A stretch of 64,000 bases of DNA from contig CAIIXF020000001.1 in assembly GCA_903813345.2 (NCBI GenBank), positions 5,332,001 to 5,396,000 of the forward strand, written 5' to 3'. The notes beneath the pieces are model-generated. The model ran no database searches. It was given only the letters and a program-made list of their open reading frames with translations, and was not told the origin of the DNA. How positions within the stretch are numbered: the stretch's first letter is position 1; each line of letters opens with the position of its first letter. Shown here piece after piece: positions 1 through 64,000 of the stretch. The position numbers were made by a program, and so were the translations under genes. This DNA is from Owenia fusiformis (Eukaryota).

Positions 1-851
1 GCAAACATGATTATATTTAATCATATCATGCTTGTTATTCTTCTATGTTGCTGTAGTCAGCTTTTATGATACTGAAGAATTTGACTCTATATCAGCTTTG
101 AAAGGATGTTCATCAGAAAACGTTCCTTCATTAATTTCTGAGATTTTTTATGTTGTTAATAGTAATGCACCATTGCAAACCAAAAAGTACCAATTTCTAA
201 AGTAGTTACAATGCAAAACCAGACTTGGGTTGGAGTAGTAGGGCGGGGTCACACAATGTATGAGTCATGCATGTATGCACATCTTTCTCATGACATACCA
301 AATGATCATTTTCTGGCCATCCATTTATTTTCTAATCAATGAATTTCTGTATTCAAATGTAGGATGAACAGAGGGAAAGTCATGAGAAAGTATACATAAT
401 CATGTTATTTGAATCAGAAAAATGTTCATACTGTCCCAGAGGGGAGAAACCTTCCAATGACGATCACTCATTATATGGCATTCAAGACCAAACCCTTGGC
501 ATTTGGGATGCTTTTTCGATTTAGTGGCTAGAAAGATCATACAAATTATGATTTGGATTCTTTATGTTCTTATACCTGTATACATCAGATACAAATGAGA
601 CATAAATATCATTCATACTCTAACTGATAACTTAATGCTATTATGTATCTGTAATATCATGGATGCCTATAATATAGTTCTATATTATAGGACTATATAG
701 GATAATTCTACTTCAAAAGTGGAGATTACAAATATGTACATTTATTTAAAACCATACATTATAAATAAGCAGTGAAGCCGTAGCAAAATCTTTTCTTCTG
801 TGATTATATTGCACGCTCATAATGTATCAATAATAAAAGAATACTGAAGCA

Positions 852-1944
852 AACTAGATAACAGCAACGTCAAAGCGTAGCAAAACCCATCGAACAGCCA
901 TGGCTGGCATTTTTCAGAAATCATTGTACTACTTTTTCAGTTATAGCAAAGATCATAAAAAAAGTTTTTATTAAATATGGCCACCATTTTCAAAATGGTT
1001 GCTCACTAGCCAAATTGTCATAAGAAAGTGTAATATGCTTCTAAAAAGTAGACAAATATATAATTTCAAAAAAACCGCACACACATACATGTAAATGGTG
1101 GTCATTTTGCAAAATAGCTGCCTACTAGCCAAAGTGTCGTTAGACAATGTCCCATGCTTATGACCTACCAAATATGAACAAAATGGCTCTATTACTTTTT
1201 GAGTTTTAGTAAAAAAACGTAAAATAACATATGTGAAAATGGCGAGCATTTTCAAAATGGCTGCCTTTCGACAGTATGCCGTGCTTATGATATTCACATA
1301 TCAAACATGAACAAAATCACTATTATTTTTTGAGTTTGACACATGTAAAAGTGGTGGCCATTTTCAAAATGGCCGCGTACTCGCCAGAGTGTGATAAAAC
1401 GGTGTGTGATGCTTATGAGCATTCAAATATCAAATATGAACATGCAAAATTGCTCCACTACTTTTCAAGTTACAGCAAAAAACGTAAAATAATGTGTAAA
1501 GGCCATCATTTTTCAAGATGATTGCCATCTACATTTGTAGCTTTACTAAAGGACGTATATAACTATCAAGAGCTTAGAAAACAATAAAAATGAGTTTTTT
1601 GAAAAATAAATCATCAATTTGATTCATTTTCATTAATTAAATCCAATAAATACGCTTTCTTTCTTTCTTTATACAATCTTTAATATCATATATAACTTTT
1701 TTACATTTGGCAGTAAAATGGCCACCATTTTTGAATTAGTTGCCATTTTGAAAATCCCCTTTCGAGAAGAACTTTTACCCCTATAGGACATACATAGCAC
1801 ATTATGAACAAAATCGAGCTGACAGTATCTTAGTTATCGCCCGGATAGACGGGTGGATGGACAGACGGATTGACTTACATATGGATGGCCGGACGGATGG
1901 AAGCATTCCCTATATCCCTCCAAACTTTGTTCGTTGGGATAATA
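852..1944 (+). mobile_element. HINE/pearl-like non-autonomous element
   Basis: AACTAGATAACAGC start, degenerate tandem cores with AAAATGGCC, (GGAC/GGAT)n microsatellite, 3' hairpin then GGGATAATAA. Confidence 0.7.
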
Positions 1945-2598
1945 AAGAATGGAAAATGAAGACTGTTAAACATAACTAGGAAACATACTGTATAATAATG
2001 GAGCTATCTGTTACATACATCACAACAATGGAAAGGACAATTTGCCCAAAATGCAGAATTTTAAATTCCTACTAATATATAATAATTAAGACCTTTTGTC
2101 CCAACACGATTAAAACAATAGTTTGTTTTCATCAAAGATTGCAACTTATTCTGAGGCCCATATATAATCCTTTTTAGTGAGATTTACTGGCTTTTTTATT
2201 TTACTTTAAATTCCATGTAAAAATTAGAAAGTATTCTGGAAGGCAAAAGCAAGATGAGGAAAATAATTTGATCAGAGATGATTTAGATGACTGCTAAACA
2301 ATAGTTCATTTGTAAGGGCCTTTCCCAATGATCAAAGAAAGAAATCAACAATATATGATTTGGCTTATAGACAACTAATAATTATTTTACACCAATTAGA
2401 TATACCCGTAAATTATACTCTTATACATGAATGTTAATCAAATATCTACAAATGTAATATCTACAAAATGTATTTCATAATGTTTCATAATTACAAAAAA
2501 AATATATAAAATTTGAACTTAAAATACCAGAATGAAGTAAAACATCAAAAGATATTTTATGTACTTTCAAAAGTATAATCAGTACAAAATTTACTTAC

Positions 2599-2870
2599 AA
2601 TTCCAGAGTGGAGCAGTTTTCCAGTGATGATTGTTATGAGTAAAACAGTTCATACTAGGAGCATTACAATCTCTCGTAGGATCTTTCTTTTTATTTTTTC
2701 GACGTTCACGCTTTCTTGCCTCTCGCAATCTTTGTCTCTCCATCTTGAGGCGCTGTCGTTTTGAGCGTCTCTGCTGTCTTCTGCCATCAAACGGACTCAT
2801 CTCTATAGTATCCACATAGTCACTGGAATATTCATCCGAAAAAGCTGTCCCTTTATCTCCTCCAGTAAAT
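2599..2870 (-). CDS. Sulf1: Sulf coding exon 14 (end of hydrophilic domain, C-terminal block)
   Basis: [29 protein letters not shown]...[23 protein letters not shown]; gcag| and |GTAAGT. Confidence 0.95.
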
Positions 2871-5800
2871 CTGCAAACACAACAATAACAATGAGGGAGA
2901 CCATGTGCCAATGGCAAACTAAGACAAGGCAAATGACATGAACGAAATCACACCATCAAAAAACTTTCAAAATGGCCACCAGAATAAAATGGCTGCCCAG
3001 AAGTCAGCTCTAGAACTTGATAACCTCTATCATGTGTGCAAATTTGGAGACAATTCGACAAGCGGTTTTCCTGAAATGCCGATGACAAGATTTATAGGAA
3101 AACCTTCAAAATGGCCACCAGAAAACAAGATGGTCACCCAAAAGTTATCCTCTATTATGTGTGCGAATCTGGAGAAAATTCGATGAGCGGTTTTCCTGAA
3201 ATGATGACAAGATTTTCCGAAAAATATTCAAAAAATGGCCACAAAAACAACATGGTCGCCCAAAAGTTAATCAGCTCTAGAACTTGATATCCTCTATCAT
3301 GTGTGCGAATTTGGAGAAAATCTGATGAGTGGTTTTCCTGAAATGGCGATGACAAGATTTTCCGAAAAGTATTCAAAATGGCCACAAAAAAACAAGATGG
3401 CCGCCCAAAAGTTAATCAGGTCTAGAACTTGATATCCTCTATCATGTGTGCAAATTTGGTTTTCCTGAAATGGCGATGACAAAAAAGCGGGACGATCGCG
3501 ATCACAATCACGATAACGATCATGACCACAACTATGACGACTATATCCCACCGATGGTGTGATAAAAAACACAAACCACAGCCTAGTAGATCTTCCTGAG
3601 CTTTGACAAAATATTGCTATCTTACTAATAAAAATCATTGTTATAAATGGGTCTGAATCCCCAAGCATTTAAATATACAATTCCAACAAAAAATCACTAA
3701 TGTGACAACAGTAGAATAATAACTAGTAGTTTGGGTGTTTAGCCAATAAATCTACATCCAAAAATCATAATTAATTATGATTTTGACTTAACCTCCACCT
3801 TTCTTCTCAAAATGAAATCTTTGCTGTTGATTTGTGCAGATGTAACTAATTGCACTAGATGGCAAGAGTATACTTATCAACATAAGGTCTATGAATACAA
3901 GAAATGGATGCAGACATTAAGCCTTCCCCTAAATGAGTTAAAAACATCAAGCCTGTTATAGAACATATTTAATTAGAATAACTATTCTAGTTTAATACAT
4001 GTATTCATTTTTGATTTGGTGAGGCCAAAAGGGCATCAACTGACCATAGTCCTGCTGTCTAATGCAAGGAGGCTCGCTAACATTTATCACCCTCATTTAA
4101 TTAAGAACCTCACTAAACTAAGAAAGTTAAATGTCTAGTAAATCCAATGCATTAATAAGTAACAGGCATGAACAATAAGATATTCACATGAAACTCAGAA
4201 AGCTAGGCCTAAAATAAATGAAACTGATCATATCAAATCAACTAGACCTAAAAAGGAAATATTGAAAATATCAATTGAGAACTAGACCTATAATAAAGAA
4301 AACAGAAATTAAAGTGGGTCATTGATAACGATCTAATTCTGAGGATCATATACTCTCTGAGAGACATCATATTTTGGAGAACTATAATATTTTTCACAAG
4401 CAAATATTCCACATAAAATTCTTCTATCCGGACAATGAAAACTATATTTTTTTAACCAAACTTTGTTTCAAAATGCAAAATGCAACAGTGACTAGTCACA
4501 GGTTATGTTTTAGGACCATTTAGGCAAATTTTCTCTGAAAAATGTCAAGCTATATTTAATGGTCCATGCCTTCGTACAATTTTTCTTTATGGATATTAGA
4601 AAGATGCTACCGACATTTCTCAAATGATATTCTGTAGAAAAATGTGTTAGCCTCTACACAAGAGAGACTTCTCATCTATCTTCGGTTTTGTTAACATTGT
4701 CATTATGCTCCACATTATTTCTACATTGTGTCCTGGGTGGTCCAAAAAGCTAGTTGAACAAACTTTCCAACTAGGGACAAGTATGGATTCATATACCAAA
4801 TATGGTTTAAATGCAAAGTGAAAGCACATCTATGAAGCAATTAGTTTGGGCCATATATCCAGCGAATACAGAAAGCATATTTCAGGTTACAAACCATGGA
4901 TCCATTGCTTAGCATGAGGCATATAGGTAGGAACAATATGTATAAATATATAATAAAACCTGTTAGTTGAGTGCTTTTGGTATTTCGAAATAGTGTTCAA
5001 CTTGATTGGTGTTCCAGTTCCTCTTTTAGAGGTAACAAGACAGGTTTTACAGTAGAGTATTGGCAAATGAAATAAACCAAAATAATGTCAGAGATAATGA
5101 TATGAATCCTATGTAATAATGATGATTATATGCCTACTGTTGTGAGTACATATAAAGCATACAAGAATCCAGCAGAACATACTGCAAAAGCCAGTCTACA
5201 ACCAAACATAAGCTAAAATGATGAGATATGGGGCATCAAAGCACATATATAATGGAGTTATACCTCGCAGCTGGTGGGAATATATAATTCTCATGATATC
5301 GTCGATATCTGCGGTGTCGCCATTTTCTTGCCCTTCGATTAGCTCCATGATTTGAGATGAGGCCAAGGAAAGATGCCCTATGTAAGTAACATTGAAGAGA
5401 TTTGGTCAATGTCATAAAATGTAAGAATACAAAGTTCTACTCTCCCCACTGTTTTTATTTTTTTATAGCCAATGGCACAAAAACTAATAAATACACATTG
5501 AATTAAGTATAATTTATTTACAAATTGTACCATTAGATTAAAATGACCTAGGATATGGAAAAAATTAGAAAACATCATAAGTCCATGGCATGGCAAGTGA
5601 TTTTGGACAGTCATCTTTCACTTTCTGGGTATAAATTTTGACAACACGGGGAATTAGAAGAGACTGTGGTTGAATTCAGTGAGATAACTACAGCCCATGG
5701 ATGTGGACAAATAACAAAGACAAAGTACAAAACAATAAAACTTGTTTGGAGCTGTAATTTTTACTACACACAGCACAGTGACAATGTCTGTCAGGTACTT

Positions 5801-8800
5801 CAGCTATTCATAAAATGATGTTGTTTCTTTCACATATGGAGATGTTTAATTTCCTTCAGTTACATTTTGCAGTTTGCAACCTTTCACCCTTTGCAGCCTG
5901 TTTAACTTTGATTCTGTTGAAACATGTGGGCCAAATAACACAATGGAACCTTGAATTACTTTCCAGACACAAGTTATGGCATTTTCATCACTCCTACAAG
6001 ACTGGGTCTTGGCAACATGTTCCAGAAATATATGCCAGGATCATATCTTATCAATTTAATGAGAGAGAGAAAGATGGACGGATGGACTGACAGATGGATG
6101 GACAGACAGGCGGACTGACGGAGGGCTTCACTATATCCCTACCGAACTTGGTTCGTTTGGATAATAATGTGTATTCCATACCTACTAAGGTTCTAGGTAA
6201 ATAACGAGCAGGAATATATACTGTATCTAGGGATCTATCACCGAGGAGCGGGGCGGGATGGATACAGCCTGTATCCATCCCGGTCCCGCTCTTTTCAATT
6301 TTTTTCCAAATTTTTTTTCAACATTTTTTTCAATTTTTTTTCAAATTTTTTTTTCAATTTTTTCACATTTTTTTCATTTTTTCAAATTTTTGGTAAATCT
6401 CGCAATCTTTAAGAACAAGAAAACGTGAACGGTATGTTTTGGAATTTTGGAACTTTATAAGGTATGATGTACCTAAAACCTCAGTAGGTATGAAATACAT
6501 CTGTTATGTACGGTCGGTTTTGAATACAGGATTTATCCCGCCGGAAATATGTGTATCACATATTTCACATATTTCCCTTGGGATAAACCCTGTATCCAAA
6601 ACCTCCCAGTACATAACCCTTATGTATAGAACTGACCCAAGTTCAGGGATAAGCCTGATCATCTATACAGATGTGTACACTGATGTCCTTACCATGGCTG
6701 ATGTTGTCTATAATCCCTCAGACCCAACCAGTGGCAACAATAGAATTATGTGTGATTATACATAATCTAAAGACAAGAGCTTCACCATTTGATGAAGGAT
6801 TTGATGTTCCAAATGGTTTCTAAACTAAAGAAGCATTACGTGGCCTGAGGACATTGATAGGGGAACCTCATGGATCATGCGCTAGTGAGGAAACAAATAA
6901 AGGAACTGGATATCACATACTGTGGCAAATGTGACATAAGGGATCTCCTATCAGGGGTTAATATAAGTTGAGAGACTGCCATTGAGGATCTAGCTCACCT
7001 AGAAGTGACTGATACATTCTGGTCAATTGTGTCTATGAAATCTAAATGTAACTGCCCGCCACCTTGTAGCAGCACACATTACAAAAGACAATGTCAAAGG
7101 CTGTATTGGCCATCAAATTAACACAGCAAACATTCTATGACACCTATGTGAATGCCAATAACCTAACAGCATGTCCAAATATTCTCTTCAAGAATCAAAC
7201 CCCTACACAGATTAAAACAAAGCGACTTATACAGAAGAACTTCCTGAGGTTCAATTTGCATTTTGAAAGCTTTCAAATCGAGGAAACATCCCAAATAGCT
7301 GATAACACCATCACACAGATGATCTTAGACATTAGTGAGAGCATGGGTTTCTATGTGGGGAGCTCTGTCATCATTGTTATGGACTAAATAAGAACAATTA
7401 CATTTTATTGCATTTTTGGTCAATTTCTCGTCCAAATGTCATATATACAAAATAAGAAAAAAGACTGAACATAAAATGCAAAAGACTACTTTCACTTTTA
7501 GGAAGTCTGCTTTGGAATATCACTAAAAAATCAATAGATGTATTCAATATCCTGTCTCGATGGCTATCAAGTGCCCATTAGGTCCAATCCCGAATGGATT
7601 TACTGTAGACATTTCTTAAGGTATATGTGTTATTTGAATGGCACAATACATGAGCTTAGGGTAAAGTATTAGTATTTTCTGGTTTGCCCTTTGATATAAC
7701 AATAACAATATAGCACCAAAGGGTGCCATAAAAAGGGTTCAGCACATATTACAAATAAATTGTTTTTATACTACTGTCAAGATAGTGATTTGAGAATGAA
7801 ATACTATATAAGTTTTATTACAAAAATAATAAATCTGTATTAACAATACAATGTTCTTACAAAATTTGCCAATCACAAAAAGATGTGGTATAGCTGTCCA
7901 ATGCCCACTTAGATATTACTTAACTTTTCCTCATCATTCACTTACCTTTCAAGTTCGTAATCGTAATCTTCACAATTGCATTCTGGGTCTTCTTGTTTGG
8001 AATCTTGGACACCACCATTCTCCTCAATGGTGATCTCTGTGGTAGACTCGGAAATTGTAGTTGAGGGAGGCTCAGTACTGGGTTCAACAGCTACAGGTTC
8101 AGATTCAGTATCCCAGAAAAATACTTTCTGTTCCTTGAATATTTTTTTCCTAACATCCTGTGATAGATTAAAAAAGCAAACTAGAAAACAGCATTTCCAA
8201 GAAGTAGCAAATCCCCATGAATATGAGTCGTTGTAAGTACAATACAATATTAACCATCTACTCTACCCTTGGTTAGCACGTTATAAAAGACAGACATTGG
8301 ATATACATCAGAATTTCTGCAAATTTGGGTGGCCACTTATGAGTATCAAAGGCACAAATCATGAAGACAATACAATATTTGTGATCTAATTTATAATGTA
8401 ACCATACTTTGAGGAGATCTCTAAACTATAGGAATTCCCGCTTTAGGACGCCATTTTGAATTTTCTGAGGTATGAGTCAGAAAAGCAAAACTATCATAAT
8501 AAACCAAATGCTTAGAGAATCAAGACATTACATGACAAAATTTCACCAACTAGTTGCTTAAAATATTATGATTTGTTTTTTACTTTGAGAAGGTCACAAC
8601 AGTCAAATCTCAAATTTATAGTCAGATTTGAACTTTTGAGAACTAGTAGATGATTTTGAAAAAAATTGGTCAATTTGAAGCTAGTTGAAAAAATACCTTT
8701 TTTAACCTTTTTTGACCTTGAGAAGGTCATAGAAGGTCAAATTTTAAATCTAAAGTAAGATTAAATTTTCAGAAAGCTTGTAGATGATTTTGACCTTTTT

Positions 8801-11800
8801 TAACCTTTTTTGACCTTGAGAAGGTTATCGAAGGTCAAATCTTAAATCTTAAGTCAGGTTTGATTTTCAGAAAATTTGTGGATGATTTTGAAAAAAACTG
8901 TAGTCAGTCTAAACATTATTTGTTAAGTTATTGGAAGTTGTAAGAATTTTTGACAGATGCAAAAATATGAGCATAATATAGCCATAATTATACAATATTT
9001 GCATCTATTCTAAACTGCCTTTATTTGAGTATAATAAAATCTCAAAAATAACCAAAATTTTTATTACTGACCCCTGTACACAGTCCCTGGGGGCTGTGCC
9101 GTAAAACTCGGGTAATATGTCAAACAGATACACTTTCTGGATAATATTCATTACTTTGGTTTGAAAAGTTTCATGATGTTTTAAAGAGAGCAGATTCATG
9201 GACAGAGCCCGGGGTGAGGAATAGCTTTATTGCTCTCAGGGTGGGGAAATTGACCCATTCATTTGGCCCCAGGGAAGAGAATCTGACAGCCCATATGATT
9301 ATCCAGACCTAATATAACAGCTAACAGATATAGAACACAGCAAACAAACCTTCAATTTATCAAGTGCCTCCTTGTATTCCTGTATTAGACTATCAATTTT
9401 CTCTTTCTGGTTCTTCCACTTTTCATACTCTTCATTGTTAAATATCTCACTTAGCACTTTCTTCTTGCATACAACCGTGTCATTGTTCAACACTCTGCAT
9501 TTCTTTGCCACGGTTTCATTTTTCTCTTTGTTGCTAGTAGATGTTGCATTCAACTCAACATCAATAACCTCACTACCTGAAATGGTTAAAAACACCTATT
9601 CAATACACATTCTCACTGAGTGTGTGTACAGTAAATATTTGTGAATTCTTCTAAAAAGGTATATAAAGTTTGCGGCAAGGTGATTGGGAAACTACTAACT
9701 TTTAATTTGCAAAAACCTAGTGCTTTGATAGATATTATATTGAACATGGTATGTCTTGGATTGTACATGGAGGTCTTGAAATCATCAAGGTTATTACTAA
9801 CATACAACATAAAGGCGACCCATCAACTATAACCATTAAAAATAAACTAGATACCTGATTCTTCTCCTTCTTCATTAATTGAGAAAGGATCATCAAGAGC
9901 ACTAGTGTCACGCTTCTTTCGGTCTTTTTGCTCCCTTTGGTCTTGTAACATAAACCTTGCAGTCCTTTCAAGGTCCTGTAGGTCTAATAAACTACGTTTA
10001 ATTCTCTTCTCATCTCTTCTATATCGTCTATATCTTCGCCTTTCAAAAGCCTTTTTCTTTAGAAATCTAGATTTATGATTGTCTGTAAATATAGCATACA
10101 TACCAATTACACATACATATCAATTAGTGAATATGGCATCATATTAAGTACTCTTCCAACATAGAAAATACATTTCCAAACCATAAGGGTAAAACTGATT
10201 TGAGGCAGTACGTCATGTCATTATTTGCTGAAGTAATTTCATTCAGCCTATCATTACTTAATTCTCTGATTCTGATCATTGCATTTTTCTAATCTATTGG
10301 GTGTTTAGCTTTTTATTTTGCTTTTCCCTTTAGTTCAAAATTCCCATGATGCATATGGACATTTTTGTTGTGCAAATTATTCATCAGTATTAAAAAGGAG
10401 ATAAAATAATGGATTACAGGGTATAGATGAATGAATGTTACCTTTAACATGTTGTTTTTGAAACAATCTCTTTTTCTTGTCTTTTCTGTTCTTTATCTTA
10501 TCAGGTGACTGATACTTCCTTCCGCAATTACACTTTGGCACTGCCTCGTTAAATGCCTTGTCAGCCTGACGACACTTTGACATGCGCATACGCCCTCTAT
10601 TGTCCCTCTTGCAAACCCATTGCTGTAAGATTTAAAGATATGTTATATGTTTAAGGTTTTCATTATCTTATAACGATGTAATAAACACTCTGGGCAAGTG
10701 AACACAGTGGCAATCTGTATGGAGAGATACTTAAGACAATTACAAAGTGTAACAATTGCAACAGATGTTGTTACTGAAACACAGGTCACCAAAATAAAAT
10801 CTAGATCCACTTCTTGGTGGAGACATAAATGTTTATGTTTTTCAGCACAATCCTATATTTATATATTTTTCCTTTATTGGTATGACCTCTATATTTCTCT
10901 TTGGATAAATCCTTGATCAAAAAGCAAGTCACTTTACTCTAATCTACCCTACATGCCCTACCTCTAAAAACCTGATAAACTGGTGAAAAACAAGTATTCA
11001 AACCTGTTTGGCAGTACAAGGAGGCTTGTATTCCGCTCTTGCACACTCTAAATTCAAACGTTCATTTTTGCCCACCATGTTGTTATGCTCTGCCTCCAGC
11101 TTCTCTCTCTCTTGAATCTGTTTATTTGTAATCTTCCTACAAAAAAGTAATTCCAGTTATAAACAAGTATTTCAAATTCAATTTCACACTTACTTTCAAC
11201 ATTCAAGTCTTCTAACTGTGTCATTTCCGAAATTTGAATTCAAGCTTGTTTTTTCCAAGAATTACAAAAACTCTGATTGTCAGAAATCTATGAATGAATA
11301 TTCAAGTTTATTATCAGGTGATTGATATTCTTTGGGTAACATTACTGTTTCTTGCATTTTGGTGAGTTTACTCCTTGGTGATATTAATGTTACTCTAATA
11401 ATTTTACTCACCCTCTTTCTATAAGGAAAGTGTCTCTCCACACTTTTTTCTTCTTTTTGCCATTACTTTTACTGAAAACAAACAAAATATGTAGATGATG
11501 TTATTACGTGTACCTCGAAACCCAACTTGTTTCATAAATAGCAAATTTTCTTCCCTTTCATATGTGTTCATCCGCACAAGAGTTTTTCTTTGGACCAAAA
11601 TTGAAGCTGGACATACGGACTAGCAGAATTTAAATTTCATGATTGTGAAAAATTAACCTGTGAAAGTTGGAACAATTTTGAAAAATCATTGAAAAGCATT
11701 GATTTCTGGTAGGCAGGAAACAACAGCAAACCTTGATAAGTTTTACCATAAATTTTGTATTTGTATTTATATATAATTGTATTTGTATTTATTTATTGAC

Positions 11801-14800
11801 ACAACCTAGTAACATATTACATTAAATACATTCATGGTATCGTCATGCTATGCTATGTTTATACAATTTAAAAAATATATATATATATAACTATCTATCA
11901 TCTATTATCTATAATACTGGTTACATAGATCTTTTTCTGAGGCATACAGTTATGAAGTGTGAGATGTCGCTGAGGTTAGATTTGTAGTTCATTATGTGTA
12001 AAAATTTACTTTCATCAGTCATTTGTTTAAAGTTAGGAATATTATTAGATATCTTATCAAAAAGTGTTTGTCTTTCATGATTAAATTTTGCACATTTTAA
12101 TATGAAATGTACTTCATCTTCAATTAGATTTTCCTGATTGTTGCATTGTATACAGTGTCTGATGTTTTTATGTCTACCAGCTTCAATTTCTAGTTTGTGG
12201 TCACTCAGACGTAGTTTAGTAAATTGTGTTCGATTGGCCAGTCTTTTTTCATTAATAAGATATTCTTCAAAATTCAAGTCGTGTTTAAATCTAGTGTAGG
12301 TTCTCAGTTTACTGTTTTGGTTTTTGCTCTGACCAGTCTGGGTTTTGATTTTCCATTGTGATTTAGTTAAGGCTGTAAGTTAATCTTTAACTTCTTTTAT
12401 AAAATCATTTTTTGATTTTTGGGTTGTAAATATTATATTTTCTATATTGATGTTAATGCTAAGTAAGATATTCTTAATAAAGGAGAGCCATTTGCTGTAT
12501 TTGAGGGATTTTATGTGGTTGAACACCTCAGAGGTTAGACTATTTTTGGTTTGGGTTTTAAGGTGCATCATAAAATGTGTACCATAGTTTTATAACAAAG
12601 AAGTACATGAGTTGCTACTTACTTTATATCAAATAAATTTAGCCATGACTTGCCATCCATGTGGGGTGGTACGGTTGAGCCGGACATATCAAGTATAGTT
12701 GGGGCAAGATCAAGGTTCAATACTATAGATGGCACCCTGAAATATATAAAATATCATCAGAAGTCAGATAGAAAAAGTACTGTGATATATAGTCAGTCCT
12801 GAAATAAATAATTTGAGATTTCAAGTCAAATATGAATTAGATTCCTCTCTAGTGTGGATATGTCTTCTTAAAGGTGGTGTACGAAAACTCCAAGCATATA
12901 TACAAACATACAGGGTTCAAAAAACGCAACCTAAAGATAACGCTACATCTTGGAAAGTACTAATCCAATTATGTTCATTTTTTTCAGGGAAGAAAGAAGA
13001 GACTGTGTATGTATTGTATGGCTCCTTTTGTTAGTTGTAAAACATGATGCCTTGGACACCTGCTCAAAAGACATTAGTACAGTATTAGAAAAATATGAAT
13101 AAAACCGAATAACTTTCTAACCAAAGTGTTTTGGAACTTCAGATTTGGCACAAATTATCCTCATTCAATGTGTGGTGAATTTGTGGAGTTAAAAATTGTC
13201 AAAGTTGTGGGGGTCAAAATGCCTTTTTAAGTCTGCCTGAACCAGGGCGTTTGACTGTGTTTTGAAAGCATTTCGACCATAACTGTAAAGTCCCTGGAGT
13301 GATTTTGATTTCACTCTTCAGATTTACCATGCATTGAATGAAGATGATTTGTACCAAATTTGAAGAGCCAAAACACTGTGGTTAGGAAGTTATTTGTTTT
13401 TTGTGGTTGCAGTCACCTCTTACTGCATTTTTCGTATTTTTTTAGTACAAATGTCTTTTGGTGTCCAAGGCATCATGTTTTAGAACTAATCAACTACAGG
13501 AGCTATACATACACAGTCTCTTCTTTCTTTCCTGTATGTTTATGGTAAATTCAGACATAGCTAACATTTTCTTTTGTGAGAATATTTTGCAATGTGTGAA
13601 AAGAATTGAAGCCCAAGACTCAATGCATTTGTGGAATGAACATTCCTTTCATGCTTTGTTTCCTAAGATTAACACTCAATGCACATCTCATGCAAATTTT
13701 GAAAAGCAACATCTTCAAGGAATGGTCATTCCTCATTGCACTGAGTCCAGGGCTTAAATCCTTAAATATCTTTCAGGTTAAAATGAGGCAATACTTACTT
13801 TGTGCCCTTGGGGATTCCTGGTCCTCTGACATAGAATGGCACTCTGACATCAAAGTCATATGGCATAGCCTTCCCCTTTAACAAACCATACTGGCCTAGA
13901 TGGTAGCCATGGTCAGATGTATATATGAAGTATGTATTGTCAAGTTCACCAAGGTTCTTCAACTCTTCATAGACCTAGTAACCAATTGATAAAACAATGC
14001 TAAGCAAGTTTACATGTATAAGGTAAGACTCCAATAACATAAACGCTGCAAATGGTTGAATTGGCAAAATTAACAGGTAATGTGGATGCAAAGAATTTAC
14101 ATCGTAAGAAAGCACTCATAAATATCATGATATGCTGTTATAGACTTTAATCTCTGTTATGGGCAACTTTTGCAGTTATTTTCTATGGTGAACCCACCTT
14201 AATATATCCCAAAAGTGAGCCAAATCTTACAGTGTATATGTATGTACTGTGTATGTTATATTCAAACAAACACAAAAGGCTGGTGACCATTTCATCAGCA
14301 AGGCCTACCTTTTCCACAGCATCATCTACAGACTGCAACGTTTGTAGTCTCTTCCTTTGTAACATGTCTGTAAATTTAATATGTATAGGTTCCATCTTGC
14401 CTGTGTACTGTAAGATCCACTGTTTGTCTGGATTAGGAGCAACATTCCAACTTGGAGTTCTGCGATATATAATTCAATGGTTAGTTAATTACAGTATAAC
14501 ATGTACATTCTCTAAATGTATTTTCAATTTTATTAATATGTCAATTCACTTATCCACGGATGATTATATAAAATCACTAATTTGTTGAATAAGAGAAATT
14601 GAGACAATATTGGAACAAGTTGAAAAAATACCTTTTTGACCCTTTTTAACTTGAGAAGTTCATTGAAGGTCAAATCTCAAATATAAAAAATGGTCAATTT
14701 GAAGCAAGTTGAAAAATACCTTTTTGAGCTTTAAAATTTGAACAGAATCGCACACATACACATGTAAATGGCGGCCATTTTTCAAAATGACCACCTACTA

Positions 14801-17800
14801 GCCAAAATAAGACAGTGTGTCATGCTTATGAGCATTCACATATCAAATATGAACAAAATCGCTCTATTACTTTTTGAGTTATGGTAAAGAAAACTTAAAA
14901 TAACACACATAAAAATGGTGGGCATTTTGAAAATGGCCATCTTCTATACAAAGTGTCATAAAACAGTGAACCATGCTTATAGCATATAAGGACCACTATT
15001 TTCCAAGATGGCTGCTATGTGTTCCTTAAATATCTGCATATCTAGGTTTATAATGTCCTATATAACCTTTTTTACATTTTAAACATATCGCTATTACAGT
15101 TTTATATATTGTACCTAATTTATCGTAAAATTGGCACTAAGGGGCGGGGTCAAAATATCGATGTTCATATGGAGACGAAAGTACTTTCGCGAGGGGGGGA
15201 GGGGGTTTTTGGGCACTTTCGTTGACCAAAAAAACATCGATAATTCGGATCTGATATACAAAAAATAATTGGACTTACCCACTTTTTCTGGCGCTATGTT
15301 CTGATAAAAAGGCTTGTTTTCAATAGTTCGTGAGCTTTTTTGTGTGATAGGTCCAAAATATCGGTAGATAAAGACGATAATTCGATCATTTTTCAAATAA
15401 ATTCCGTACTTTTCCCTCCTCCTTTTGAAGAGTTCAATGCAGTTAAATTGCGAACGTGTGTTAATTCACCGTAATAATAACCCGGCAAATAGGATACGAT
15501 TATTAATCAATGTTTTTTTGAAGTGACCTAAGCTTTCGTCTAGAGGGGGGGTGGGGGGGTTGTTGTCCAGACGAAATTACTTTCGTCTCCATATGAACAT
15601 TGATATTTTGACCCCGCCCCTAAAATGGTTGCAATTCTTAAAACAATGGCCATTATGAAAATTGGCTTTCAAGCAGAACTTCTAGGCCATATGTATACAA
15701 AAAAAAAAGAACAAAATTGGGCTAATGGTATATGGGTTATCACCTGGATAGACAAACGGATGGATGGAGATGTTCCCTATTTCCCTCCGAACTTTGATGA
15801 GTAATAAAAAACATAAAGACAAACTTTGAAAAATATATTTAAAAAAGATAAGAGAGGGGTACACTTTATTCATTATAATGGTTAAAGATAATGAATTTTT
15901 TCCTTACCTATGAGTTGTAACATTCTCAAATAAATGCTGGTATTGCGGGGCAGCATCTTCTGGTCCATGGGGGGCAGGCATGCTGAGTACCATGGCAACA
16001 GGCCTGAAATATGACAAAATAAATTAAATTTTTTCACTCTATACAGACTATACTATGTATACGCAAACAAGTGGTGCGGATATTATGTGCGCAAGGTGCA
16101 GATATTAACGGTCAGTTTTGAATTTGTGATATTTCATAAACTTAGGCATGTTGGGTACTCAATTATAGTCATCCATTTGTAGAGGATACCTAATAAAAGG
16201 GAAAGTTTGTCTATAGTCATATTCTTCATTCTTTAACGAAGCAGGTAGAGGTAGCACATTTTTGTTCAATTTTTCCCATTTTGTATAACATAATAGGTCA
16301 TCTCGATCATCAATATTTAATGAATGCTGTTTGAGCTGTGAAACAGCTGCATTATAATTTCAAATTATTTGCTTTGGAGAGAGTACTATTGCTTGATGTG
16401 TCGCTATGGAATGAACTACACATCTACTTACACAATTTCCTTTTTATTAGGGAACCTGTTCACATGTATGGATATAACTGAGTACCCAACATGCCTAAGT
16501 TGGCAAAATATAATGAAATCAAATTCAAAAATGACCGATAATATCCGCACCTTGCGCACATGATATCAGCACCGCTTGTTTTCGTATAGCACAGTCTGCA
16601 TGAAGTATTTTTGGAACATATAATCCAGGCATCTTTAGGACCATGGTGATTAGAATTTATCAATAGAACAAAACATACTGCGTTTTGATCAGTAAGGCTC
16701 ATATTTTACTTACTGCATCACATAAAGTTCATACCTGGATACCTAGAATAGGACCATGTATTGATTTCAAAATAAGTGCTCAGATGGTATACATTTATGT
16801 GTTGAGAGGAGAATCCTAAATAAACACAAGTGGCCTGAATAGTAAAAATATAATGATGTACCAAAGGAATTCTAAAATAACAGAGTTCTAAGATTAGTAA
16901 AGAATATACAACTGAGGATTCTGCAAGGGACAACAACCATTGAATGATGGCTTGAAATGGCACAGACTATAGATGATCAAAATACATATAAGACTCATTC
17001 TTTGAAAATAAATCAAAATATCATACAATGGGAAAAGTAACAAGATCAGATAACAAATAAACATAAAATTCTACTTTATAAAAGATAATCATGATTACAT
17101 CAGATATTTTCTTTAAAATATGACACAAATCAAAATTCTGGAATCATGGAAAGCATTCGAGGCCTCATGAATAATTCATGTTGGAATGCTTGTAACATAT
17201 TGGGGAAATCCCAAACTTAGATTAATCAACAGATTTCAGATTAAGTAAAAGATAAATAAAACCCCAATCCATGGTTTATCTCTCAATATGGACTACTTAT
17301 TTCAGTAGAGTTCTACAGTTCCAGCATTTCCATATAATACAGTGTAAACTTCACTGCTTCTCTTTATTCCTTGCTTTTTCCACTTTCCTACTCTGTTCTG
17401 CCTTTAAAAACGTATATTACAACAAGACATGGATATGCAAAATGTCACCACCTACATTTGTTACAGGCATCAAACTCTGACACTAAATGCCAACTGCCGA
17501 ACACCATCCACAAAAAGTTGGAGACAATGATAATTTGTTGCCACTTGTCATGGTGACATACCGTAACTAGAATAGATTGACCACACTAACCTGTTAGGGA
17601 AATACTGCTTTGACTGTTTCAGGAACGTCACACTGTCATTTGCAATAAGATCCGTAAAATAGTCCTTATAATAATTATCAAAATGCTTTACTTTACGTCC
17701 ATTAAAATTGAGTGTGTAGTTATAAAACCTAGTGTTCTTGACAAGGCCGACCCATTCACTCCAGCCTGGTGGGATATATGTTCCATTATATTCATTTAAA

Positions 17801-20800
17801 TATTTTCCAAAGTATCCTGGAAATAAATAAAAAATATATTTATGCTCATTCATATACATCTCCATGTATTTACAAAAATTTAACAAAAACACAAAAGTGT
17901 AAAACATACTATATACTGCAAATTTTCCTCCTGAATGCCAAACACTAATCAGTTGAAAAGACATGATTTTTAGACAAAAATCCAATGTGGCCACCATAAA
18001 ATTTACCCAGACTGCAAAAACTAAGTAGTTTGAGATTTTCATAACATGAATCATTCCTGAAAATTTGATATCTATCTGTCCACTGGTTTGCCAGGAAACA
18101 TGTAGACAAGACTTTACAGAGAATGACGAAAAACTACAAGCATTTCCAGATTTTACTAAGAATCATCCCTGAAATTTGAAATTGATTCCTAAAATGGTTA
18201 ACATAAAAATGCGTAGACAAGACTTTACAGACAAGATTTTAGGACGAAAAATCCAAAATGGCTGCCTTAAAATTTACCCATAATGCCGAAAAACTAGTCA
18301 GTTCTAGACTTTCATATTAAGAATAAATTATTAAAAAAAATTTGAAATCGATTCATCAAATAGCTATCCTGAGAATAAGTAGACTTTTACAGACAAGATT
18401 TTAGAACGGAAAATTCAAAATGGCTAGCTTAAAATCTACCCAGAATGCTGAAAAACTGTTCAGTTCTACATTTTCATACTAAGAATCATCCCTGAAAATT
18501 TGAAATTGATCCCTCAAATGGTTAACCTGAAAACACTTAAACTAGACTATACAGACAAGATTTTAGGACGGAAAATCCAAAATGGCTGTCCTAGATTTTC
18601 ATGAACATCCCTGAAAATTTGAACTGAAAATGTGTAGACAAGTGTTTATAGAGAAGATTTTGGGATGAAAAAATCCAAAATACCTGCAATAAAAAATCAG
18701 ATAGGAGTTTTTGCCGATTTCTTTTTACAAAATTATTGCATAAAACTACTTTTAACAGTGACATGAGCTTTTTTTTATACAGGATACATAATAAATAAAA
18801 CATAAAGCATACATAGTTCATGCAATATATCAGATGTATCTAATTCATCAAGTTGATGAATTAAATATGGGTGATATGGATTTGCACAGGGTTGGTATGA
18901 CTGATGCTTGGTGGTTTGTGGAGCCTCAACTCACATTTATCCTTCAAGTTGATGATAGTGGAATTTTTAAAGCATAGCTCATTCCCAGCAGTGGTATTGC
19001 ATTAAGAACTTGTTCCCACTCTCATTTCTTAATCAAATAAAGAGAAAGGAGGGTCAGGACACTGGGTCTTAATACATGACTAACCGATAGGGTAAACCTT
19101 TAGTTATCCATATTTAGTACCAAGAATGTCACTTTACAATCTATAGACTGATTTTTATCATTTTTTCACTTATCATTGAATCTGACCAGGCAGTGAAAAG
19201 TAAATAAGATAAATTGATTTAGGAAAATAGTAAGGATGTCAAAGCAAGGAAGTATCTCTTAACAACCCTTAGACTTGTTATGATCTAGTGCAAATAAATC
19301 ATTAATAATTACAATTACCGGTTGGTGACTATTACTACTAAAATCAACATATCACAAAATCAAAATCTTTCATCACACAATCCCTACTATCTCTCAATAC
19401 AAAAAATTTGATGTGGCTTTCAAAAAGTCAAAACATTAAACCTTGTTTCCATACTTGAATCTATATAGCTAATTAATGGTTCCCTAAATGACCCAGTCAA
19501 GATATTCAGATTCATCAAATATATTCATGAAAACCACAGATTCTGAGAAGGAAGAATTAAAGATAATAAATATTTTTGACAAATATTGATGCTCTGAGGC
19601 CACTTCCTCTGGTGTGATCAATAATAAATGTACTTGATATAAACCAATGAATAGCTAACAGAGTAAACTGTATTCTCTCTAATATAAGGGGTGCTATAAA
19701 GGATGGACATAGATTTCATTCAGGGTTTCTTCGAAATCTTTGGGCTCTAAATAAAATGTGGAATGGAGCAATTATGACAAACATCAGAAAAAATATAATA
19801 TTGTTATCCAGAGAACTTAAAGGACTTGTCCCCTTGATTTTTTTCATGAGACTTACAAAATCTTATCACGCGGTAGGATCTCTTCGGGACGTATCGAAAC
19901 CACTCCGTCCCGAAAAACCGTTAATTTGAATTTAAAACCTACCCCAGTGTTTGAAAATCAAGGATTGTGAGTCTCACACTTCACCGTTTTTCTTCAAACT
20001 TGTTCCGTACAAAGCTTCACAGAAATACCTTTCAGTCGATACATTGTTTTCGTGTACAAAGTACCTCGTTTTAGCGGCGTTTTGGTCCCCAGCTGTGAGA
20101 TAAAGCAAATTTTCATAACTTTCAACTGTAAGTCAAGTTATCTCGCCAGTCTTTTACCCATTCTCGCCCATAATTTCAGAATGGACTCCCATTACAACCT
20201 TCCATCGCTACGTCTTGATTTTTGGGCATCAAACGCAGCAGTTTCTAAATCATCCACACATCTCTTCAAATTTGACCAATACGCCCCGTCATCTTCCACT
20301 ACGCCCCGCCGAGTCTATCACTATACACGTAGAGTTTCATTCTAAAACAATTTGTCCATCGATGTGTCCGTTTGTAGGTTGCCATTGTCGATTCTAAATA
20401 CCAATCGGATTGTGTTTTAAGATTTACCCATTCTTGTCCATTTTCAATATACCTATAATAGGGTGGTCCAAAATCTCCCTAAAATTTAGATTTCCCGATA
20501 TTGCAATATAAAGATTTTAATTACTGAACAATTGAAAATATTTTTAAGAAACGTTTAAAGTGCCCTATCCTTGAAAAAATGTGAAAATGCGAAAGGATGG
20601 GTGATGTCAATTATATTATTTTCAGCATAACGTTAGAAACATGTATCATTTTATATGTTTCACGTTTCATAATGTAATCCAATGGAATCATACAGAAGAA
20701 AGGTTGACACACAACAGTAAAAATCTTTCAATTCAATTTTCAATTCAATTTATTATTCAATTCTAGTTTTCATACAATATTAATTTACAAGTGATATGAA

Positions 20801-23800
20801 AAGGACACCCCGAGGGGTGTATGGATTCCATGTTTTGAAAAAATAAAATGTGTTATACATAAAGCATGTCATGTTAGAACAGTTATTGTAATGTACAAAT
20901 TTACAAAGCATACATTTTTAATTATCTTGATGTAACATAGTGGAAGTATGGTTCAAACTAACTAATAATGACTTAACAAATTGGACTTAAACTTTCGTTG
21001 AAACATTTTTATATGAATTGAGTTTCTCAAATCAGTAGATAAAGAGTTATAAATTGATGGGCCACTTGTCCCAATTGATTTCCTTCCATATTCTGTTCTA
21101 AATGGTTGAACAATCAAATCATTTTTTGATTTTGTGTCATGTGAGTGAATTGTTGATCTTAATGAGAAAAGACGGTTGAATTTTTTAAAAGGGAAATCAG
21201 GCGATTCAGAAAGTGTTTTTTGTACAAAGCTAGCTGTTTGATGGGAATGTATATCAAATACATTTAAAAATTTTAGCTTCTGAAATAGTGGACCTGAAGC
21301 GGCAAAGCTATCAGAATACGTAATGACTCTTAAGAATTTCTTTTGCAAAATATATAATTTCTGAATGAGTGTTTTTATGGCATTTCCCCATAAGATATTT
21401 CCATAGCTTAAGTAAGAATAAATCATTGAATAATAAATTGTAGTCATGGCATTCAAGCTCAGTCGATGTCTAGTCCTGTATACTATACCAATCAAATTAG
21501 AGATTTTTGTACATATAGCATTAATGTGAGGAGACCAGTGTAACTTTGAATCAATGATAACACCAAGGAAATTAATTTCTTTCACCTCTTCAATTGGTTG
21601 ATTGTCAATCTTAAGGATAATATTCTTGTCGTTCAGATCTCTTTTATTGCTAAATATCATAAACTTGGTTTTTTCAACATTAAGAGTTAGTTTATTTGCC
21701 TTCATCCAATTTGAGACATTTTGTAATTCCTCATTCATTTCAATGACTAGATTTTCAATATTTTTGTCAGTAAGCGCAATATTTGTGTCGTCAGCATATA
21801 AAACAAAGGATAGTTTATTTGAGACGAGATATATGTCATTAATGAATATTATAAATAAGAGGGGGCCTATTACCGACCCTTGTGGTACTCCATATTCAAC
21901 TGTATTTTCAATTGATCTATATTTCACATCAGTCTCTGTAAATTGGTCAAGTGAAACATTCTTCTTTGTAAATTCAGTGATGATTCTTCTATTTTCAAGG
22001 ATAACTTGTGAACCAAGAAAGAGCTACTCCACGAATGCCATAGAATTCAAGTTTTTGTAATAATATTTTATGATCAACGGTGTCAAAGGCTTTAGTTAAA
22101 TCAATATAAATACCAAGACTAGTTTTCCCTGTATCTAAAGACTTTCTAATATTTTCAATGAAATTTAAAAGGGCCATGTATGTTGAATGTTTTTTCCTAA
22201 AGCCATATTGGTGTAAGTATAAAATTTCATATTTTTCAAGAAATACGGTAACCTTATCATGAACAATTTTTTCCAACATTTTAGAAAATACACTTAAGAT
22301 AGAAATGGGTCTGTAGTTATTAAAAATTTCTTTTAAACCTTTTTTAAATATAGGAATGACTCTAGCAATTTTCAATGCATCAGGAAATGTTCCAGTAGAG
22401 ATTGACAGGTTAAAGATCTGTGTAAGTGGGGCTGATAAAGATTCTTTTAGTAATTTGACAACTGAGGGCTTAATATCGTCTATTGAAGCAGCAGAAGGTT
22501 TCAAAGATTTAAGTTGATTCTTAACATCAGTTTCTGTTACAGGAAATAAAAAGAGTGATTTATCATTTGAATTAATTTTTCTTAAATTTACCATTGGATC
22601 AGCATTGCTTTGAATCTTATTTGCAAGTTTATTGCCAATAGAGCTAAAGAAATTATTAAAGTTTTCAGCTATTTCAGCGCCATCTGTAGTTTGTCGATTA
22701 TTAAGGTTAAATGTATTATTTATTTTTGATTGACCAGACTTTTTCTTTAAGATGGTGTTAATTAAATTCCAGGATTTTTTTATGTTGCCTTTATTTGCTT
22801 CAAATTTATTTTTGAAATAAGCTTTTTCAGCATTTCGAATTACATGAGTTAATTTATTTTTATACCTTTTATACATGGCTTTGTTTTCCAGTGTTGGATT
22901 TTTTTTGTATTTAATATAAAGCTTATTTTTGTATCTAGCTGATATAATAATTCCAAGAGTAATGCAGGGTTTTTCATTATCATTGAAAGTGCTGACTATT
23001 TTTGATTTTACTGGTAGACACCTATTATAAGTTTCAGAAAACGTTTCAATAAAAGAATTATAAGCATTATTTACACACTGAGATTGATAAATAGCATGCC
23101 AATTAATCTTTGAGATCTCTGATTGGAGTCTTGTACATGTTTCATCATTAATTAGTCTGTATTGGATCTTTAGTTTTTTAACTTTGGGCTTCTCATGATT
23201 ATTAACAGCATAAATGGGAAAATGATCTGAAATATCATACAAAATGATACCAGATTGAGCAACATTATGAGCATTGGTAAAGATGTTATCAATTAAAGTA
23301 GCACAGTTTCTGGTTATTCTTGAGGGCCTATAAATCAACGGCATATAATTGTTTGTGTATAAATTACACAAGAAATCATTTGTTTGATCATGGTCATTTG
23401 CTTTAAAAAGATCGACATTAAAATCGCCAAGGATATATGAAATTTTGTTCTCAGAAGCCACTTTTTCTAAGAATACAATAATATTTTTTCCTTCATCTTG
23501 TTTTATTTCAATGGACACTGATTCAGATTTATCAGAATTAAGTTTGAGATCTGACCTTTCCTCAAATTTGTACTGTTTTGCAATATGTAGGCAAACTCCC
23601 CCACCTCTAGACTGTTTTCTCGAATTAAATACAGTATTATATCCATTTAGTGAAAAAAGCCTCTCATTGTGTTGAGTTAACCATGTTTCAGACATGGCTA
23701 TCACAGAGAAGGAATTTTTACTCAAAGAGTTTAGCATTTCAAATTTCCAATTGTTTTTTGGTAAGCTTCTCATATTCATGTGGAGTAGTGAAAATGAATC

Positions 23801-26800
23801 ACATTTTATTGTTGAATTTAATGTATCAATATTCACATAATTACACTCTTTAGCGATGTTATGCATATCTGTTTGTACGTTGTCAATGTGATCTTCATTT
23901 GCAATGTGTTTGTCAAAATCAAGTGGATTGAAAAGTAAATTATCAAAAAAGTCAAGTCCATGTGTTATGTCCATAAATTCAACATTTGAACACTCATGAA
24001 ATGGAAGATCTTTTAGAGAATTAGCCATTGTCAAGTTCAAATGGTAAAATTTGTTGAAAAGCCATTTTTTCCTTTGAAATGCTTAATAAAATACTTCCAG
24101 CCACGAAACACAATGCTTTGATTGTCATCAATATTGTAACGGATTCTAAATTCATTTCAGAAATAGAAAGTAACAAATAAAAATAAAAATAAAAGGGTGC
24201 AAGTGATTTGCTTGCAAACATATATACAAGATGTAACACTATTTGGAGCATCTCTTACTCAAATGCTACAGATATAAGGATAAGCATGTAGTACTGTGTA
24301 GTTGTGAGAGATCATAAGTAAATGCATATACAGAAATATGTATGGAGGAAAGAAGACAAAAAATATATTCCATTATATTATATATATAATATTATTCCAT
24401 GGAATAATCCATGAAATGATATTCAAGACTCAAAGTGCAACTTATTTGCAAGGGCAATCCAGTTAACCTTGATGCTTGGACTGAGAAAATGGTATAAAAT
24501 AATGTGAAAACCCATTTGTAAGGGCAGTCGAGTGTAATCAAATTCATTATCAAATACAAAAAACTTACATCACAACACAATATTTTGTCATAAAAAGCAT
24601 AAAAGCTCAAATTGCAAGGGCAATCCAGTCTCACCAGTCAAGCAATTATTATAAGAAAATTATATATCGGGATGACTGGAACTATGGACCGAAGTTCAAA
24701 GAGAAATAAAATGGAATTAAATGTTAGTAACCCCCCCCCCCCCCTTCCCGTTTACATAGAGAAAATGAGCAGTAAAACAAATTCAATATGCATGAACAAA
24801 ATGCAGGTTCTTCAAGCTTTTGATTGCAAGGGGGAAATAGTTAAATAATCCTGTTGTGAAAGATTGTTTTCAAGTAAAGTTTGTAAGTGGTATAATATAA
24901 AAGTTTTGGAGAGGTTCCAATTTTTTCCCTTGCAGTAAAAACCTTAAAGAAGTTTCGATATATGCAAACCTCACTGTTTAAAGAAAAATATATAAATTAC
25001 TGTTTAATCACACCTGGATGAAATAGATTGTTTGCAGTTTCAATTATTCCACAAGAACACAAATGTGTACAAAATGTCCCCACCAAGTGGCGATCCCGTG
25101 AAATGGTTATCCTGAAAATGAGTAGACAAGACTTTACCAACACAATTTGAGGACGGAAAATCCAAAGTGGCCACCTTAAAATTTACCCAGAATGCCAAAA
25201 ATTTAGTCAGTTCTAGATTTGCATACTAAGAACCACCCCTGAAAATTTGAAATTGATCCGTCACACAGTTAACCAGAAAACATGTAAACAAGACTTTACA
25301 GACAAGATTTCAGGATGGAAAATCCAAAATGGCTGCCTTGACATTTACCCAGAATGTCAAAAAACTAATCTGTTTGTAGATTTTCATACTAAGAATCATC
25401 CCTGAAAATATGAAATTGATCTACCAAACGGTTCACCTGAAAACGGGTAGACAAGACTTTACAGACAAGATTTTAGGACAGAAAATCCAAAATGGCTGCC
25501 TTAACATTTACGCAGAATGCAAAAAAAGTAATCAGGTGTAGATTTTCATACAAAGAATCATCCCTGAAAATTTGAAATTGATCTATCAAACCGTTCTCCT
25601 AAAAACGTGTAGACAAGACTTTACAGGCAAGATTTTAAGATGGAAAATCCAAAATGGCTGCCTTGACATTTACCCAGAATGCAAAAAAACTAATCAGTTC
25701 TAGATTTTCATACTAAGAATCATTCCTGAAAATTTGAAATTGATCTACGAAACGGTTCACCTGAAAACGAGTAGACAAGACTTTACAGACAAGATTTTAG
25801 GACGGAAAATCCAAAATGGCTGCCTTGACATTTACCCAGAATGCCAAAAAACTATTGAGATCTAGATTTTTATACTAAGAATCATCCCTGAAAATTTGAA
25901 ATTGATCCATCAAACGGTTCACCTGAAAACGCGCAGACAAGACTTCACAGACAAGATTTTAGGACCGAAAAATCCAAAATGGCCGACAATAAAAAAGTTC
26001 TTATGAGTTTTTGCTGATTTCTTTTTACAAAATTATCACATATAACTACTGTTAACAATAAAGTAGGCTTTTACAGCAAAGTACATCTGAAATTATTTAT
26101 AAAGCTACTAAATAGTTAAAGTATGAAAACTCAAAAACACCATTCAATATGATACAAAGTATTATCGCGCGCTAACTTTTCTTAAGACATTCAAAATGGC
26201 TGACATGACTGAGCTAGCAGGTCCAAAACCTAATCAGATCTAGAATGAAGTGAGCTGAACAAGATGTTAAAGTTTTAAAAGCAACTGTGAAGCAGTTTTT
26301 CTTAAAGTTTGCAGACAAGGATTTCAGCATTTGACTTCAAAATGGCCGACAGGAAGTAGGTATCGAGTTAATTTTTTTTCATCCACATCTGTATGCACTC
26401 ATAAGTTATCCCTGAAAATTTGAGGGTGATATCTGTAGCGGTTTTGGAGAAAACTGCCGGACGTACGGACAGACAGACGGACAGACAGACGGACAGACAG
26501 ACGCGCCTAGGCCGACAATATGGCCCCACACTATGTGGTGGGGACATAATAAACTGTAAAAGTGGTCATAGAGTATTTACAGTTAAGGTTCATTTGTTAC
26601 AGATTGGAGGATTAAGATGGCTATGTATCTCCTATTTTGTCTTTGATAAGTTTGGAGACGAGCTTCCACTTTTCGGGATCATATCGGTCATTGTCCCATC
26701 GAGATATTATGATCATTGTGTCAGAAAGATTCAGTTCGACGATTGTATTCCTAATAGTGCGTCCCATGCCAGAGTCTCCATCATCCTGAAAGTCATAGTA

Positions 26801-29800
26801 TTTCCTGGCTCCATTTTGGATAACAAATGCGAAGCTGTTATTTGTAGCTTTGGCAACATAAGGATCGGAGCATGTTTTAAGGAGTGCAGGTTTCACGTCA
26901 GTAAGCGTTTTCACTTTCGCCAGATGTACTTGATACGATCCTCCAGTGCCTGATATCACTGGGCCATTTTTAAGATTGATATCGAGTGCGTCCTGAACTG
27001 TGTCTGAGTTAGATATGGGAGTTTTAAGGGGATATACCAATCTCCCATTCACCGTCATTTTTTCCTTAGAGATGTTACATCTTACATTATCAGACCAAGT
27101 CAGTAGATGTTTATATACCAATTAGTGTTGTATGATGATGCAATCTTTATATGAATCTAGAAACGTTTTTGTGCCAATATTGCTCAATTTTGATAACATC
27201 TCCGTTATTTTGAAATCAAGCGTGGCAAAGTTTCCCGATGGATTTAGCTAAAAAAAAGTGGTGCCTGTAGGGTTATTGAAAATCATACATGATGAAGAAA
27301 AAATACATATTCCTGAAATACAACAGTTTAATTTTGAGTTATAAACCATTTATGAAAACGGCATATTTGTCAAAATTACCAAAAGTTCAAGTGAGACGCG
27401 TGGCAAAATTTCCCAGGGGTCTAGAGTGGAAATATTTGTACCAAGAGTCAATTTGTAACTAGAATCTATCAGATGGCAGAATTTTGGAAAATTTTGCAGA
27501 TTTGGACAACACTAACCTATAACTTTGTTGAACCTGAAGAAACGTATCAACTTTTTGTTAAATAAAGATAGCAAATTCAGCTGTCTACTGTACCTAACTT
27601 GTACTTTTTGCTAGTACTCAGATTGATGGATATTCTGTCGTATGACATGCGACAAACACCGGTGTAAAAGCGTAGGTGGTCCTATCAAATTATGGTCCTA
27701 GTCTCTATTGATTTATATGGTGACCTGATTACAATTATTTTCCTTCTTATTTATACACAATCAGGGCCAGAAAGGGCCGTTGGGAAAGGGGACCATAATC
27801 CCCAGGGGACCATAATTTCTTTCACACCGGCTTTGTTAGTACTTTGCCTTGGATGTCATACAGTACATTTACACTGTGGCATGATGATGAACTTAGAAAA
27901 TATGTATAGTCATGACAAAATGTTCTTTGTGATATAATATTGTATAGTATCATTCTGATACGTATTACATGTTTATGTTTAGTGCATAAAATTCATAGCC
28001 AGATCAATAATTCGGAGAGAATACGCTGGACGATAGAATATTAAAAACTATAAAAACATTCTTCATAGAATTAAGCAAATAGTGTTATTATCATTTAAGT
28101 AGTAACTGCATATGTTTAAAACCACTCTGTTTAAATACAGGTAAATAAATAAATATGAGAGAGCAATAGTCATCACAATAGAAAAAACGGAGCGAAAATA
28201 TTGAAAGATGACCGAGACAATTGAAAAAAAGGACAAAGTACTGGATTTGACCTAGTTCTTGACCTTTGGCCTAGATAAAAATTTGACACCATTTCTTACC
28301 AACTAGATACTGTACCTTAATTGACCATATAATTGTCTTGAATAGATACTTTGTACAGTAGTTGTTGAGAAAACGTGACCAGTAAAAGAACAAGAATAAG
28401 AATAAACAAAAGAGGCAAAAACAAAGATGTTCCCCTTCACCAATGCAATGCAATCATTTTTCACAATGTTTAATGCATTACTTAAGGAATGACCAAACTT
28501 GCTGTTATTTTCGCCATTCCCAGGTGTGATGTCACACAATACATGCATATAGATTCCTTGAAGCAGATTCAATACAGCACGGTCTTGCCTACAGTATATG
28601 GAGAAATAATGAACGTTCATTATTGGATATGCTGCATTCTGATTGGTTTAGAAATTCAAATAGAGCACGGTCATGTTTGAATATTCTTTATTTTGATATC
28701 AATGAGTTATTGAAATGAAAACTGAACTCTCTTAAGATGAGTGTTGACAATGTTATTTCCCCGTTTAGAAAAACAATTGGTTTCAACTCATTTTGGTCAT
28801 CCAAATTCAGTATCTTTTAAGTCACTATATCCACTATATTCAACTTCTAAAATAATCAACGGAACCATTCGGAATACTTTTATAAACATAGTTTGGCCAA
28901 ATGCATAGGTGGGGGACAAAGTGAGTTTTAAAGTATTCACCTCCACATAGCCTTGCCCAAGTCGGTCTCTTTTACTTATTTTGATTTCTATTATTAATAA
29001 TTCAAGATCAGATAAGTAAAAAGATATCGACTTAGGCAAGGCTAACCTCCACAGGGTAATGAGAGTCTCTTGATGTGGAGTTGTAGTGTGGTGGTCTCAT
29101 TAATGGAGACCTTGGCCCCTTCCCTCTGGAGGTCCTTTATTTTCTGTACCGTTATCCCAAAATGGTGGGACCTATACTTAAATCCCCCGACTTCCTCCCT
29201 GAGATATCGTTTATGCACTTTAAGGTCCTGTGTGAGGTACCGTCTCATTTCATGTTCTATATAACACGTTCGATTTGATTATCCCCGGTGTTGCAGTAGT
29301 AGCACTTAAACATATGCGGTATCATAAGATGCCGTTCAAAAAAAGAAATAACACATATACATTTCTTTGATTGATTATCAATAGCTAAACATAACCGTTT
29401 CGGTTACAAGTGTGTTCAAATGCGTGACCGTTGTCGTATTATCATCAATTCGTTTATGTAACCAAAGCGAGGGATTAAATGGGCGTTCCTGTCATCCAAC
29501 AAACTATTTCGATTAAAATCACTTGGTTGTCCAGAAAGATATTTTGCTTATCCATATTTCGGCCGAAAAGATCTGGATGATTCGTGCTGTATCTCGAGAT
29601 ATCAAGGAAAACGAAAATTCTTACCGATTTCTTCAGCCGGAACAGCAGCCATCTTGTTACCAAAACGATTCGTTTTGGTAACCAGCGTAATCGAGCGGAT
29701 CACCAGTGAGTATAGCGTTTTTTCTTTTACATGTTACTTTTTGTACATCATTGATTGATCCGCTCTAATCTGCCCTCGGCCGATAATTTATAAATTATTT

Positions 29801-32800
29801 ATGTTGAACATTAGCAAAACAGGATTCCAGATTATATTGTGTTTCAAACCAGACACTTGGTTTCCTCACAAAATCAAATACAGGACAATAACATATAATT
29901 AAAGTTAAAAAGCAACATCTTCACAAACATTTAAATTATCAATTTCATGCAATCAGTTATAGTTATACTCCGTATGTATGCTAAACTTAAGACTGGTGTT
30001 AAGAATCGACCAAGGCAAACCTATGTAAAATTACACATCGATGAACAAAATGTTTTAGAATACAACTCCACGTTTGTAGTCATAGACTCGGCGGGGCGTA
30101 GTGGAAGGTGACGGGACGTATTAGTCAAATTTTAAGAGATGTGTGGATGATTTAGAAACTGCTGCGTTTGATGCCCAAAAATCAAAACGTAGCGATGGAA
30201 GGTTGTAATGGGAGTCCATTCTGAAATTATGAGCGAGAATGGGTAAAAGACTGGCGAGATAACTTGACTTACAGTTGAAAGTTATGAAAATTTGCTTTAT
30301 CTCGCAGCTGGGGACCAAAACGTCGCTAAAACGAGGTACTTTGTACACGAAAACAATGTATCGACTGAAAGGTATTTCTGTGAAGCTTTGTACGGAACAA
30401 GTTTGAAGAAAAATGGTGAAGTGTGAGACTCACAATCCTTGATTTTCAAACACTGGGTTAGGTTTTAAATTCAAATTAACGGTTTTTCGGGACGGAGTGG
30501 TTTCGATACGTCCCGAAGAGATCCTACCGCGTGCTTATGAAAACAGAAAAATGTAAGGATGCTGTGGAAAGTCTACCTAGGGTACTATAAGCATTGCTTT
30601 GAATTTTATTACTTTGTTTTGTTTCGTTTTCAATAGAAGTCTCCAGCACTAAATTACATCACTGAAAATACTTTAGCAGCAGGATCCTGTGAAAAATTGA
30701 CAATGCATATTATTCTTCTGGAATATTCCAAAGTACAATGTCAAAAATGTTTACTCACTTCTCTCAACCAGATTTCTTGATTACAATTTGCAACTGGGTT
30801 GTTGGTAATTTTTACATTGTGGTTCTGACTGGCATGGCCTTATTTATTACAATTATGATTTCTCCAAAAACTATTTGAAAGGTTATCAGCGATTAGCATA
30901 TTAACTGAGTCAACAGCTCCCATATGATATCTTCATTCAACTAAGACTAGAAGCTGAATTTTGTAAAGCGAAGATGAGATAATCTGTGGAACATGTTCTC
31001 AATCACGTTTGATGATTTAGGCTAATGAAGTGCACACATGGGTGTCTGAAGTACATTGATGGAAAAATTATTCCTATAACAAATGGGATTGAAGTTTAAG
31101 ACTTGAATATCCTCTTCATATACCCATGCTAAGTCATCCAATTGAAAACAAAATTTTAAGATGTGTCCGAATGTTTCAGTAACCCTTTAACAACTAGATA
31201 ACAGCAACACAAAGGCATAGCAAATCCCATGTACAACTAGGAATCATGTCAAAGAATGGCCACTTTAGATTTACTGCAAAAGGATAATGTGCCATTCTTG
31301 CACCATTTACATAGTACTATAAAATATCAACAAAATCATTCCTTTGGAAGTTATCTAGAGAAACTGTGCCATGCTTCAACAAAATTGCTCTTCTCAGTGA
31401 TCTCCCTCGGATTTGTTTTCAGATGGGTGCAAATTTTTTTCGGTTGCTTCACTTACAGTATTAAAAAATTTGAAATAATTTTAGCCACTCGCTTTGCTTG
31501 TGAGATTTCAATCTTACAGATGTATGCCGCTCGTTTCAATAATGATACTTATTTCTTCATAATATTCTCCTCCTAATACTCACATCAAGCTACTTTTTTT
31601 ATCAACTTAGCTGATTTTACTAATTTAATGTAAATTGGAATAGGAGGGGGATGATAACGATAACTGTTAACACAACTAGAAAAACAGCATGGAGTAGCAA
31701 ATCCCACCGAACAAAATATGTTTTGATAAATAGTGGCCATATAAAATTTGAGCAAAATCCATCTACTGGTATTTGAGTTGTCAAAGATTATGTTTTTTTT
31801 TGAAACATGGTGGCCCTTTTAAAATTCAGCTACAATCTTTCTTCTTGAGCAGTGCGCCTATGGCCGTAGGCATCAGCATATAAAATCTAATCCAAATCCG
31901 TCAACTGGTACTTGAATTACATTTTTAATGAAAAATGGCAGAGATATCCAGAAATTTTCTCGAGCAGAGCTCTCTAGGCATCAATATATAAAATCTAAGG
32001 TAAATCCGTCTAGTGGTATTTGAGTTATTGAAGATTACGAAAATGAAAAATGGCAGCCATTTTGAAATTCAACTGACACCTTTGAAATTTCTTCTGAAGA
32101 AGATCTTCTTTGTCCCTAGACATCAGCATATAAAATTGGAACTGAATTCATCCACTGGTATTTGATTTATCAATGATTATATTTTTTAAAAATTCAGTGG
32201 CCATCTTGAAAATGTCTTCTTGAGCAAAACTTCTTTGTCTCTAGGCATCAGCATATAGAATTTGAACCAAATCCGTCAACTGGTATTTGAGTTATCAAAG
32301 ATTACATTCTTTTACGAAAAATGGTGGCCATTTAAAAAAAATTAACTGCCATCTTGAAAATCCCTTCTTGAGCAGAGCTCCTATGTCTCTAGGCATCAGC
32401 ATATAAAATTTGAACCAAATCCGTCTACTGGTATTTGAGTTATCAAAGATTACATTATTTACGAAAAATGGTAGCCATTTTAAATTGAGCGGCCATATTG
32501 AAAATTCATTCTTGAGCAGAGTTCCTACACCCACAAGGCATAAGCCTATAAAATTGAATCAAATTAGTCAACTGGTGTTTGAGTTATTCCCCGGACAGAC
32601 TCACAAATGGACGGACGGATGAACAGACAAACTGACGAACAGACAGACGGAATGACCAAAAACAACCAGTGAAAATCGCCTGTTGCCTGCTGCAAATGAA
32701 ATCCCTACATAAAGAAAATGTTTGTTTTAAGTAAATGTTATTAGTTATGAAGGACCTCCACAATTCCAGAAAATTAACTAGAGAAGGAGTGTTTATATCC

Positions 32801-33530
32801 CCAAGATTTGGGGGGGGGGGTCAAAAAAAGGTCCCACTCACCTGTTCTATATCCAGCTTTACTTAAATATGTGGCAAAGTTTCTGGTTTCATGTGTCTGC
32901 TGCCAGGAAATACTGGAGCAGTTATCATTGTTTGTATATGTGTTGTGATTATGTACATACATTCCTGTGAGGAAAGAACTTCTAGATGGACAACACATTG
33001 GAGTTGTTACAAATGCATTCTCAAAATGAGCCCCTTCTTTTTCTAAAAGTCTCAGTGTCTTAGGCATGAACTGCATTGAACCTGGAATAGAAGACCAAAA
33101 GTTTCAAGGTTGATTTGGGAAATCTATATTACACACAGGTGATGGTCCACATTTCTTGTTTTGTCTTAGTTACTTCAAGCAGTGTATATAACTAGTAATT
33201 CATACTCAATTTTGTTCAGTAATAGGTTGATAGAAAAATCTTAATATGAAAAGCTTGATCAAAAACTCAATTCTCATGGTAAGCCTACATTTTCTTACCT
33301 AACTCAGAATCTTGATCATCTGTCATGACAATCACTATATTAGGCTTGTCACTACGTTTATGTTGTTTTTTATGATGCCGTTGATTTGGTATTCTTGCCC
33401 GAGCTTCATCTCTCTGTCTCTGTTCCCGGGCTCTGTGTTTATATGAGTGTCTTTGTCCTTCAGAGTATTGCCAATAGATGGCTCCAGAGATCACTGCCAC
33501 CAAAATGGCAGACACCATAGAGAATTGCAT
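2599..33530 (-). CDS. Sulf1: Extracellular heparan-sulfate 6-O-endosulfatase (Sulf1/Sulf2 type), multi-exon, 3'-incomplete in window
   Basis: Signal peptide, [17 protein letters not shown] formylglycine motif, [20 protein letters not shown], basic hydrophilic domain, C-terminal [15 protein letters not shown]. 14 core exons join in phase via GT-AG (2548 nt, about 849 aa). Confidence 0.97.
2918..3568 (+). mobile_element. HINE/pearl-like element with ~120-145 bp tandem cores
   Basis: About 4 copies of the AAAATGGCCAC...CTCTAGAACTTGATA unit, (CACGAT)-like microsatellite, terminal hairpin. Confidence 0.65.
4960..5022 (-). CDS. Sulf1: Possible small Sulf cassette exon (63 nt, phase 2-2)
   Basis: Pyrimidine tract, weak aag| acceptor, CAG|GTTTTA donor; open frame [21 protein letters not shown]. 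Confidence 0.35.
5264..5377 (-). CDS. Sulf1: Probable Sulf cassette exon (114 nt, phase 2-2)
   Basis: tag|G...AG|GTATAA; open in the Sulf frame: [39 protein letters not shown]. Confidence 0.7.
5585..7387 (+). pseudogene. Intronless, decayed DEG/ENaC (FaNaC-like) sodium channel pseudogene, antisense in a Sulf intron
   Basis: Ordered motifs: [14 protein letters not shown] (HG), [62 protein letters not shown]...[14 protein letters not shown]...[14 protein letters not shown] (TM2); several stops and frameshifts; split by repeats at ~6070-6630. Confidence 0.88.
6167..6617. mobile_element. Two adjacent foldback/MITE-like elements
   Basis: IR 6167-6203 vs 6465-6500, internal hairpin 6246-6291, second imperfect palindrome ~6503-6617. 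Confidence 0.65.
7946..8157 (-). CDS. Sulf1: Sulf coding exon 13
   Basis: DVRKKIFK...S/T/P-rich segment...PECNCED; acag| and |GTAAG. Confidence 0.88.
8179..8985 (+). mobile_element. HINE/pearl-like element with tandem GACCTTGAGAAGGTC cores
   Basis: AACTAGAAAACAGC start shared with the copy at 31674; about 3 tandem units at 8570-8900. Confidence 0.55.
9350..9576 (-). CDS. Sulf1: Sulf coding exon 12
   Basis: [13 protein letters not shown]...[23 protein letters not shown], resembling the conserved Sulf hydrophilic-domain block. Confidence 0.92.
9855..10082 (-). CDS. Sulf1: Sulf coding exon 11 (basic, convertase-type sites)
   Basis: [23 protein letters not shown]...RIKRSL...RKKRD...EEGEES; phase-consistent. 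Confidence 0.88.
10442..10622 (-). CDS. Sulf1: Sulf coding exon 10
   Basis: [17 protein letters not shown]...CNCGRK...QHVK; phase-consistent. Confidence 0.92.
11004..11136 (-). CDS. Sulf1: Sulf coding exon 9 (start of hydrophilic domain)
   Basis: KITNKQ...[22 protein letters not shown]; phase-consistent AG/GT. Confidence 0.92.
11412..11471 (-). CDS. Sulf1: Sulf coding exon 8
   Basis: [20 protein letters not shown]; ttttcag| and |GTGAGT. Confidence 0.94.
11755..12590 (-). mobile_element. 3' fragment of a LINE (RTEX-like)
   Basis: KLRTY..FK..EEYL...[18 protein letters not shown]...[11 protein letters not shown]-terminal domain; AATAAA and (ATACAA)n-like tail at ~11755-11797. Confidence 0.85.
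12623..12736 (-). CDS. Sulf1: Sulf coding exon 7
   Basis: [35 protein letters not shown]; tttcag| and |GTAAGT. Confidence 0.95.
13799..13974 (-). CDS. Sulf1: Sulf coding exon 6
   Basis: [53 protein letters not shown]; |GTAAGT donor. Confidence 0.96.
14309..14459 (-). CDS. Sulf1: Sulf coding exon 5
   Basis: [16 protein letters not shown]...[20 protein letters not shown] flanks. Confidence 0.96.
14600..15810 (+). mobile_element. HINE-like element related to 852-1944, interrupted by a MITE
   Basis: Same core units and 3' end (GGATGGATGG...CCCTATTTCCCTCCGAACTTTG). Confidence 0.6.
15141..15620. mobile_element. PIF/Harbinger-type MITE
   Basis: ~50-bp TIR GGGGCGGGGTCAAAATATC..., TAA TSD on both sides. 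Confidence 0.9.
15908..16003 (-). CDS. Sulf1: Sulf coding exon 4
   Basis: [33 protein letters not shown]; tttcag| and |GTAAG. Confidence 0.95.
16044..16598. mobile_element. Tc1/mariner-type MITE
   Basis: ~135-bp imperfect TIRs CAGACT...AGTCTG, flanked by TA / CA. Confidence 0.8.
17591..17816 (-). CDS. Sulf1: Sulf coding exon 3
   Basis: [33 protein letters not shown]...[15 protein letters not shown] flanks. Confidence 0.96.
17955..18790 (+). repeat. ~162-bp tandem repeat array (HINE core, same family as 25051-26550)
   Basis: About 4-5 copies of AAAATCCAAAATGGCTGCCTT...GAATCATCCCTGAAAATTTGAAATTG. Confidence 0.8.
20962..24040 (-). pseudogene. LINE ORF2 (APE endonuclease + reverse transcriptase), one frameshift
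   Basis: SETWL, GGGV, GDFN, IDNIF, SDHFP; YRPIS, QYGFR, DLTKAFD, GVPQGS, YADD. A +1 frameshift near 22000 joins the 681-aa and 321-aa ORFs; the usual YRPP segment of the endonuclease appears deleted in frame. Confidence 0.93.
25051..26550 (+). mobile_element. Complete HINE/pearl-type element
   Basis: Subterminal IR ATGTCCCCACCA (25074) / TGGTGGGGACAT (26536), ~5.5 tandem 162-bp cores, (GACA/GACG)n, 3' stem-loop. Confidence 0.85.
26621..27121 (-). CDS. 5'-truncated ORF with IMPACT/YigZ (UPF0029)-like domain; probable LINE ORF1 C-terminus
   Basis: [10 protein letters not shown]...DV...ATNNSFAF...DDGDSGMG...IIISRW follows the IMPACT pattern; preceded by EKMTVNGRL, like the ORF1 DKLxINGK motif; frame begins at TTG right after a stop. 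Confidence 0.7.
   Translation of the reverse strand: MVYKHLLTWSDNVRCNISKEKMTVNGRLVYPLKTPISNSDTVQDALDINLKNGPVISGTGGSYQVHLAKVKTLTDVKPALLKTCSDPYVAKATNNSFAFVIQNGARKYYDFQDDGDSGMGRTIRNTIVELNLSDTMIIISRWDNDRYDPEKWKLVSKLIKDKIGDT
27659..27830. mobile_element. Small MITE
   Basis: CCGGTGTAAAAG / CTTTCACACCGG ends with inverted ATTATGGTCC / GGACCATAAT subterminal motifs. Confidence 0.6.
29048..29326 (-). pseudogene. Degenerate zinc-finger-like first exon inside the TIR element
   Basis: [31 protein letters not shown]... with a 2-nt frameshift; ends at GAG|GTTAG; downstream of a CpG-rich promoter-like patch. Confidence 0.4.
31674..32665 (+). mobile_element. HINE/pearl-like element with tandem cores
   Basis: AACTAGAAAAACAGC start, ~7 ATCCGTCxACTGGTATTTGAGTT units, (GGAC/AGAC)n at the 3' end. 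Confidence 0.75.
32842..33081 (-). CDS. Sulf1: Sulf coding exon 2 (catalytic CCPSR motif)
   Basis: GSMQFMPKT...[15 protein letters not shown]...GYRTG; ccag| acceptor, |GTGAG donor; 240 nt. Confidence 0.97.
33299..33530 (-). CDS. Sulf1: Sulf coding exon 1 (signal peptide to DDQDSELG)
   Basis: [16 protein letters not shown]...[19 protein letters not shown]; donor G|GTAAG at 33298; upstream acceptor ttccag gives exon start 33595. Confidence 0.95.
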
Positions 33531-34244
33531 TATGGGTATTTATGAATCTAATGACCCCGTGTTAGTACATTCGTGTCATATATTGTCTAGCTAATCTGGA
33601 AATAGAACACAAGTCATGCTAAAATAACTTTCACCCATTCTAAAGAGCCAATAGTGTCTCAATTGGCACTTATGGTATCTTAAGCTGTTCAAACCAATGA
33701 CAATAAAACTAATGTGAATCAATTTGAGACCTTTTTAGATATAATCCTTCTTGTTACTCTATATTGAGACTCTCTTTTCATTAGAAAGTAATTCAAAACA
33801 TAGTAAAAAGTCATAAAGGTTCACAATCCACCAGTTTGTATTTCTTGAAAAATACCAGACATATATGCTTAGCACTTATGTCCACATATATTGTCATTCT
33901 GTAAATACTTTATATTTGACAATTAAAGTAAGATATTGCTTTTGAACAAACTTAATATGAACTGAACATTGAGATTGCCATTTCTTGTGCTGTCTGAATG
34001 AGGCAAACATGTTAGTATGTCCTTATAAGAGCAAAAATGTCCACTATTAAGAAAATGATACAATATCTTTCTTATCATAAGAAACTACAATGAAAAATAT
34101 AAGAATACATTGCTCCATGCAAACATACTGAATGGAAGGTTCCAATAAAAACATAATTTTATCATTCACTCTAAGTCTCACTTTAAGAAAATTTTACAAT
34201 ATCTTATTATAAGAAACTACAATGAAAAATAAGAGAATATGAAT

Positions 34245-34685
34245 AAATAGTACCGTGGGTACTGGGCTAACATGGTGTTGCTCAAAAGTGAATGATGGCT
34301 AAAATGGCAGAAAATAGAAAAAACGGAAATAATTTTTTGCCGATTTTTTGTAACAAAATTGTTTCATACAACTGCTCTTTACAAAATGGCGACCATTGGT
34401 GAGGTTTTGAACCAGGAGTCATAGGGGAGTTTTCTGTATTGATGTTGAACAAAAATAACTTAAAACGGGAGGTTCTAAGCCAAGTGGTCCAAAAGTGGAT
34501 TTTACGAGACAGATGGACAAATCAATGTTAAAATGGCTGAAAATAAAAAAAAAACTGATATAATTTTTTGCCGATTATCGACAGAGGTTTTAAAAAGGGC
34601 CAACTGTTGACAGACAGACTGACAGACGGATGGACGGACAGACAGACGGACAAGTGAGTGATTGCAATAGCTCAAGCTAAAAATA
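34245..34685 (+). mobile_element. HINE-like fragment
   Basis: AAAATGGC cores and (GACA/GACG)n microsatellite near 34608-34652. Confidence 0.55.
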
Positions 34686-37600
34686 TCAGACCTCTTAAAA
34701 CATATAAAACTCTTATTGCACTGCAAATTATGCTGAGATTAGAGAGATTTCGTAACTCACTTATAGAGTGTTTATACATTTTTGATTATAATTTTTGTCA
34801 TCATTTGTCGCATAATTCTTTACATCTATAATAGTAGCCATTGATTATAAAACATAGCATGACAGTACATGTAAGTGAGTTAACCCTGATCTAGTTCGGA
34901 CATATAATTGGTCTGGAACCACAGCAATAATTGGCATAAAGTTATATTATTAGTATTTAATCATCAATACAAACGAGAAATAGCTCTACGAATGATCATA
35001 AGTTATACTTTCCTCTATGAGTGAAATCTCTCACATATCTCACATTTTGTACAATGTTTTTAGCCCAACATTTCTAAAAGCTGTAATATGCATTCACCAG
35101 ATTTATGCGTAGCAGTTCAATTAAAATGAGATGAAGTTGCGGCATGCGAATACATTTTAGTTATTATAATATCCTGCTGTGTGAAACCTCTCTATGAACA
35201 CAAAGATATCTTCTCATTCTATATTTCTATTTGTGTATTTTAATAAAATCATCTTTAGCATTTTGAGAGTTATCTTTTGGGTACTTCATACAGATTACTT
35301 CAGATCTCTGATTATTAATAACTTAGATGTGTCTGAAGATCTGATATATTTGATACAAATGAGTCCTTCAGTTTGCTATTACCAAGCAGCACTTCAGTAA
35401 GGTCATATAAACACACTTATACTTATCTATACTAGTCTCAGATGTGTTAATTGAAGCCATATATTAAATACACACTTATTAATATTAACATACAGCATTG
35501 GTAATTAGATTTTTGAATGAATGGAGCCTATCATTAATATTTATTAACCCTTACTAAGATAAAAGCCAAATGAGCCTCAACACAGGAAAACTGATCTCAT
35601 CAAAAAATTAAAATTGTGCTACAGAGCCAAAAAATCGGTCCAAGATTAAGATGAAAATGTGCTAAATCCAAATCCATCTTTTTGGTCTATATCTGCGAGG
35701 AAAATTTGTTATGACATATGCCATGGCTCATTTGAAAGGTCTCTTTGTGCTTTTTAAGATATTGAAAAAATCTGTGATAAGACCCCTTTTCCTGTACCTT
35801 GACTCAAATACTGCTGATTCTAATCAGGTCACGTTGTACGTGAGATAAAATTGACATATGGCCAATGACATCACTTTGTGAGAATCCATCATCTTCAAAG
35901 TTGCTGCCTTTATGTCTTTTAGCCTCGCTATCTTTTTCAAATCTGGTTAACACTTCAACTTAAGTCTCTGCTATCACTTTGATCTCTCCGTCCAAAAAAG
36001 TTGCACTTAATATTCTGTGTTTTTGTATTCAGACTAGATTGATCACTGAACTTGAAATATACAAAGTGCACCAACTAAACCCAGTTTATATACAATATGC
36101 TGTACACACAGAAAATAACTTCTGCAATCGGAATAGCTTGAATTACACTGAAAATATGTTTTAATTTGAGCAATGTGATATGTTTTATTGGCAATATGAT
36201 ATGATTTACAAGCAATGTGATACATCTCAGTTTCTCAAGAGAGTTAAGTTTGATATATAAGCGGAAATTTGGAGCCAGAATCATTGATGAAATTTCCCCA
36301 CACTGTTTGCATTCTTTCATTTTTGCTAATAAAGTATATAAAATGTAATTCGAATTTGGCAACATAAAGCTCTTGACCAAATGAAGTTATAAAAGTATTA
36401 GTGAAGATTATTTTTCTCATGAGTTTTTTCATGAGGAAAAGTTTGAATTGTAGATTTGTAGTGAAGTCTAGGACATGGTAGAGTAAAGCATCTGATAAGA
36501 GAGATTATATTCAAAACTGCTCGGGTAAGGGGACAACCATTGAATCAGAAGCAGAGAACATTGATTAAATATTAAAATATTGAATTTTAATCTTTTAGAT
36601 CAAAAATTATGACTAATTTTATGTTCACATATTCTGAAAAATGGTTAACCTCTTGAATCCCAGGCTCTAAAATCAGTTGAAACCAAAGAGTTTTTCATTT
36701 TTGTAAGCTTTTGACATTCACTCTGAGTTTCAAAGTCATTTTTGAGGTGATGAGAAATCTCGTCACTCCATGTAGTAATGAGGTTAAACAACTATTTTAT
36801 GTTTTGGTAGTAAAGAACTTCATTATTTGGAAGTAAAGATTGGTCAAGAATAAAAGTCCCCAATTGTCTAATGATCCCCCCTTAATGGTGTAAAAAAGTC
36901 CCAAAAGGTCTAATGGTCCCCCCTAAATGATGTATCACCAGGAAGGAAGTAAAGATAAAGACTCAGACAAAAAACTCCCAAATTAGCAAATAAAACTTGA
37001 GCTCTGGATTAGTTTAACCTATGTTCCCCAGCACCATTAATTCTTAGTTTATGCTGTGGTACAAATTCTGCCAAATTGCGTTATGATGGAAATCAGGGGG
37101 CTCAATGTAGTTTCACATCACAGGATGTGGATTATTTATGGCACCCCTTTCAAGTTCATGTTTATCTGCAGGTTTCATCATTGTAAATATCATTTTATGG
37201 AATATTTGGTTACCTAATGTGACTGATCAACATTTATCTTATAAATTAGCCATCTGACAATATGATTAGATTTTCTATGAAATCCAATGGGTATGGACAA
37301 ATTCCTGATTGCGAATACTATAAGGTTAGGAGTGGCATGACTTCAATTTCACAGTAGATAGAAAAATTTCCTCCAATCGATTTTCATTTTCACTCAATAA
37401 TTTTGCCAAGTATTATAACGATGAAAAGTCAGAAAGTGATAGCTCTAAGATATCAAAAAGCACTATAGTTGATGAACTTTATTAATACTTTTCCAAAATA
37501 GTAAGGTTCACTGAGTCTTCTAAATCTGATGATCTTGGTAAATCCTTAGATAAGAATTAAACTAAAATTGGTGAGATCAACCATGAAAAGCAAAGCTGAC

Positions 37601-37743
37601 CTCAGGAAACAGCTTTCCATGATTAATTATGATGGTTTCATTTGCATCATATAACATTTTAACAGTTTTAAAATACTTTCATTTAACATGTGATGTTATA
37701 TTGTGAGCCTGTAGCAAATAATGAACCACATGTACAATATACT

Positions 37744-37906
37744 CAGGCCCGTAGCCAGGGGGGGGGGTTTGCAGCCCCTGGCCAAATATTCTTTCAAAAT
37801 CATGCAGTTTTTCACCACTATGAGCACTTCTCAAGCGATTTCAGCCATATTTGGACCAAAATTGTCAAATGTAAACCCCCCTTGGCAAATTCTGGCTACG
37901 GGCCTG
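37744..37906. mobile_element. hAT-like MITE with 5-bp TSD
   Basis: Perfect 15-bp TIR CAGGCCCGTAGCCAG; ATACT on both flanks. Confidence 0.85.
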
Positions 37907-37963
37907 ATACTTATCGTAACAACAAATATAATATCAATGTATTTTAGTAACCTTAGCACTTAC

Positions 37964-38080
37964 CAGAAATGCCTGTCATGGATGTATTTCTTCAGTGTTT
38001 CTTCTGTTTATGGTTGTTTCTCTGCAGTATGTAGTAATGGGAGAACTACCATCTTCTATGCAATTCTTGTCATTCCAATT
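37964..38080 (-). other. Candidate Sulf 5'UTR exon
   Basis: Strong acceptor tttgtttttcag| and donor CTG|GTAAGT, 117 nt, upstream of the first coding exon. Confidence 0.55.
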
Positions 38081-38977
38081 CTGAAAAACAAAACAAACTT
38101 CATTTCAAGTGGCATAAATGATAGAGTGCAAACTTTTTTCTAAAATTGTTTCAAAATCAGATTTCTAATAGGCTCATATCATTCCATCATACAATACTTT
38201 TAAAATTTTTACATACTTTAAAAGTGAAATATGATTCCATATTAAGGATTTTTGAGAGATGTGTAGGGTTGATATTTATATACAAAAATCAGGTCAGCTA
38301 ATGTTTTATTTTGATTGTAACACTCTCTCTGACTTAAATATATCAGAACTTTTGGTAAAAAAACAATCTGACACCTAAACTACATGTATATGGGATGGGT
38401 GTCCATAGAATTACATCCAAATTTTACATTTGTATCAACATTTCTGTTATTTATCAGAATTTTTCTCCCAGATTCTAACTGACTGAGTGATTATTTGTTT
38501 GTATAGGCCAGGCTCTGCAAGTGTGACTTGGCTAGTTATATGCAGTTTCCTATCAAAACAATTGTCCAGCTATGATAGCACATAAATAAGCAGAGTCAAT
38601 GACCACAAACTAGCCATGTAACCAAGAATAACAAACCAGAGATCTAATGCCAGATAACCCAAAGAGATAACGAGAGACAGTTTCTGACCACCTCTCTTAT
38701 AAAAATGGAGAACAGAAAAATTAGAATCTTGAAAAGTCAGTGTCTGTCTAATTATTTTAAACTGGAAAACAGCAACTCTTTGGGGTAGCAAATTCCACCA
38801 AACAAAACCTTTTTGGACATTACATGGTAGAAATAACCAGGAAATAGTTAAGTAGTATTGAATCCTAAGAATTACTTCCAAATTTTACATTTGCATTGAA
38901 TCCCAAACTGGAATTTAAGTTAAAACGTCAGTCTCCGAGCCTTTCGTCCAGTGCCATCCATACCTCCTGTGCCTTAC

Positions 38978-39450
38978 CTCATGCAGTTGTTTAAATTCCC
39001 GCGAAATTTACCCTTCTAAATATTTTGACCTGCTTCAAAAAATATATTTCTTTGCGTTTGCTACTGATTTTATTCGTTATAGTTTATAAAATGTTTATTT
39101 TTAATGTAGTTAGAACTCATTCATAAGAAAAATATTCAGTAATTCGTAACAAACTGTTAAAAACGAATACTTAGGAATTTGCAAGGACAGAAATTGTTTA
39201 TTAACACCGTTGCTATGCAGTTCGTTTTGAAGTGACGTCATCCCCATATTCGTAATCTTAATCGTCTAATAAACGAATACCACGTGTCGATGTGATGTTT
39301 TAATCAAGAAAATTACATTTCTTACATATTTCTTTATCTTGTTGTTAGATAACAAATTATGATATTGGTGAACTCGCCAGAAATTAACATAATATTATTT
39401 GAAGCGTTTTTAGAAAATTTTGACACCGCCATCTTGAAATCGTGTAGTAA
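38978..39450 (-). promoter_or_regulatory. Candidate proximal Sulf promoter / alternative first exon
   Basis: Local CpG enrichment; donor GAG|GTAAGG at 38977; E2F-like TTTCGCGGGAA 38996-39006, CRE TGACGTCA 39233-39240, E-box CACGTG 39281, YY1-like CCGCCATCTT 39426. Confidence 0.45.
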
Positions 39451-42019
39451 TGTTGAACCCAGTGATTATCGATCTTGACATTTTACAATTTGTTGCTCTG
39501 CAGAGATTTTTACCTAAAAACACATCAAATACAACATTGATCACCAATTTCGATGGTAAAATCATTTGTAAACGTTATGATTTGTAAAACGATAAAGTTT
39601 TGGCATTGTTGATTTCGTAATAAAGAAAGTACTAATTTCTGAAGCTTTCTAAGATCGTGCCCCGGGAATTTTAGAACTATTTTAACAACGTCAGAGAGGT
39701 AGTGAAGGTACGCAACGAACGAAATGAATTGTGAGAATGTTAAAACGTTTTCATGAAAATGGAAGCCATTTTGAATTGAGCAGCCATCTCGAAAATTCCT
39801 GCTTAAGGAGAGCATCAGTATATAAATTTGAACCAAATCTGTTAACTAGTATTTGAGTTATCACTCGGACATACAAACAGGCCGATGAACTAATGAACTG
39901 CTTCTCCATATCCCTATGAATTATGAACTACATTTGGTCTGTAGGTTCTAGAAGATGAACAACACTTTATCATGATGTCTAAGAAAAATACAACAGAAAA
40001 AAACTTCTGTTTGACACCTTTACACAATTTAATTTTGTAGGTAGTCCTAAAAATTCTTATGTAATTTTACATCTAACAAAGTTCATTTATCATTCATTCA
40101 AAAAACTGTATTAATATTGTGACAATGATACATCACTCTGATGTTTTAAATTCTGTCATGTTGTATTTGTATTTTACAACATCTCATATTTTTGTATTTT
40201 ATATTTTGTGATGCTGTAATTGTATTTTACAACTTTGTATATTTTCTATGAAGTAGTTAGTTTAGTCTTAGTTTAATTTTGTATATTGTAATTTGTAGTG
40301 ACTAATATGTCATTGCAATGACATCAGAGAGTCAATAAAAGATGTATATATATAAATAAGATAATTATAGCATACTTATAGTCATTTATGTATACCAAGC
40401 CTATAAATCTCCATTAGATATGCCAATAAAGATGGATAAGTGGGGGAGATGTTAACCAATCAGGGACAGCATGTAAGATCACATGATACTATTGTGTAGG
40501 TGCCAGAAATGTCACAGCAACACTAATTATATCAGCTCGTCACTTTCAATATTTTAAATTTCAATAATTTCAAATATCAGTACAATTTGTATCTAATCCT
40601 GCAGTCATGTTTTAAATATTTTCACGAAACATGACAAGTCCCTTTGTAAATAATGTGAAGCATGATCTAATGTACAGCTAAAACATACATTTTCCATGTT
40701 TGTATTGCTAAGCCCATAGACTACCAATTTCACTTAATGCCATACACATTTTTGATTCTGAAATACATTTCATTTGATTGGAAACCTACTATGGGACGAC
40801 GTATTGCATTTATGTTTTGAAAATGGCTATCACAACAAATATATTGTCAGTATAGAAAATGTATAAATGATTAAACATTTCTGAAATCTCTTGAAAAATT
40901 ATTATTCGTCCTTAAGTTCTGTTAATATATAGATTCTATCTCATATATGTGATCATATTTATCCCAAGCATGATATTTGGCAATTTTCACATTTATCTAT
41001 ATAAAAAATAATTTAGGCATAGCTTAGTCAATTCCGAACTGGCTAAACCCCCTTGGGTCTGTACATAACAATACTGGGAAATATGGGACTGTATCTACAA
41101 ATGATTATTAATATTACAGATGTATATGTATCTCACCTAATTATTCTCTTTCAAGTAAACTGAAGAAAACCTAAGCAGAAAAACTAATGAATTTTAAATA
41201 GTCACAATGAGCAAAAACATAAAAATACATGTATTAACAAGTAATCTATCCAAAATACAAAGGGTTACTTCTGTCAATTTTCAACCAAATAGCACAATAC
41301 TTCTTAAAAACATCCAAACCTGTGTTGCTTATGATGAAATCTAAGTGAGGTTTCAAGTAATTCTCATGACCTCCCCTATACCCCAACTAATGATCATCTA
41401 CTGATCTAAACCAGAATGCCTCTGGGTGATTTACCATATCCAGCCGTCTGGTTTTACAAGGTATTATAGGTATTGAAGAACAAGTTCAAAATTAGGCAAG
41501 AAATGCTGTTTTGCAATAAAGAAAAAAATATGTAAAGAGCCTGTTAATTCTTTGTTTTAACCATTTTGGACAGTTGAAACAAACCCCAATCAAGAATGAT
41601 GAATGGACAGAGCTAAATGCATCTAGCCTTCTAAAAAAGAATGTTAAACATTCTATCATTTGTCCATATTGCTTTGCATAATCTAGAAATAGACTTATTA
41701 GGCAGAATAAGATGAAGGCCTTCTGTAGCTGTGACATTCCTTTGAAAAAAAACAAGTTCCCCTTTAGTTTGCTTTGGGCAATACCCAATTCTCTCATGAA
41801 AAGTATTATTAGTATATAATTCTTAATAATAACTTCTAATAGGTAAGTAACAAGACTATCTGCAATGATCATTTAGCTTTTATATAAATATATAACTGTT
41901 ATAATCGTTTTTACAATATACATATTTAAATGCAAACTTAATTTGTATATCCATGTTAAATCAGACAAGCCACTCTCTCTTCATCCTAAACAGCATAAAT
42001 ATTATCATGACAAATTCCT

Positions 42020-42315
42020 ATCAAATTGCTTAAAAAGATTATTTCAGGAGGAGGGGTACAGAAACCAGACATTTAGTAGCAGGAATTGAAAATATCACAT
42101 AAAAGATTAAAAGTACATAATGAAAACCGGAACAAATTGCTCAAAATTATTATTTCAAGGGGAAGGGGGTCCAGAAACCAGACTTTTGGAGGCAGGAATT
42201 GAAAATATCACATAAAAGTACATGACGAAAACCAAGAACAAATTGCTCAAAATTATTATTTCAAGAGGAATGGGGTCCAGAAACCAGACATTTGGTGGCA
42301 GAAATTAAAATTGTC
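42020..42315 (+). repeat. ~105-115 bp tandem repeat, about 3 copies
   Basis: AAATTGCTCAAAATTATTATTTCAAG...CAGAAACCAGAC...GGAATTGAAAATATCACATAAAAG repeated. Confidence 0.8.
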
Positions 42316-42553
42316 AAGCTAACATAACCCAAGCCTGATTCTCAAGTTCCTTGACTTTAGCTTTAATATAAGGGGTTAAGTCAGTAAGTCAACATCTAGG
42401 AAAAACAGAAATAATAATAATAATAACTCCCATCCTACCCCTTCAAAACAAACTTATAACTGTTTATTTGCATGTGGTGTGACGAGCTAAAGTAAACACC
42501 TTCATTGGACTGTTTGCTGAACTGAAAAACTGCATCTTAGTCATATGCAAACA

Positions 42554-44615
42554 CAGGCCTCCTAGACTTCCAACAACGCGAACATCAGTTCTGATACCGC
42601 GAACTACGTTCCTTGCACTCGAACCACGAATCTCATATCGCGAATGTGAAATCTTATGTCGCGCACCACCATTTCCTTGTTTCCGAACATATTTCTTGTA
42701 CCGCGCACAAAGATCCGTTACCGCGAACCACGCATCTGATCGAAAAAAGTCCGTAATTTTGTTCGTATTATTACGCATAAGTTTAATTCCAAAGAGGTGT
42801 TTTCATGTGGAATGCGGAAGAAATATTTTCCAAGTTTTTCATGCATGTGAATGAATATCCAATCATTGACGATAACAGTATTTTCAAGCTCTAGGGAACA
42901 CAAAATATTGGGACTACCTTGCAATCACGCGCATTGACATTTTCAGTGAAAGGGCTGGGTAATAACAACAAAAACCTGACTTATGAGTAACAACACGTAT
43001 GGCCAAATTAGTGACATCTTCCGATCACAGGGCTTCAAAATCCAGAATATCTTCTTTCTCTTTACCAGCTTTTTCCAAATTTGTCCATTTGAGCCGATGA
43101 TTGCATCATAATAAAGAAATGAGTTACCCTATGTACAATATTCCTGATTTTATAGAATACTTGATGTGCTATATCTGTCGCTCCAGCTACTGATAATTTG
43201 AAGATGCTACCCTTTGCCTGTCAACGTTTTAGATGAAAACTTAACTTAAATGTTGCCCCCTCCCCCATTACGGCTTGTGGGATTAACTGTTTACATACAG
43301 TAAATATCATCCTGATAAAGATTTTAACACTTGGTTTTTGTTTCAAAACATATCAAATGACTACTAAATCGCAATTTTAGGGTAAGGGCTAAGAATACTT
43401 TATCTGTCTAATCTTTGACCGTCTGAAATAAATGTGTGTTGACGAGTCCTGTAGTTAATTAATCTTGGTTTTAAAACCGAAGCTTTCATTGTGGGCTGTT
43501 CTGCCCCACGCATGGGCCATTTTGCCCTACTCTCAACATTATTTTTCGAACACTCTGAAAAATCACAGAAAATGTGAAATATAATCCCTTCATAAGATGG
43601 AACATGAAAGTTCGCGATGATTGACAGATTAGAAAAACCTCTGCACGGATCAAACTATTATGAGGGCCGTTTTGCCCCATGTTCCCAAAAAATTCCTGAC
43701 TTCAGCAACCAGGACGATATCTGACCCAAGACATGTGGAGCGCTAAAATGTCGGACCCTTTTTTTCTGGGCCCATCTCAGAGGGTGGGGCGGGCCAGTGC
43801 ATCTACACAGAACACAGCCATAACTGATTACTACAATGTAGGTGTACTGTATAAAAGTAAACCTTGTAGTTAAAGGTCGCATGATGCAGTGTGACCAGGA
43901 TCACACTGACCATGGTCAGAATGACCTTAGACATGATGAAATAACTTTTTCAGTCCTCTGAAAAGGTCACTGTAAATAGCTTTAAGTAGGAGCATAGGAA
44001 AGTCTTTTGAATTTTTCAGAAAATGTGCCCAATATATTGCTCTAAATGATAAAATCTTTAAAATTTTAGAAACTTGTCTGAAAAAATGGCGGTCATAAAA
44101 AGGAAAAAAATATCGCTTTTACAAATGACATCTCCCATTACACCACACCGTGCGCAGATACTCTCTGATCCCAAAAATGAATGACTGTGGGACGCAGTGC
44201 TTTCCTTTGACACATCATTTAAAGCCCTGCCAACTCGGGGCGTGGATGTTAATCTTAAGATTACGTTTCAAAATACAGTGACGAATGGGTCATCTAACAT
44301 GCAAGTGCATACTTTTCATAGGAACGAAAGTACGGCGAAAGCGGAGGAGAAACTGAATTTCGTTTCCTTGTTTCACTCCGTTGCATGGTATATACATGTA
44401 ACTCGGAATCCCAAACACCCGGATGTATTATGTACAAATTGTTCGCGGTAACGGATCTCTGTGCGAGATACAAGAAATATGTTCGGAAACAAGGAAATGG
44501 TGGTGCGCGACATAAGATTTCACGTTCGCGATGTAAGATTCGTGGTTCGAGTGCAAGGAACGTAGTTCGCGGTATCAGAACTGATGTTCGCGTTGTTGGA
44601 AGTCTAGGAGGCCTG
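42554..44615. mobile_element. 2.06-kb non-autonomous hAT-like element with ~175-bp TIRs and 5-bp TSD
   Basis: CAGGCCTCCTAGACTTCC... / ...GGAAGTCTAGGAGGCCTG; AAACA on both flanks. Confidence 0.9.
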
Positions 44616-46227
44616 AAACATGTATCTCCTTTAATATCAGAAGCAGTTTAAAACATGTAAACTGGATTACCTTAAGGTCCCATGGTACTTAATAGACAGG
44701 AAATGACAAAATCATGCTGGATATTGAATATTTTTTTAACCAGTCCAGTCCAACTAGTTCCACATATCATTTACATGACCAGGATCACGATGTCTATGGT
44801 CAAAATGACCCTAAACATGAGGAAATAACTTTTTCAGCCCTCTGAAAATGTGACTGAAATTAGCTAAAAGTAGCACCTCGGGAAAGGTCACTGAACAGAA
44901 TCTTTTGAATTTTTTAGAAAATCTGCACAATATATTGCTCTAACTGATACAAGCTTTGGAATTTTGAAAAATTATCTGAAACAAAAATGGTGATCATAAA
45001 AAGGAAAACATATCTCTTTTAATTTTTTTTTCTTCTAAAAACGATATCCATTTTTCAAAGTCAAATACAGCAATTTTGGCAGAAAAGGGATTACTCACTG
45101 TACTGTACTCCTTTTATCCCCTCCTCAACAAAAACAATTAGTGTTTTGCTAGATTGATTTTGATATTTTGACTCAACCCCTAAGAAATGTTTGAACTTCC
45201 AAAATCTCTAGACAAACCCTTCAAGTTCAGGGATGATTATCACTACACAGAGCAGCCTACTGCCACATTACTTTCAATTTTACACACTTGCTTTCTAATT
45301 TTACAATTTCCAAAATTATCTTTACCAGCATGTAGATGTTTGTACAAGCAACTCCCCTGCTGTTGATTTGTTTTCATTTTCAGGATAACCACATGCAAAT
45401 AATTCAATATTTCACAATAGAAAACAAAGATTAACAGAAGGCCTGGCATGATAAAATGTTTCATTGTGAACATAAGGCATGAGTAAATGTTAATAGCACC
45501 CAAGAGGGGATGACTAACTGGTAAAATAATGAAACAGTTTGTGGAAAACAATATTATTCATATATGAATGAAATGAAACAGCATAACAAATCAATGTAGA
45601 TTCCTAATTTGTAAAAGAGAGTCCAAACATTCCTGGGCTTCAATCATTTGTCTCAGGTCAGATCACAATCTAACTACTTTTTCATCTTTTTTGATCTCTG
45701 TTATTTGGCTAAAATACCCTGCCCCCCCCCCCTTGGGTGGGTCCAGAAAAAAAATTGGACCTAAAAGATTTTTGGGCGAAAAAAGGAAGGCCCCAAAAAG
45801 TGGGCCTTTTTGGTCATTTCTGGATCTTGTAAGGCCTTATTTTTTAATTTCAAGCCAAATTTTGAAGAAAATGGGCCTCAAAATTTCAAAAAAATAATTT
45901 CTGACCTGAAATTTGCCCCCCCTTGTTGGTTCCCAGATTAGCCCCTGTAGTATACAAACATTTACAAACATTTTCATTCATACAGCTAGAATATACACCT
46001 TTTCTGTGACTGATTTTAACTGATCTGAGACATCAAAGACTCAATAACAGTTCCTTTCTAGAAGCAAGGGGTGCGAAAGGGAGAAGCTTGATCACTTGTG
46101 TTCATCCTACTCATAGGAATATGTCTCATCACATCATTCCATTTTACTAAATGCCAACCTAATTTAACACTGTGTATATTGAAAACAGGACCCTTCAAAG
46201 CATCCAACATCACAAATAACATAAATA

Positions 46228-46782
46228 CCGTATTAGCCGTAATTGGCACCCATGTCCCTATAAGCGCCCCCCCCCCAGACTTTAGAGGCGCGAGAGGCCC
46301 GACTTAAGAAATCCAGTGGGCAACAATAGAGTACTTGCTGGTTTTAAATACTTTTTGCAGTTTTGCAAAGAATATTCCAGCTTGAATATGTCACTCTTTT
46401 CACCATTACATGTATATAATGTTGGTAATTCAAGTCAGTATCTATTATTTTGACATCTACCGGTGATTTTTCCAGTAATATTGCCACCTCGTTTCACTAT
46501 GTGTTGAAAATAGTCAGTCCCGAAATGCAATCCAAAATGAGGCTGAGAAGAAATAAGTTTATATCTTCTTCCTATCAACTTGTCGATTAATATACTGATG
46601 TAACTATATGTTTTATATTCCAGCAAAAAGAGCAAGATAGGTAAGAACCCCACAGTTCATGCAAACGTGGCGAATTACACCAATTTTTTCTCAGTCGTGA
46701 CTCATATGAGCACTAATAAGGACAATTTTTTGAACTGTTATGACTTACTTTAAGCACCCGGCACCAATCACGGCTAATACGG
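46228..46782. mobile_element. Tc1/mariner (pogo-like) MITE
   Basis: TA|CCGTATTAGCCGT ... ACGGCTAATACGG|TG. Confidence 0.8.
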
Positions 46783-48234
46783 TGTGTATGTTCTTGGTAC
46801 GAAGGACTTACCTATTTCTTAGTCATCCCTAACACATAAATATCCTTCAATATTTATCTGCATCAGTATCTGTATCAATTATTCATAAGCCAATATAACA
46901 AACCTACCAGACTTAATAATGTCCTAAATAATATTTGTATCTTCATGTATCTCCTCAATGAAGTTCTCTTGCGTGTGATCCTCTCAACTAATGTAGGTCC
47001 CTCTGGCCTAACTCACCTTTTACTTCATATATATATCAAAACCATATCATCTAGTTATCAAGTGGCAGTCTCATTTTTGTTTGCTATGTTTTTATTAGAA
47101 CATGTTCTTAACCACATAGGAATTATTCTTATTTTAATTTGAAAATTAAAAAAATCATTTCTTATTTTCCTGAAAAGTTAAACAACATGATATTTTTCCT
47201 TGAATTTGTTCAATTCAATCTTTAAATGAGACGTGAAAAAATCTAAAACCTATAATTTAAAGATGTTTGTAAAATTTTATGTAAAATATTAATTTCTAAA
47301 GAATAAACTCTTAACAAAATCCCACTTACTTAGTTTCTACTAAATGCAAATGGTCTAGTGGCCTCAAACTAACAGAGTAGATTTTACATGCTACAAAATA
47401 TGATATAAAACATGTTTTTCTGCTCACAGTTCTCAAGAGAAGTCCAATTTTAGAATCCTGATGTTTTGTTTATTTTTCTTAAATCCAAAATTACTCTTAT
47501 ATTTCTATTGCCTAAATGAATCTTTCTCAGTCGTAGAGAAGACGTCTTAAAGTATAGAGAGACAGACAATAGAGCTCTCAATAAGAGACTCTGAGTGGTT
47601 TTGAGTGCTTGTAGATAGCACGTTTAATCTCAATCCTTGTACTGAATATAACAAAGTCTTCTCACATTCATGTTGTTCTTCACATGATATAAGCAACAGA
47701 GTCTGCTATACTAAACTAGCACTTGAGAGATAATGCAGTACAAATCTCACTTTTCATTTTCAACATTGAATTGCAATCTGGAGTGTTGGGGACCAGTCAT
47801 TTTTGCTCATATAGTTATTATCTTCAGAAATCCTGTTTTTTAGCAGATTGATCAATCTTTTTCATATTGGTATTTTCAAATCATAGCTTTAAGAGCGATG
47901 GTTATACTGATTTCTTTGATATGAACCACAGCAGAATTTACCATTTTACAAAGAAAAACATTAGGTTTTTGAAATTTAAATACAGTAGCAGCATCAATCA
48001 ACACCTAAAATAAACCAACCATAGTTAAAGAGGAAAATACTATTTCTCCAACATACAGTATGTAAAACAATGTAAGAAACCGTAAAAAAGTTTTATGAAC
48101 ATTATGAAATTAGAAAACAGAAAGCAAGCATCTTTAACAATGCTGACAAATCCATTTGATTTTATCTACTTATATGAATTGTTCTAAAATACAACCTGTG
48201 TCCCTTTAGTGTTCCGAATGATTTTTTCACTACT

Positions 48235-49333
48235 TTGGAAAATAAGTGGTCCAAATCCCATTCGTCCGAATCCTAATGGTCCGAATCCCGCCTTGTAACG
48301 CTTTATTTCAACATCAATGTAAAGATGCAAGAAATGTGTGATTATTAAATAAAATCGATTCCCCGTTTATATGTTTCTTGGAAATATTACGTTTGGGTCT
48401 TTCATTTTTCATTCCTTGCTGCCAATACGAGTTTGAGAGTTAAACAGCCATTCACCTTATTTATTCCTTGTTTGAATGAAACACCCATTAAAGCAAAAAC
48501 GTCAGATTAAGCCCACCATTTTTAATATTATGGAGAAGATTTTTGGATGTCTTGATAAAAGGTTCTTACTCATTTTAATTTTAAATATGTACATGTATGT
48601 CATATGAACAAATAGTTTCTTTATATCCTATCTTGAATATTGCCCACAAAGCCATACTATAATCAGGTTATCGTATCATACCTGGTGTTGATAAAGTCTA
48701 TTTACAATTACAATACAGATGCTGTGTAAACTGTAGAAATAATTTAAGGACACCCTGTACATCAAGTAGAACAGTTAGGCTCACTTAACTGATTCAATTT
48801 CCTAAATTCAAAATCGACAAAATCGCATTTCCCAAATTATACTCCAAATTCATCACTTCTCAACTAAGCATTTCCAAAAAAAAGATTCACAATATTAGTT
48901 TAAGGTTATTGAATTGTGACAGTAAATGCTCGAATAAGCAATCATTTTGAACAGAAAAGCAACTCATTTGCTCGTATATTTACTGATTCTTTAGAACGTT
49001 CAAAAATTAATCAATTGATTTGAATGTTAAAACTAAAGATGCTTTATTACCCAGCGTACAAAAGATAACAGAAAGTTAATCATTAATACACACCAATAAG
49101 GTGTGTATTAATGATTAACTTTCCTGTTATCTCAAAATCTGATTGGAACTATACCATTGGATTACTATGGGAAATTCCTCAAAGAGAAAATTCTTGGGAT
49201 TAAGGAAGGGGCTAAAACATTATGCAAAGTCTTTCTAATTTCTGTCATGCTATTTCCTTATGGTCCCTCACGATTGGGATTCGGACGAAAGGGGATTCAG
49301 ATGATTGGGATTCGGACAAATGATGTGTCCTCC
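48235..49333. mobile_element. Degenerate TIR element with 15-bp subterminal repeats
   Basis: (TCCGAATCCC) x3 at left, (GGGATTCGGA) x3 at right; ends uncertain. Confidence 0.55.
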
Positions 49334-51415
49334 TATTTACATTTCTTGTTTGAGTGTTTGAAGAGTTGAAACATTTCTAGTGTTAATAAGTTCATTCTGA
49401 CATAAATAGGAAGTTGATAAATATTTTCAAACTCCCCCAGATATATTGGTGTTATCTTAACCCCCTCTTCACATCTGAATAATTTAGTCTCAAAATGCAG
49501 CTTACAGTAAGTAGTAATGTAGGTGTGTTGTGATAATGTGGTGCTTCAGACTAAAACCACCTCAAAATCAATTTTTCAATTAGTAGCTAACATGAGAAAA
49601 TTTCAGAGAAAAGTCCATTTAAGAAAATGCTTATATATTTAGGTTTGTTTATTCAGATTTACTGAAAAACAACTTAAAAAAGATATTTGGAAGAACTATA
49701 ATTTGACATTAAACATGCGTAAACATGAAAACTTCTACTTCTTTACTTCAATTCTTATTTGAACAAAGCCCGTCACTAATGATGAAAAATGTAATTTTAC
49801 CTGACAAAAAGGGATACATGTTTAATCTGAAAAAGTAACAAGTTTATTTTAAGATATTCCATAGCTTTTATCAAGTACATTTATATATTTCAGGTGAATG
49901 AATTACCTGGACAGGTACGCTTTCAGGTAATTTTTTACCTGACTAACGACTAAACTTCAGTATTCTTTAGGTGTCATCACTTAAGTGACATATCGCTGCA
50001 TATACATTACAGATGCATTAACTTGATACATTTTCTTTCAATTTTGTTAATTCATGTAAAAAAAGCGCAAAGTACCTAAACACACACATTCATAAAACTG
50101 CTCATTTCTGCTACAATAACTGTCTCACAGTTATAGTAGTAATGAGACACTCTCTTCTTAACATCCAAGCAACATCCAAAAGAAATTAAAAACATGATAA
50201 AACTTTTCAAAATAAGAACTCTACATAACGTAGATGAAACACTTTCATAAACCCTATTCCTGTGCCTCACTGTTCTTGGTCTCAAACAATCGAATGTGCC
50301 AAACTAAGAAAATACATGTGATTTCTAACATTACATTAATGATATGATGTTTGTACAAGTTACAAGTACATGCGTAACACAAAGAATCAATATTACGCAA
50401 TCAGTTAAGACAAGAATAAGCATTATCATAAAACATTTCCAAATGAAATCATTATTTTTACAAAAGCTATTTTCCTTACACAGTCACTTGTCAATATCAA
50501 TGTAAATATTTAGCCAAAATGTCAAGCAATAATTTATAAAAAATTCAAAAAGAAACAAATTAATGATATGGCTATCTGTAAACAAAAATATCGAGATATT
50601 TGTCATCCGGATGAACATGCACAAACGAACGAAATACACTTAACATGATAATAAAGACATTGACATTTTTCAATAACCTCAAATCATTCTTTTCAAAATT
50701 GGTGGGAACAACCCTAAAAATTTCCTTTTATTATAAGAATGGTCCTTCACTAAACTTAATACTATAAAAACTTCAGACAACTAATTCATCAGAAAATGTG
50801 AAAAATGTGGCCCAAAGTTCACAACAACATGTAATTTTTCATAATTTGTTCACATAAGCCAATCTTATATTTCCTTCTATGTTACAGCTGCTACTGAATC
50901 TTTACAAAGTAAGCTATGATAAATCGAGCTATAAATTCTTAATAAATTTGAAATTAAATAGAATGCAATGCCTGTTGGGACATCAAAGCCTCATGGGGGT
51001 TGATAAATAGACTCTTTCAGATGCAGCTAATAGGTGCTCTATAATATCATGTCCTAGTGTCTGAACGTATAATGAAAAAACATATTACGATTCTCATTGC
51101 TCTAACTGATTCAGACATGCAAAAGTCACACGCAGCATGCTTTTACTTTATAAATTGTTTGGTAAACTATTAATTCAACCCTAACATTAACAAAGTCAAC
51201 ACGCAAATGATAATCAATATAATGAAAACATCTGGATCTTATAGGTTTCAGATACATACAATAAATATATCAAAGTGTAAAAAGATTAGAGAGATTTCGC
51301 TCATATGTAAAGGCACAACCAATGTTTATGCATATAGCTATACGTTGTAAGCATAAGTGAATTGAAATTTTGCATTTCGCAAAAATTTGTATTAGTGGTG
51401 TAGAAAAGTACTCAC

Positions 51416-51640
51416 GTAGACATCGAATCGTCTCGCCAAGGTGTTATAGAATTTGTCCCGATTCCGTATGAATGAATGTTTTACATTTTATTCGTCTTGA
51501 TTAGGAGTTCAGATTTCGTGAATTATTTCACGAGTCTGATATTCGCGAATTTGTATTCCGACTCGTGATCACCCCCCGCATAGTTTATGAGCATGTATTC
51601 ATTTATGTTCCTTCCACTTTGGTGATTGGTTTAGAAAGGG
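51416..51640 (-). promoter_or_regulatory. Candidate distal Sulf promoter / non-coding first exon
   Basis: CpG-enriched patch ending in donor TAC|GTGAGT at 51415; CCAAT box on the minus strand near 51625. Confidence 0.5.
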
Positions 51641-54263
51641 TCAGCGTGATAGATATGAAATTATTTATTAACCAGACTGTCACAGGCACCAGTCTTCGAG
51701 GCCGGGCTGCAAAACGGTAATATAGTCTATACTATAGGCAGAGGGAAATTTATAATAAGACTCTGCGCGCAAGGTAAGCCCTACCCCACAAAAAAGAATA
51801 AAAGCAATTTTTTAATTTGTTGAAAAAACATTAACAAATTTTAATTTGAAATGATTAGAATGCACCATATATACAATGTAATTTTTTAAAAAGATTTCCG
51901 GGGATGACCGTACCTACTACTTTGGGGCTTCCTTCGCTGGAAATGATGCAAACCCAAAAAATCGCACCCTACCCGCTTGACAAATGCTGGCTAAGCTCCT
52001 GAGTAAGGTTTTTTAGACATTATCAAAAAGGATGTATCAATAAAAAGAGGGTTAACATGGAAAACTGTAATGGGATCAGCGCCCTACCACAACCCCACCA
52101 ATATAAAATATTACTTTTCTCCAATGTCAACAAATCTCAAATGTGACCTGAAACCTGTGAAGCCTCAACTTAGCGTGCTTCATTAGCAGAGTTGTTGTTC
52201 CAGTAAAGTTACTCTTACTTTGTTGTTGTATGAAAGTGATCTCAAGTCTACACCCTACAACAGACATATCAATCATCTCTCTGAGGCACACACTTGGCTG
52301 TTCATCAGCTTACAACATTATCTTACACCCTCAAAGTCAGGAAGCCAATCTCTACAGGACTGATTTTAGCCAATGCAATTCTATCAAAAACTATTACATC
52401 AAGAGTTAACTTTTTTTAATCAAAACAAACTTATAAAACAAAACAGTATTACTAAATGCGTTTAGCCTTTAATTTTTTCACTTGGCTCTCCCTCTAAGTC
52501 AGATAATAAGTCCAACTGAGAGCAAAATCAAGATGATCACTATTCACTAATAGTAATAATCAGTATTTGTCAATTTCTGTTTTCTTTTCATGGAATGAAA
52601 GATGAGTATTCACTCAAAATGTTTAAGTAGAGATCAAGATGATATATACACCACAGCATGCTGTATTAAGGCTTTGAAAAGGGGTGAAAATCACTTTGAT
52701 AGTTATATACAACCTTTAAGCTTGGATAGAGAAAAAATTTGGTTCTGGATATGGGTTTAGTTCTGGAACAAATGCTGTCCCAAAATCTAATGCTTAATCC
52801 TTATGTTACCTAATGTGAAGAGCATTTGACAATGTAAACCAGTAAATAATGACAACTTTCCAACATTTAAAGTCCTCAAACTACTCAATATCCAAGATTA
52901 AATCTACTTGAGACTCAAATTATTAATATATGAAATAAAATTCTGAGAGACCTTCTTGTGAACCCCTTCTTTGAAGAGATTAGATTGATACATCAAATGA
53001 ATCTAAAATAGTTTTTGAATAAACATATCGACACAATCAACAGAAATAAATAATAACAAAATGTAAAGGCATCTTTTAATAAGTGCTTTGAATCATAATA
53101 TAAGAGGCGCCTCGATGTCTGCTTCACATAATTCCTGACTCTACTGTATTCAAGCCAGATTGTGTTCCTTCCATTAAGCAAACCTCAATCAACTTCTAAA
53201 CTTCAGAAAATCTTGAGATTTATGAATGAACGGCTAAATAAACCTAAATAATATATTAATTCTCTATCGCTTCATAAATAACTTGTCATATTAGATCTCC
53301 ATTTGATCAATAAATGATAGCCAATTATTCTAATAGCATGATTAAAGTCTAATAAAGTTTGATTAAAAATGTGCCTTCTGATGATAAAAGGATAGTGGTT
53401 AGACAAAAATACTCTTGTTAACAATTTTTGTTTTTTTCATAATTTGTAAAAAAACAAAAATGGCTATTTCACATAGAGAGAAAACTGAAACTTATAAGAC
53501 ATAACTTTCCTTCTTCCTTAAACATGGTGCATTGCTACATTCATTAATGCTAAATAAATCTTGAAAGGTGAAATTGAATATTTTCTCAAGGGTGATATAG
53601 AACTACTTGAGATAAAATTACACCCACAATCATGGTCCATGATCCCCCTGTTCAACCTTACAATAGCATAAAACACCCACCCATTCCACTTCACATGGCA
53701 CTTGAATACAATTGTGGCTGAAAATGAACAATAGTACACATTTTGGACAATACATATTGCCACCATCCAGACAATATAAATCTAGTTATAACATCAAGAA
53801 ATAATTGAAAATATTAAGAATGGCCTTCTGATAGTTTTATATATTGAATATCATAATATAATAGATTTTCGAAGGCACTAAAGAAGTCTTGGTTTTCAGA
53901 TATGAGGCCATGCCAATTGATAGGTTTATTACAAGCTATCATTTTATTATCCACATCTCTTACGCCAAGAAGATTACTTCAAAATGTCTATTGCAAAACA
54001 GAGTAAATATTCATGAAATTCCAAATATAAATTCAATATTCGGATCTCATGATATGAATGTTAGAAACTTCCTTCCCTTTGGGTTCATGAATATTCTGGT
54101 AAATCTGACAGTAGACATGGCTCTGGTGCTCCCCAGCGGATATGTACTTAGCAATAGCATTCGCTGAATTTGATTATCTCGCGATATATCACTTTGGAGG
54201 ACAGTTTGCAGAGCATGGTTTAGTCTAAAAACTTCCTGTCAAAATTTTAATCAAGTCAGTGAG

Positions 54264-54449
54264 CAGGGGTTTCAATAAATATTTTTTCAACAGGCTTTTT
54301 GGCAATTTCAACAGGCTGAAACTTATTTCACTTAAAATAACTTAGGGTAAGGTAAGTAACAGTGAATTTTATTTCTACATATTTGAACAGGCGCAATTGA
54401 GATTTGAACAGGCGTTTTCGCCACCCGCCTGTGCTTATTGAAACCCCTG
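54264..54449. mobile_element. hAT-like MITE with 6-bp TSD
   Basis: TIR CAGGGGTTTCAATAA / TTATTGAAACCCCTG; AGTGAG on both flanks. Confidence 0.85.
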
Positions 54450-55867
54450 AGTGAGCATGATAATATATATAATATGTATATAAGATATGCAACATTATAA
54501 CTTGTATAAGGTAAAAGATCAGTGAATATTAATCAGTCAATATCTCAAGTGGAAAGTTCTTAAAGTTCACTGAATCACCCACTCCTACATTATTCTCTTT
54601 TTGGCCAGAAAATGCCAAATTCAGGGAGTTGAGAATCCAGACAAACAAAACATGTTTAAAATAAAATTAATGGCAACACCTCATTTTCAAATAAAATTCA
54701 ATATTGGTAGAACTGCTTATAATTAACACATTATCAAGGCTTGGAAAGCCTGAATCTAAATTCTTATGCACTTACAACTTAAATACCTCATGTTTTGGGG
54801 TTAGTTACACACCAACCTAACTCTAACTAAATCTAGTAGGTTAACATTATGTTAGCATACATTACTATGGCATTAACAGACTCAGGATATAGCATGCATG
54901 CAGATAGTTAACTGATCTGCAGCTCTTTATAAGAAATGGGCTCCATGTGATTGGGTCCCTATCATATGCCTCCCATGTCATCTACCGACTTCATCTGGAG
55001 ATATCAAAAAGTTTTTGTTTCTCCCTTATCTTCTAGTTCTTGGCATCAAAGTATGATTTCAATATTTAGACATTTTTTTAAAATCTAGAGATCACAACTT
55101 AACACCTAGGACTAAATATCCCAATTCAGATAAATCCTCATATTGTGACTTGGCACTATTATAAAATTAGGAGTCTTACTTTCTTGTCTTAATTAACACT
55201 TAAGCTCCTGAGATATTTACTCTTCTGAGAAATAACATCTGATTTGAAAATCTCTCAATCATGCTGTCACACTTTTGCATAATAATGGTTCTTTTTGTAA
55301 CTCTTATCGTAACAAAGAATTTGACTTGGCAAATAGGTTTGATTGATCTAATTAGTAATTATCGGATCCTAATCCTAGGACAATATCTTTTCTCCAAACT
55401 CTGTTTTTCTTTTATCAAAAATTTTAAAAAACTCCAACGAAGTATCCTTTGATATTCACATCAAAAACTGTTATTATTCTGAATACTAAATAAGGAGCCC
55501 ATTATATATTTTTGATTCTGCCCTCTTATATGAAGTGAAGGAATATAAGCTAATCAGGAACTAATGAGTAAATGAAATAGATAGCAGGTGCCAGCATTCT
55601 ATCTTTACTGGCTCCTGACCAATAAAGTAACTAATTAAAGGTCAATAGTACCTGATATCAAATAAGTCCATCTTTATTCAAGTATTGATCTGGGAGAATT
55701 TTGCTAACATGTATGCCCTGTCATTTTTGGAAAGCCTGGTCAAATTTCTAATATGCCAAAAGTTTTACAATTTGTGATTTAAAATGGTATAACTACATAT
55801 ATTATTCAATAACTTATATACCCTTTGCATTCATTGGAATACAGAATCTGTATTATACATCACCATA

Positions 55868-56080
55868 CAGGGCTCTCACCAAGAAATATTTCGGGCCACG
55901 GTATGGTGGAAACATCTTCAGCATAACTGTTCAATGTTTTTCATCCCTTTACATGCTATTATTGTGTATTCAGTCAAGTTTAGACTGTGGAAACAATCAT
56001 GACTGCCAATAGGTTGTTGTGGTTTAAGCTAAAGAGACTGTGGCGCTGCACCACAGTCTAAAAGCCTAGCAAGAGCCCTG
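55868..56080. mobile_element. hAT-like MITE with 5-bp TSD
   Basis: CAGGGCTCT / AGAGCCCTG; CCATA on both flanks. Confidence 0.8.
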
Positions 56081-57045
56081 CCATATCATACAGTCATATG
56101 CTTTGACCTCTAAATGGTTTTCTGTTGAAAGCTCATTCAAAAGACCATCAGATCTATATCTAGGCCTACATATATCCCAATTATGTCCAAAAAACAGAAC
56201 TTGATATTGCTCTATCATCATCATAGAATTTTGAAATACAAATGAGACTGCAGTGGTCATGGAAAGAAATAGAAGTTAACTTTTTGTCAATACTTCAAGA
56301 TATCAGTGATTTGAGGATCAATAATCTCTGATAACGTCTAGAGAGATCTCCCGTATATATATTCACCTGTATTTCCTTGTAGTATGCAGCTACTTAATAC
56401 CAGAGTATGCATGATACATTTCTCATGAATCTAAGTTCACATTTCGATTAGTGAAGTATGGGCATTCTCTGCCAATTGTGGTTACAACCCAGTATCCATA
56501 CATGTGCCATGTTTTTCAAGTCCTTTTTTGTTCCATCAGAATTTTTGTTTACACAAATTCCATGGAATATAAAAAGTTCCCCAAAGCAGATGGCGGAACC
56601 ATGAAGATTTAACAGGTAAAATCACATTGATATTTTGGAGATCATTTTGCCTATATTAGAAAAACTTTTGCTACATTTGCTACATTCTCATGATTCTGTC
56701 CTTGAGATAATATTTAGGCATCTATAGAGAAAATGTTCGGACGGAACTTGAAGGGTGCTCTAGACTTAGAGTCTAGTCTAAAATGATGTAATTTTTCATC
56801 ATACGATTCTACTTAATATGATAATTGCATTTACAAACTTACTACAATATGATTTCTACTAGTTTCTTGGAGTTTTTGGTTCTTTGTTTCTCCCACAACA
56901 CATTCATTTTGACAGGTCCCTAAAAATTGTGACTGCAATCTAAATCTACTAAACTTTCTAAATAAGTTTTAGGTTATATATTGAGTCTAGAAAAGTGAGA
57001 TCTCTGTATATAAATGTGACTTGATAGTTTATTAAATACACTCAC

Positions 57046-57280
57046 CTCATTATAATTATATAGAAACGAGATTAATGGAGTTATTCAGCTCTCTATCGGA
57101 CGTTCGTGAATCCTGGCTTTTTGAAGAAATCCTGGACCTTTGACCTCCGCCAGGTGGCGCTCTAATCCGTAAAATATTTTCGAAATGTTTAGATTTTCGA
57201 TAAATTTTGATTATTTGCACCGTATCATGAGCTAAAGTCAATAAGACAAATATTCGAAGAATAGTTTGTTATTACAGAAT
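57046..57280. promoter_or_regulatory. Candidate bidirectional promoter with CTCF-like motif
   Basis: CpG patch, minus-strand donor GAG|GTGAGT at 57045, CCGCCAGGTGGCGC at 57147-57160, plus-strand ATG exon immediately downstream. Confidence 0.45.
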
Positions 57281-57281
57281 C

Positions 57282-57344
57282 ATGGCAGCCCAACAGCGAG
57301 TCCAGGACTACCTTAAAAAGCACAAAATTGGAGCTTTGTTTGAG
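57282..57344 (+). CDS. C8orf34: First coding exon of a C8orf34-like protein (N-terminal docking/dimerisation-type helix)
   Basis: atcATGG context; MAAQQRVQDYLKKHKIGALFE then |GTAGG; resembles human C8orf34 [23 protein letters not shown] (recalled, not searched). Next exon not found in the window. Confidence 0.7.
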
Positions 57345-57378
57345 GTAGGATTTTTGTTGACATGATTTTTTCAATATT

Positions 57379-60300
57379 GGGCCATTCCATTTAAAAAATG
57401 TACGTGGGGTATGGATGCAAAATTCTGGGGGGGGGGGGGGTGTTGACCGAAAAATTCTGGGGGGGGGGGGTAGGAGACCAACAAATTCTGGGGGGGGGGG
57501 GTGTTGACCGAAAAATTCTGGGGGGGGTAGGAGACCAAAAAAATTCTGGGGGGGGTATTGACCATGGAATATTCTGGGGGGGGGGGTATTTGCAAAGGCA
57601 TTATGAAGGGGGGGGGGGGTTTAATAATAAGTGGGTGGTGGTGGTAGTCTGTGGGGGAGTATTCTATAGGGGTATAAGGGTGGAGTGTCTTTCAGTCTTT
57701 TAAAAGGCGGTAATAAGTCAGTTAATGTACATGTATTTCTTGAGTATTTTGTGTATGGACTTGTCTGACACCAAATCTGGGTCATGTTTATTATTTCGAA
57801 ATTTAATCCCAGCCAACAGAACAAAGTATGCTACAGCTAGATGTATACAGGTTTTTCTGACTTTCATATTTGCAATGTATTTGTGATCCTATATAATGCT
57901 TAATGCTAAGATAAGGAAAACGTTGGTATGGTCTTGTTAAGGGTATAACTTTCTCTACAGTGTCATGGCTTTCATAGAACTCCTCTTCATTTCTGGAACA
58001 GTAAAACATGATTTCCCCAAAAACATGAAGAATCATTAAAATTAACAAATATGACATTTTTCTCTGAAACAGTTACTGCATATTATTTAAACATTTTTAA
58101 ATTCAGACAATGAGAATTAGAATATCTTCATTCTCAAGTGAGATCAGTACATTTTCTAATTTATATCATACATCCTATATACTGGGGATCCACTTGATTA
58201 CACCGGTAATCATTATATCAGTATCATATTTTTTTGAAAATGTACATGTTTGCGAAAAAATAGCTCAGAGGACAACAGAATCGTTACCCTTTGCATTTGT
58301 TTGACTTCACTTCTTAAAAGAGAGCTTCGTCTTCACTCTTTCAAACTAAAATAAACCTGTGAACTCACCGCACCAATCAGTGTTCGTTGGCCAAATTTGA
58401 CCGACGTTCTATATATGGTCATTCCTTCTGACGTCATCGTTGAGCCCGGAATTATGTAATTTATGTTGAAGAAATAATAATTAATGAAAAAATATTGTAG
58501 TTACCAATGGAAACATTACATTTTAATTTTGATTGTGTGAAGTGAACAATGGTAGCGAGTTCAACTAACTAATTATGAAATATTCAGTTTTTATTTTTGC
58601 TTTTCATAATCATTTAGTCTGTTGAGAAAGTACACAGGTCATCTGAATATATCAGGATAAAACTATACAACCTCAATATAACAAATTAGTGAACTTGTCT
58701 AGAGATTAGGATACATTACACTAGTAGGCACATGACCTTACTCTGAATTGAGAGCTACAAGCAGTATATAGTACACTAGATCCAAACAAAAAACAGTGTA
58801 TGTGACAGTGACCTACATGTAAACTGCAATGTTGGAACCAATATATAGGTTCCAATCTGGCAATTACTTCCTTGTTCTTTAGACTTTTAGACAATTTGGT
58901 CAAATTATGGAACATGTGTAGCCTTCAAATATAACTTTATTCAAGTAGATGAGAGTATCTAGAACACTTTTGTTATAAGTTCATAGTATTATTTTCTGTC
59001 ATGTCTGTTCCACATTTTGGGCATCTAATTTCAGTCATAAACTATGTGGTCACTTCCTTCACATATTGAACTTTTCATGTGTTTTTGAAAATATAGGACA
59101 GTAGTTTGAAAAGTAAACCACTGAATATTCTAGTTATTCATACATTCTAAAGAATTGTGAACCATTAATAGGTACACTAATTTCTGGTAGTCAAAATTAC
59201 TTCACTCATTTTGTCTACATTATTGAGGAAGGTTACTTCAAACTACCAGCAATATTTTCAGACTAATTCAATCAGATTGTATCTTTGATACTATATACAT
59301 TAGTGTTGTCGCGATGTGCCATAATCGTACATCGATGCATCGGCAATTTTCAGTAGTAAACATCGATGCACATCGCGATGTACATCGAGAAAAAGTCCGA
59401 GAAAAATGCACTGAAATACCGAACGCTAATGCACTAAAATACCGAACAGAACATATTAATAAGAGTACGCTGGTACATCCGGGATCTTCTAGTAACGGTG
59501 AAATGAAAGTAAAGTTAATTGTTTTAGATTAATGGTTCATTTCTACTAACTAAAACAGTTTTAAAGCGAAAGAATATCAGAAAACATCAGAAAATGAAAT
59601 AAGACATGAGAAAGGTAAGCGATTTGGGTGATTTTTAGCAAATGACTTGAAATTTTTTTAAAAAAACATCGATGTTTTGTTTCAGACATCGATGCATCGC
59701 CAGAATCAGCTTTGGCGATGTATATCGCGATGTATCGATTAATCGCGACAACACTAATATACATACACTTTTTCTGCTAACTAGTACATGAAAATATACT
59801 GTTGAGACTAGATGTCATCAAAACCACCATAGCTAAGGCAAAAAAAGTTGACCTAGAAATATCCTGTTACAGTAATATAAGCAATAATTCATTCTGAGCG
59901 TATGACTTACTAACATTCTGTTAAAGGCACGTGTATATGGAAATATTTTGAAAATTTCTGGTACAAAATATAGTATGAAGGCATGTGTTTTATTTCTTTG
60001 TTTTTTTTCAGGAAATTATCTTTGCATTGCCTTCTTTAAGTAACTGAGTAAGCCTGGTAATTATCTTGTGCCAAGAAAATCTCAGGTTATGCAGACGGAA
60101 TCCAAAGAACATTATGTTATTTATCAAAAGACATAAAAGTCGGTGCTAGCTATGTACATATTTCTTACTTCAATTTAATCTAAAGACCAGCCTAAGTGTT
60201 CTCTCAAAGCCCAAAAGTTGCGGCTGTCTCAAATCGCAGACTTTTTAAATCGACCAGTATTTCAAAAGACAGCTGTAGCTTTGAGAGAATGTTCAAGCTA

Positions 60301-61145
60301 GTGTATAGAATCAATTGAGTAGATTACATCCTCTAGACGGTATTTTTTGAAATTTAGTTGGAAATACTCAGACTGTAAACAGCCTATGTTAAATGTTGTT
60401 GTTCAAACATATCTTTTTAATGTAAGTTATAATTCAAAGTGACTGATGTAGTAAATTAATTTGCATATTTAAATTAATTTTAAGTTCCACTACATGTAGC
60501 TTTATCTCTTAGACTAGACAATATGCTGTGTTACTTTTTATGTCATTTAATTGTACCTTACTACCTAATTGAATTTTCATAATGTTTATTTTATTGAAGT
60601 AATGCTTCCTCTAATGAATTGATAATTTTGTGCAATACAATTCACCGCAATAACCACACGACAGAAAATAAGGATAACAAACTGAGTTCACACTCAGTCT
60701 GTTGGATACTAATCAATAATGAGGTAAGAAATATGTGCATAGCTGGTGCAGATATTTTTGGACTTGTGAAATATAACATGTGGTTCTATTGCATACACAC
60801 CGATAACGTGGGTATTTCCATGAACATGTGCCTTTAACACTAATTTGTAAATTCTGCAAACTGATTGCCTATTTCAATGGTAGGAGCAACTTATAACCTT
60901 TATATTGTTTCTCAAGGAGGGATTTTGCGTGCTTCGGGGGGTATGGATGCAATTTTCCAGGGGAGAGGGGTATGGATGCAAATTTCTGGGGGGGGGGGGG
61001 GTATGGATGCAAATTTCCGGGGGGGGGGGGGGGTGGTATGGATGCAATTTTCTGGGGGGGGGGGTAGCAAGAAAAAAATTCTGGGGGGGGGGTATCTCAG
61101 CCTGTGCATCCATACCCCCCGTACATTTTTTAAATGGAATGGCCC
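57379..61145. mobile_element. Harbinger-like TIR pair with poly-G subterminal arrays, 3.8 kb apart
   Basis: GGGCCATTCCATTTAAAAAATGTACG at 57379 and its reverse complement ending at 61145; ATT on both flanks; G-run arrays 57406-57620 and 60935-61093. Confidence 0.65.
59301..59756. mobile_element. hAT MITE with 8-bp TSD
   Basis: TIR TAGTGTTGTCGCGAT / ATCGCGACAACACTA; ATATACAT on both flanks; ATCGAT subterminal motifs. Confidence 0.92.
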
Positions 61146-61879
61146 ATTTTTAGAAATGTTAGACTAGATATGTTTGGACCACAGGAACCTGGACAATTCA
61201 GCAGGGTTCATTAATTGATATTTCTATTGAACTTAAAAGTAAATATATAAAACATACCATTCTAATATATGTATTATGATCACAGGTAGGGATCAGATCG
61301 CACCTTCGCGTCCATACCGCTGTTTTCCGTACAGGTTGCCGCTCCTTCGAGTAGATAATCGACAGAATTTACGAATACAAAGGCTCTATCTTTTAATTCA
61401 GTCAACCTAGCCCTTTCTTCATAGTATATTCAGTTAGAGGAATGTGTTTCATATCATCTACGTTTTTAAGGGTACTTACATATGTCTAGGTTGCTCGTAG
61501 GACAGCACACAAATTACCCCCTGACATCCACCATTTCAGTTAAGTACGTTTTTCTTGGATTTGGGGTCATTTTTGTTCCTTCACACCTCGTCCAATGTAA
61601 AATTTGATTGATTTTACTGTTTAAATGGCTAAATGCATAAGAATATATACCTGTTATACCAGCATTGTTTCGACTTTACAGTTTCTGTCAAATTCCGCCA
61701 TTTTCGTTTTTGGATTACGCACCTTAATCGTATTTTGGTTTCAGTTTGGTAGAACTCTCCTTTTATTCAGATTAATGTTAAATTGGCAAAGTTCAGATCA
61801 CAGAGAACTATTTACACGTGATTTGTGTCGTTTTTAGAGTTCTTTCAAAAACGATACAAACGATACAAATCATAGTCTA

Positions 61880-64000
61880 TGTAAATAGATAGTAAATGTA
61901 AAGAAAGTGAAACTTTTTGTAGATACTTCTAAGCCATGGATTACAAATGGGATTATCACATCAGCCAAGCAAAAAAATAATCTTTATCGTAAATTTATGA
62001 AGACCCCTAGTGAAGAAAATGAAAGAAACTATAAAATATATAAAGCAAGGTTCAGAGCTATTTTGAGAGCTGTAGAAAAAACCCACTATCGGAATCAATT
62101 TGAAACTGCATCTGGAAATATTAAACAAACCTGGAATATTATCTCTGACATTTTAAATAGAAAAAAACTTCATACAGTGGTTCAAAACGAATTTCTGGTC
62201 GATGGTATTGCAGTAAATGATAAAAAGTTGATTGCCAATAAATTCAACTCATTCTTTTCTTCAATTGGATTAAAATTAAGCTCTAAAATTCCAGAGTCAA
62301 ACAGAACACCAAATGAATATATTAGTAATATGGGACATTTTGAAAATAGATTTCACTTAACACCAGTTGATGAAACAGAATTGTCATTATTAATACAAAC
62401 TTTGAAAGACAAGGCAGCATCTCTTGATAATATTAAACCGATTATTGTAAAACATGCAAAAAATGAACTTATACAGCCTTTACTTTTGATATTCAATAAA
62501 TCCTTCCAACAGGGAATTTTCCCGGATAAACTCAAAATAGCCAAGGTAACACCAATTTTCAAAAAAGGTCAAAAAGACAATTTCTCAAACTATAGACCAA
62601 TTTCAGTCTTGCCAGTTTTTTCTAAACTTCTAGAAAAACTTATTAACTTTAGGCTCTGTAATTTTATCACAGAAAACGAAATATTATATATACATCAGTA
62701 TGGCTTTCAGAAAAATGTCTCTACCTTTATGGCAATCTTAACTTTTGTTGAAAACATACGACATGCGCTGGAGAACAATGAATATTCGCTTGGTATTTTT
62801 TTAGACTTGTCTAAAGCCTTTGACACCATTAATCATAAAATCCTTCTAGATAAATTAAATTTTTATGGAATTCAAGGGTCTGAACTTTCTCTTTTTAAAT
62901 CATATCTAAAAGATCGAAAGCAAGTTGTATCATATAACAATATTGACTCTGATTTACAAAGTATATCATGCGGTGTGCCCCAGGGCTCAGTCCTTGGGCC
63001 GACATTATTCATATTATATGTAAATGACATGTTTAAGGTTTCCAATATTCTTAAAACCGTAATATTTGCTGACGACACTAATTTGTTGGCCTCAGATAAA
63101 GATTTGAAATCTCTAATAGAAAAGGTTAATGATGAACTTGATCTTATGGACGATTGGTTCAAAGCAAATAAATTGTCAATAAACTATTCTAAGACAAAAT
63201 TTATCTTGTTCAATAAACAGAAACGACAAATCTTTAGAGATATTAAAATTGATATGTCCGGGAAACAAATTGAAAGAGTAAAATCTATCAACTTTTTAGG
63301 TGTCATTGTTGATGAACATATTACCTGGAAAGAACATATTAAACATATAGAAGCAAAAATATCCAGAACAATTGGTCTCTTATATAAGATTCGCCACCTA
63401 TTGAATAAAACAAGTCTTTTGGCAATCTATAATTCCCTGATATACTCACATTTAAATTACTGTAATTTAATCTGGGGTGGCCATAGCAATGCTCATACAA
63501 ATGAGCTGCATTCTCTACTTCTATTTCAAAAGAGATTCCTTCGAATATTAGACAACCAGCCAAGAATGGCACATTCAGCACCTCTCTTTAAGAAGTACAA
63601 CATTTTACCTGTAAACCAGGTGTATGAATTTAATGTTTCGAATTTTGTCTATTGTTGTATTTACCAGGAACCTGTTTATTCAAAACTATATAATGATTAT
63701 TTTAATCAAAATGAATATTTTCACAATTATCCTACCAGAAGAAGTCATGATTTACATGCTAGGGCTTACAAAACAAAAATAGGGTTATATTCAATCAAAG
63801 TACAGGGTCCAAGAATCTGGAATTCTATCTCAGATCATGTCAGATTTTTGCCTTCATTACTTCAATTCAAAATGACTAGAAAGAAAAACTTAATTGCTGA
63901 AATATAATTATATATTGTCACCTCATCTACCTTTCCATCCATACATTTTTTCCTAAACTGAAATAGAGTTAACACACATTGGCAGCCACAACTCACCACC
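61880..64000 (+). mobile_element. CR1/L2-group LINE, 5'-truncated, runs off the window
   Basis: Uninterrupted 666-aa frame with PWIT, YRPIS, QYGF, DLSKAFD, GVPQGS, FADD; no endonuclease part. Confidence 0.93.
61907..63907 (+). CDS. LINE ORF2 reverse transcriptase (N-terminally truncated)
   Basis: RT motifs intact, no stop over 2 kb. Confidence 0.9.
   Translation: MKLFVDTSKPWITNGIITSAKQKNNLYRKFMKTPSEENERNYKIYKARFRAILRAVEKTHYRNQFETASGNIKQTWNIISDILNRKKLHTVVQNEFLVDGIAVNDKKLIANKFNSFFSSIGLKLSSKIPESNRTPNEYISNMGHFENRFHLTPVDETELSLLIQTLKDKAASLDNIKPIIVKHAKNELIQPLLLIFNKSFQQGIFPDKLKIAKVTPIFKKGQKDNFSNYRPISVLPVFSKLLEKLINFRLCNFITENEILYIHQYGFQKNVSTFMAILTFVENIRHALENNEYSLGIFLDLSKAFDTINHKILLDKLNFYGIQGSELSLFKSYLKDRKQVVSYNNIDSDLQSISCGVPQGSVLGPTLFILYVNDMFKVSNILKTVIFADDTNLLASDKDLKSLIEKVNDELDLMDDWFKANKLSINYSKTKFILFNKQKRQIFRDIKIDMSGKQIERVKSINFLGVIVDEHITWKEHIKHIEAKISRTIGLLYKIRHLLNKTSLLAIYNSLIYSHLNYCNLIWGGHSNAHTNELHSLLLFQKRFLRILDNQPRMAHSAPLFKKYNILPVNQVYEFNVSNFVYCCIYQEPVYSKLYNDYFNQNEYFHNYPTRRSHDLHARAYKTKIGLYSIKVQGPRIWNSISDHVRFLPSLLQFKMTRKKNLIAEI

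What the first reader, a model, noticed from the sequence alone, without database searches (positions are those of the whole stretch)
19862..30538. Large CAC...GTG element with 5-bp TSD and unusually long TIRs (Transib/RAG-like)
Seen: termini CACGCGGTAGG...CCTACCGCGTG, exact CTTAT duplication (3- and 4-bp readings do not match), and ~540-bp TIRs with roughly 10 mismatches by eye over the outer ~450 bp. Known: CAC ends with a 5-bp TSD characterise Transib and ProtoRAG/RAG-like transposons, whose TIRs are normally tens of bp; Chapaev and CACTA give 3-4 bp TSDs. Inference: a recent non-autonomous member of a long-TIR lineage of this group, with an autonomous partner possibly elsewhere in the genome. 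No transposase is recognisable here.
Basis: partly seen in the sequence, partly recalled or inferred. Interest (0 to 1): 0.75.

Follow-up and report, generated by a model that had tools for sequence, protein, structure and literature searches.

The report
Gene-less transposon with long inverted ends
This is one copy of a young, abundant family of gene-less cut-and-paste transposons in an invertebrate genome, swollen by other mobile elements that landed inside it; its ends only partly resemble those of the RAG/Transib group, and the enzyme that moves it was not found.

Summary
Observation confirmed: 540-bp inverted arms, CAC...GTG ends, exact CTTAT duplication. The family has 241 exact 30-bp ends, about 120 copies. 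Of 78 paired copies, 77 have a 5-bp and one a 6-bp duplication; median length is 2.3 kb. The 10.7 kb size comes from nested insertions: a LINE, a tandem-array repeat and half of a second CAC/5-bp element. No copy examined holds a transposase. 'Recent, non-autonomous' holds. 'Transib/RAG-like' is unproven: targets are AT-rich (24% GC) and cut at pyrimidine|purine steps, the ends lack RSS-like heptamer/nonamer marks, and the RAG1-like and Chapaev transposons checked here have other ends and 1-bp or 4-bp duplications. 75 of 78 copies keep at least 400 bp of both arms, and a 9-bp motif sits at the tip and again about 415-440 bp inside; a sister family has the same layout. Enzyme odds: Transib-side CMCT 0.42, hAT5 0.3, undescribed 0.2. 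Earlier scan notes describe sister families in this genome.

The parts
19862..19866 (+). 5-bp target-site duplication, left copy (CTTAT)
19867..20406 (+). 5' terminal inverted arm, about 540 bp
   Evidence: 3 differences from the family 5' consensus in 500 bp
19885..19912 (.). tip pair of the 9-bp motif TACGYCCCG in inverted orientation (arm positions 19-27 and 38-46, the second with one mismatch); candidate transposase-binding sites (inference)
20280..20308 (+). inner pair of the same motif, direct, 20 bp apart (arm positions 414-422 and 434-442); mirrored on the 3' arm at 30092-30120
   Evidence: two copies at arm positions 380-470 in 135 of 156 arms
20407..20728 (+). family-specific inner left sequence, non-coding
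   Evidence: shared with other copies and contiguous with 27079 in them
20729..27078 (-). nested insertion seen only in this copy: an APE+RT LINE with a TTGAA-type 3' tail at 20729 and no target duplication, itself interrupted
   Evidence: Pfam RVT_1 and Exo_endo_phos
20962..24082 (-). LINE ORF2 (endonuclease plus reverse transcriptase) in two frames that overlap near 21995-22023
25051..26552 (.). independent repeat with a 162-bp tandem array (25100-25983), a GACA microsatellite and an end hairpin; 'Helentron-associated type' is a recalled label
26621..27078 (-). truncated ORF with an IMPACT/UPF0029 domain, probably the end of the LINE's ORF1 (inference)
   Evidence: Pfam PF01205 E=1.5e-7; Atlas Impact_N clusters, scores 0.82-0.84, a lead only
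27079..28181 (+). family inner sequence, a patchwork that includes small independent repeats (27511-27651, 27655-27831)
28182..29708 (-). one end of a second CAC/5-bp family ('C', CACTGGTG ends, TIR 29425-29708). Its target AGTAT is whole at 29709-29713 and cut to AG on the left. The same piece is in three other copies with different TSDs
29709..29990 (+). family-specific inner right sequence, non-coding
29991..30533 (-). 3' terminal inverted arm, 543 bp
   Evidence: 4 differences from the family 3' consensus in 450 bp
30534..30538 (+). 5-bp target-site duplication, right copy (CTTAT)
32842..33081 (-). host sulfatase (Sulf-like, name recalled) exon upstream of the intron that holds the element
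   Evidence: Pfam Sulfatase E=1.9e-16; joins in frame to the next exon
17591..17816 (-). next host sulfatase exon; the GT-AG intron 17817-32841 is 15.0 kb, of which the element is 10.7 kb

Best explanation
A non-autonomous cut-and-paste DNA transposon ('family A', about 120 copies, typically 0.9-4 kb) sitting in an intron of a sulfatase gene. SHOWN: it spreads with both ends intact and leaves a 5-bp duplication at AT-rich sites, preferring a pyrimidine|purine step at each cut (y|RTNAY|r). It has no coding capacity, its middle is dispensable, and it can carry cargo (four copies share the nested family-C half). This layer is about 0.95 likely. INFERRED: a DDE transposase supplied in trans binds a repeated 9-bp motif (TACGYCCCG) present as an inverted pair at the tip and a direct pair about 415-440 bp inside each end. 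It cuts at the CAC and joins the ends to target DNA with a 5-bp stagger. The long arms persist because the inner sites are needed in cis. The most likely enzyme class is the CMCT clade on its Transib side (CAC ends plus 5 bp), but an atypical member with AT-rich targets and long two-part ends. The confidence given is for the whole statement including this enzyme class.
For: TSD 5 bp in 77 of 78 copies, GC 24.5% against 31.4% in flanks (p=0.003), Y|R step at 93 of 152 cut sites against 24% background. 241 ends. Median divergence 0.67% in 60 left arms. No transposase: a profile of 79 RAG1-like transposases and 5 Chapaev queries found nothing in 65 A copies while both positive controls hit; the profile hit no A locus among 207 loci; 0 of 116 ORFs from two A copies and six copies of sister families passed a Pfam cut-off. 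75 of 78 copies keep at least 400 bp of both arms; the amplified 891-, 901- and 1053-bp subfamilies keep 435, 423 and 446 bp on the shorter arm, just past the first inner motif. The motif is the top repeated 9-mer, reached by 2 and 1 of 60 shuffles; sister family B (ends CACGGGTAGTATCT) has CCCG motifs at 20, 51 and 411-489 and none between. CA..TG ends with 2-5 bp TSDs mark CMCT, and 5 bp marks Transib (PMC12730594, PMC1131882 passages). Ten further CAC-ended, 5-bp families occur here, three with 6/7 heptamer matches.
Against: No autonomous partner was found, so the enzyme class rests on end features alone, which a 2026 preprint shows to be labile in Transib. Described Transib and RAGL targets are GC-rich. 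The A heptamer matches 4/7, positions 34-35 are CC not AA, and the best nonamer match is 6/9 (p=0.067). Occasional 6-bp duplications occur (A 1 of 78, B 2 of 8, C 1 of 7). Repeated subterminal motifs far from the tip are documented for hAT elements (bioRxiv 2022.09.16.508221 passages). The motif enrichment is modest (60 shuffles). Arm retention could also come from how deletions form (gap repair from both ends), my sample was chosen for intact termini, and two single copies have arms of only 44 and 223 bp.
Confidence: 0.42

Rival explanations
1. Same non-autonomous element, but moved by a hAT5-type transposase (5-bp TSD hAT lineage near Blackjack) whose BED-type domain reads the repeated subterminal motif.
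For: hAT5 (5 bp) and hAT6 (6 bp) exist in one animal hAT lineage (PMC12730594 passage). hATs favour AT-rich targets (PMC1131882 passage) and need subterminal repeats beyond the TIR. 6-bp exceptions occur here. The genome has 139 hAT dimerisation-domain hits. Other 5-bp elements here have ends that look hAT-like by recall: a CAG-ended one at window 42554-44615 and an imperfect CAC/CAA-ended one.
Against: None of 135 hAT hits checked (of 139) lies inside a known A or B interval; the nearest are 5.7-6.2 kb outside. Invariant CAC across eleven families is the CMCT/Transib mark. The terminal sequence of hAT5 was not found in any paper I could read, so this rival is untested at the ends.
Confidence: 0.3
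2. The partner is a transposase lineage not yet classified, with its own signature: CAC ends, AT-rich 5-(6-)bp duplication, and two-part ends about 450 bp long.
For: The signature matches no described group in full. The genome already holds an odd RAG1-like family with CATATCG ends and an apparent 1-bp duplication in 4 of 5 copies, so CMCT diversity here goes beyond the textbook. At least eleven families share CAC plus 5 bp.
Against: No protein in hand. Unclassified 5-bp-TSD non-autonomous families are catalogued in Repbase for oysters and fish (recalled, not checked), so this may only reflect that I could not consult Repbase.
Confidence: 0.2
3. A deletion derivative of a true RAGL (RAG1L plus RAG2L, ProtoRAG-type) transposon.
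For: CAC ends and 5-bp TSD as in protostome RAGL (PMC7204232 passages).
Against: No match to the protostome TIR consensus beyond CAC, and positions 8-10 are TAG not AAA. RAGL targets are GC-rich. The Pfam RAG1 search of the genome gave 0 hits, though it had no positive control and scores even the local RAG1-like protein at only E=0.002. No RAG-like remnant in any copy. RAG2L itself was not searched.
Confidence: 0.03
4. A Chapaev derivative, moved by one of the many intact DUF1280 transposases of this genome.
For: The genome has many long Chapaev-type ORFs (89 matches, the best 18 in frames of 497-688 aa) and their ends start with CAC.
Against: The two examined are 3.8 kb with CACA ends, 13-16-bp TIRs and 4-bp duplications (TACA, TGGA). 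None of 60 hit places checked lies within 10 kb of an A end or marker. Only 2 of about 10 Chapaev families had their ends read.
Confidence: 0.05

Closest known systems
Non-autonomous Transib families (Transib-N of insects and sea urchin, PMC1131882, passages and section 9; Kodama/Hopper, bioRxiv 10.64898/2026.08.26.747230, passages)
   Same: CAC...GTG ends, near-invariant 5-bp TSD, no coding capacity, amplified internal-deletion forms.
   Different: AT-rich y|RTNAY|r targets instead of GC-rich; heptamer 4/7 and no AA at positions 34-35; arms of about 540 bp with inner motif pairs instead of 37-38-bp RSS-like termini; no linked transposase.
RAGL/ProtoRAG transposons of protostomes and deuterostomes (PMC7204232, PMC10629977, PMC4411706, passages)
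   Same: CAC start and 5-bp TSD.
   Different: No RAG1L/RAG2L remnant, no AAA at positions 8-10, AT-rich targets (PflRAGL-A TSDs are 82.5% GC), long arms.
hAT5 group (cited in PMC12730594, passage; the Repbase Reports original was not available)
   Same: 5-bp TSD; AT-rich targets and repeated subterminal motifs as described for hATs in general.
   Different: hAT5 end sequences could not be compared; no hAT gene lies inside an A or B interval.
Chapaev (DUF1280 transposase, Chapa domain), read in this genome at L190 and L191
   Same: CAC ends; active in the same genome.
   Different: 4-bp TSD, short TIRs, no sequence shared with family A.

Membership tests
Transib | Transib-type DDE transposase (RAG1-core-like) on the autonomous element | tested here: inconclusive
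   No transposase in any copy; no autonomous copy found; 0 of 17 RAG1-like hit places checked lie within 20 kb of A markers.
Transib | 5-bp target-site duplication | tested here: met
   77 of 78
Transib | 5'-CAC termini | tested here: met
Transib | RSS-like terminus: CACAATG-like heptamer, about 23-bp spacer, A-rich nonamer with AA at positions 34-35 | tested here: not met
   Heptamer 4/7, positions 34-35 CC, best nonamer 6/9 at spacer 23, shuffle p=0.067; definition from PMC1131882 section 9.
Transib | preference for GC-rich targets | tested here: not met
   TSD GC 24.5% (380 bases) against 31.4% in flanks; 15-bp site 33%.
RAGL/ProtoRAG | convergent RAG1L and RAG2L genes between the TIRs | tested here: not met
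   No RAG1-like remnant in copies. RAG2L was not searched separately; no host-type ORF found inside copies.
RAGL/ProtoRAG | protostome TIR consensus with AAA at positions 8-10 | tested here: not met
   positions 8-10 are TAG; definition from PMC7204232 passage
Chapaev / Chapaev3 | 4-bp or 3-bp TSD | tested here: not met
   0 of 39 at 3 or 4 bp; local Chapaev controls give 4 bp
CMCT clade (broad) | CA..TG termini and 2-5-bp TSD | tested here: met
   definition from PMC12730594 passage
CMCT clade (broad) | C(2)C and H(3-4)H motifs in the transposase | not testable with these tools
   no linked protein was found
hAT5 | 5-bp TSD | tested here: met
hAT5 | hAT transposase with dimerisation domain on the autonomous element | tested here: inconclusive
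   0 of 135 checked hits inside known A/B intervals; intervals are incomplete
hAT5 | terminal sequence shared with described hAT5 families | not testable with these tools
   no hAT5 terminus found in readable papers

The most novel reading that the evidence does not exclude
Family A and its sister B are the visible, non-autonomous face of an undescribed RAG1/Transib-related transposase lineage that makes 5-bp duplications at AT-rich pyrimidine|purine sites and needs two-part ends (motif pairs at the tip and about 410-490 bp inside). It would have radiated into more than ten CAC/5-bp families in this genome. That would separate the 5-bp stagger from the GC-rich target preference and the short RSS-like signal thought to go with it in the RAG lineage.
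Probability: 0.25. Interest if true: 0.62.

Novelty: new variant of a known kind. Interest (0 to 1): 0.33.

Why it matters
As it stands it is an ordinary kind of object: a gene-less DNA transposon in an intron. Its value is as a clean footprint, with 78 insertion sites, natural deletion series and a sister family, of a recently active transposase that has not been identified. If that enzyme is on the Transib/RAG side, it would be a RAG relative with AT-rich targeting and long two-part ends, useful for asking how target bending and end recognition evolved in that clade; Transib ORFs look rare in molluscs (one element in PMC10294476, passage). If it is hAT5, the CAC/5-bp rule often used to call such repeats 'RAG-like' is misleading in these genomes.

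Tried and rejected
Search for the autonomous partner, all negative. The longest paired copies (6.9, 10.2, 5.2 and 5.0 kb) owe their length to unrelated insertions. Unpaired ends turned out truncated, interrupted or at an assembly gap. Inner-motif searches listed 84 and 64 places; those whose partner motif was missing or distant were fetched. Not all 241 ends were listed or read: 78 pairs plus about 17 unpaired loci. A 12-bp end pattern added only 30 ends and had a high control count (179), so it was uninformative.

Pfam RAG1 search of the genome: 0 hits with no positive control. The RAG1-like 726-aa family (L083) was rejected as partner because of different ends and a 1-bp duplication in 4 of 5 copies. 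Two Chapaev families were rejected (4 bp). Six further RAG1-like or Chapaev-like loci showed no TIR or A-type end within 10-26 kb fetched. Family B copies of 3.9 kb and 9.0 kb (central 5 kb only) are non-coding patchworks; other long B copies were not read inside. For the position check I entered 135 of 139 hAT hits, 60 of 89 Chapaev-type and 17 of 27 RAG1-like places.

The 124-aa frame inside the arm has no Pfam match. A 138-aa inner frame has no usable Atlas hit. The terminus is absent from metagenome contigs (0) and has no look-alike in earlier scan windows. A search for longer relatives of the IMPACT ORF found none, which is weak evidence.

Empty allele: laying four runs on 18750-19990 was inconclusive; flank depth was 0-3 in the raw-read run and none of the 24 listed contig pieces bridges the junction. 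No RNA holder was listed. A profile search of the whole genome and of metagenome contigs could not be run, so remote Transib-type genes in the genome remain unsearched.
Full report
1. The observation. The element runs from 19867 to 30533. Its ends read CACGCGGTAGG...CCTACCGCGTG and CTTAT lies on both sides; no other length from 2 to 11 gives a duplication. The arms align over 540/543 bases with 10 mismatches in the outer 450. The window lies in a 500-Mb eukaryotic assembly; earlier scan notes call the host an annelid, which I did not check. The element sits in a 15.0-kb GT-AG intron (17817-32841) between two consecutive, in-frame exons of a sulfatase gene on the minus strand.

2. It is one copy of a young family. 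The 30-bp terminus occurs 241 times exactly, the reversed control 0 times, so there are about 120 copies. Of 78 copies read with both ends, 77 have an exact 5-bp duplication and one has 6 bp; lengths run from 305 to 10,667 bp, median 2,330. Left arms are a median 0.67% from the family consensus (60 arms). Of the 18 differences between this copy's two arms, 13 are fixed 5'/3' differences of the family, so they do not date the insertion. In raw reads of a run from another study, depth over the tip was 600-890 against 0-3 on the flank, so the family is abundant there too. The G at arm position 11, which marks this copy's subfamily (16 ends in the assembly), was in 1 of 354 reads there. This hints that the subfamily differs among individuals, but that run also matched the flank poorly, and the empty allele itself was not shown.

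3. Why this copy is large. In other copies 20728 joins directly to 27079. The 6.35 kb between is a minus-strand LINE: endonuclease and reverse transcriptase in two frames (Pfam), a TTGAA-type tail and no target duplication. A separate 1.5-kb repeat with a 162-bp tandem array lies at 25051-26552, and a truncated IMPACT-domain ORF at the 5' end. The 1.53 kb at 28182-29708 is one end of another family, C: 4.1-6.1-kb elements with CACTGGTG ends, about 290-bp TIRs and 5-bp duplications in 6 of 7 copies. Its target AGTAT is whole on the right and cut on the left. Three other A copies with different TSDs carry the same piece, so family A moved on with this cargo. The rest of the interior is non-coding and holds further small repeats.

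4. No transposase and no partner. A profile from 79 RAG1-like transposases and five Chapaev queries found nothing in 65 A copies while both positive controls hit. The profile hit no A locus among 207 loci. None of 116 ORFs of 52 aa or more from two A copies and six sister-family copies passed a Pfam cut-off. The longest copies owe their length to unrelated insertions. The genome does hold CMCT-type transposases, but those whose ends I read do not fit. A 726-aa RAG1-like family has CATATCG ends and a 1-bp duplication in 4 of 5 copies. Two intact Chapaev elements are 3.8 kb with CACA ends and 4-bp duplications. No hAT hit (135 of 139 entered), Chapaev-type place (60 of 89) or RAG1-like place (17 of 27) lies inside a known A or B interval. 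The search was not exhaustive: not all ends were listed, and a profile search of the whole genome could not be run.

5. Target site. The duplications are AT-rich: 24.5% GC against 31.4% in flanks (76 sites, p=0.003). The symmetric consensus is y|RTNAY|r, and 93 of 152 cut sites fall at a pyrimidine|purine step against 24% background. Transib and RAG targets are described as GC-rich and hAT targets as AT-rich (PMC1131882, passages); PflRAGL-A duplications are 82.5% GC (PMC10629977, passages).

6. End architecture. The tip has CAC but matches the heptamer at only 4 of 7. It lacks the AA at positions 34-35 of Transib termini (PMC1131882 section 9) and the AAA at 8-10 of protostome RAGL (PMC7204232, passages). 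The best nonamer match is 6/9 at spacer 23 (p=0.067); of 11 termini tested this way only C (p=0.017) and one B variant (p=0.042) scored lower, uncorrected. The middle of the family is freely deleted, yet 75 of 78 copies keep at least 400 bp of both arms. One of the three exceptions (L091) is an alignment artefact of a 55-bp deletion; two are single copies with 44 and 223 bp. The multi-copy 891-, 901- and 1053-bp forms keep 435, 423 and 446 bp on the shorter arm. A 9-bp motif, TACGYCCCG, lies at arm positions 19 (inverted), 38, 414 and 434. It is the top repeated 9-mer, reached by 2 and 1 of 60 shuffles, and 135 of 156 arms hold both inner copies. The 901-bp form stops one base past the first inner copy. 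Family B (198 matches to its 14-bp end; one inserted base away from A's first 15; 5 bp in 6 of 8 and 6 bp in 2 of 8) shares almost no other sequence. It has CCCG-core motifs at 20 and 51 and again at 411-489, 22 bp apart, with none between. I infer two-part ends with tip and inner binding sites. This is a hypothesis: gap repair from both ends could also spare long arms, and my sample was selected for intact termini.

7. Mechanism. Shown: trans-mobilised cut-and-paste behaviour with a 5-bp stagger, AT-rich Y|R targeting, a dispensable middle and cargo transport. Inferred: binding at the motif pairs and the class of enzyme. CA..TG ends with 2-5-bp duplications define the CMCT clade, in which 5 bp points to Transib (PMC12730594, passages), and eleven families here share CAC plus 5 bp. 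I give a Transib-side CMCT enzyme 0.42. hAT5 also makes 5-bp duplications, hATs use distant subterminal repeats (bioRxiv 10.1101/2022.09.16.508221, passages), and 5-bp elements with hAT-looking ends (a recalled pattern) occur here: 0.3. An unclassified lineage: 0.2. Chapaev 0.05, true RAGL 0.03. A 2026 preprint warns that TSD and TIR should not override transposase homology in Transib (10.64898/2026.08.26.747230, passages), which cuts both ways.

8. Relation to what is known. It works like a Transib-N or Ds-type non-autonomous element. It should not be filed as Transib or RAGL: two Transib marks and two RAGL marks were tested and not met, and the defining protein is missing. Eight literature searches returned no description of such a family in annelids. 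I also saw passages of PMC4411706, PMC8355894, PMC5753468, PMC10294476 and bioRxiv 10.1101/2021.09.26.461848; PMC6004678 gave no passage, and the supplement of PMC12730594 gave only tree labels. Earlier notes of this scan describe sister CAC/5-bp families elsewhere in this genome; I used them as leads and checked their ends.

9. Verdict. Real, recent, non-autonomous and inflated by nested elements. The RAG/Transib label is plausible but unproven and partly contradicted. Interest 0.33. The most novel reading, an undescribed RAG1/Transib-related lineage with AT-rich targeting and long two-part ends, has probability 0.25 and would deserve about 0.62.

Noticed in passing
window 26621-27078 (-), with 20729-25050: Truncated ORF with an IMPACT/UPF0029 domain (E=1.5e-7) at the 5' end of the nested LINE, about 1 kb from ORF2 once the 25051-26552 repeat is set aside; probably the LINE's ORF1. 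Noted separately by the scan (e1-7142939).
   Followed up: partly
L083:1760-7125; also L108, L110, L112, L114: The RAG1-like 726-aa transposon family has CATATCG ends and an apparent 1-bp target duplication in 4 of 5 copies (the fifth has a changed first base), unlike the 2-5 bp described for CMCT elements.
   Followed up: partly
L190:1257-5104; L191:1353-5169: Two intact 3.8-kb Chapaev elements (Chapa-type 5' exon, 660-aa core, 4-bp TSD). The genome holds many more such ORFs, several in identical-scoring copies.
   Followed up: partly
window 42554-44615: 2.06-kb element with CAGGCC ends, 175-bp TIRs and a 5-bp AAACA duplication; a possible hAT5-type element.
   Followed up: partly
window about 57379-61146: 3.8-kb element with GGGCCATTCC ends, an apparent 3-bp ATT duplication and G-rich 30-bp arrays at both ends; Harbinger-like by recall.
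   Followed up: no
L143-L146, L187-L189 (family C); L086, L088 (D); L087 (E); L085:843-1382; L135:4566-5588; L101:1998-2743; L039:367-1937; L156:973-3307: At least ten further CAC-ended families with 5-bp duplications; several are nested in A or B copies, and C has a tip palindrome at positions 27-53 like A.
   Followed up: partly
   Followed up: partly
window 61889-63907 (+) and 11921-12379 (-): Further LINE reverse-transcriptase ORFs; the first is 69% identical in DNA to part of the nested LINE.
   Followed up: no
window 17959-18757, 25051-26552, 31724-32656: Several repeats with 125-162-bp tandem arrays and GACA microsatellites populate the sulfatase introns.
   Followed up: no
L095:51-192 of the arm matches L095:6468-6609; also L162, L172: Older relatives (75-83% identical) of arm positions about 21-234 occur outside family A copies, suggesting an earlier related family.
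   Followed up: no

Follow-up and report, generated by a model that had tools for sequence, protein, structure and literature searches.

The open reading frame at 26621-27121 on the minus strand of the window, a 64,000-nucleotide stretch of Owenia fusiformis DNA, is most probably the 3′ end of the ORF1 of a single 5′-truncated LINE, from a family that pairs a type II ORF1p carrying a C-terminal IMPACT domain with a non-L1 ORF2. The ORF1p of this family would consist of the coiled coil, RRM and CTD known from L1 ORF1p, followed by the "ancient" domain of IMPACT/Yih1/YigZ with no RWD domain. Downstream of its gene would lie a spacer of 1.1 kb and then an EN-RT ORF2 of non-L1 type, with a short tandem tail at the end. 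The first-pass annotation had proposed a fusion of IMPACT to ORF1p, and the single ORFs of relatives, which run from coiled coil through RRM and CTD to IMPACT, bear this out. The interest lies in the family; the window copy itself is dead.

As that annotation had read, the frame is free of stops for 166 codons (27121-26624) and closes with a TAG at 26621-26623; the motif order it recorded, including IIISRW, is present, with EKMTVNGRL ahead of the motifs. It also described the frame as lacking an ATG start, but an in-frame ATG does exist at M22 (MTVNGRL); this is no natural start, since it falls within the C-terminal region of ORF1. The first 14 codons (27079-27121, minus strand) do not belong to the LINE: as the contigs ending at 20728 reveal, they are part of the repeat into which it inserted, and their open reading is due to chance. 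The LINE begins at its truncation point, 27078, a boundary taken from loose contig ends, and it is here too that the alignment to the ORF1 profile sets in. From there, 152 LINE codons of ORF1 proceed without a stop through the last CTD residues and a linker (frame residues 15-56, 26954-27078, assigned by the pre-domain profile) into the IMPACT/UPF0029 domain, with which ORF1p ends (residues 57-164, 26630-26953, assigned by PF01205, the ORF1-type profile and 6bqi). RNA covers the frame to a depth of only about 1 in the 6% of each run that was scanned.

The match to UPF0029 expected from the motifs was confirmed by PF01205, positions 4-84 of 107 of which align with frame residues 62-142 (26696-26938) at 31.8 bits (E 1.5e-7), above the gathering score of 27. 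The top match among solved structures is the "Protein IMPACT homolog" 6bqi (E 8e-4). A profile made from ORF1-borne IMPACT domains scores the frame at 73.7 bits (E 8e-22) and matches no other of the window's 1470 six-frame pieces, and tblastn found no second copy of the domain in the 64-kb window (next best E 0.91). A phmmer search with the frame against 1.84 billion representatives returned 298 matches at E<=1e-3, and UPF0029 was found in the query and in all 149 of the 149 matches scanned. When language-model features are compared, the window's domain falls closest to Atlas clusters of short YigZ-like proteins, most of them bacterial (score 0.90). Motif residues were graded on 13 columns, each conserved in at least 90% of 150 sequences. 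Eight of these near-invariant columns are kept in the window's domain, while the other five carry either conservative changes (F63Y, E116D and R151K) or outright ones (H94N and G148D); the IMPACT domain of the window's lineage may therefore be degenerate. At residue 145, all three contigs in each of two DNA runs imply the consensus G rather than D.

The 42 residues ahead of the domain match the C-terminal tail of L1-type ORF1 proteins that end in IMPACT. On the pre-domain profile of ORF1-IMPACT proteins, frame residues 15-56 score 22.9-23.0 bits, as against 9.4-9.5 bits for the best of 2000 shuffles. Among the best 150 of the 298 phmmer matches, 58 have an ORF1-like N-terminal part, 45 have RWD, and 47 are short or other. 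A profile built from 31 long matches hits the LINE-1 ORF1p structures 2ykp/2yko (E 2e-5, spanning coiled coil, RRM and CTD), 2ldy (E 4.8e-5) and 2w7a (E 1.4e-4). Similarly, in the Atlas model of the ORF1 from one metagenome contig, L002, residues 101-324 align with an L1TD1/Transposase_22 cluster and residues 154-451 with Protein IMPACT. The Pfam Transposase_22 threshold was reached by none of ten ORF1-IMPACT proteins tested, one of which gave a weak match (E 0.097). Of a type II ORF1p, the window copy keeps the CTD tail only; coiled coil and RRM are absent, the search for an ORF1-core piece in the 64 kb yielding nothing better than E 1.2. Judged by these profile and structure matches, the frame is the tail of a LINE ORF1 whose RNA-binding protein ends in an IMPACT-type domain. 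In public sources, ORF1-IMPACT proteins are unnamed or misnamed, one being labelled a NifX family protein.

ORF2 (20962-24028, minus strand) contains an endonuclease (Exo_endo_phos) and a reverse transcriptase (RVT_1) by Pfam. It occupies two frames that overlap at 21995-22023, where contigs of both DNA runs have one base fewer at 21999 than the window; about 1,020 ORF2 codons are free of stops. Its relation to ORF1 can be compared with that in other elements. L002 carries ORF1-IMPACT at 218-1588 and then an EN-RT ORF2 at 1917-5252, a second metagenome contig, L007, has ORF1-IMPACT at 3-1220 and then an EN-RT ORF2 at 1908-5618, and in L003, a further contig, the sequence breaks off in the first part of such an EN-RT ORF2. 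The L007 ORF2 is L1-like (E 6e-89 to human L1 ORF2p). That of L002 is non-L1 and aligns with the window's ORF2 at 27% identity over 634 aa (E 3e-46), and the only PDB matches of the window's ORF2 are R2 reverse transcriptases (E 1e-8). From these alignments, the window's ORF2 is non-L1 and related to that of L002, a broader placement than the CR1/L2 label of the first-pass annotation. The finding of ORF1-IMPACT with two ORF2 clades implies that modules move between lineages.

The first-pass annotation had placed the frame about 1.1 kb upstream of ORF2, and the coordinates agree: the ORF1 stop at 26621 lies 2,592 bp from the first ATG of ORF2 at 24028, or 1,094 bp after removal of a later insertion at 25051-26548. 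That ORF1 piece and ORF2 entered the site together was examined with contigs from two public DNA runs (X1 and X12). Two X12 contigs ending at 20728 run on with letters equal to 27079-27098 at 19 of 20 positions, and contigs starting at 27082 (one in X1, two in X12) are preceded by letters like those of 20718-20728. Other copies of the repeat thus read directly from 20728 to 27079, so that 20729-27078 constitutes one insertion, which runs from 27078 to 20729 on the minus strand and measures 6,350 bp, or 4,852 bp less the later insertion of 1,498 bp. The repeat that it interrupts is high-copy: the left half (20407-20728, from word depth and loose ends at 20728) has a summed word depth of 33,953 in X1, and the right half (27079-27515, from word depth and loose ends at 27082 and 27516) one of 22,411 in 27107-27423, also in X1. 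The insertion's 3′ UTR (20729-20961, minus strand) bears a short tandem tail, (TTTCAATTCAAT)n on the plus strand at about 20729-20763 (tandem repeat 20726-20763), which falls exactly at the insertion boundary 20728/20729. No LINE 3′ element was found by Rfam.

The secondary insertion (25051-26548) is a very high-copy interspersed sequence, with a 162-bp unit repeated 5.4 times in a tandem array at 25111-25983, a summed word depth of about 1e6 and a partial copy at 17959-18757. It is skipped by a joint from 25050 to 26549 in two X1 contigs, one X12 contig and three RNA reads of a further run, X22. It is a candidate HINE (Helentron-associated interspersed element), the label given to it earlier.

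The spacer is the part of the insertion on which a second reading turns, namely that the IMPACT-bearing ORF1 tail and the ORF2 come from different LINE families, joined at insertion when the reverse transcriptase switched template to a second RNA, or by a second insertion precisely at the 5′ end of the first. Its main part (24029-25050, minus strand, linked to the ORF2 start by a diverged contig) holds four copies of an 18-nt motif, and its upstream part (26549-26620, minus strand) is joined to 25050 in contigs and reads. At 1,094 bp it is unusually long, exceeding the spacers of L007 (about 690 bp) and L002 (about 330 bp), and might represent the 5′ UTR of a LINE with a single ORF; its summed contig depth (69-154) is below that of both the IMPACT frame (507 and 718 at 26688) and ORF2; and ORF1-IMPACT modules do occur with two ORF2 clades. 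The low depth could arise if non-coding sequence diverges faster and so passes the 85% filter less often. A family with only 5′-truncated copies would not alone predict such a dip. Such a composite is nonetheless distinctly unlikely. All of 20729-27078 is missing from other repeat copies, for which one event is the simplest account, and no poly(A) or other 3′ end was found after the ORF1 stop. In addition, one X12 contig (record 15, depth 385) links the IMPACT frame to 44 bp of distal spacer, another, the diverged contig (record 12), spans the ORF2 start and proximal spacer (23910-24489), and the order is the same in L002, whose ORF2 is related. A single truncated LINE thus remains the preferred reading.

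On a larger scale, the frame lies between 543-bp inverted repeats (19867-20406 and 29991-30533) that are 94-96% alike and have CTTAT on both sides, as might a cargo or internal gene of a DNA-transposon-like unit. This origin is highly improbable, as the frame is missing from other copies of the internal repeat, in which 20728 is followed directly by 27079, the pre-domain segment is ORF1-type, and none of the open reading frames listed for the interval is transposase-like. Carriage as cargo of the surrounding repeat is contradicted by the same empty-site contigs, since ORF1 piece, spacer and ORF2 arrived together.

In the domain tree, ORF1-type and RWD-type IMPACT domains part on one branch (SH-aLRT 97; 40 rows versus 26), and the window's divergent copy, whose end branch measures 3.5, is left unplaced; a tree in which it was constrained to group with the RWD-type domains was not rejected (p-AU 0.785) and scored 12.7 log-likelihood units above the quick free tree. 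Although this tree is compatible with a position beside RWD-type domains and the frame is intronless and of the IMPACT family, a processed retrocopy or exon of a host IMPACT gene is scarcely credible and is contradicted by the ORF1-type pre-domain segment (1.7 bits on the host RWD-IMPACT linker profile versus 22.9 on the ORF1 type) and the lack of any RWD-like piece among the 1470 frames of the 64-kb window (best E 3), as well as by a domain score 23 bits higher on the ORF1-type than on the RWD-type profile (76.7 versus 53.7) and the absence of poly(A) past the stop.

Beyond the window, the ORF1-IMPACT combination seems to be widespread in molluscs. For the IMPACT domain, comparison of six pairs of related elements gave a pN of 0.15-0.31 against a pS of 0.76-0.92, the mark of purifying selection, and in the same pairs its pN is below that of the RRM/CTD core (0.23-0.37). 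The closest proteins to the frame among the 1.84 billion representatives are only 21-35% identical, a word-based search at near lengths gave no match, and no full-length copy of the window's LINE family was seen. Along ORF2, summed depth in X1 drops from 3,176 at the 3′ side to 106 at the 5′ side. This 3′-biased depth, the open ORF1 and ORF2, and the absence elsewhere of the extra base at 21999 suggest that the LINE family is alive or recent.

The window copy was dead on arrival through its 5′ truncation, reverse transcription having halted inside ORF1 and left no more of it than the CTD tail and IMPACT domain; its ORF2 also has a private one-base shift. In intact relatives, the domain is part of ORF1p and conserved by selection, a statement that concerns the family and not the window copy. 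ORF1p trimers would present three IMPACT domains, and in the mechanism that we prefer these might tether the LINE ribonucleoprotein, as it forms, to the ribosome or to other translation machinery. Such docking would help ORF1p to bind the mRNA that encodes it and/or weaken the translational stress response. A broader scenario, which is tentative and rather doubtful, is that LINEs, chiefly those of molluscs, took up an RWD-less IMPACT domain once and attached it to the C-terminus of a trimeric L1-type ORF1p, that the module then moved between L1-like and non-L1 (CR1/L2-like) ORF2 lineages, and that it was selected for ribosome docking (cis-preference) or for dampening of the eIF2-alpha kinase response while the LINE is expressed.

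Of all parts of a LINE, the ORF1 proteins are understood least. The accessory domains named for them in PMC4120745 are RRM, CCHC, PHD and esterase, and the main text of that paper contains neither "IMPACT" nor "UPF0029"; PMC5203782 likewise has no "UPF0029", and "impact" solely as an ordinary word in its reference list. No published description of the ORF1-IMPACT architecture was found in a literature search. An IMPACT domain on ORF1p would add to this short list a module whose source regulates the GCN1/GCN2 stress pathway. PMC4503747 states that what the conserved domain of IMPACT does is unknown. In mouse, one study reports that L1 co-opts the PKR factor PRKRA, with higher ORF1p levels and more retrotransposition as the result (PMC10289378), and the present family bears on how LINEs cope with translational stress responses. 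Lacking RWD, set on an RNA-binding trimer scaffold, under purifying selection and found with two ORF2 clades, the ORF1 version isolates the ancient domain's own activity, in a mobile element amenable to retrotransposition and ribosome-binding assays. If the docking or dampening reading is true, these elements would serve as a natural experiment, replicated in many copies, on the biochemical function of a domain that all kingdoms share.

Bacterial YigZ belongs to the same Pfam family as the window's domain and carries a second domain, whereas ORF1 stops right after the domain, with nothing further. The profile of 31 long matches fits the eukaryotic IMPACT homolog 6bqi (E 8.5e-30) far better than the bacterial TTHA1053 (E 7e-7). 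With cellular IMPACT/Yih1, for which 6bqi is the best solved match, the relatives share the UPF0029 motifs ATHNxYAYR, DDGExGAG and RWYGG..LG..RF. Unlike cellular IMPACT, the ORF1 version is fused to an RNA-binding ORF1p, is encoded by a mobile element in many copies, and has no RWD domain. The RWD domain mediates GCN1 binding, and there is thus no reason to expect ORF1-IMPACT to bind GCN1.

With the type II ORF1p of L1, the relatives share coiled coil, a single RRM and CTD in the same order, and their gene is likewise upstream of an EN-RT ORF2, as is the ORF1 piece of the window, on the same strand and in one element. They differ from it in about 110 extra IMPACT residues after the CTD, and in sequences too divergent for the Pfam Transposase_22 threshold. 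PMC4120745 records type II ORF1 in the L1, CR1, L2 and R1 clades. Across LINE clades, ORF1 evolution is modular and reticulate (PMC4120745; PMC3905857). The esterase (type IV) and PHD (type III) modules of ORF1 follow the same principle, in that a host-like domain is added to ORF1, but in ORF1-IMPACT the domain added is a different one.

Translation of the minus strand across 27121-26621 gives 166 codons free of stops and then TAG, with the motifs in the order given by the first-pass annotation. Its assignment of this frame to UPF0029, the domain found in IMPACT, was upheld by a profile search, in which the Pfam UPF0029 model matched residues 62-142 with 31.8 bits against a cut-off of 27 (E = 1.5e-7). 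By sequence, the best solved structure for the frame is 6bqi, 'Protein IMPACT homolog' (E = 8e-4). No second copy of the domain was found in the 64-kb window, which is AT-rich (GC 0.29-0.38). A phmmer-type HMMER search of 1.84 billion representative proteins returned 298 matches at E<=1e-3 (best E 2.2e-13, identities 21-35%); no relatives emerged from a word-based search among proteins of near length, and none of the 18 pattern matches among IMG/VR viral contigs was confirmed as one. When the best of the 298 were scanned, UPF0029 was present in the query and in 149 of 149 matches, yet RWD, the partner domain of cellular IMPACT, occurred in only 44 of these 150 sequences.

Many of the matches lacking RWD are 360-570 residues long and have the IMPACT domain as their C-terminal end, preceded by a heptad-rich stretch and a RSMRDNLxFxNIPE-type motif (in 28 of 151 by a strict pattern). 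Local profiles sorted the best 150 of the 298 matches into 58 with an ORF1-like N-terminal part, 45 with RWD and 47 short or other sequences. A profile of 31 proteins with the ORF1-like part matched the IMPACT homolog 6bqi (E = 8.5e-30) and also the LINE-1 ORF1p structures 2ykp/2yko (E = 2e-5, profile 106-282 on chain residues 3-178), 2ldy (E = 4.8e-5) and 2w7a (E = 1.4e-4). The Pfam model Transposase_22, proposed for comparison by the first-pass annotation, is too distant and weakly detects only one of ten ORF1-IMPACT proteins (E = 0.097, with Pfam run at E up to 5). The ESM Atlas clusters nearest to the ORF1 of the metagenome locus L002 comprise 57 and 242 members, of which 96% and 78%, respectively, bear PF01205; every member of both clusters is eukaryotic, and where a phylum is recorded, as it is for a few members, it is most often Mollusca. 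In the Atlas model of this protein, residues 101-324 align with an L1TD1/Transposase_22 cluster and residues 154-451 with a Protein IMPACT cluster. The ORF1p-structure, IMPACT and Atlas matches together show that a family of type II, or L1-type, ORF1 proteins has an IMPACT domain as its C-terminal module. Among the matches listed in a profile search of a 5.8-billion-protein collection are about 55 full-length members with E below 1e-94, all unnamed or misnamed. Oysters and a clam also have ORF1-like relatives without the IMPACT domain.

Several side observations concern the annotation and architecture of these proteins. P0048, a full-length ORF1-IMPACT protein of 511 aa with 10 member sequences, bears the source name 'predicted Fe-Mo cluster-binding NifX family protein', which looks like a mis-annotation. 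An Atlas cluster of 53 members, all with a NADAR domain and with Annelida as the only phylum on record, aligns structurally with residues 88-422 of the L002 protein (TM 0.52/0.57); C-terminal modules other than IMPACT may occur on this ORF1 scaffold. The proteins P0002, P0006, P0008 and P0017, which are among the best matches to the frame's domain, lack RWD and contain two or three IMPACT domains in tandem. A HEPN match was reported for one of 150 members, which we infer to be one of these proteins, from the sea anemone Actinia tenebrosa; in it, a DZIP3-like HEPN domain appears to be joined to two IMPACT domains.

Whether the frame in the window belongs with these ORF1 proteins or with cellular IMPACT was addressed using profiles of the 48 residues that precede the domain, built separately from 123 ORF1-type and 95 RWD-type proteins. 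The N-terminal 58 residues of the frame score 22.9 bits on the ORF1-type profile, where the best of 2000 shuffles reaches 9.4, and 1.7 bits on the RWD-type profile, where the best shuffle reaches 6.8. The 31-sequence profile gives the same result. Alignment to the ORF1 profile begins at frame residue 15, against the conserved W..DKL.V.G of the end of the CTD, and for the IMPACT domain itself the ORF1-type profile gives 76.7 bits, the RWD-type one 53.7. Neither RWD (best E 3) nor the ORF1 core (best E 1.2) was recognised in any of 1470 six-frame pieces of the window.

Neither phylogeny nor Atlas features help this assignment. A first domain tree of 158 rows gave no resolution. In a 67-row tree, the ORF1-type (40) and RWD-type (26) domains are split by one branch with SH-aLRT 97, and the frame's domain forms a very long branch near the centre. 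Placement of the frame in the RWD group is compatible with the AU test, the tree that forces it having a p-AU of 0.785 and outscoring the quick free tree by 12.7 log units; the Atlas clusters nearest to the frame's domain by features are short and mostly bacterial YigZ-like. Because the AU test leaves the long branch unplaced and the Atlas neighbours are YigZ-like, the assignment is based on pre-domain homology and profile scores rather than on the tree, and on these sequence comparisons the ORF1 type is favoured.

In relatives, ORF1 frames with an IMPACT domain were found linked to an ORF2. JGI metagenome contigs were scanned with an 11-sequence alignment, the 31-sequence one being too diverse, which yielded 23 loci. 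On L002, ORF1 with IMPACT occupies a single frame at 218-1588 and is followed, after a gap of ~330 bp, by an ORF2 of 1,111 codons with Exo_endo_phos and RVT_1; on a second locus, L007, an ORF1 frame at 3-1220 is followed after ~690 bp by a 1,236-codon EN-RT frame. A third locus, L003, breaks off 76 residues into an L002-like ORF2. The remaining ORF1-bearing loci, with less than ~800 bp of downstream sequence present, gave no match at E 1e-5. The ORF2s of L002 and L007 are of different kinds: that of L007 matches human L1 ORF2p across the endonuclease and RT (E = 5.8e-89), and that of L002 over the RT core only (E = 3e-22). The window's ORF2, for which the solved-structure matches are R2 RTs only (E = 1e-8), shares 27% identity with the L002 ORF2 across 634 residues (E = 3e-46); its match to the L007 ORF2 is much more distant (E = 2e-5). 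A further metagenome locus, L012:95-1538, has an IMPACT-domain fragment (67% identity to a family member) directly abutting an RT that shares 41% identity with the window's ORF2. Spacer and endonuclease are both missing at this junction; the locus is either a copy with an internal deletion or an assembly chimera.

In the window, two frames downstream of the IMPACT frame, 21995-24082 and 20962-22023, carry Exo_endo_phos and RVT_1 (Pfam). Region 20450-29950 was covered at 85% likeness with contigs of the public DNA runs X1 and X12 and raw reads of the RNA runs X22 and X23. The repeat at 25051-26550, which the first-pass annotation removed in giving the distance to ORF2, is indeed skipped by a joint from 25050 to 26549 (1,498 bp) in two X1 contigs, one X12 contig and three X22 RNA reads; the X12 contig, of 470 bp, spans 26974-26549 and a further 44 bp past the joint. 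The repeat with its 162-bp array is therefore a later insertion into continuous sequence. At the outer ends, two X12 contigs that end at 20728 continue with 20 letters matching window positions 27079-27098 at 19/20, and contigs beginning at 27082 (one from X1, two from X12) are preceded by letters resembling 20718-20728. These contigs thus represent other repeat copies without 20729-27078, and this segment is a single insertion; its flanks have similar, very high summed depths (33,953 and 22,411 in X1). No other copy of the interrupted repeat was found within the 64-kb window. One end of the insertion holds a short tandem tail at 20726-20763, the LINE 3' end, and the other lies within one codon of the start of the ORF1 profile alignment, ends which fit a 5'-truncated LINE. 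The last 152 codons of the frame are LINE sequence; its first 14 codons are host-repeat sequence.

Depth within the insertion was also considered. Diverged contigs bridge the ORF2 start and proximal spacer (23910-24489) and cover the distal spacer (24720-25039). Summed X1 depth declines from 3,176 at the 3' end of ORF2 to just 106 in the spacer, the pattern that 5'-truncated copies of one family should give. At 26688, in the IMPACT frame, depth rises above that of the spacer, to 507 and 718, with three contigs per DNA run. An origin of the ORF1 tail and ORF2 in two elements would also give such an excess; we attribute it to faster non-coding divergence under the likeness filter. The spacer itself contains, at 24446-24841, four irregularly spaced copies of the 18-nt motif TTGCAAGGGCAATCCAGT (+ strand), 72-100% alike.

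The window's copy lacks the coiled coil and RRM and its ORF2 is shifted; it is therefore dead, an ordinary LINE fragment. Contigs of X1 and X12 have one base fewer at 21999, in the overlap of the two ORF2 frames, so the frameshift is private to the window. The copy is young, judging by the absence of stops from 152 ORF1 codons and ~1,020 ORF2 codons. Of 13 nearly invariant columns, 5 differ from the consensus in the frame's domain, two of them outright (H94N and G148D), and in this LINE lineage the domain may be relaxed. At 26688, all three contigs of each DNA run have C for T, which implies the glycine of the family consensus versus the window's aspartate (residue 145). RNA cover of the IMPACT frame is about one read, with ~6 in 100 of each RNA run read, and none of the runs listed for the stretch is recorded as RNA. 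The only Rfam match, to a snoRNA, is at chance level (E = 0.75), and the 3' UTR of the LINE does not fold better than shuffles (z -1.4).

Selection was assessed, as the first-pass annotation had proposed, in six pairs of metagenome elements, with pN and pS in place of dN/dS because synonymous sites are saturated. In the IMPACT domain, pN is 0.15-0.31 versus a pS of 0.76-0.92; the RRM/CTD core has a higher pN (0.23-0.37). Constraint on the domain is thus clear in related elements.

The LINE lies in a repeat-rich setting. Inverted repeats at 19867-20406 and 29991-30533 (543 bp, 94-96% alike), whose outer ends start CACGCGGTAGG, are flanked by CTTAT on both sides and enclose ~9.6 kb comprising the LINE and a mosaic of high-copy repeats; the unit is possibly a large foldback element or non-autonomous DNA transposon that made a target duplication of 5 bp. 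The 1.5-kb element at 25051-26548, with its 162-bp internal array, has a summed contig depth near 1e6, a partial copy at 17959-18757 and strongly one-sided RNA cover (976 vs 39 reads deep in one bin), and some contigs from two other DNA runs lack it at this site. The very high-copy mosaic at 27079-29990 shows sharp boundaries in contigs and in reads at 27516, 27830, 28597, 28776, 28948 and 29709, and RNA cover of tens or hundreds of reads on both strands.

As to function, L1 ORF1p is established to trimerise via its coiled coil (PMC6428221), and by analogy an ORF1-IMPACT trimer would present three IMPACT domains on an RNA-binding scaffold. The function of the ancient domain is stated as unknown in PMC4503747, where its conserved features are described as clustering on one face. 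Since the fusion comes without RWD, putative docking to the ribosome or translation machinery is the preferred reading, and such docking would help ORF1p to capture the RNA of its own element during translation. Alternatively, the domain might interfere with the eIF2-alpha kinase response.

Taken together, the original sequence observation is confirmed, and its interpretation as a LINE ORF1-IMPACT fusion is supported. A literature search found no description of an IMPACT/UPF0029 domain on a non-LTR ORF1, supplementary tables and Repbase lying outside its scope. In the main text of three surveys (PMC4120745, PMC5203782 and the gastropod non-LTR survey PMC11203168), supplementary tables apart, UPF0029 does not appear; there, IMPACT is absent from the first, occurs once in the second, in a reference-list title, and once in the third. 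The per-species ORF1p domain table S11 of PMC5203782, also outside that scope, could list the domain. The ORF1-IMPACT family should be of real interest to researchers of LINEs and of the IMPACT/GCN pathway. Type II ORF1 proteins are known from the L1, CR1, L2 and R1 clades, and ORF1 is described as modular and as moving between clades (PMC4120745). What appears to be new here is the accessory domain, IMPACT, on a type II ORF1p, itself a kind of protein already known.
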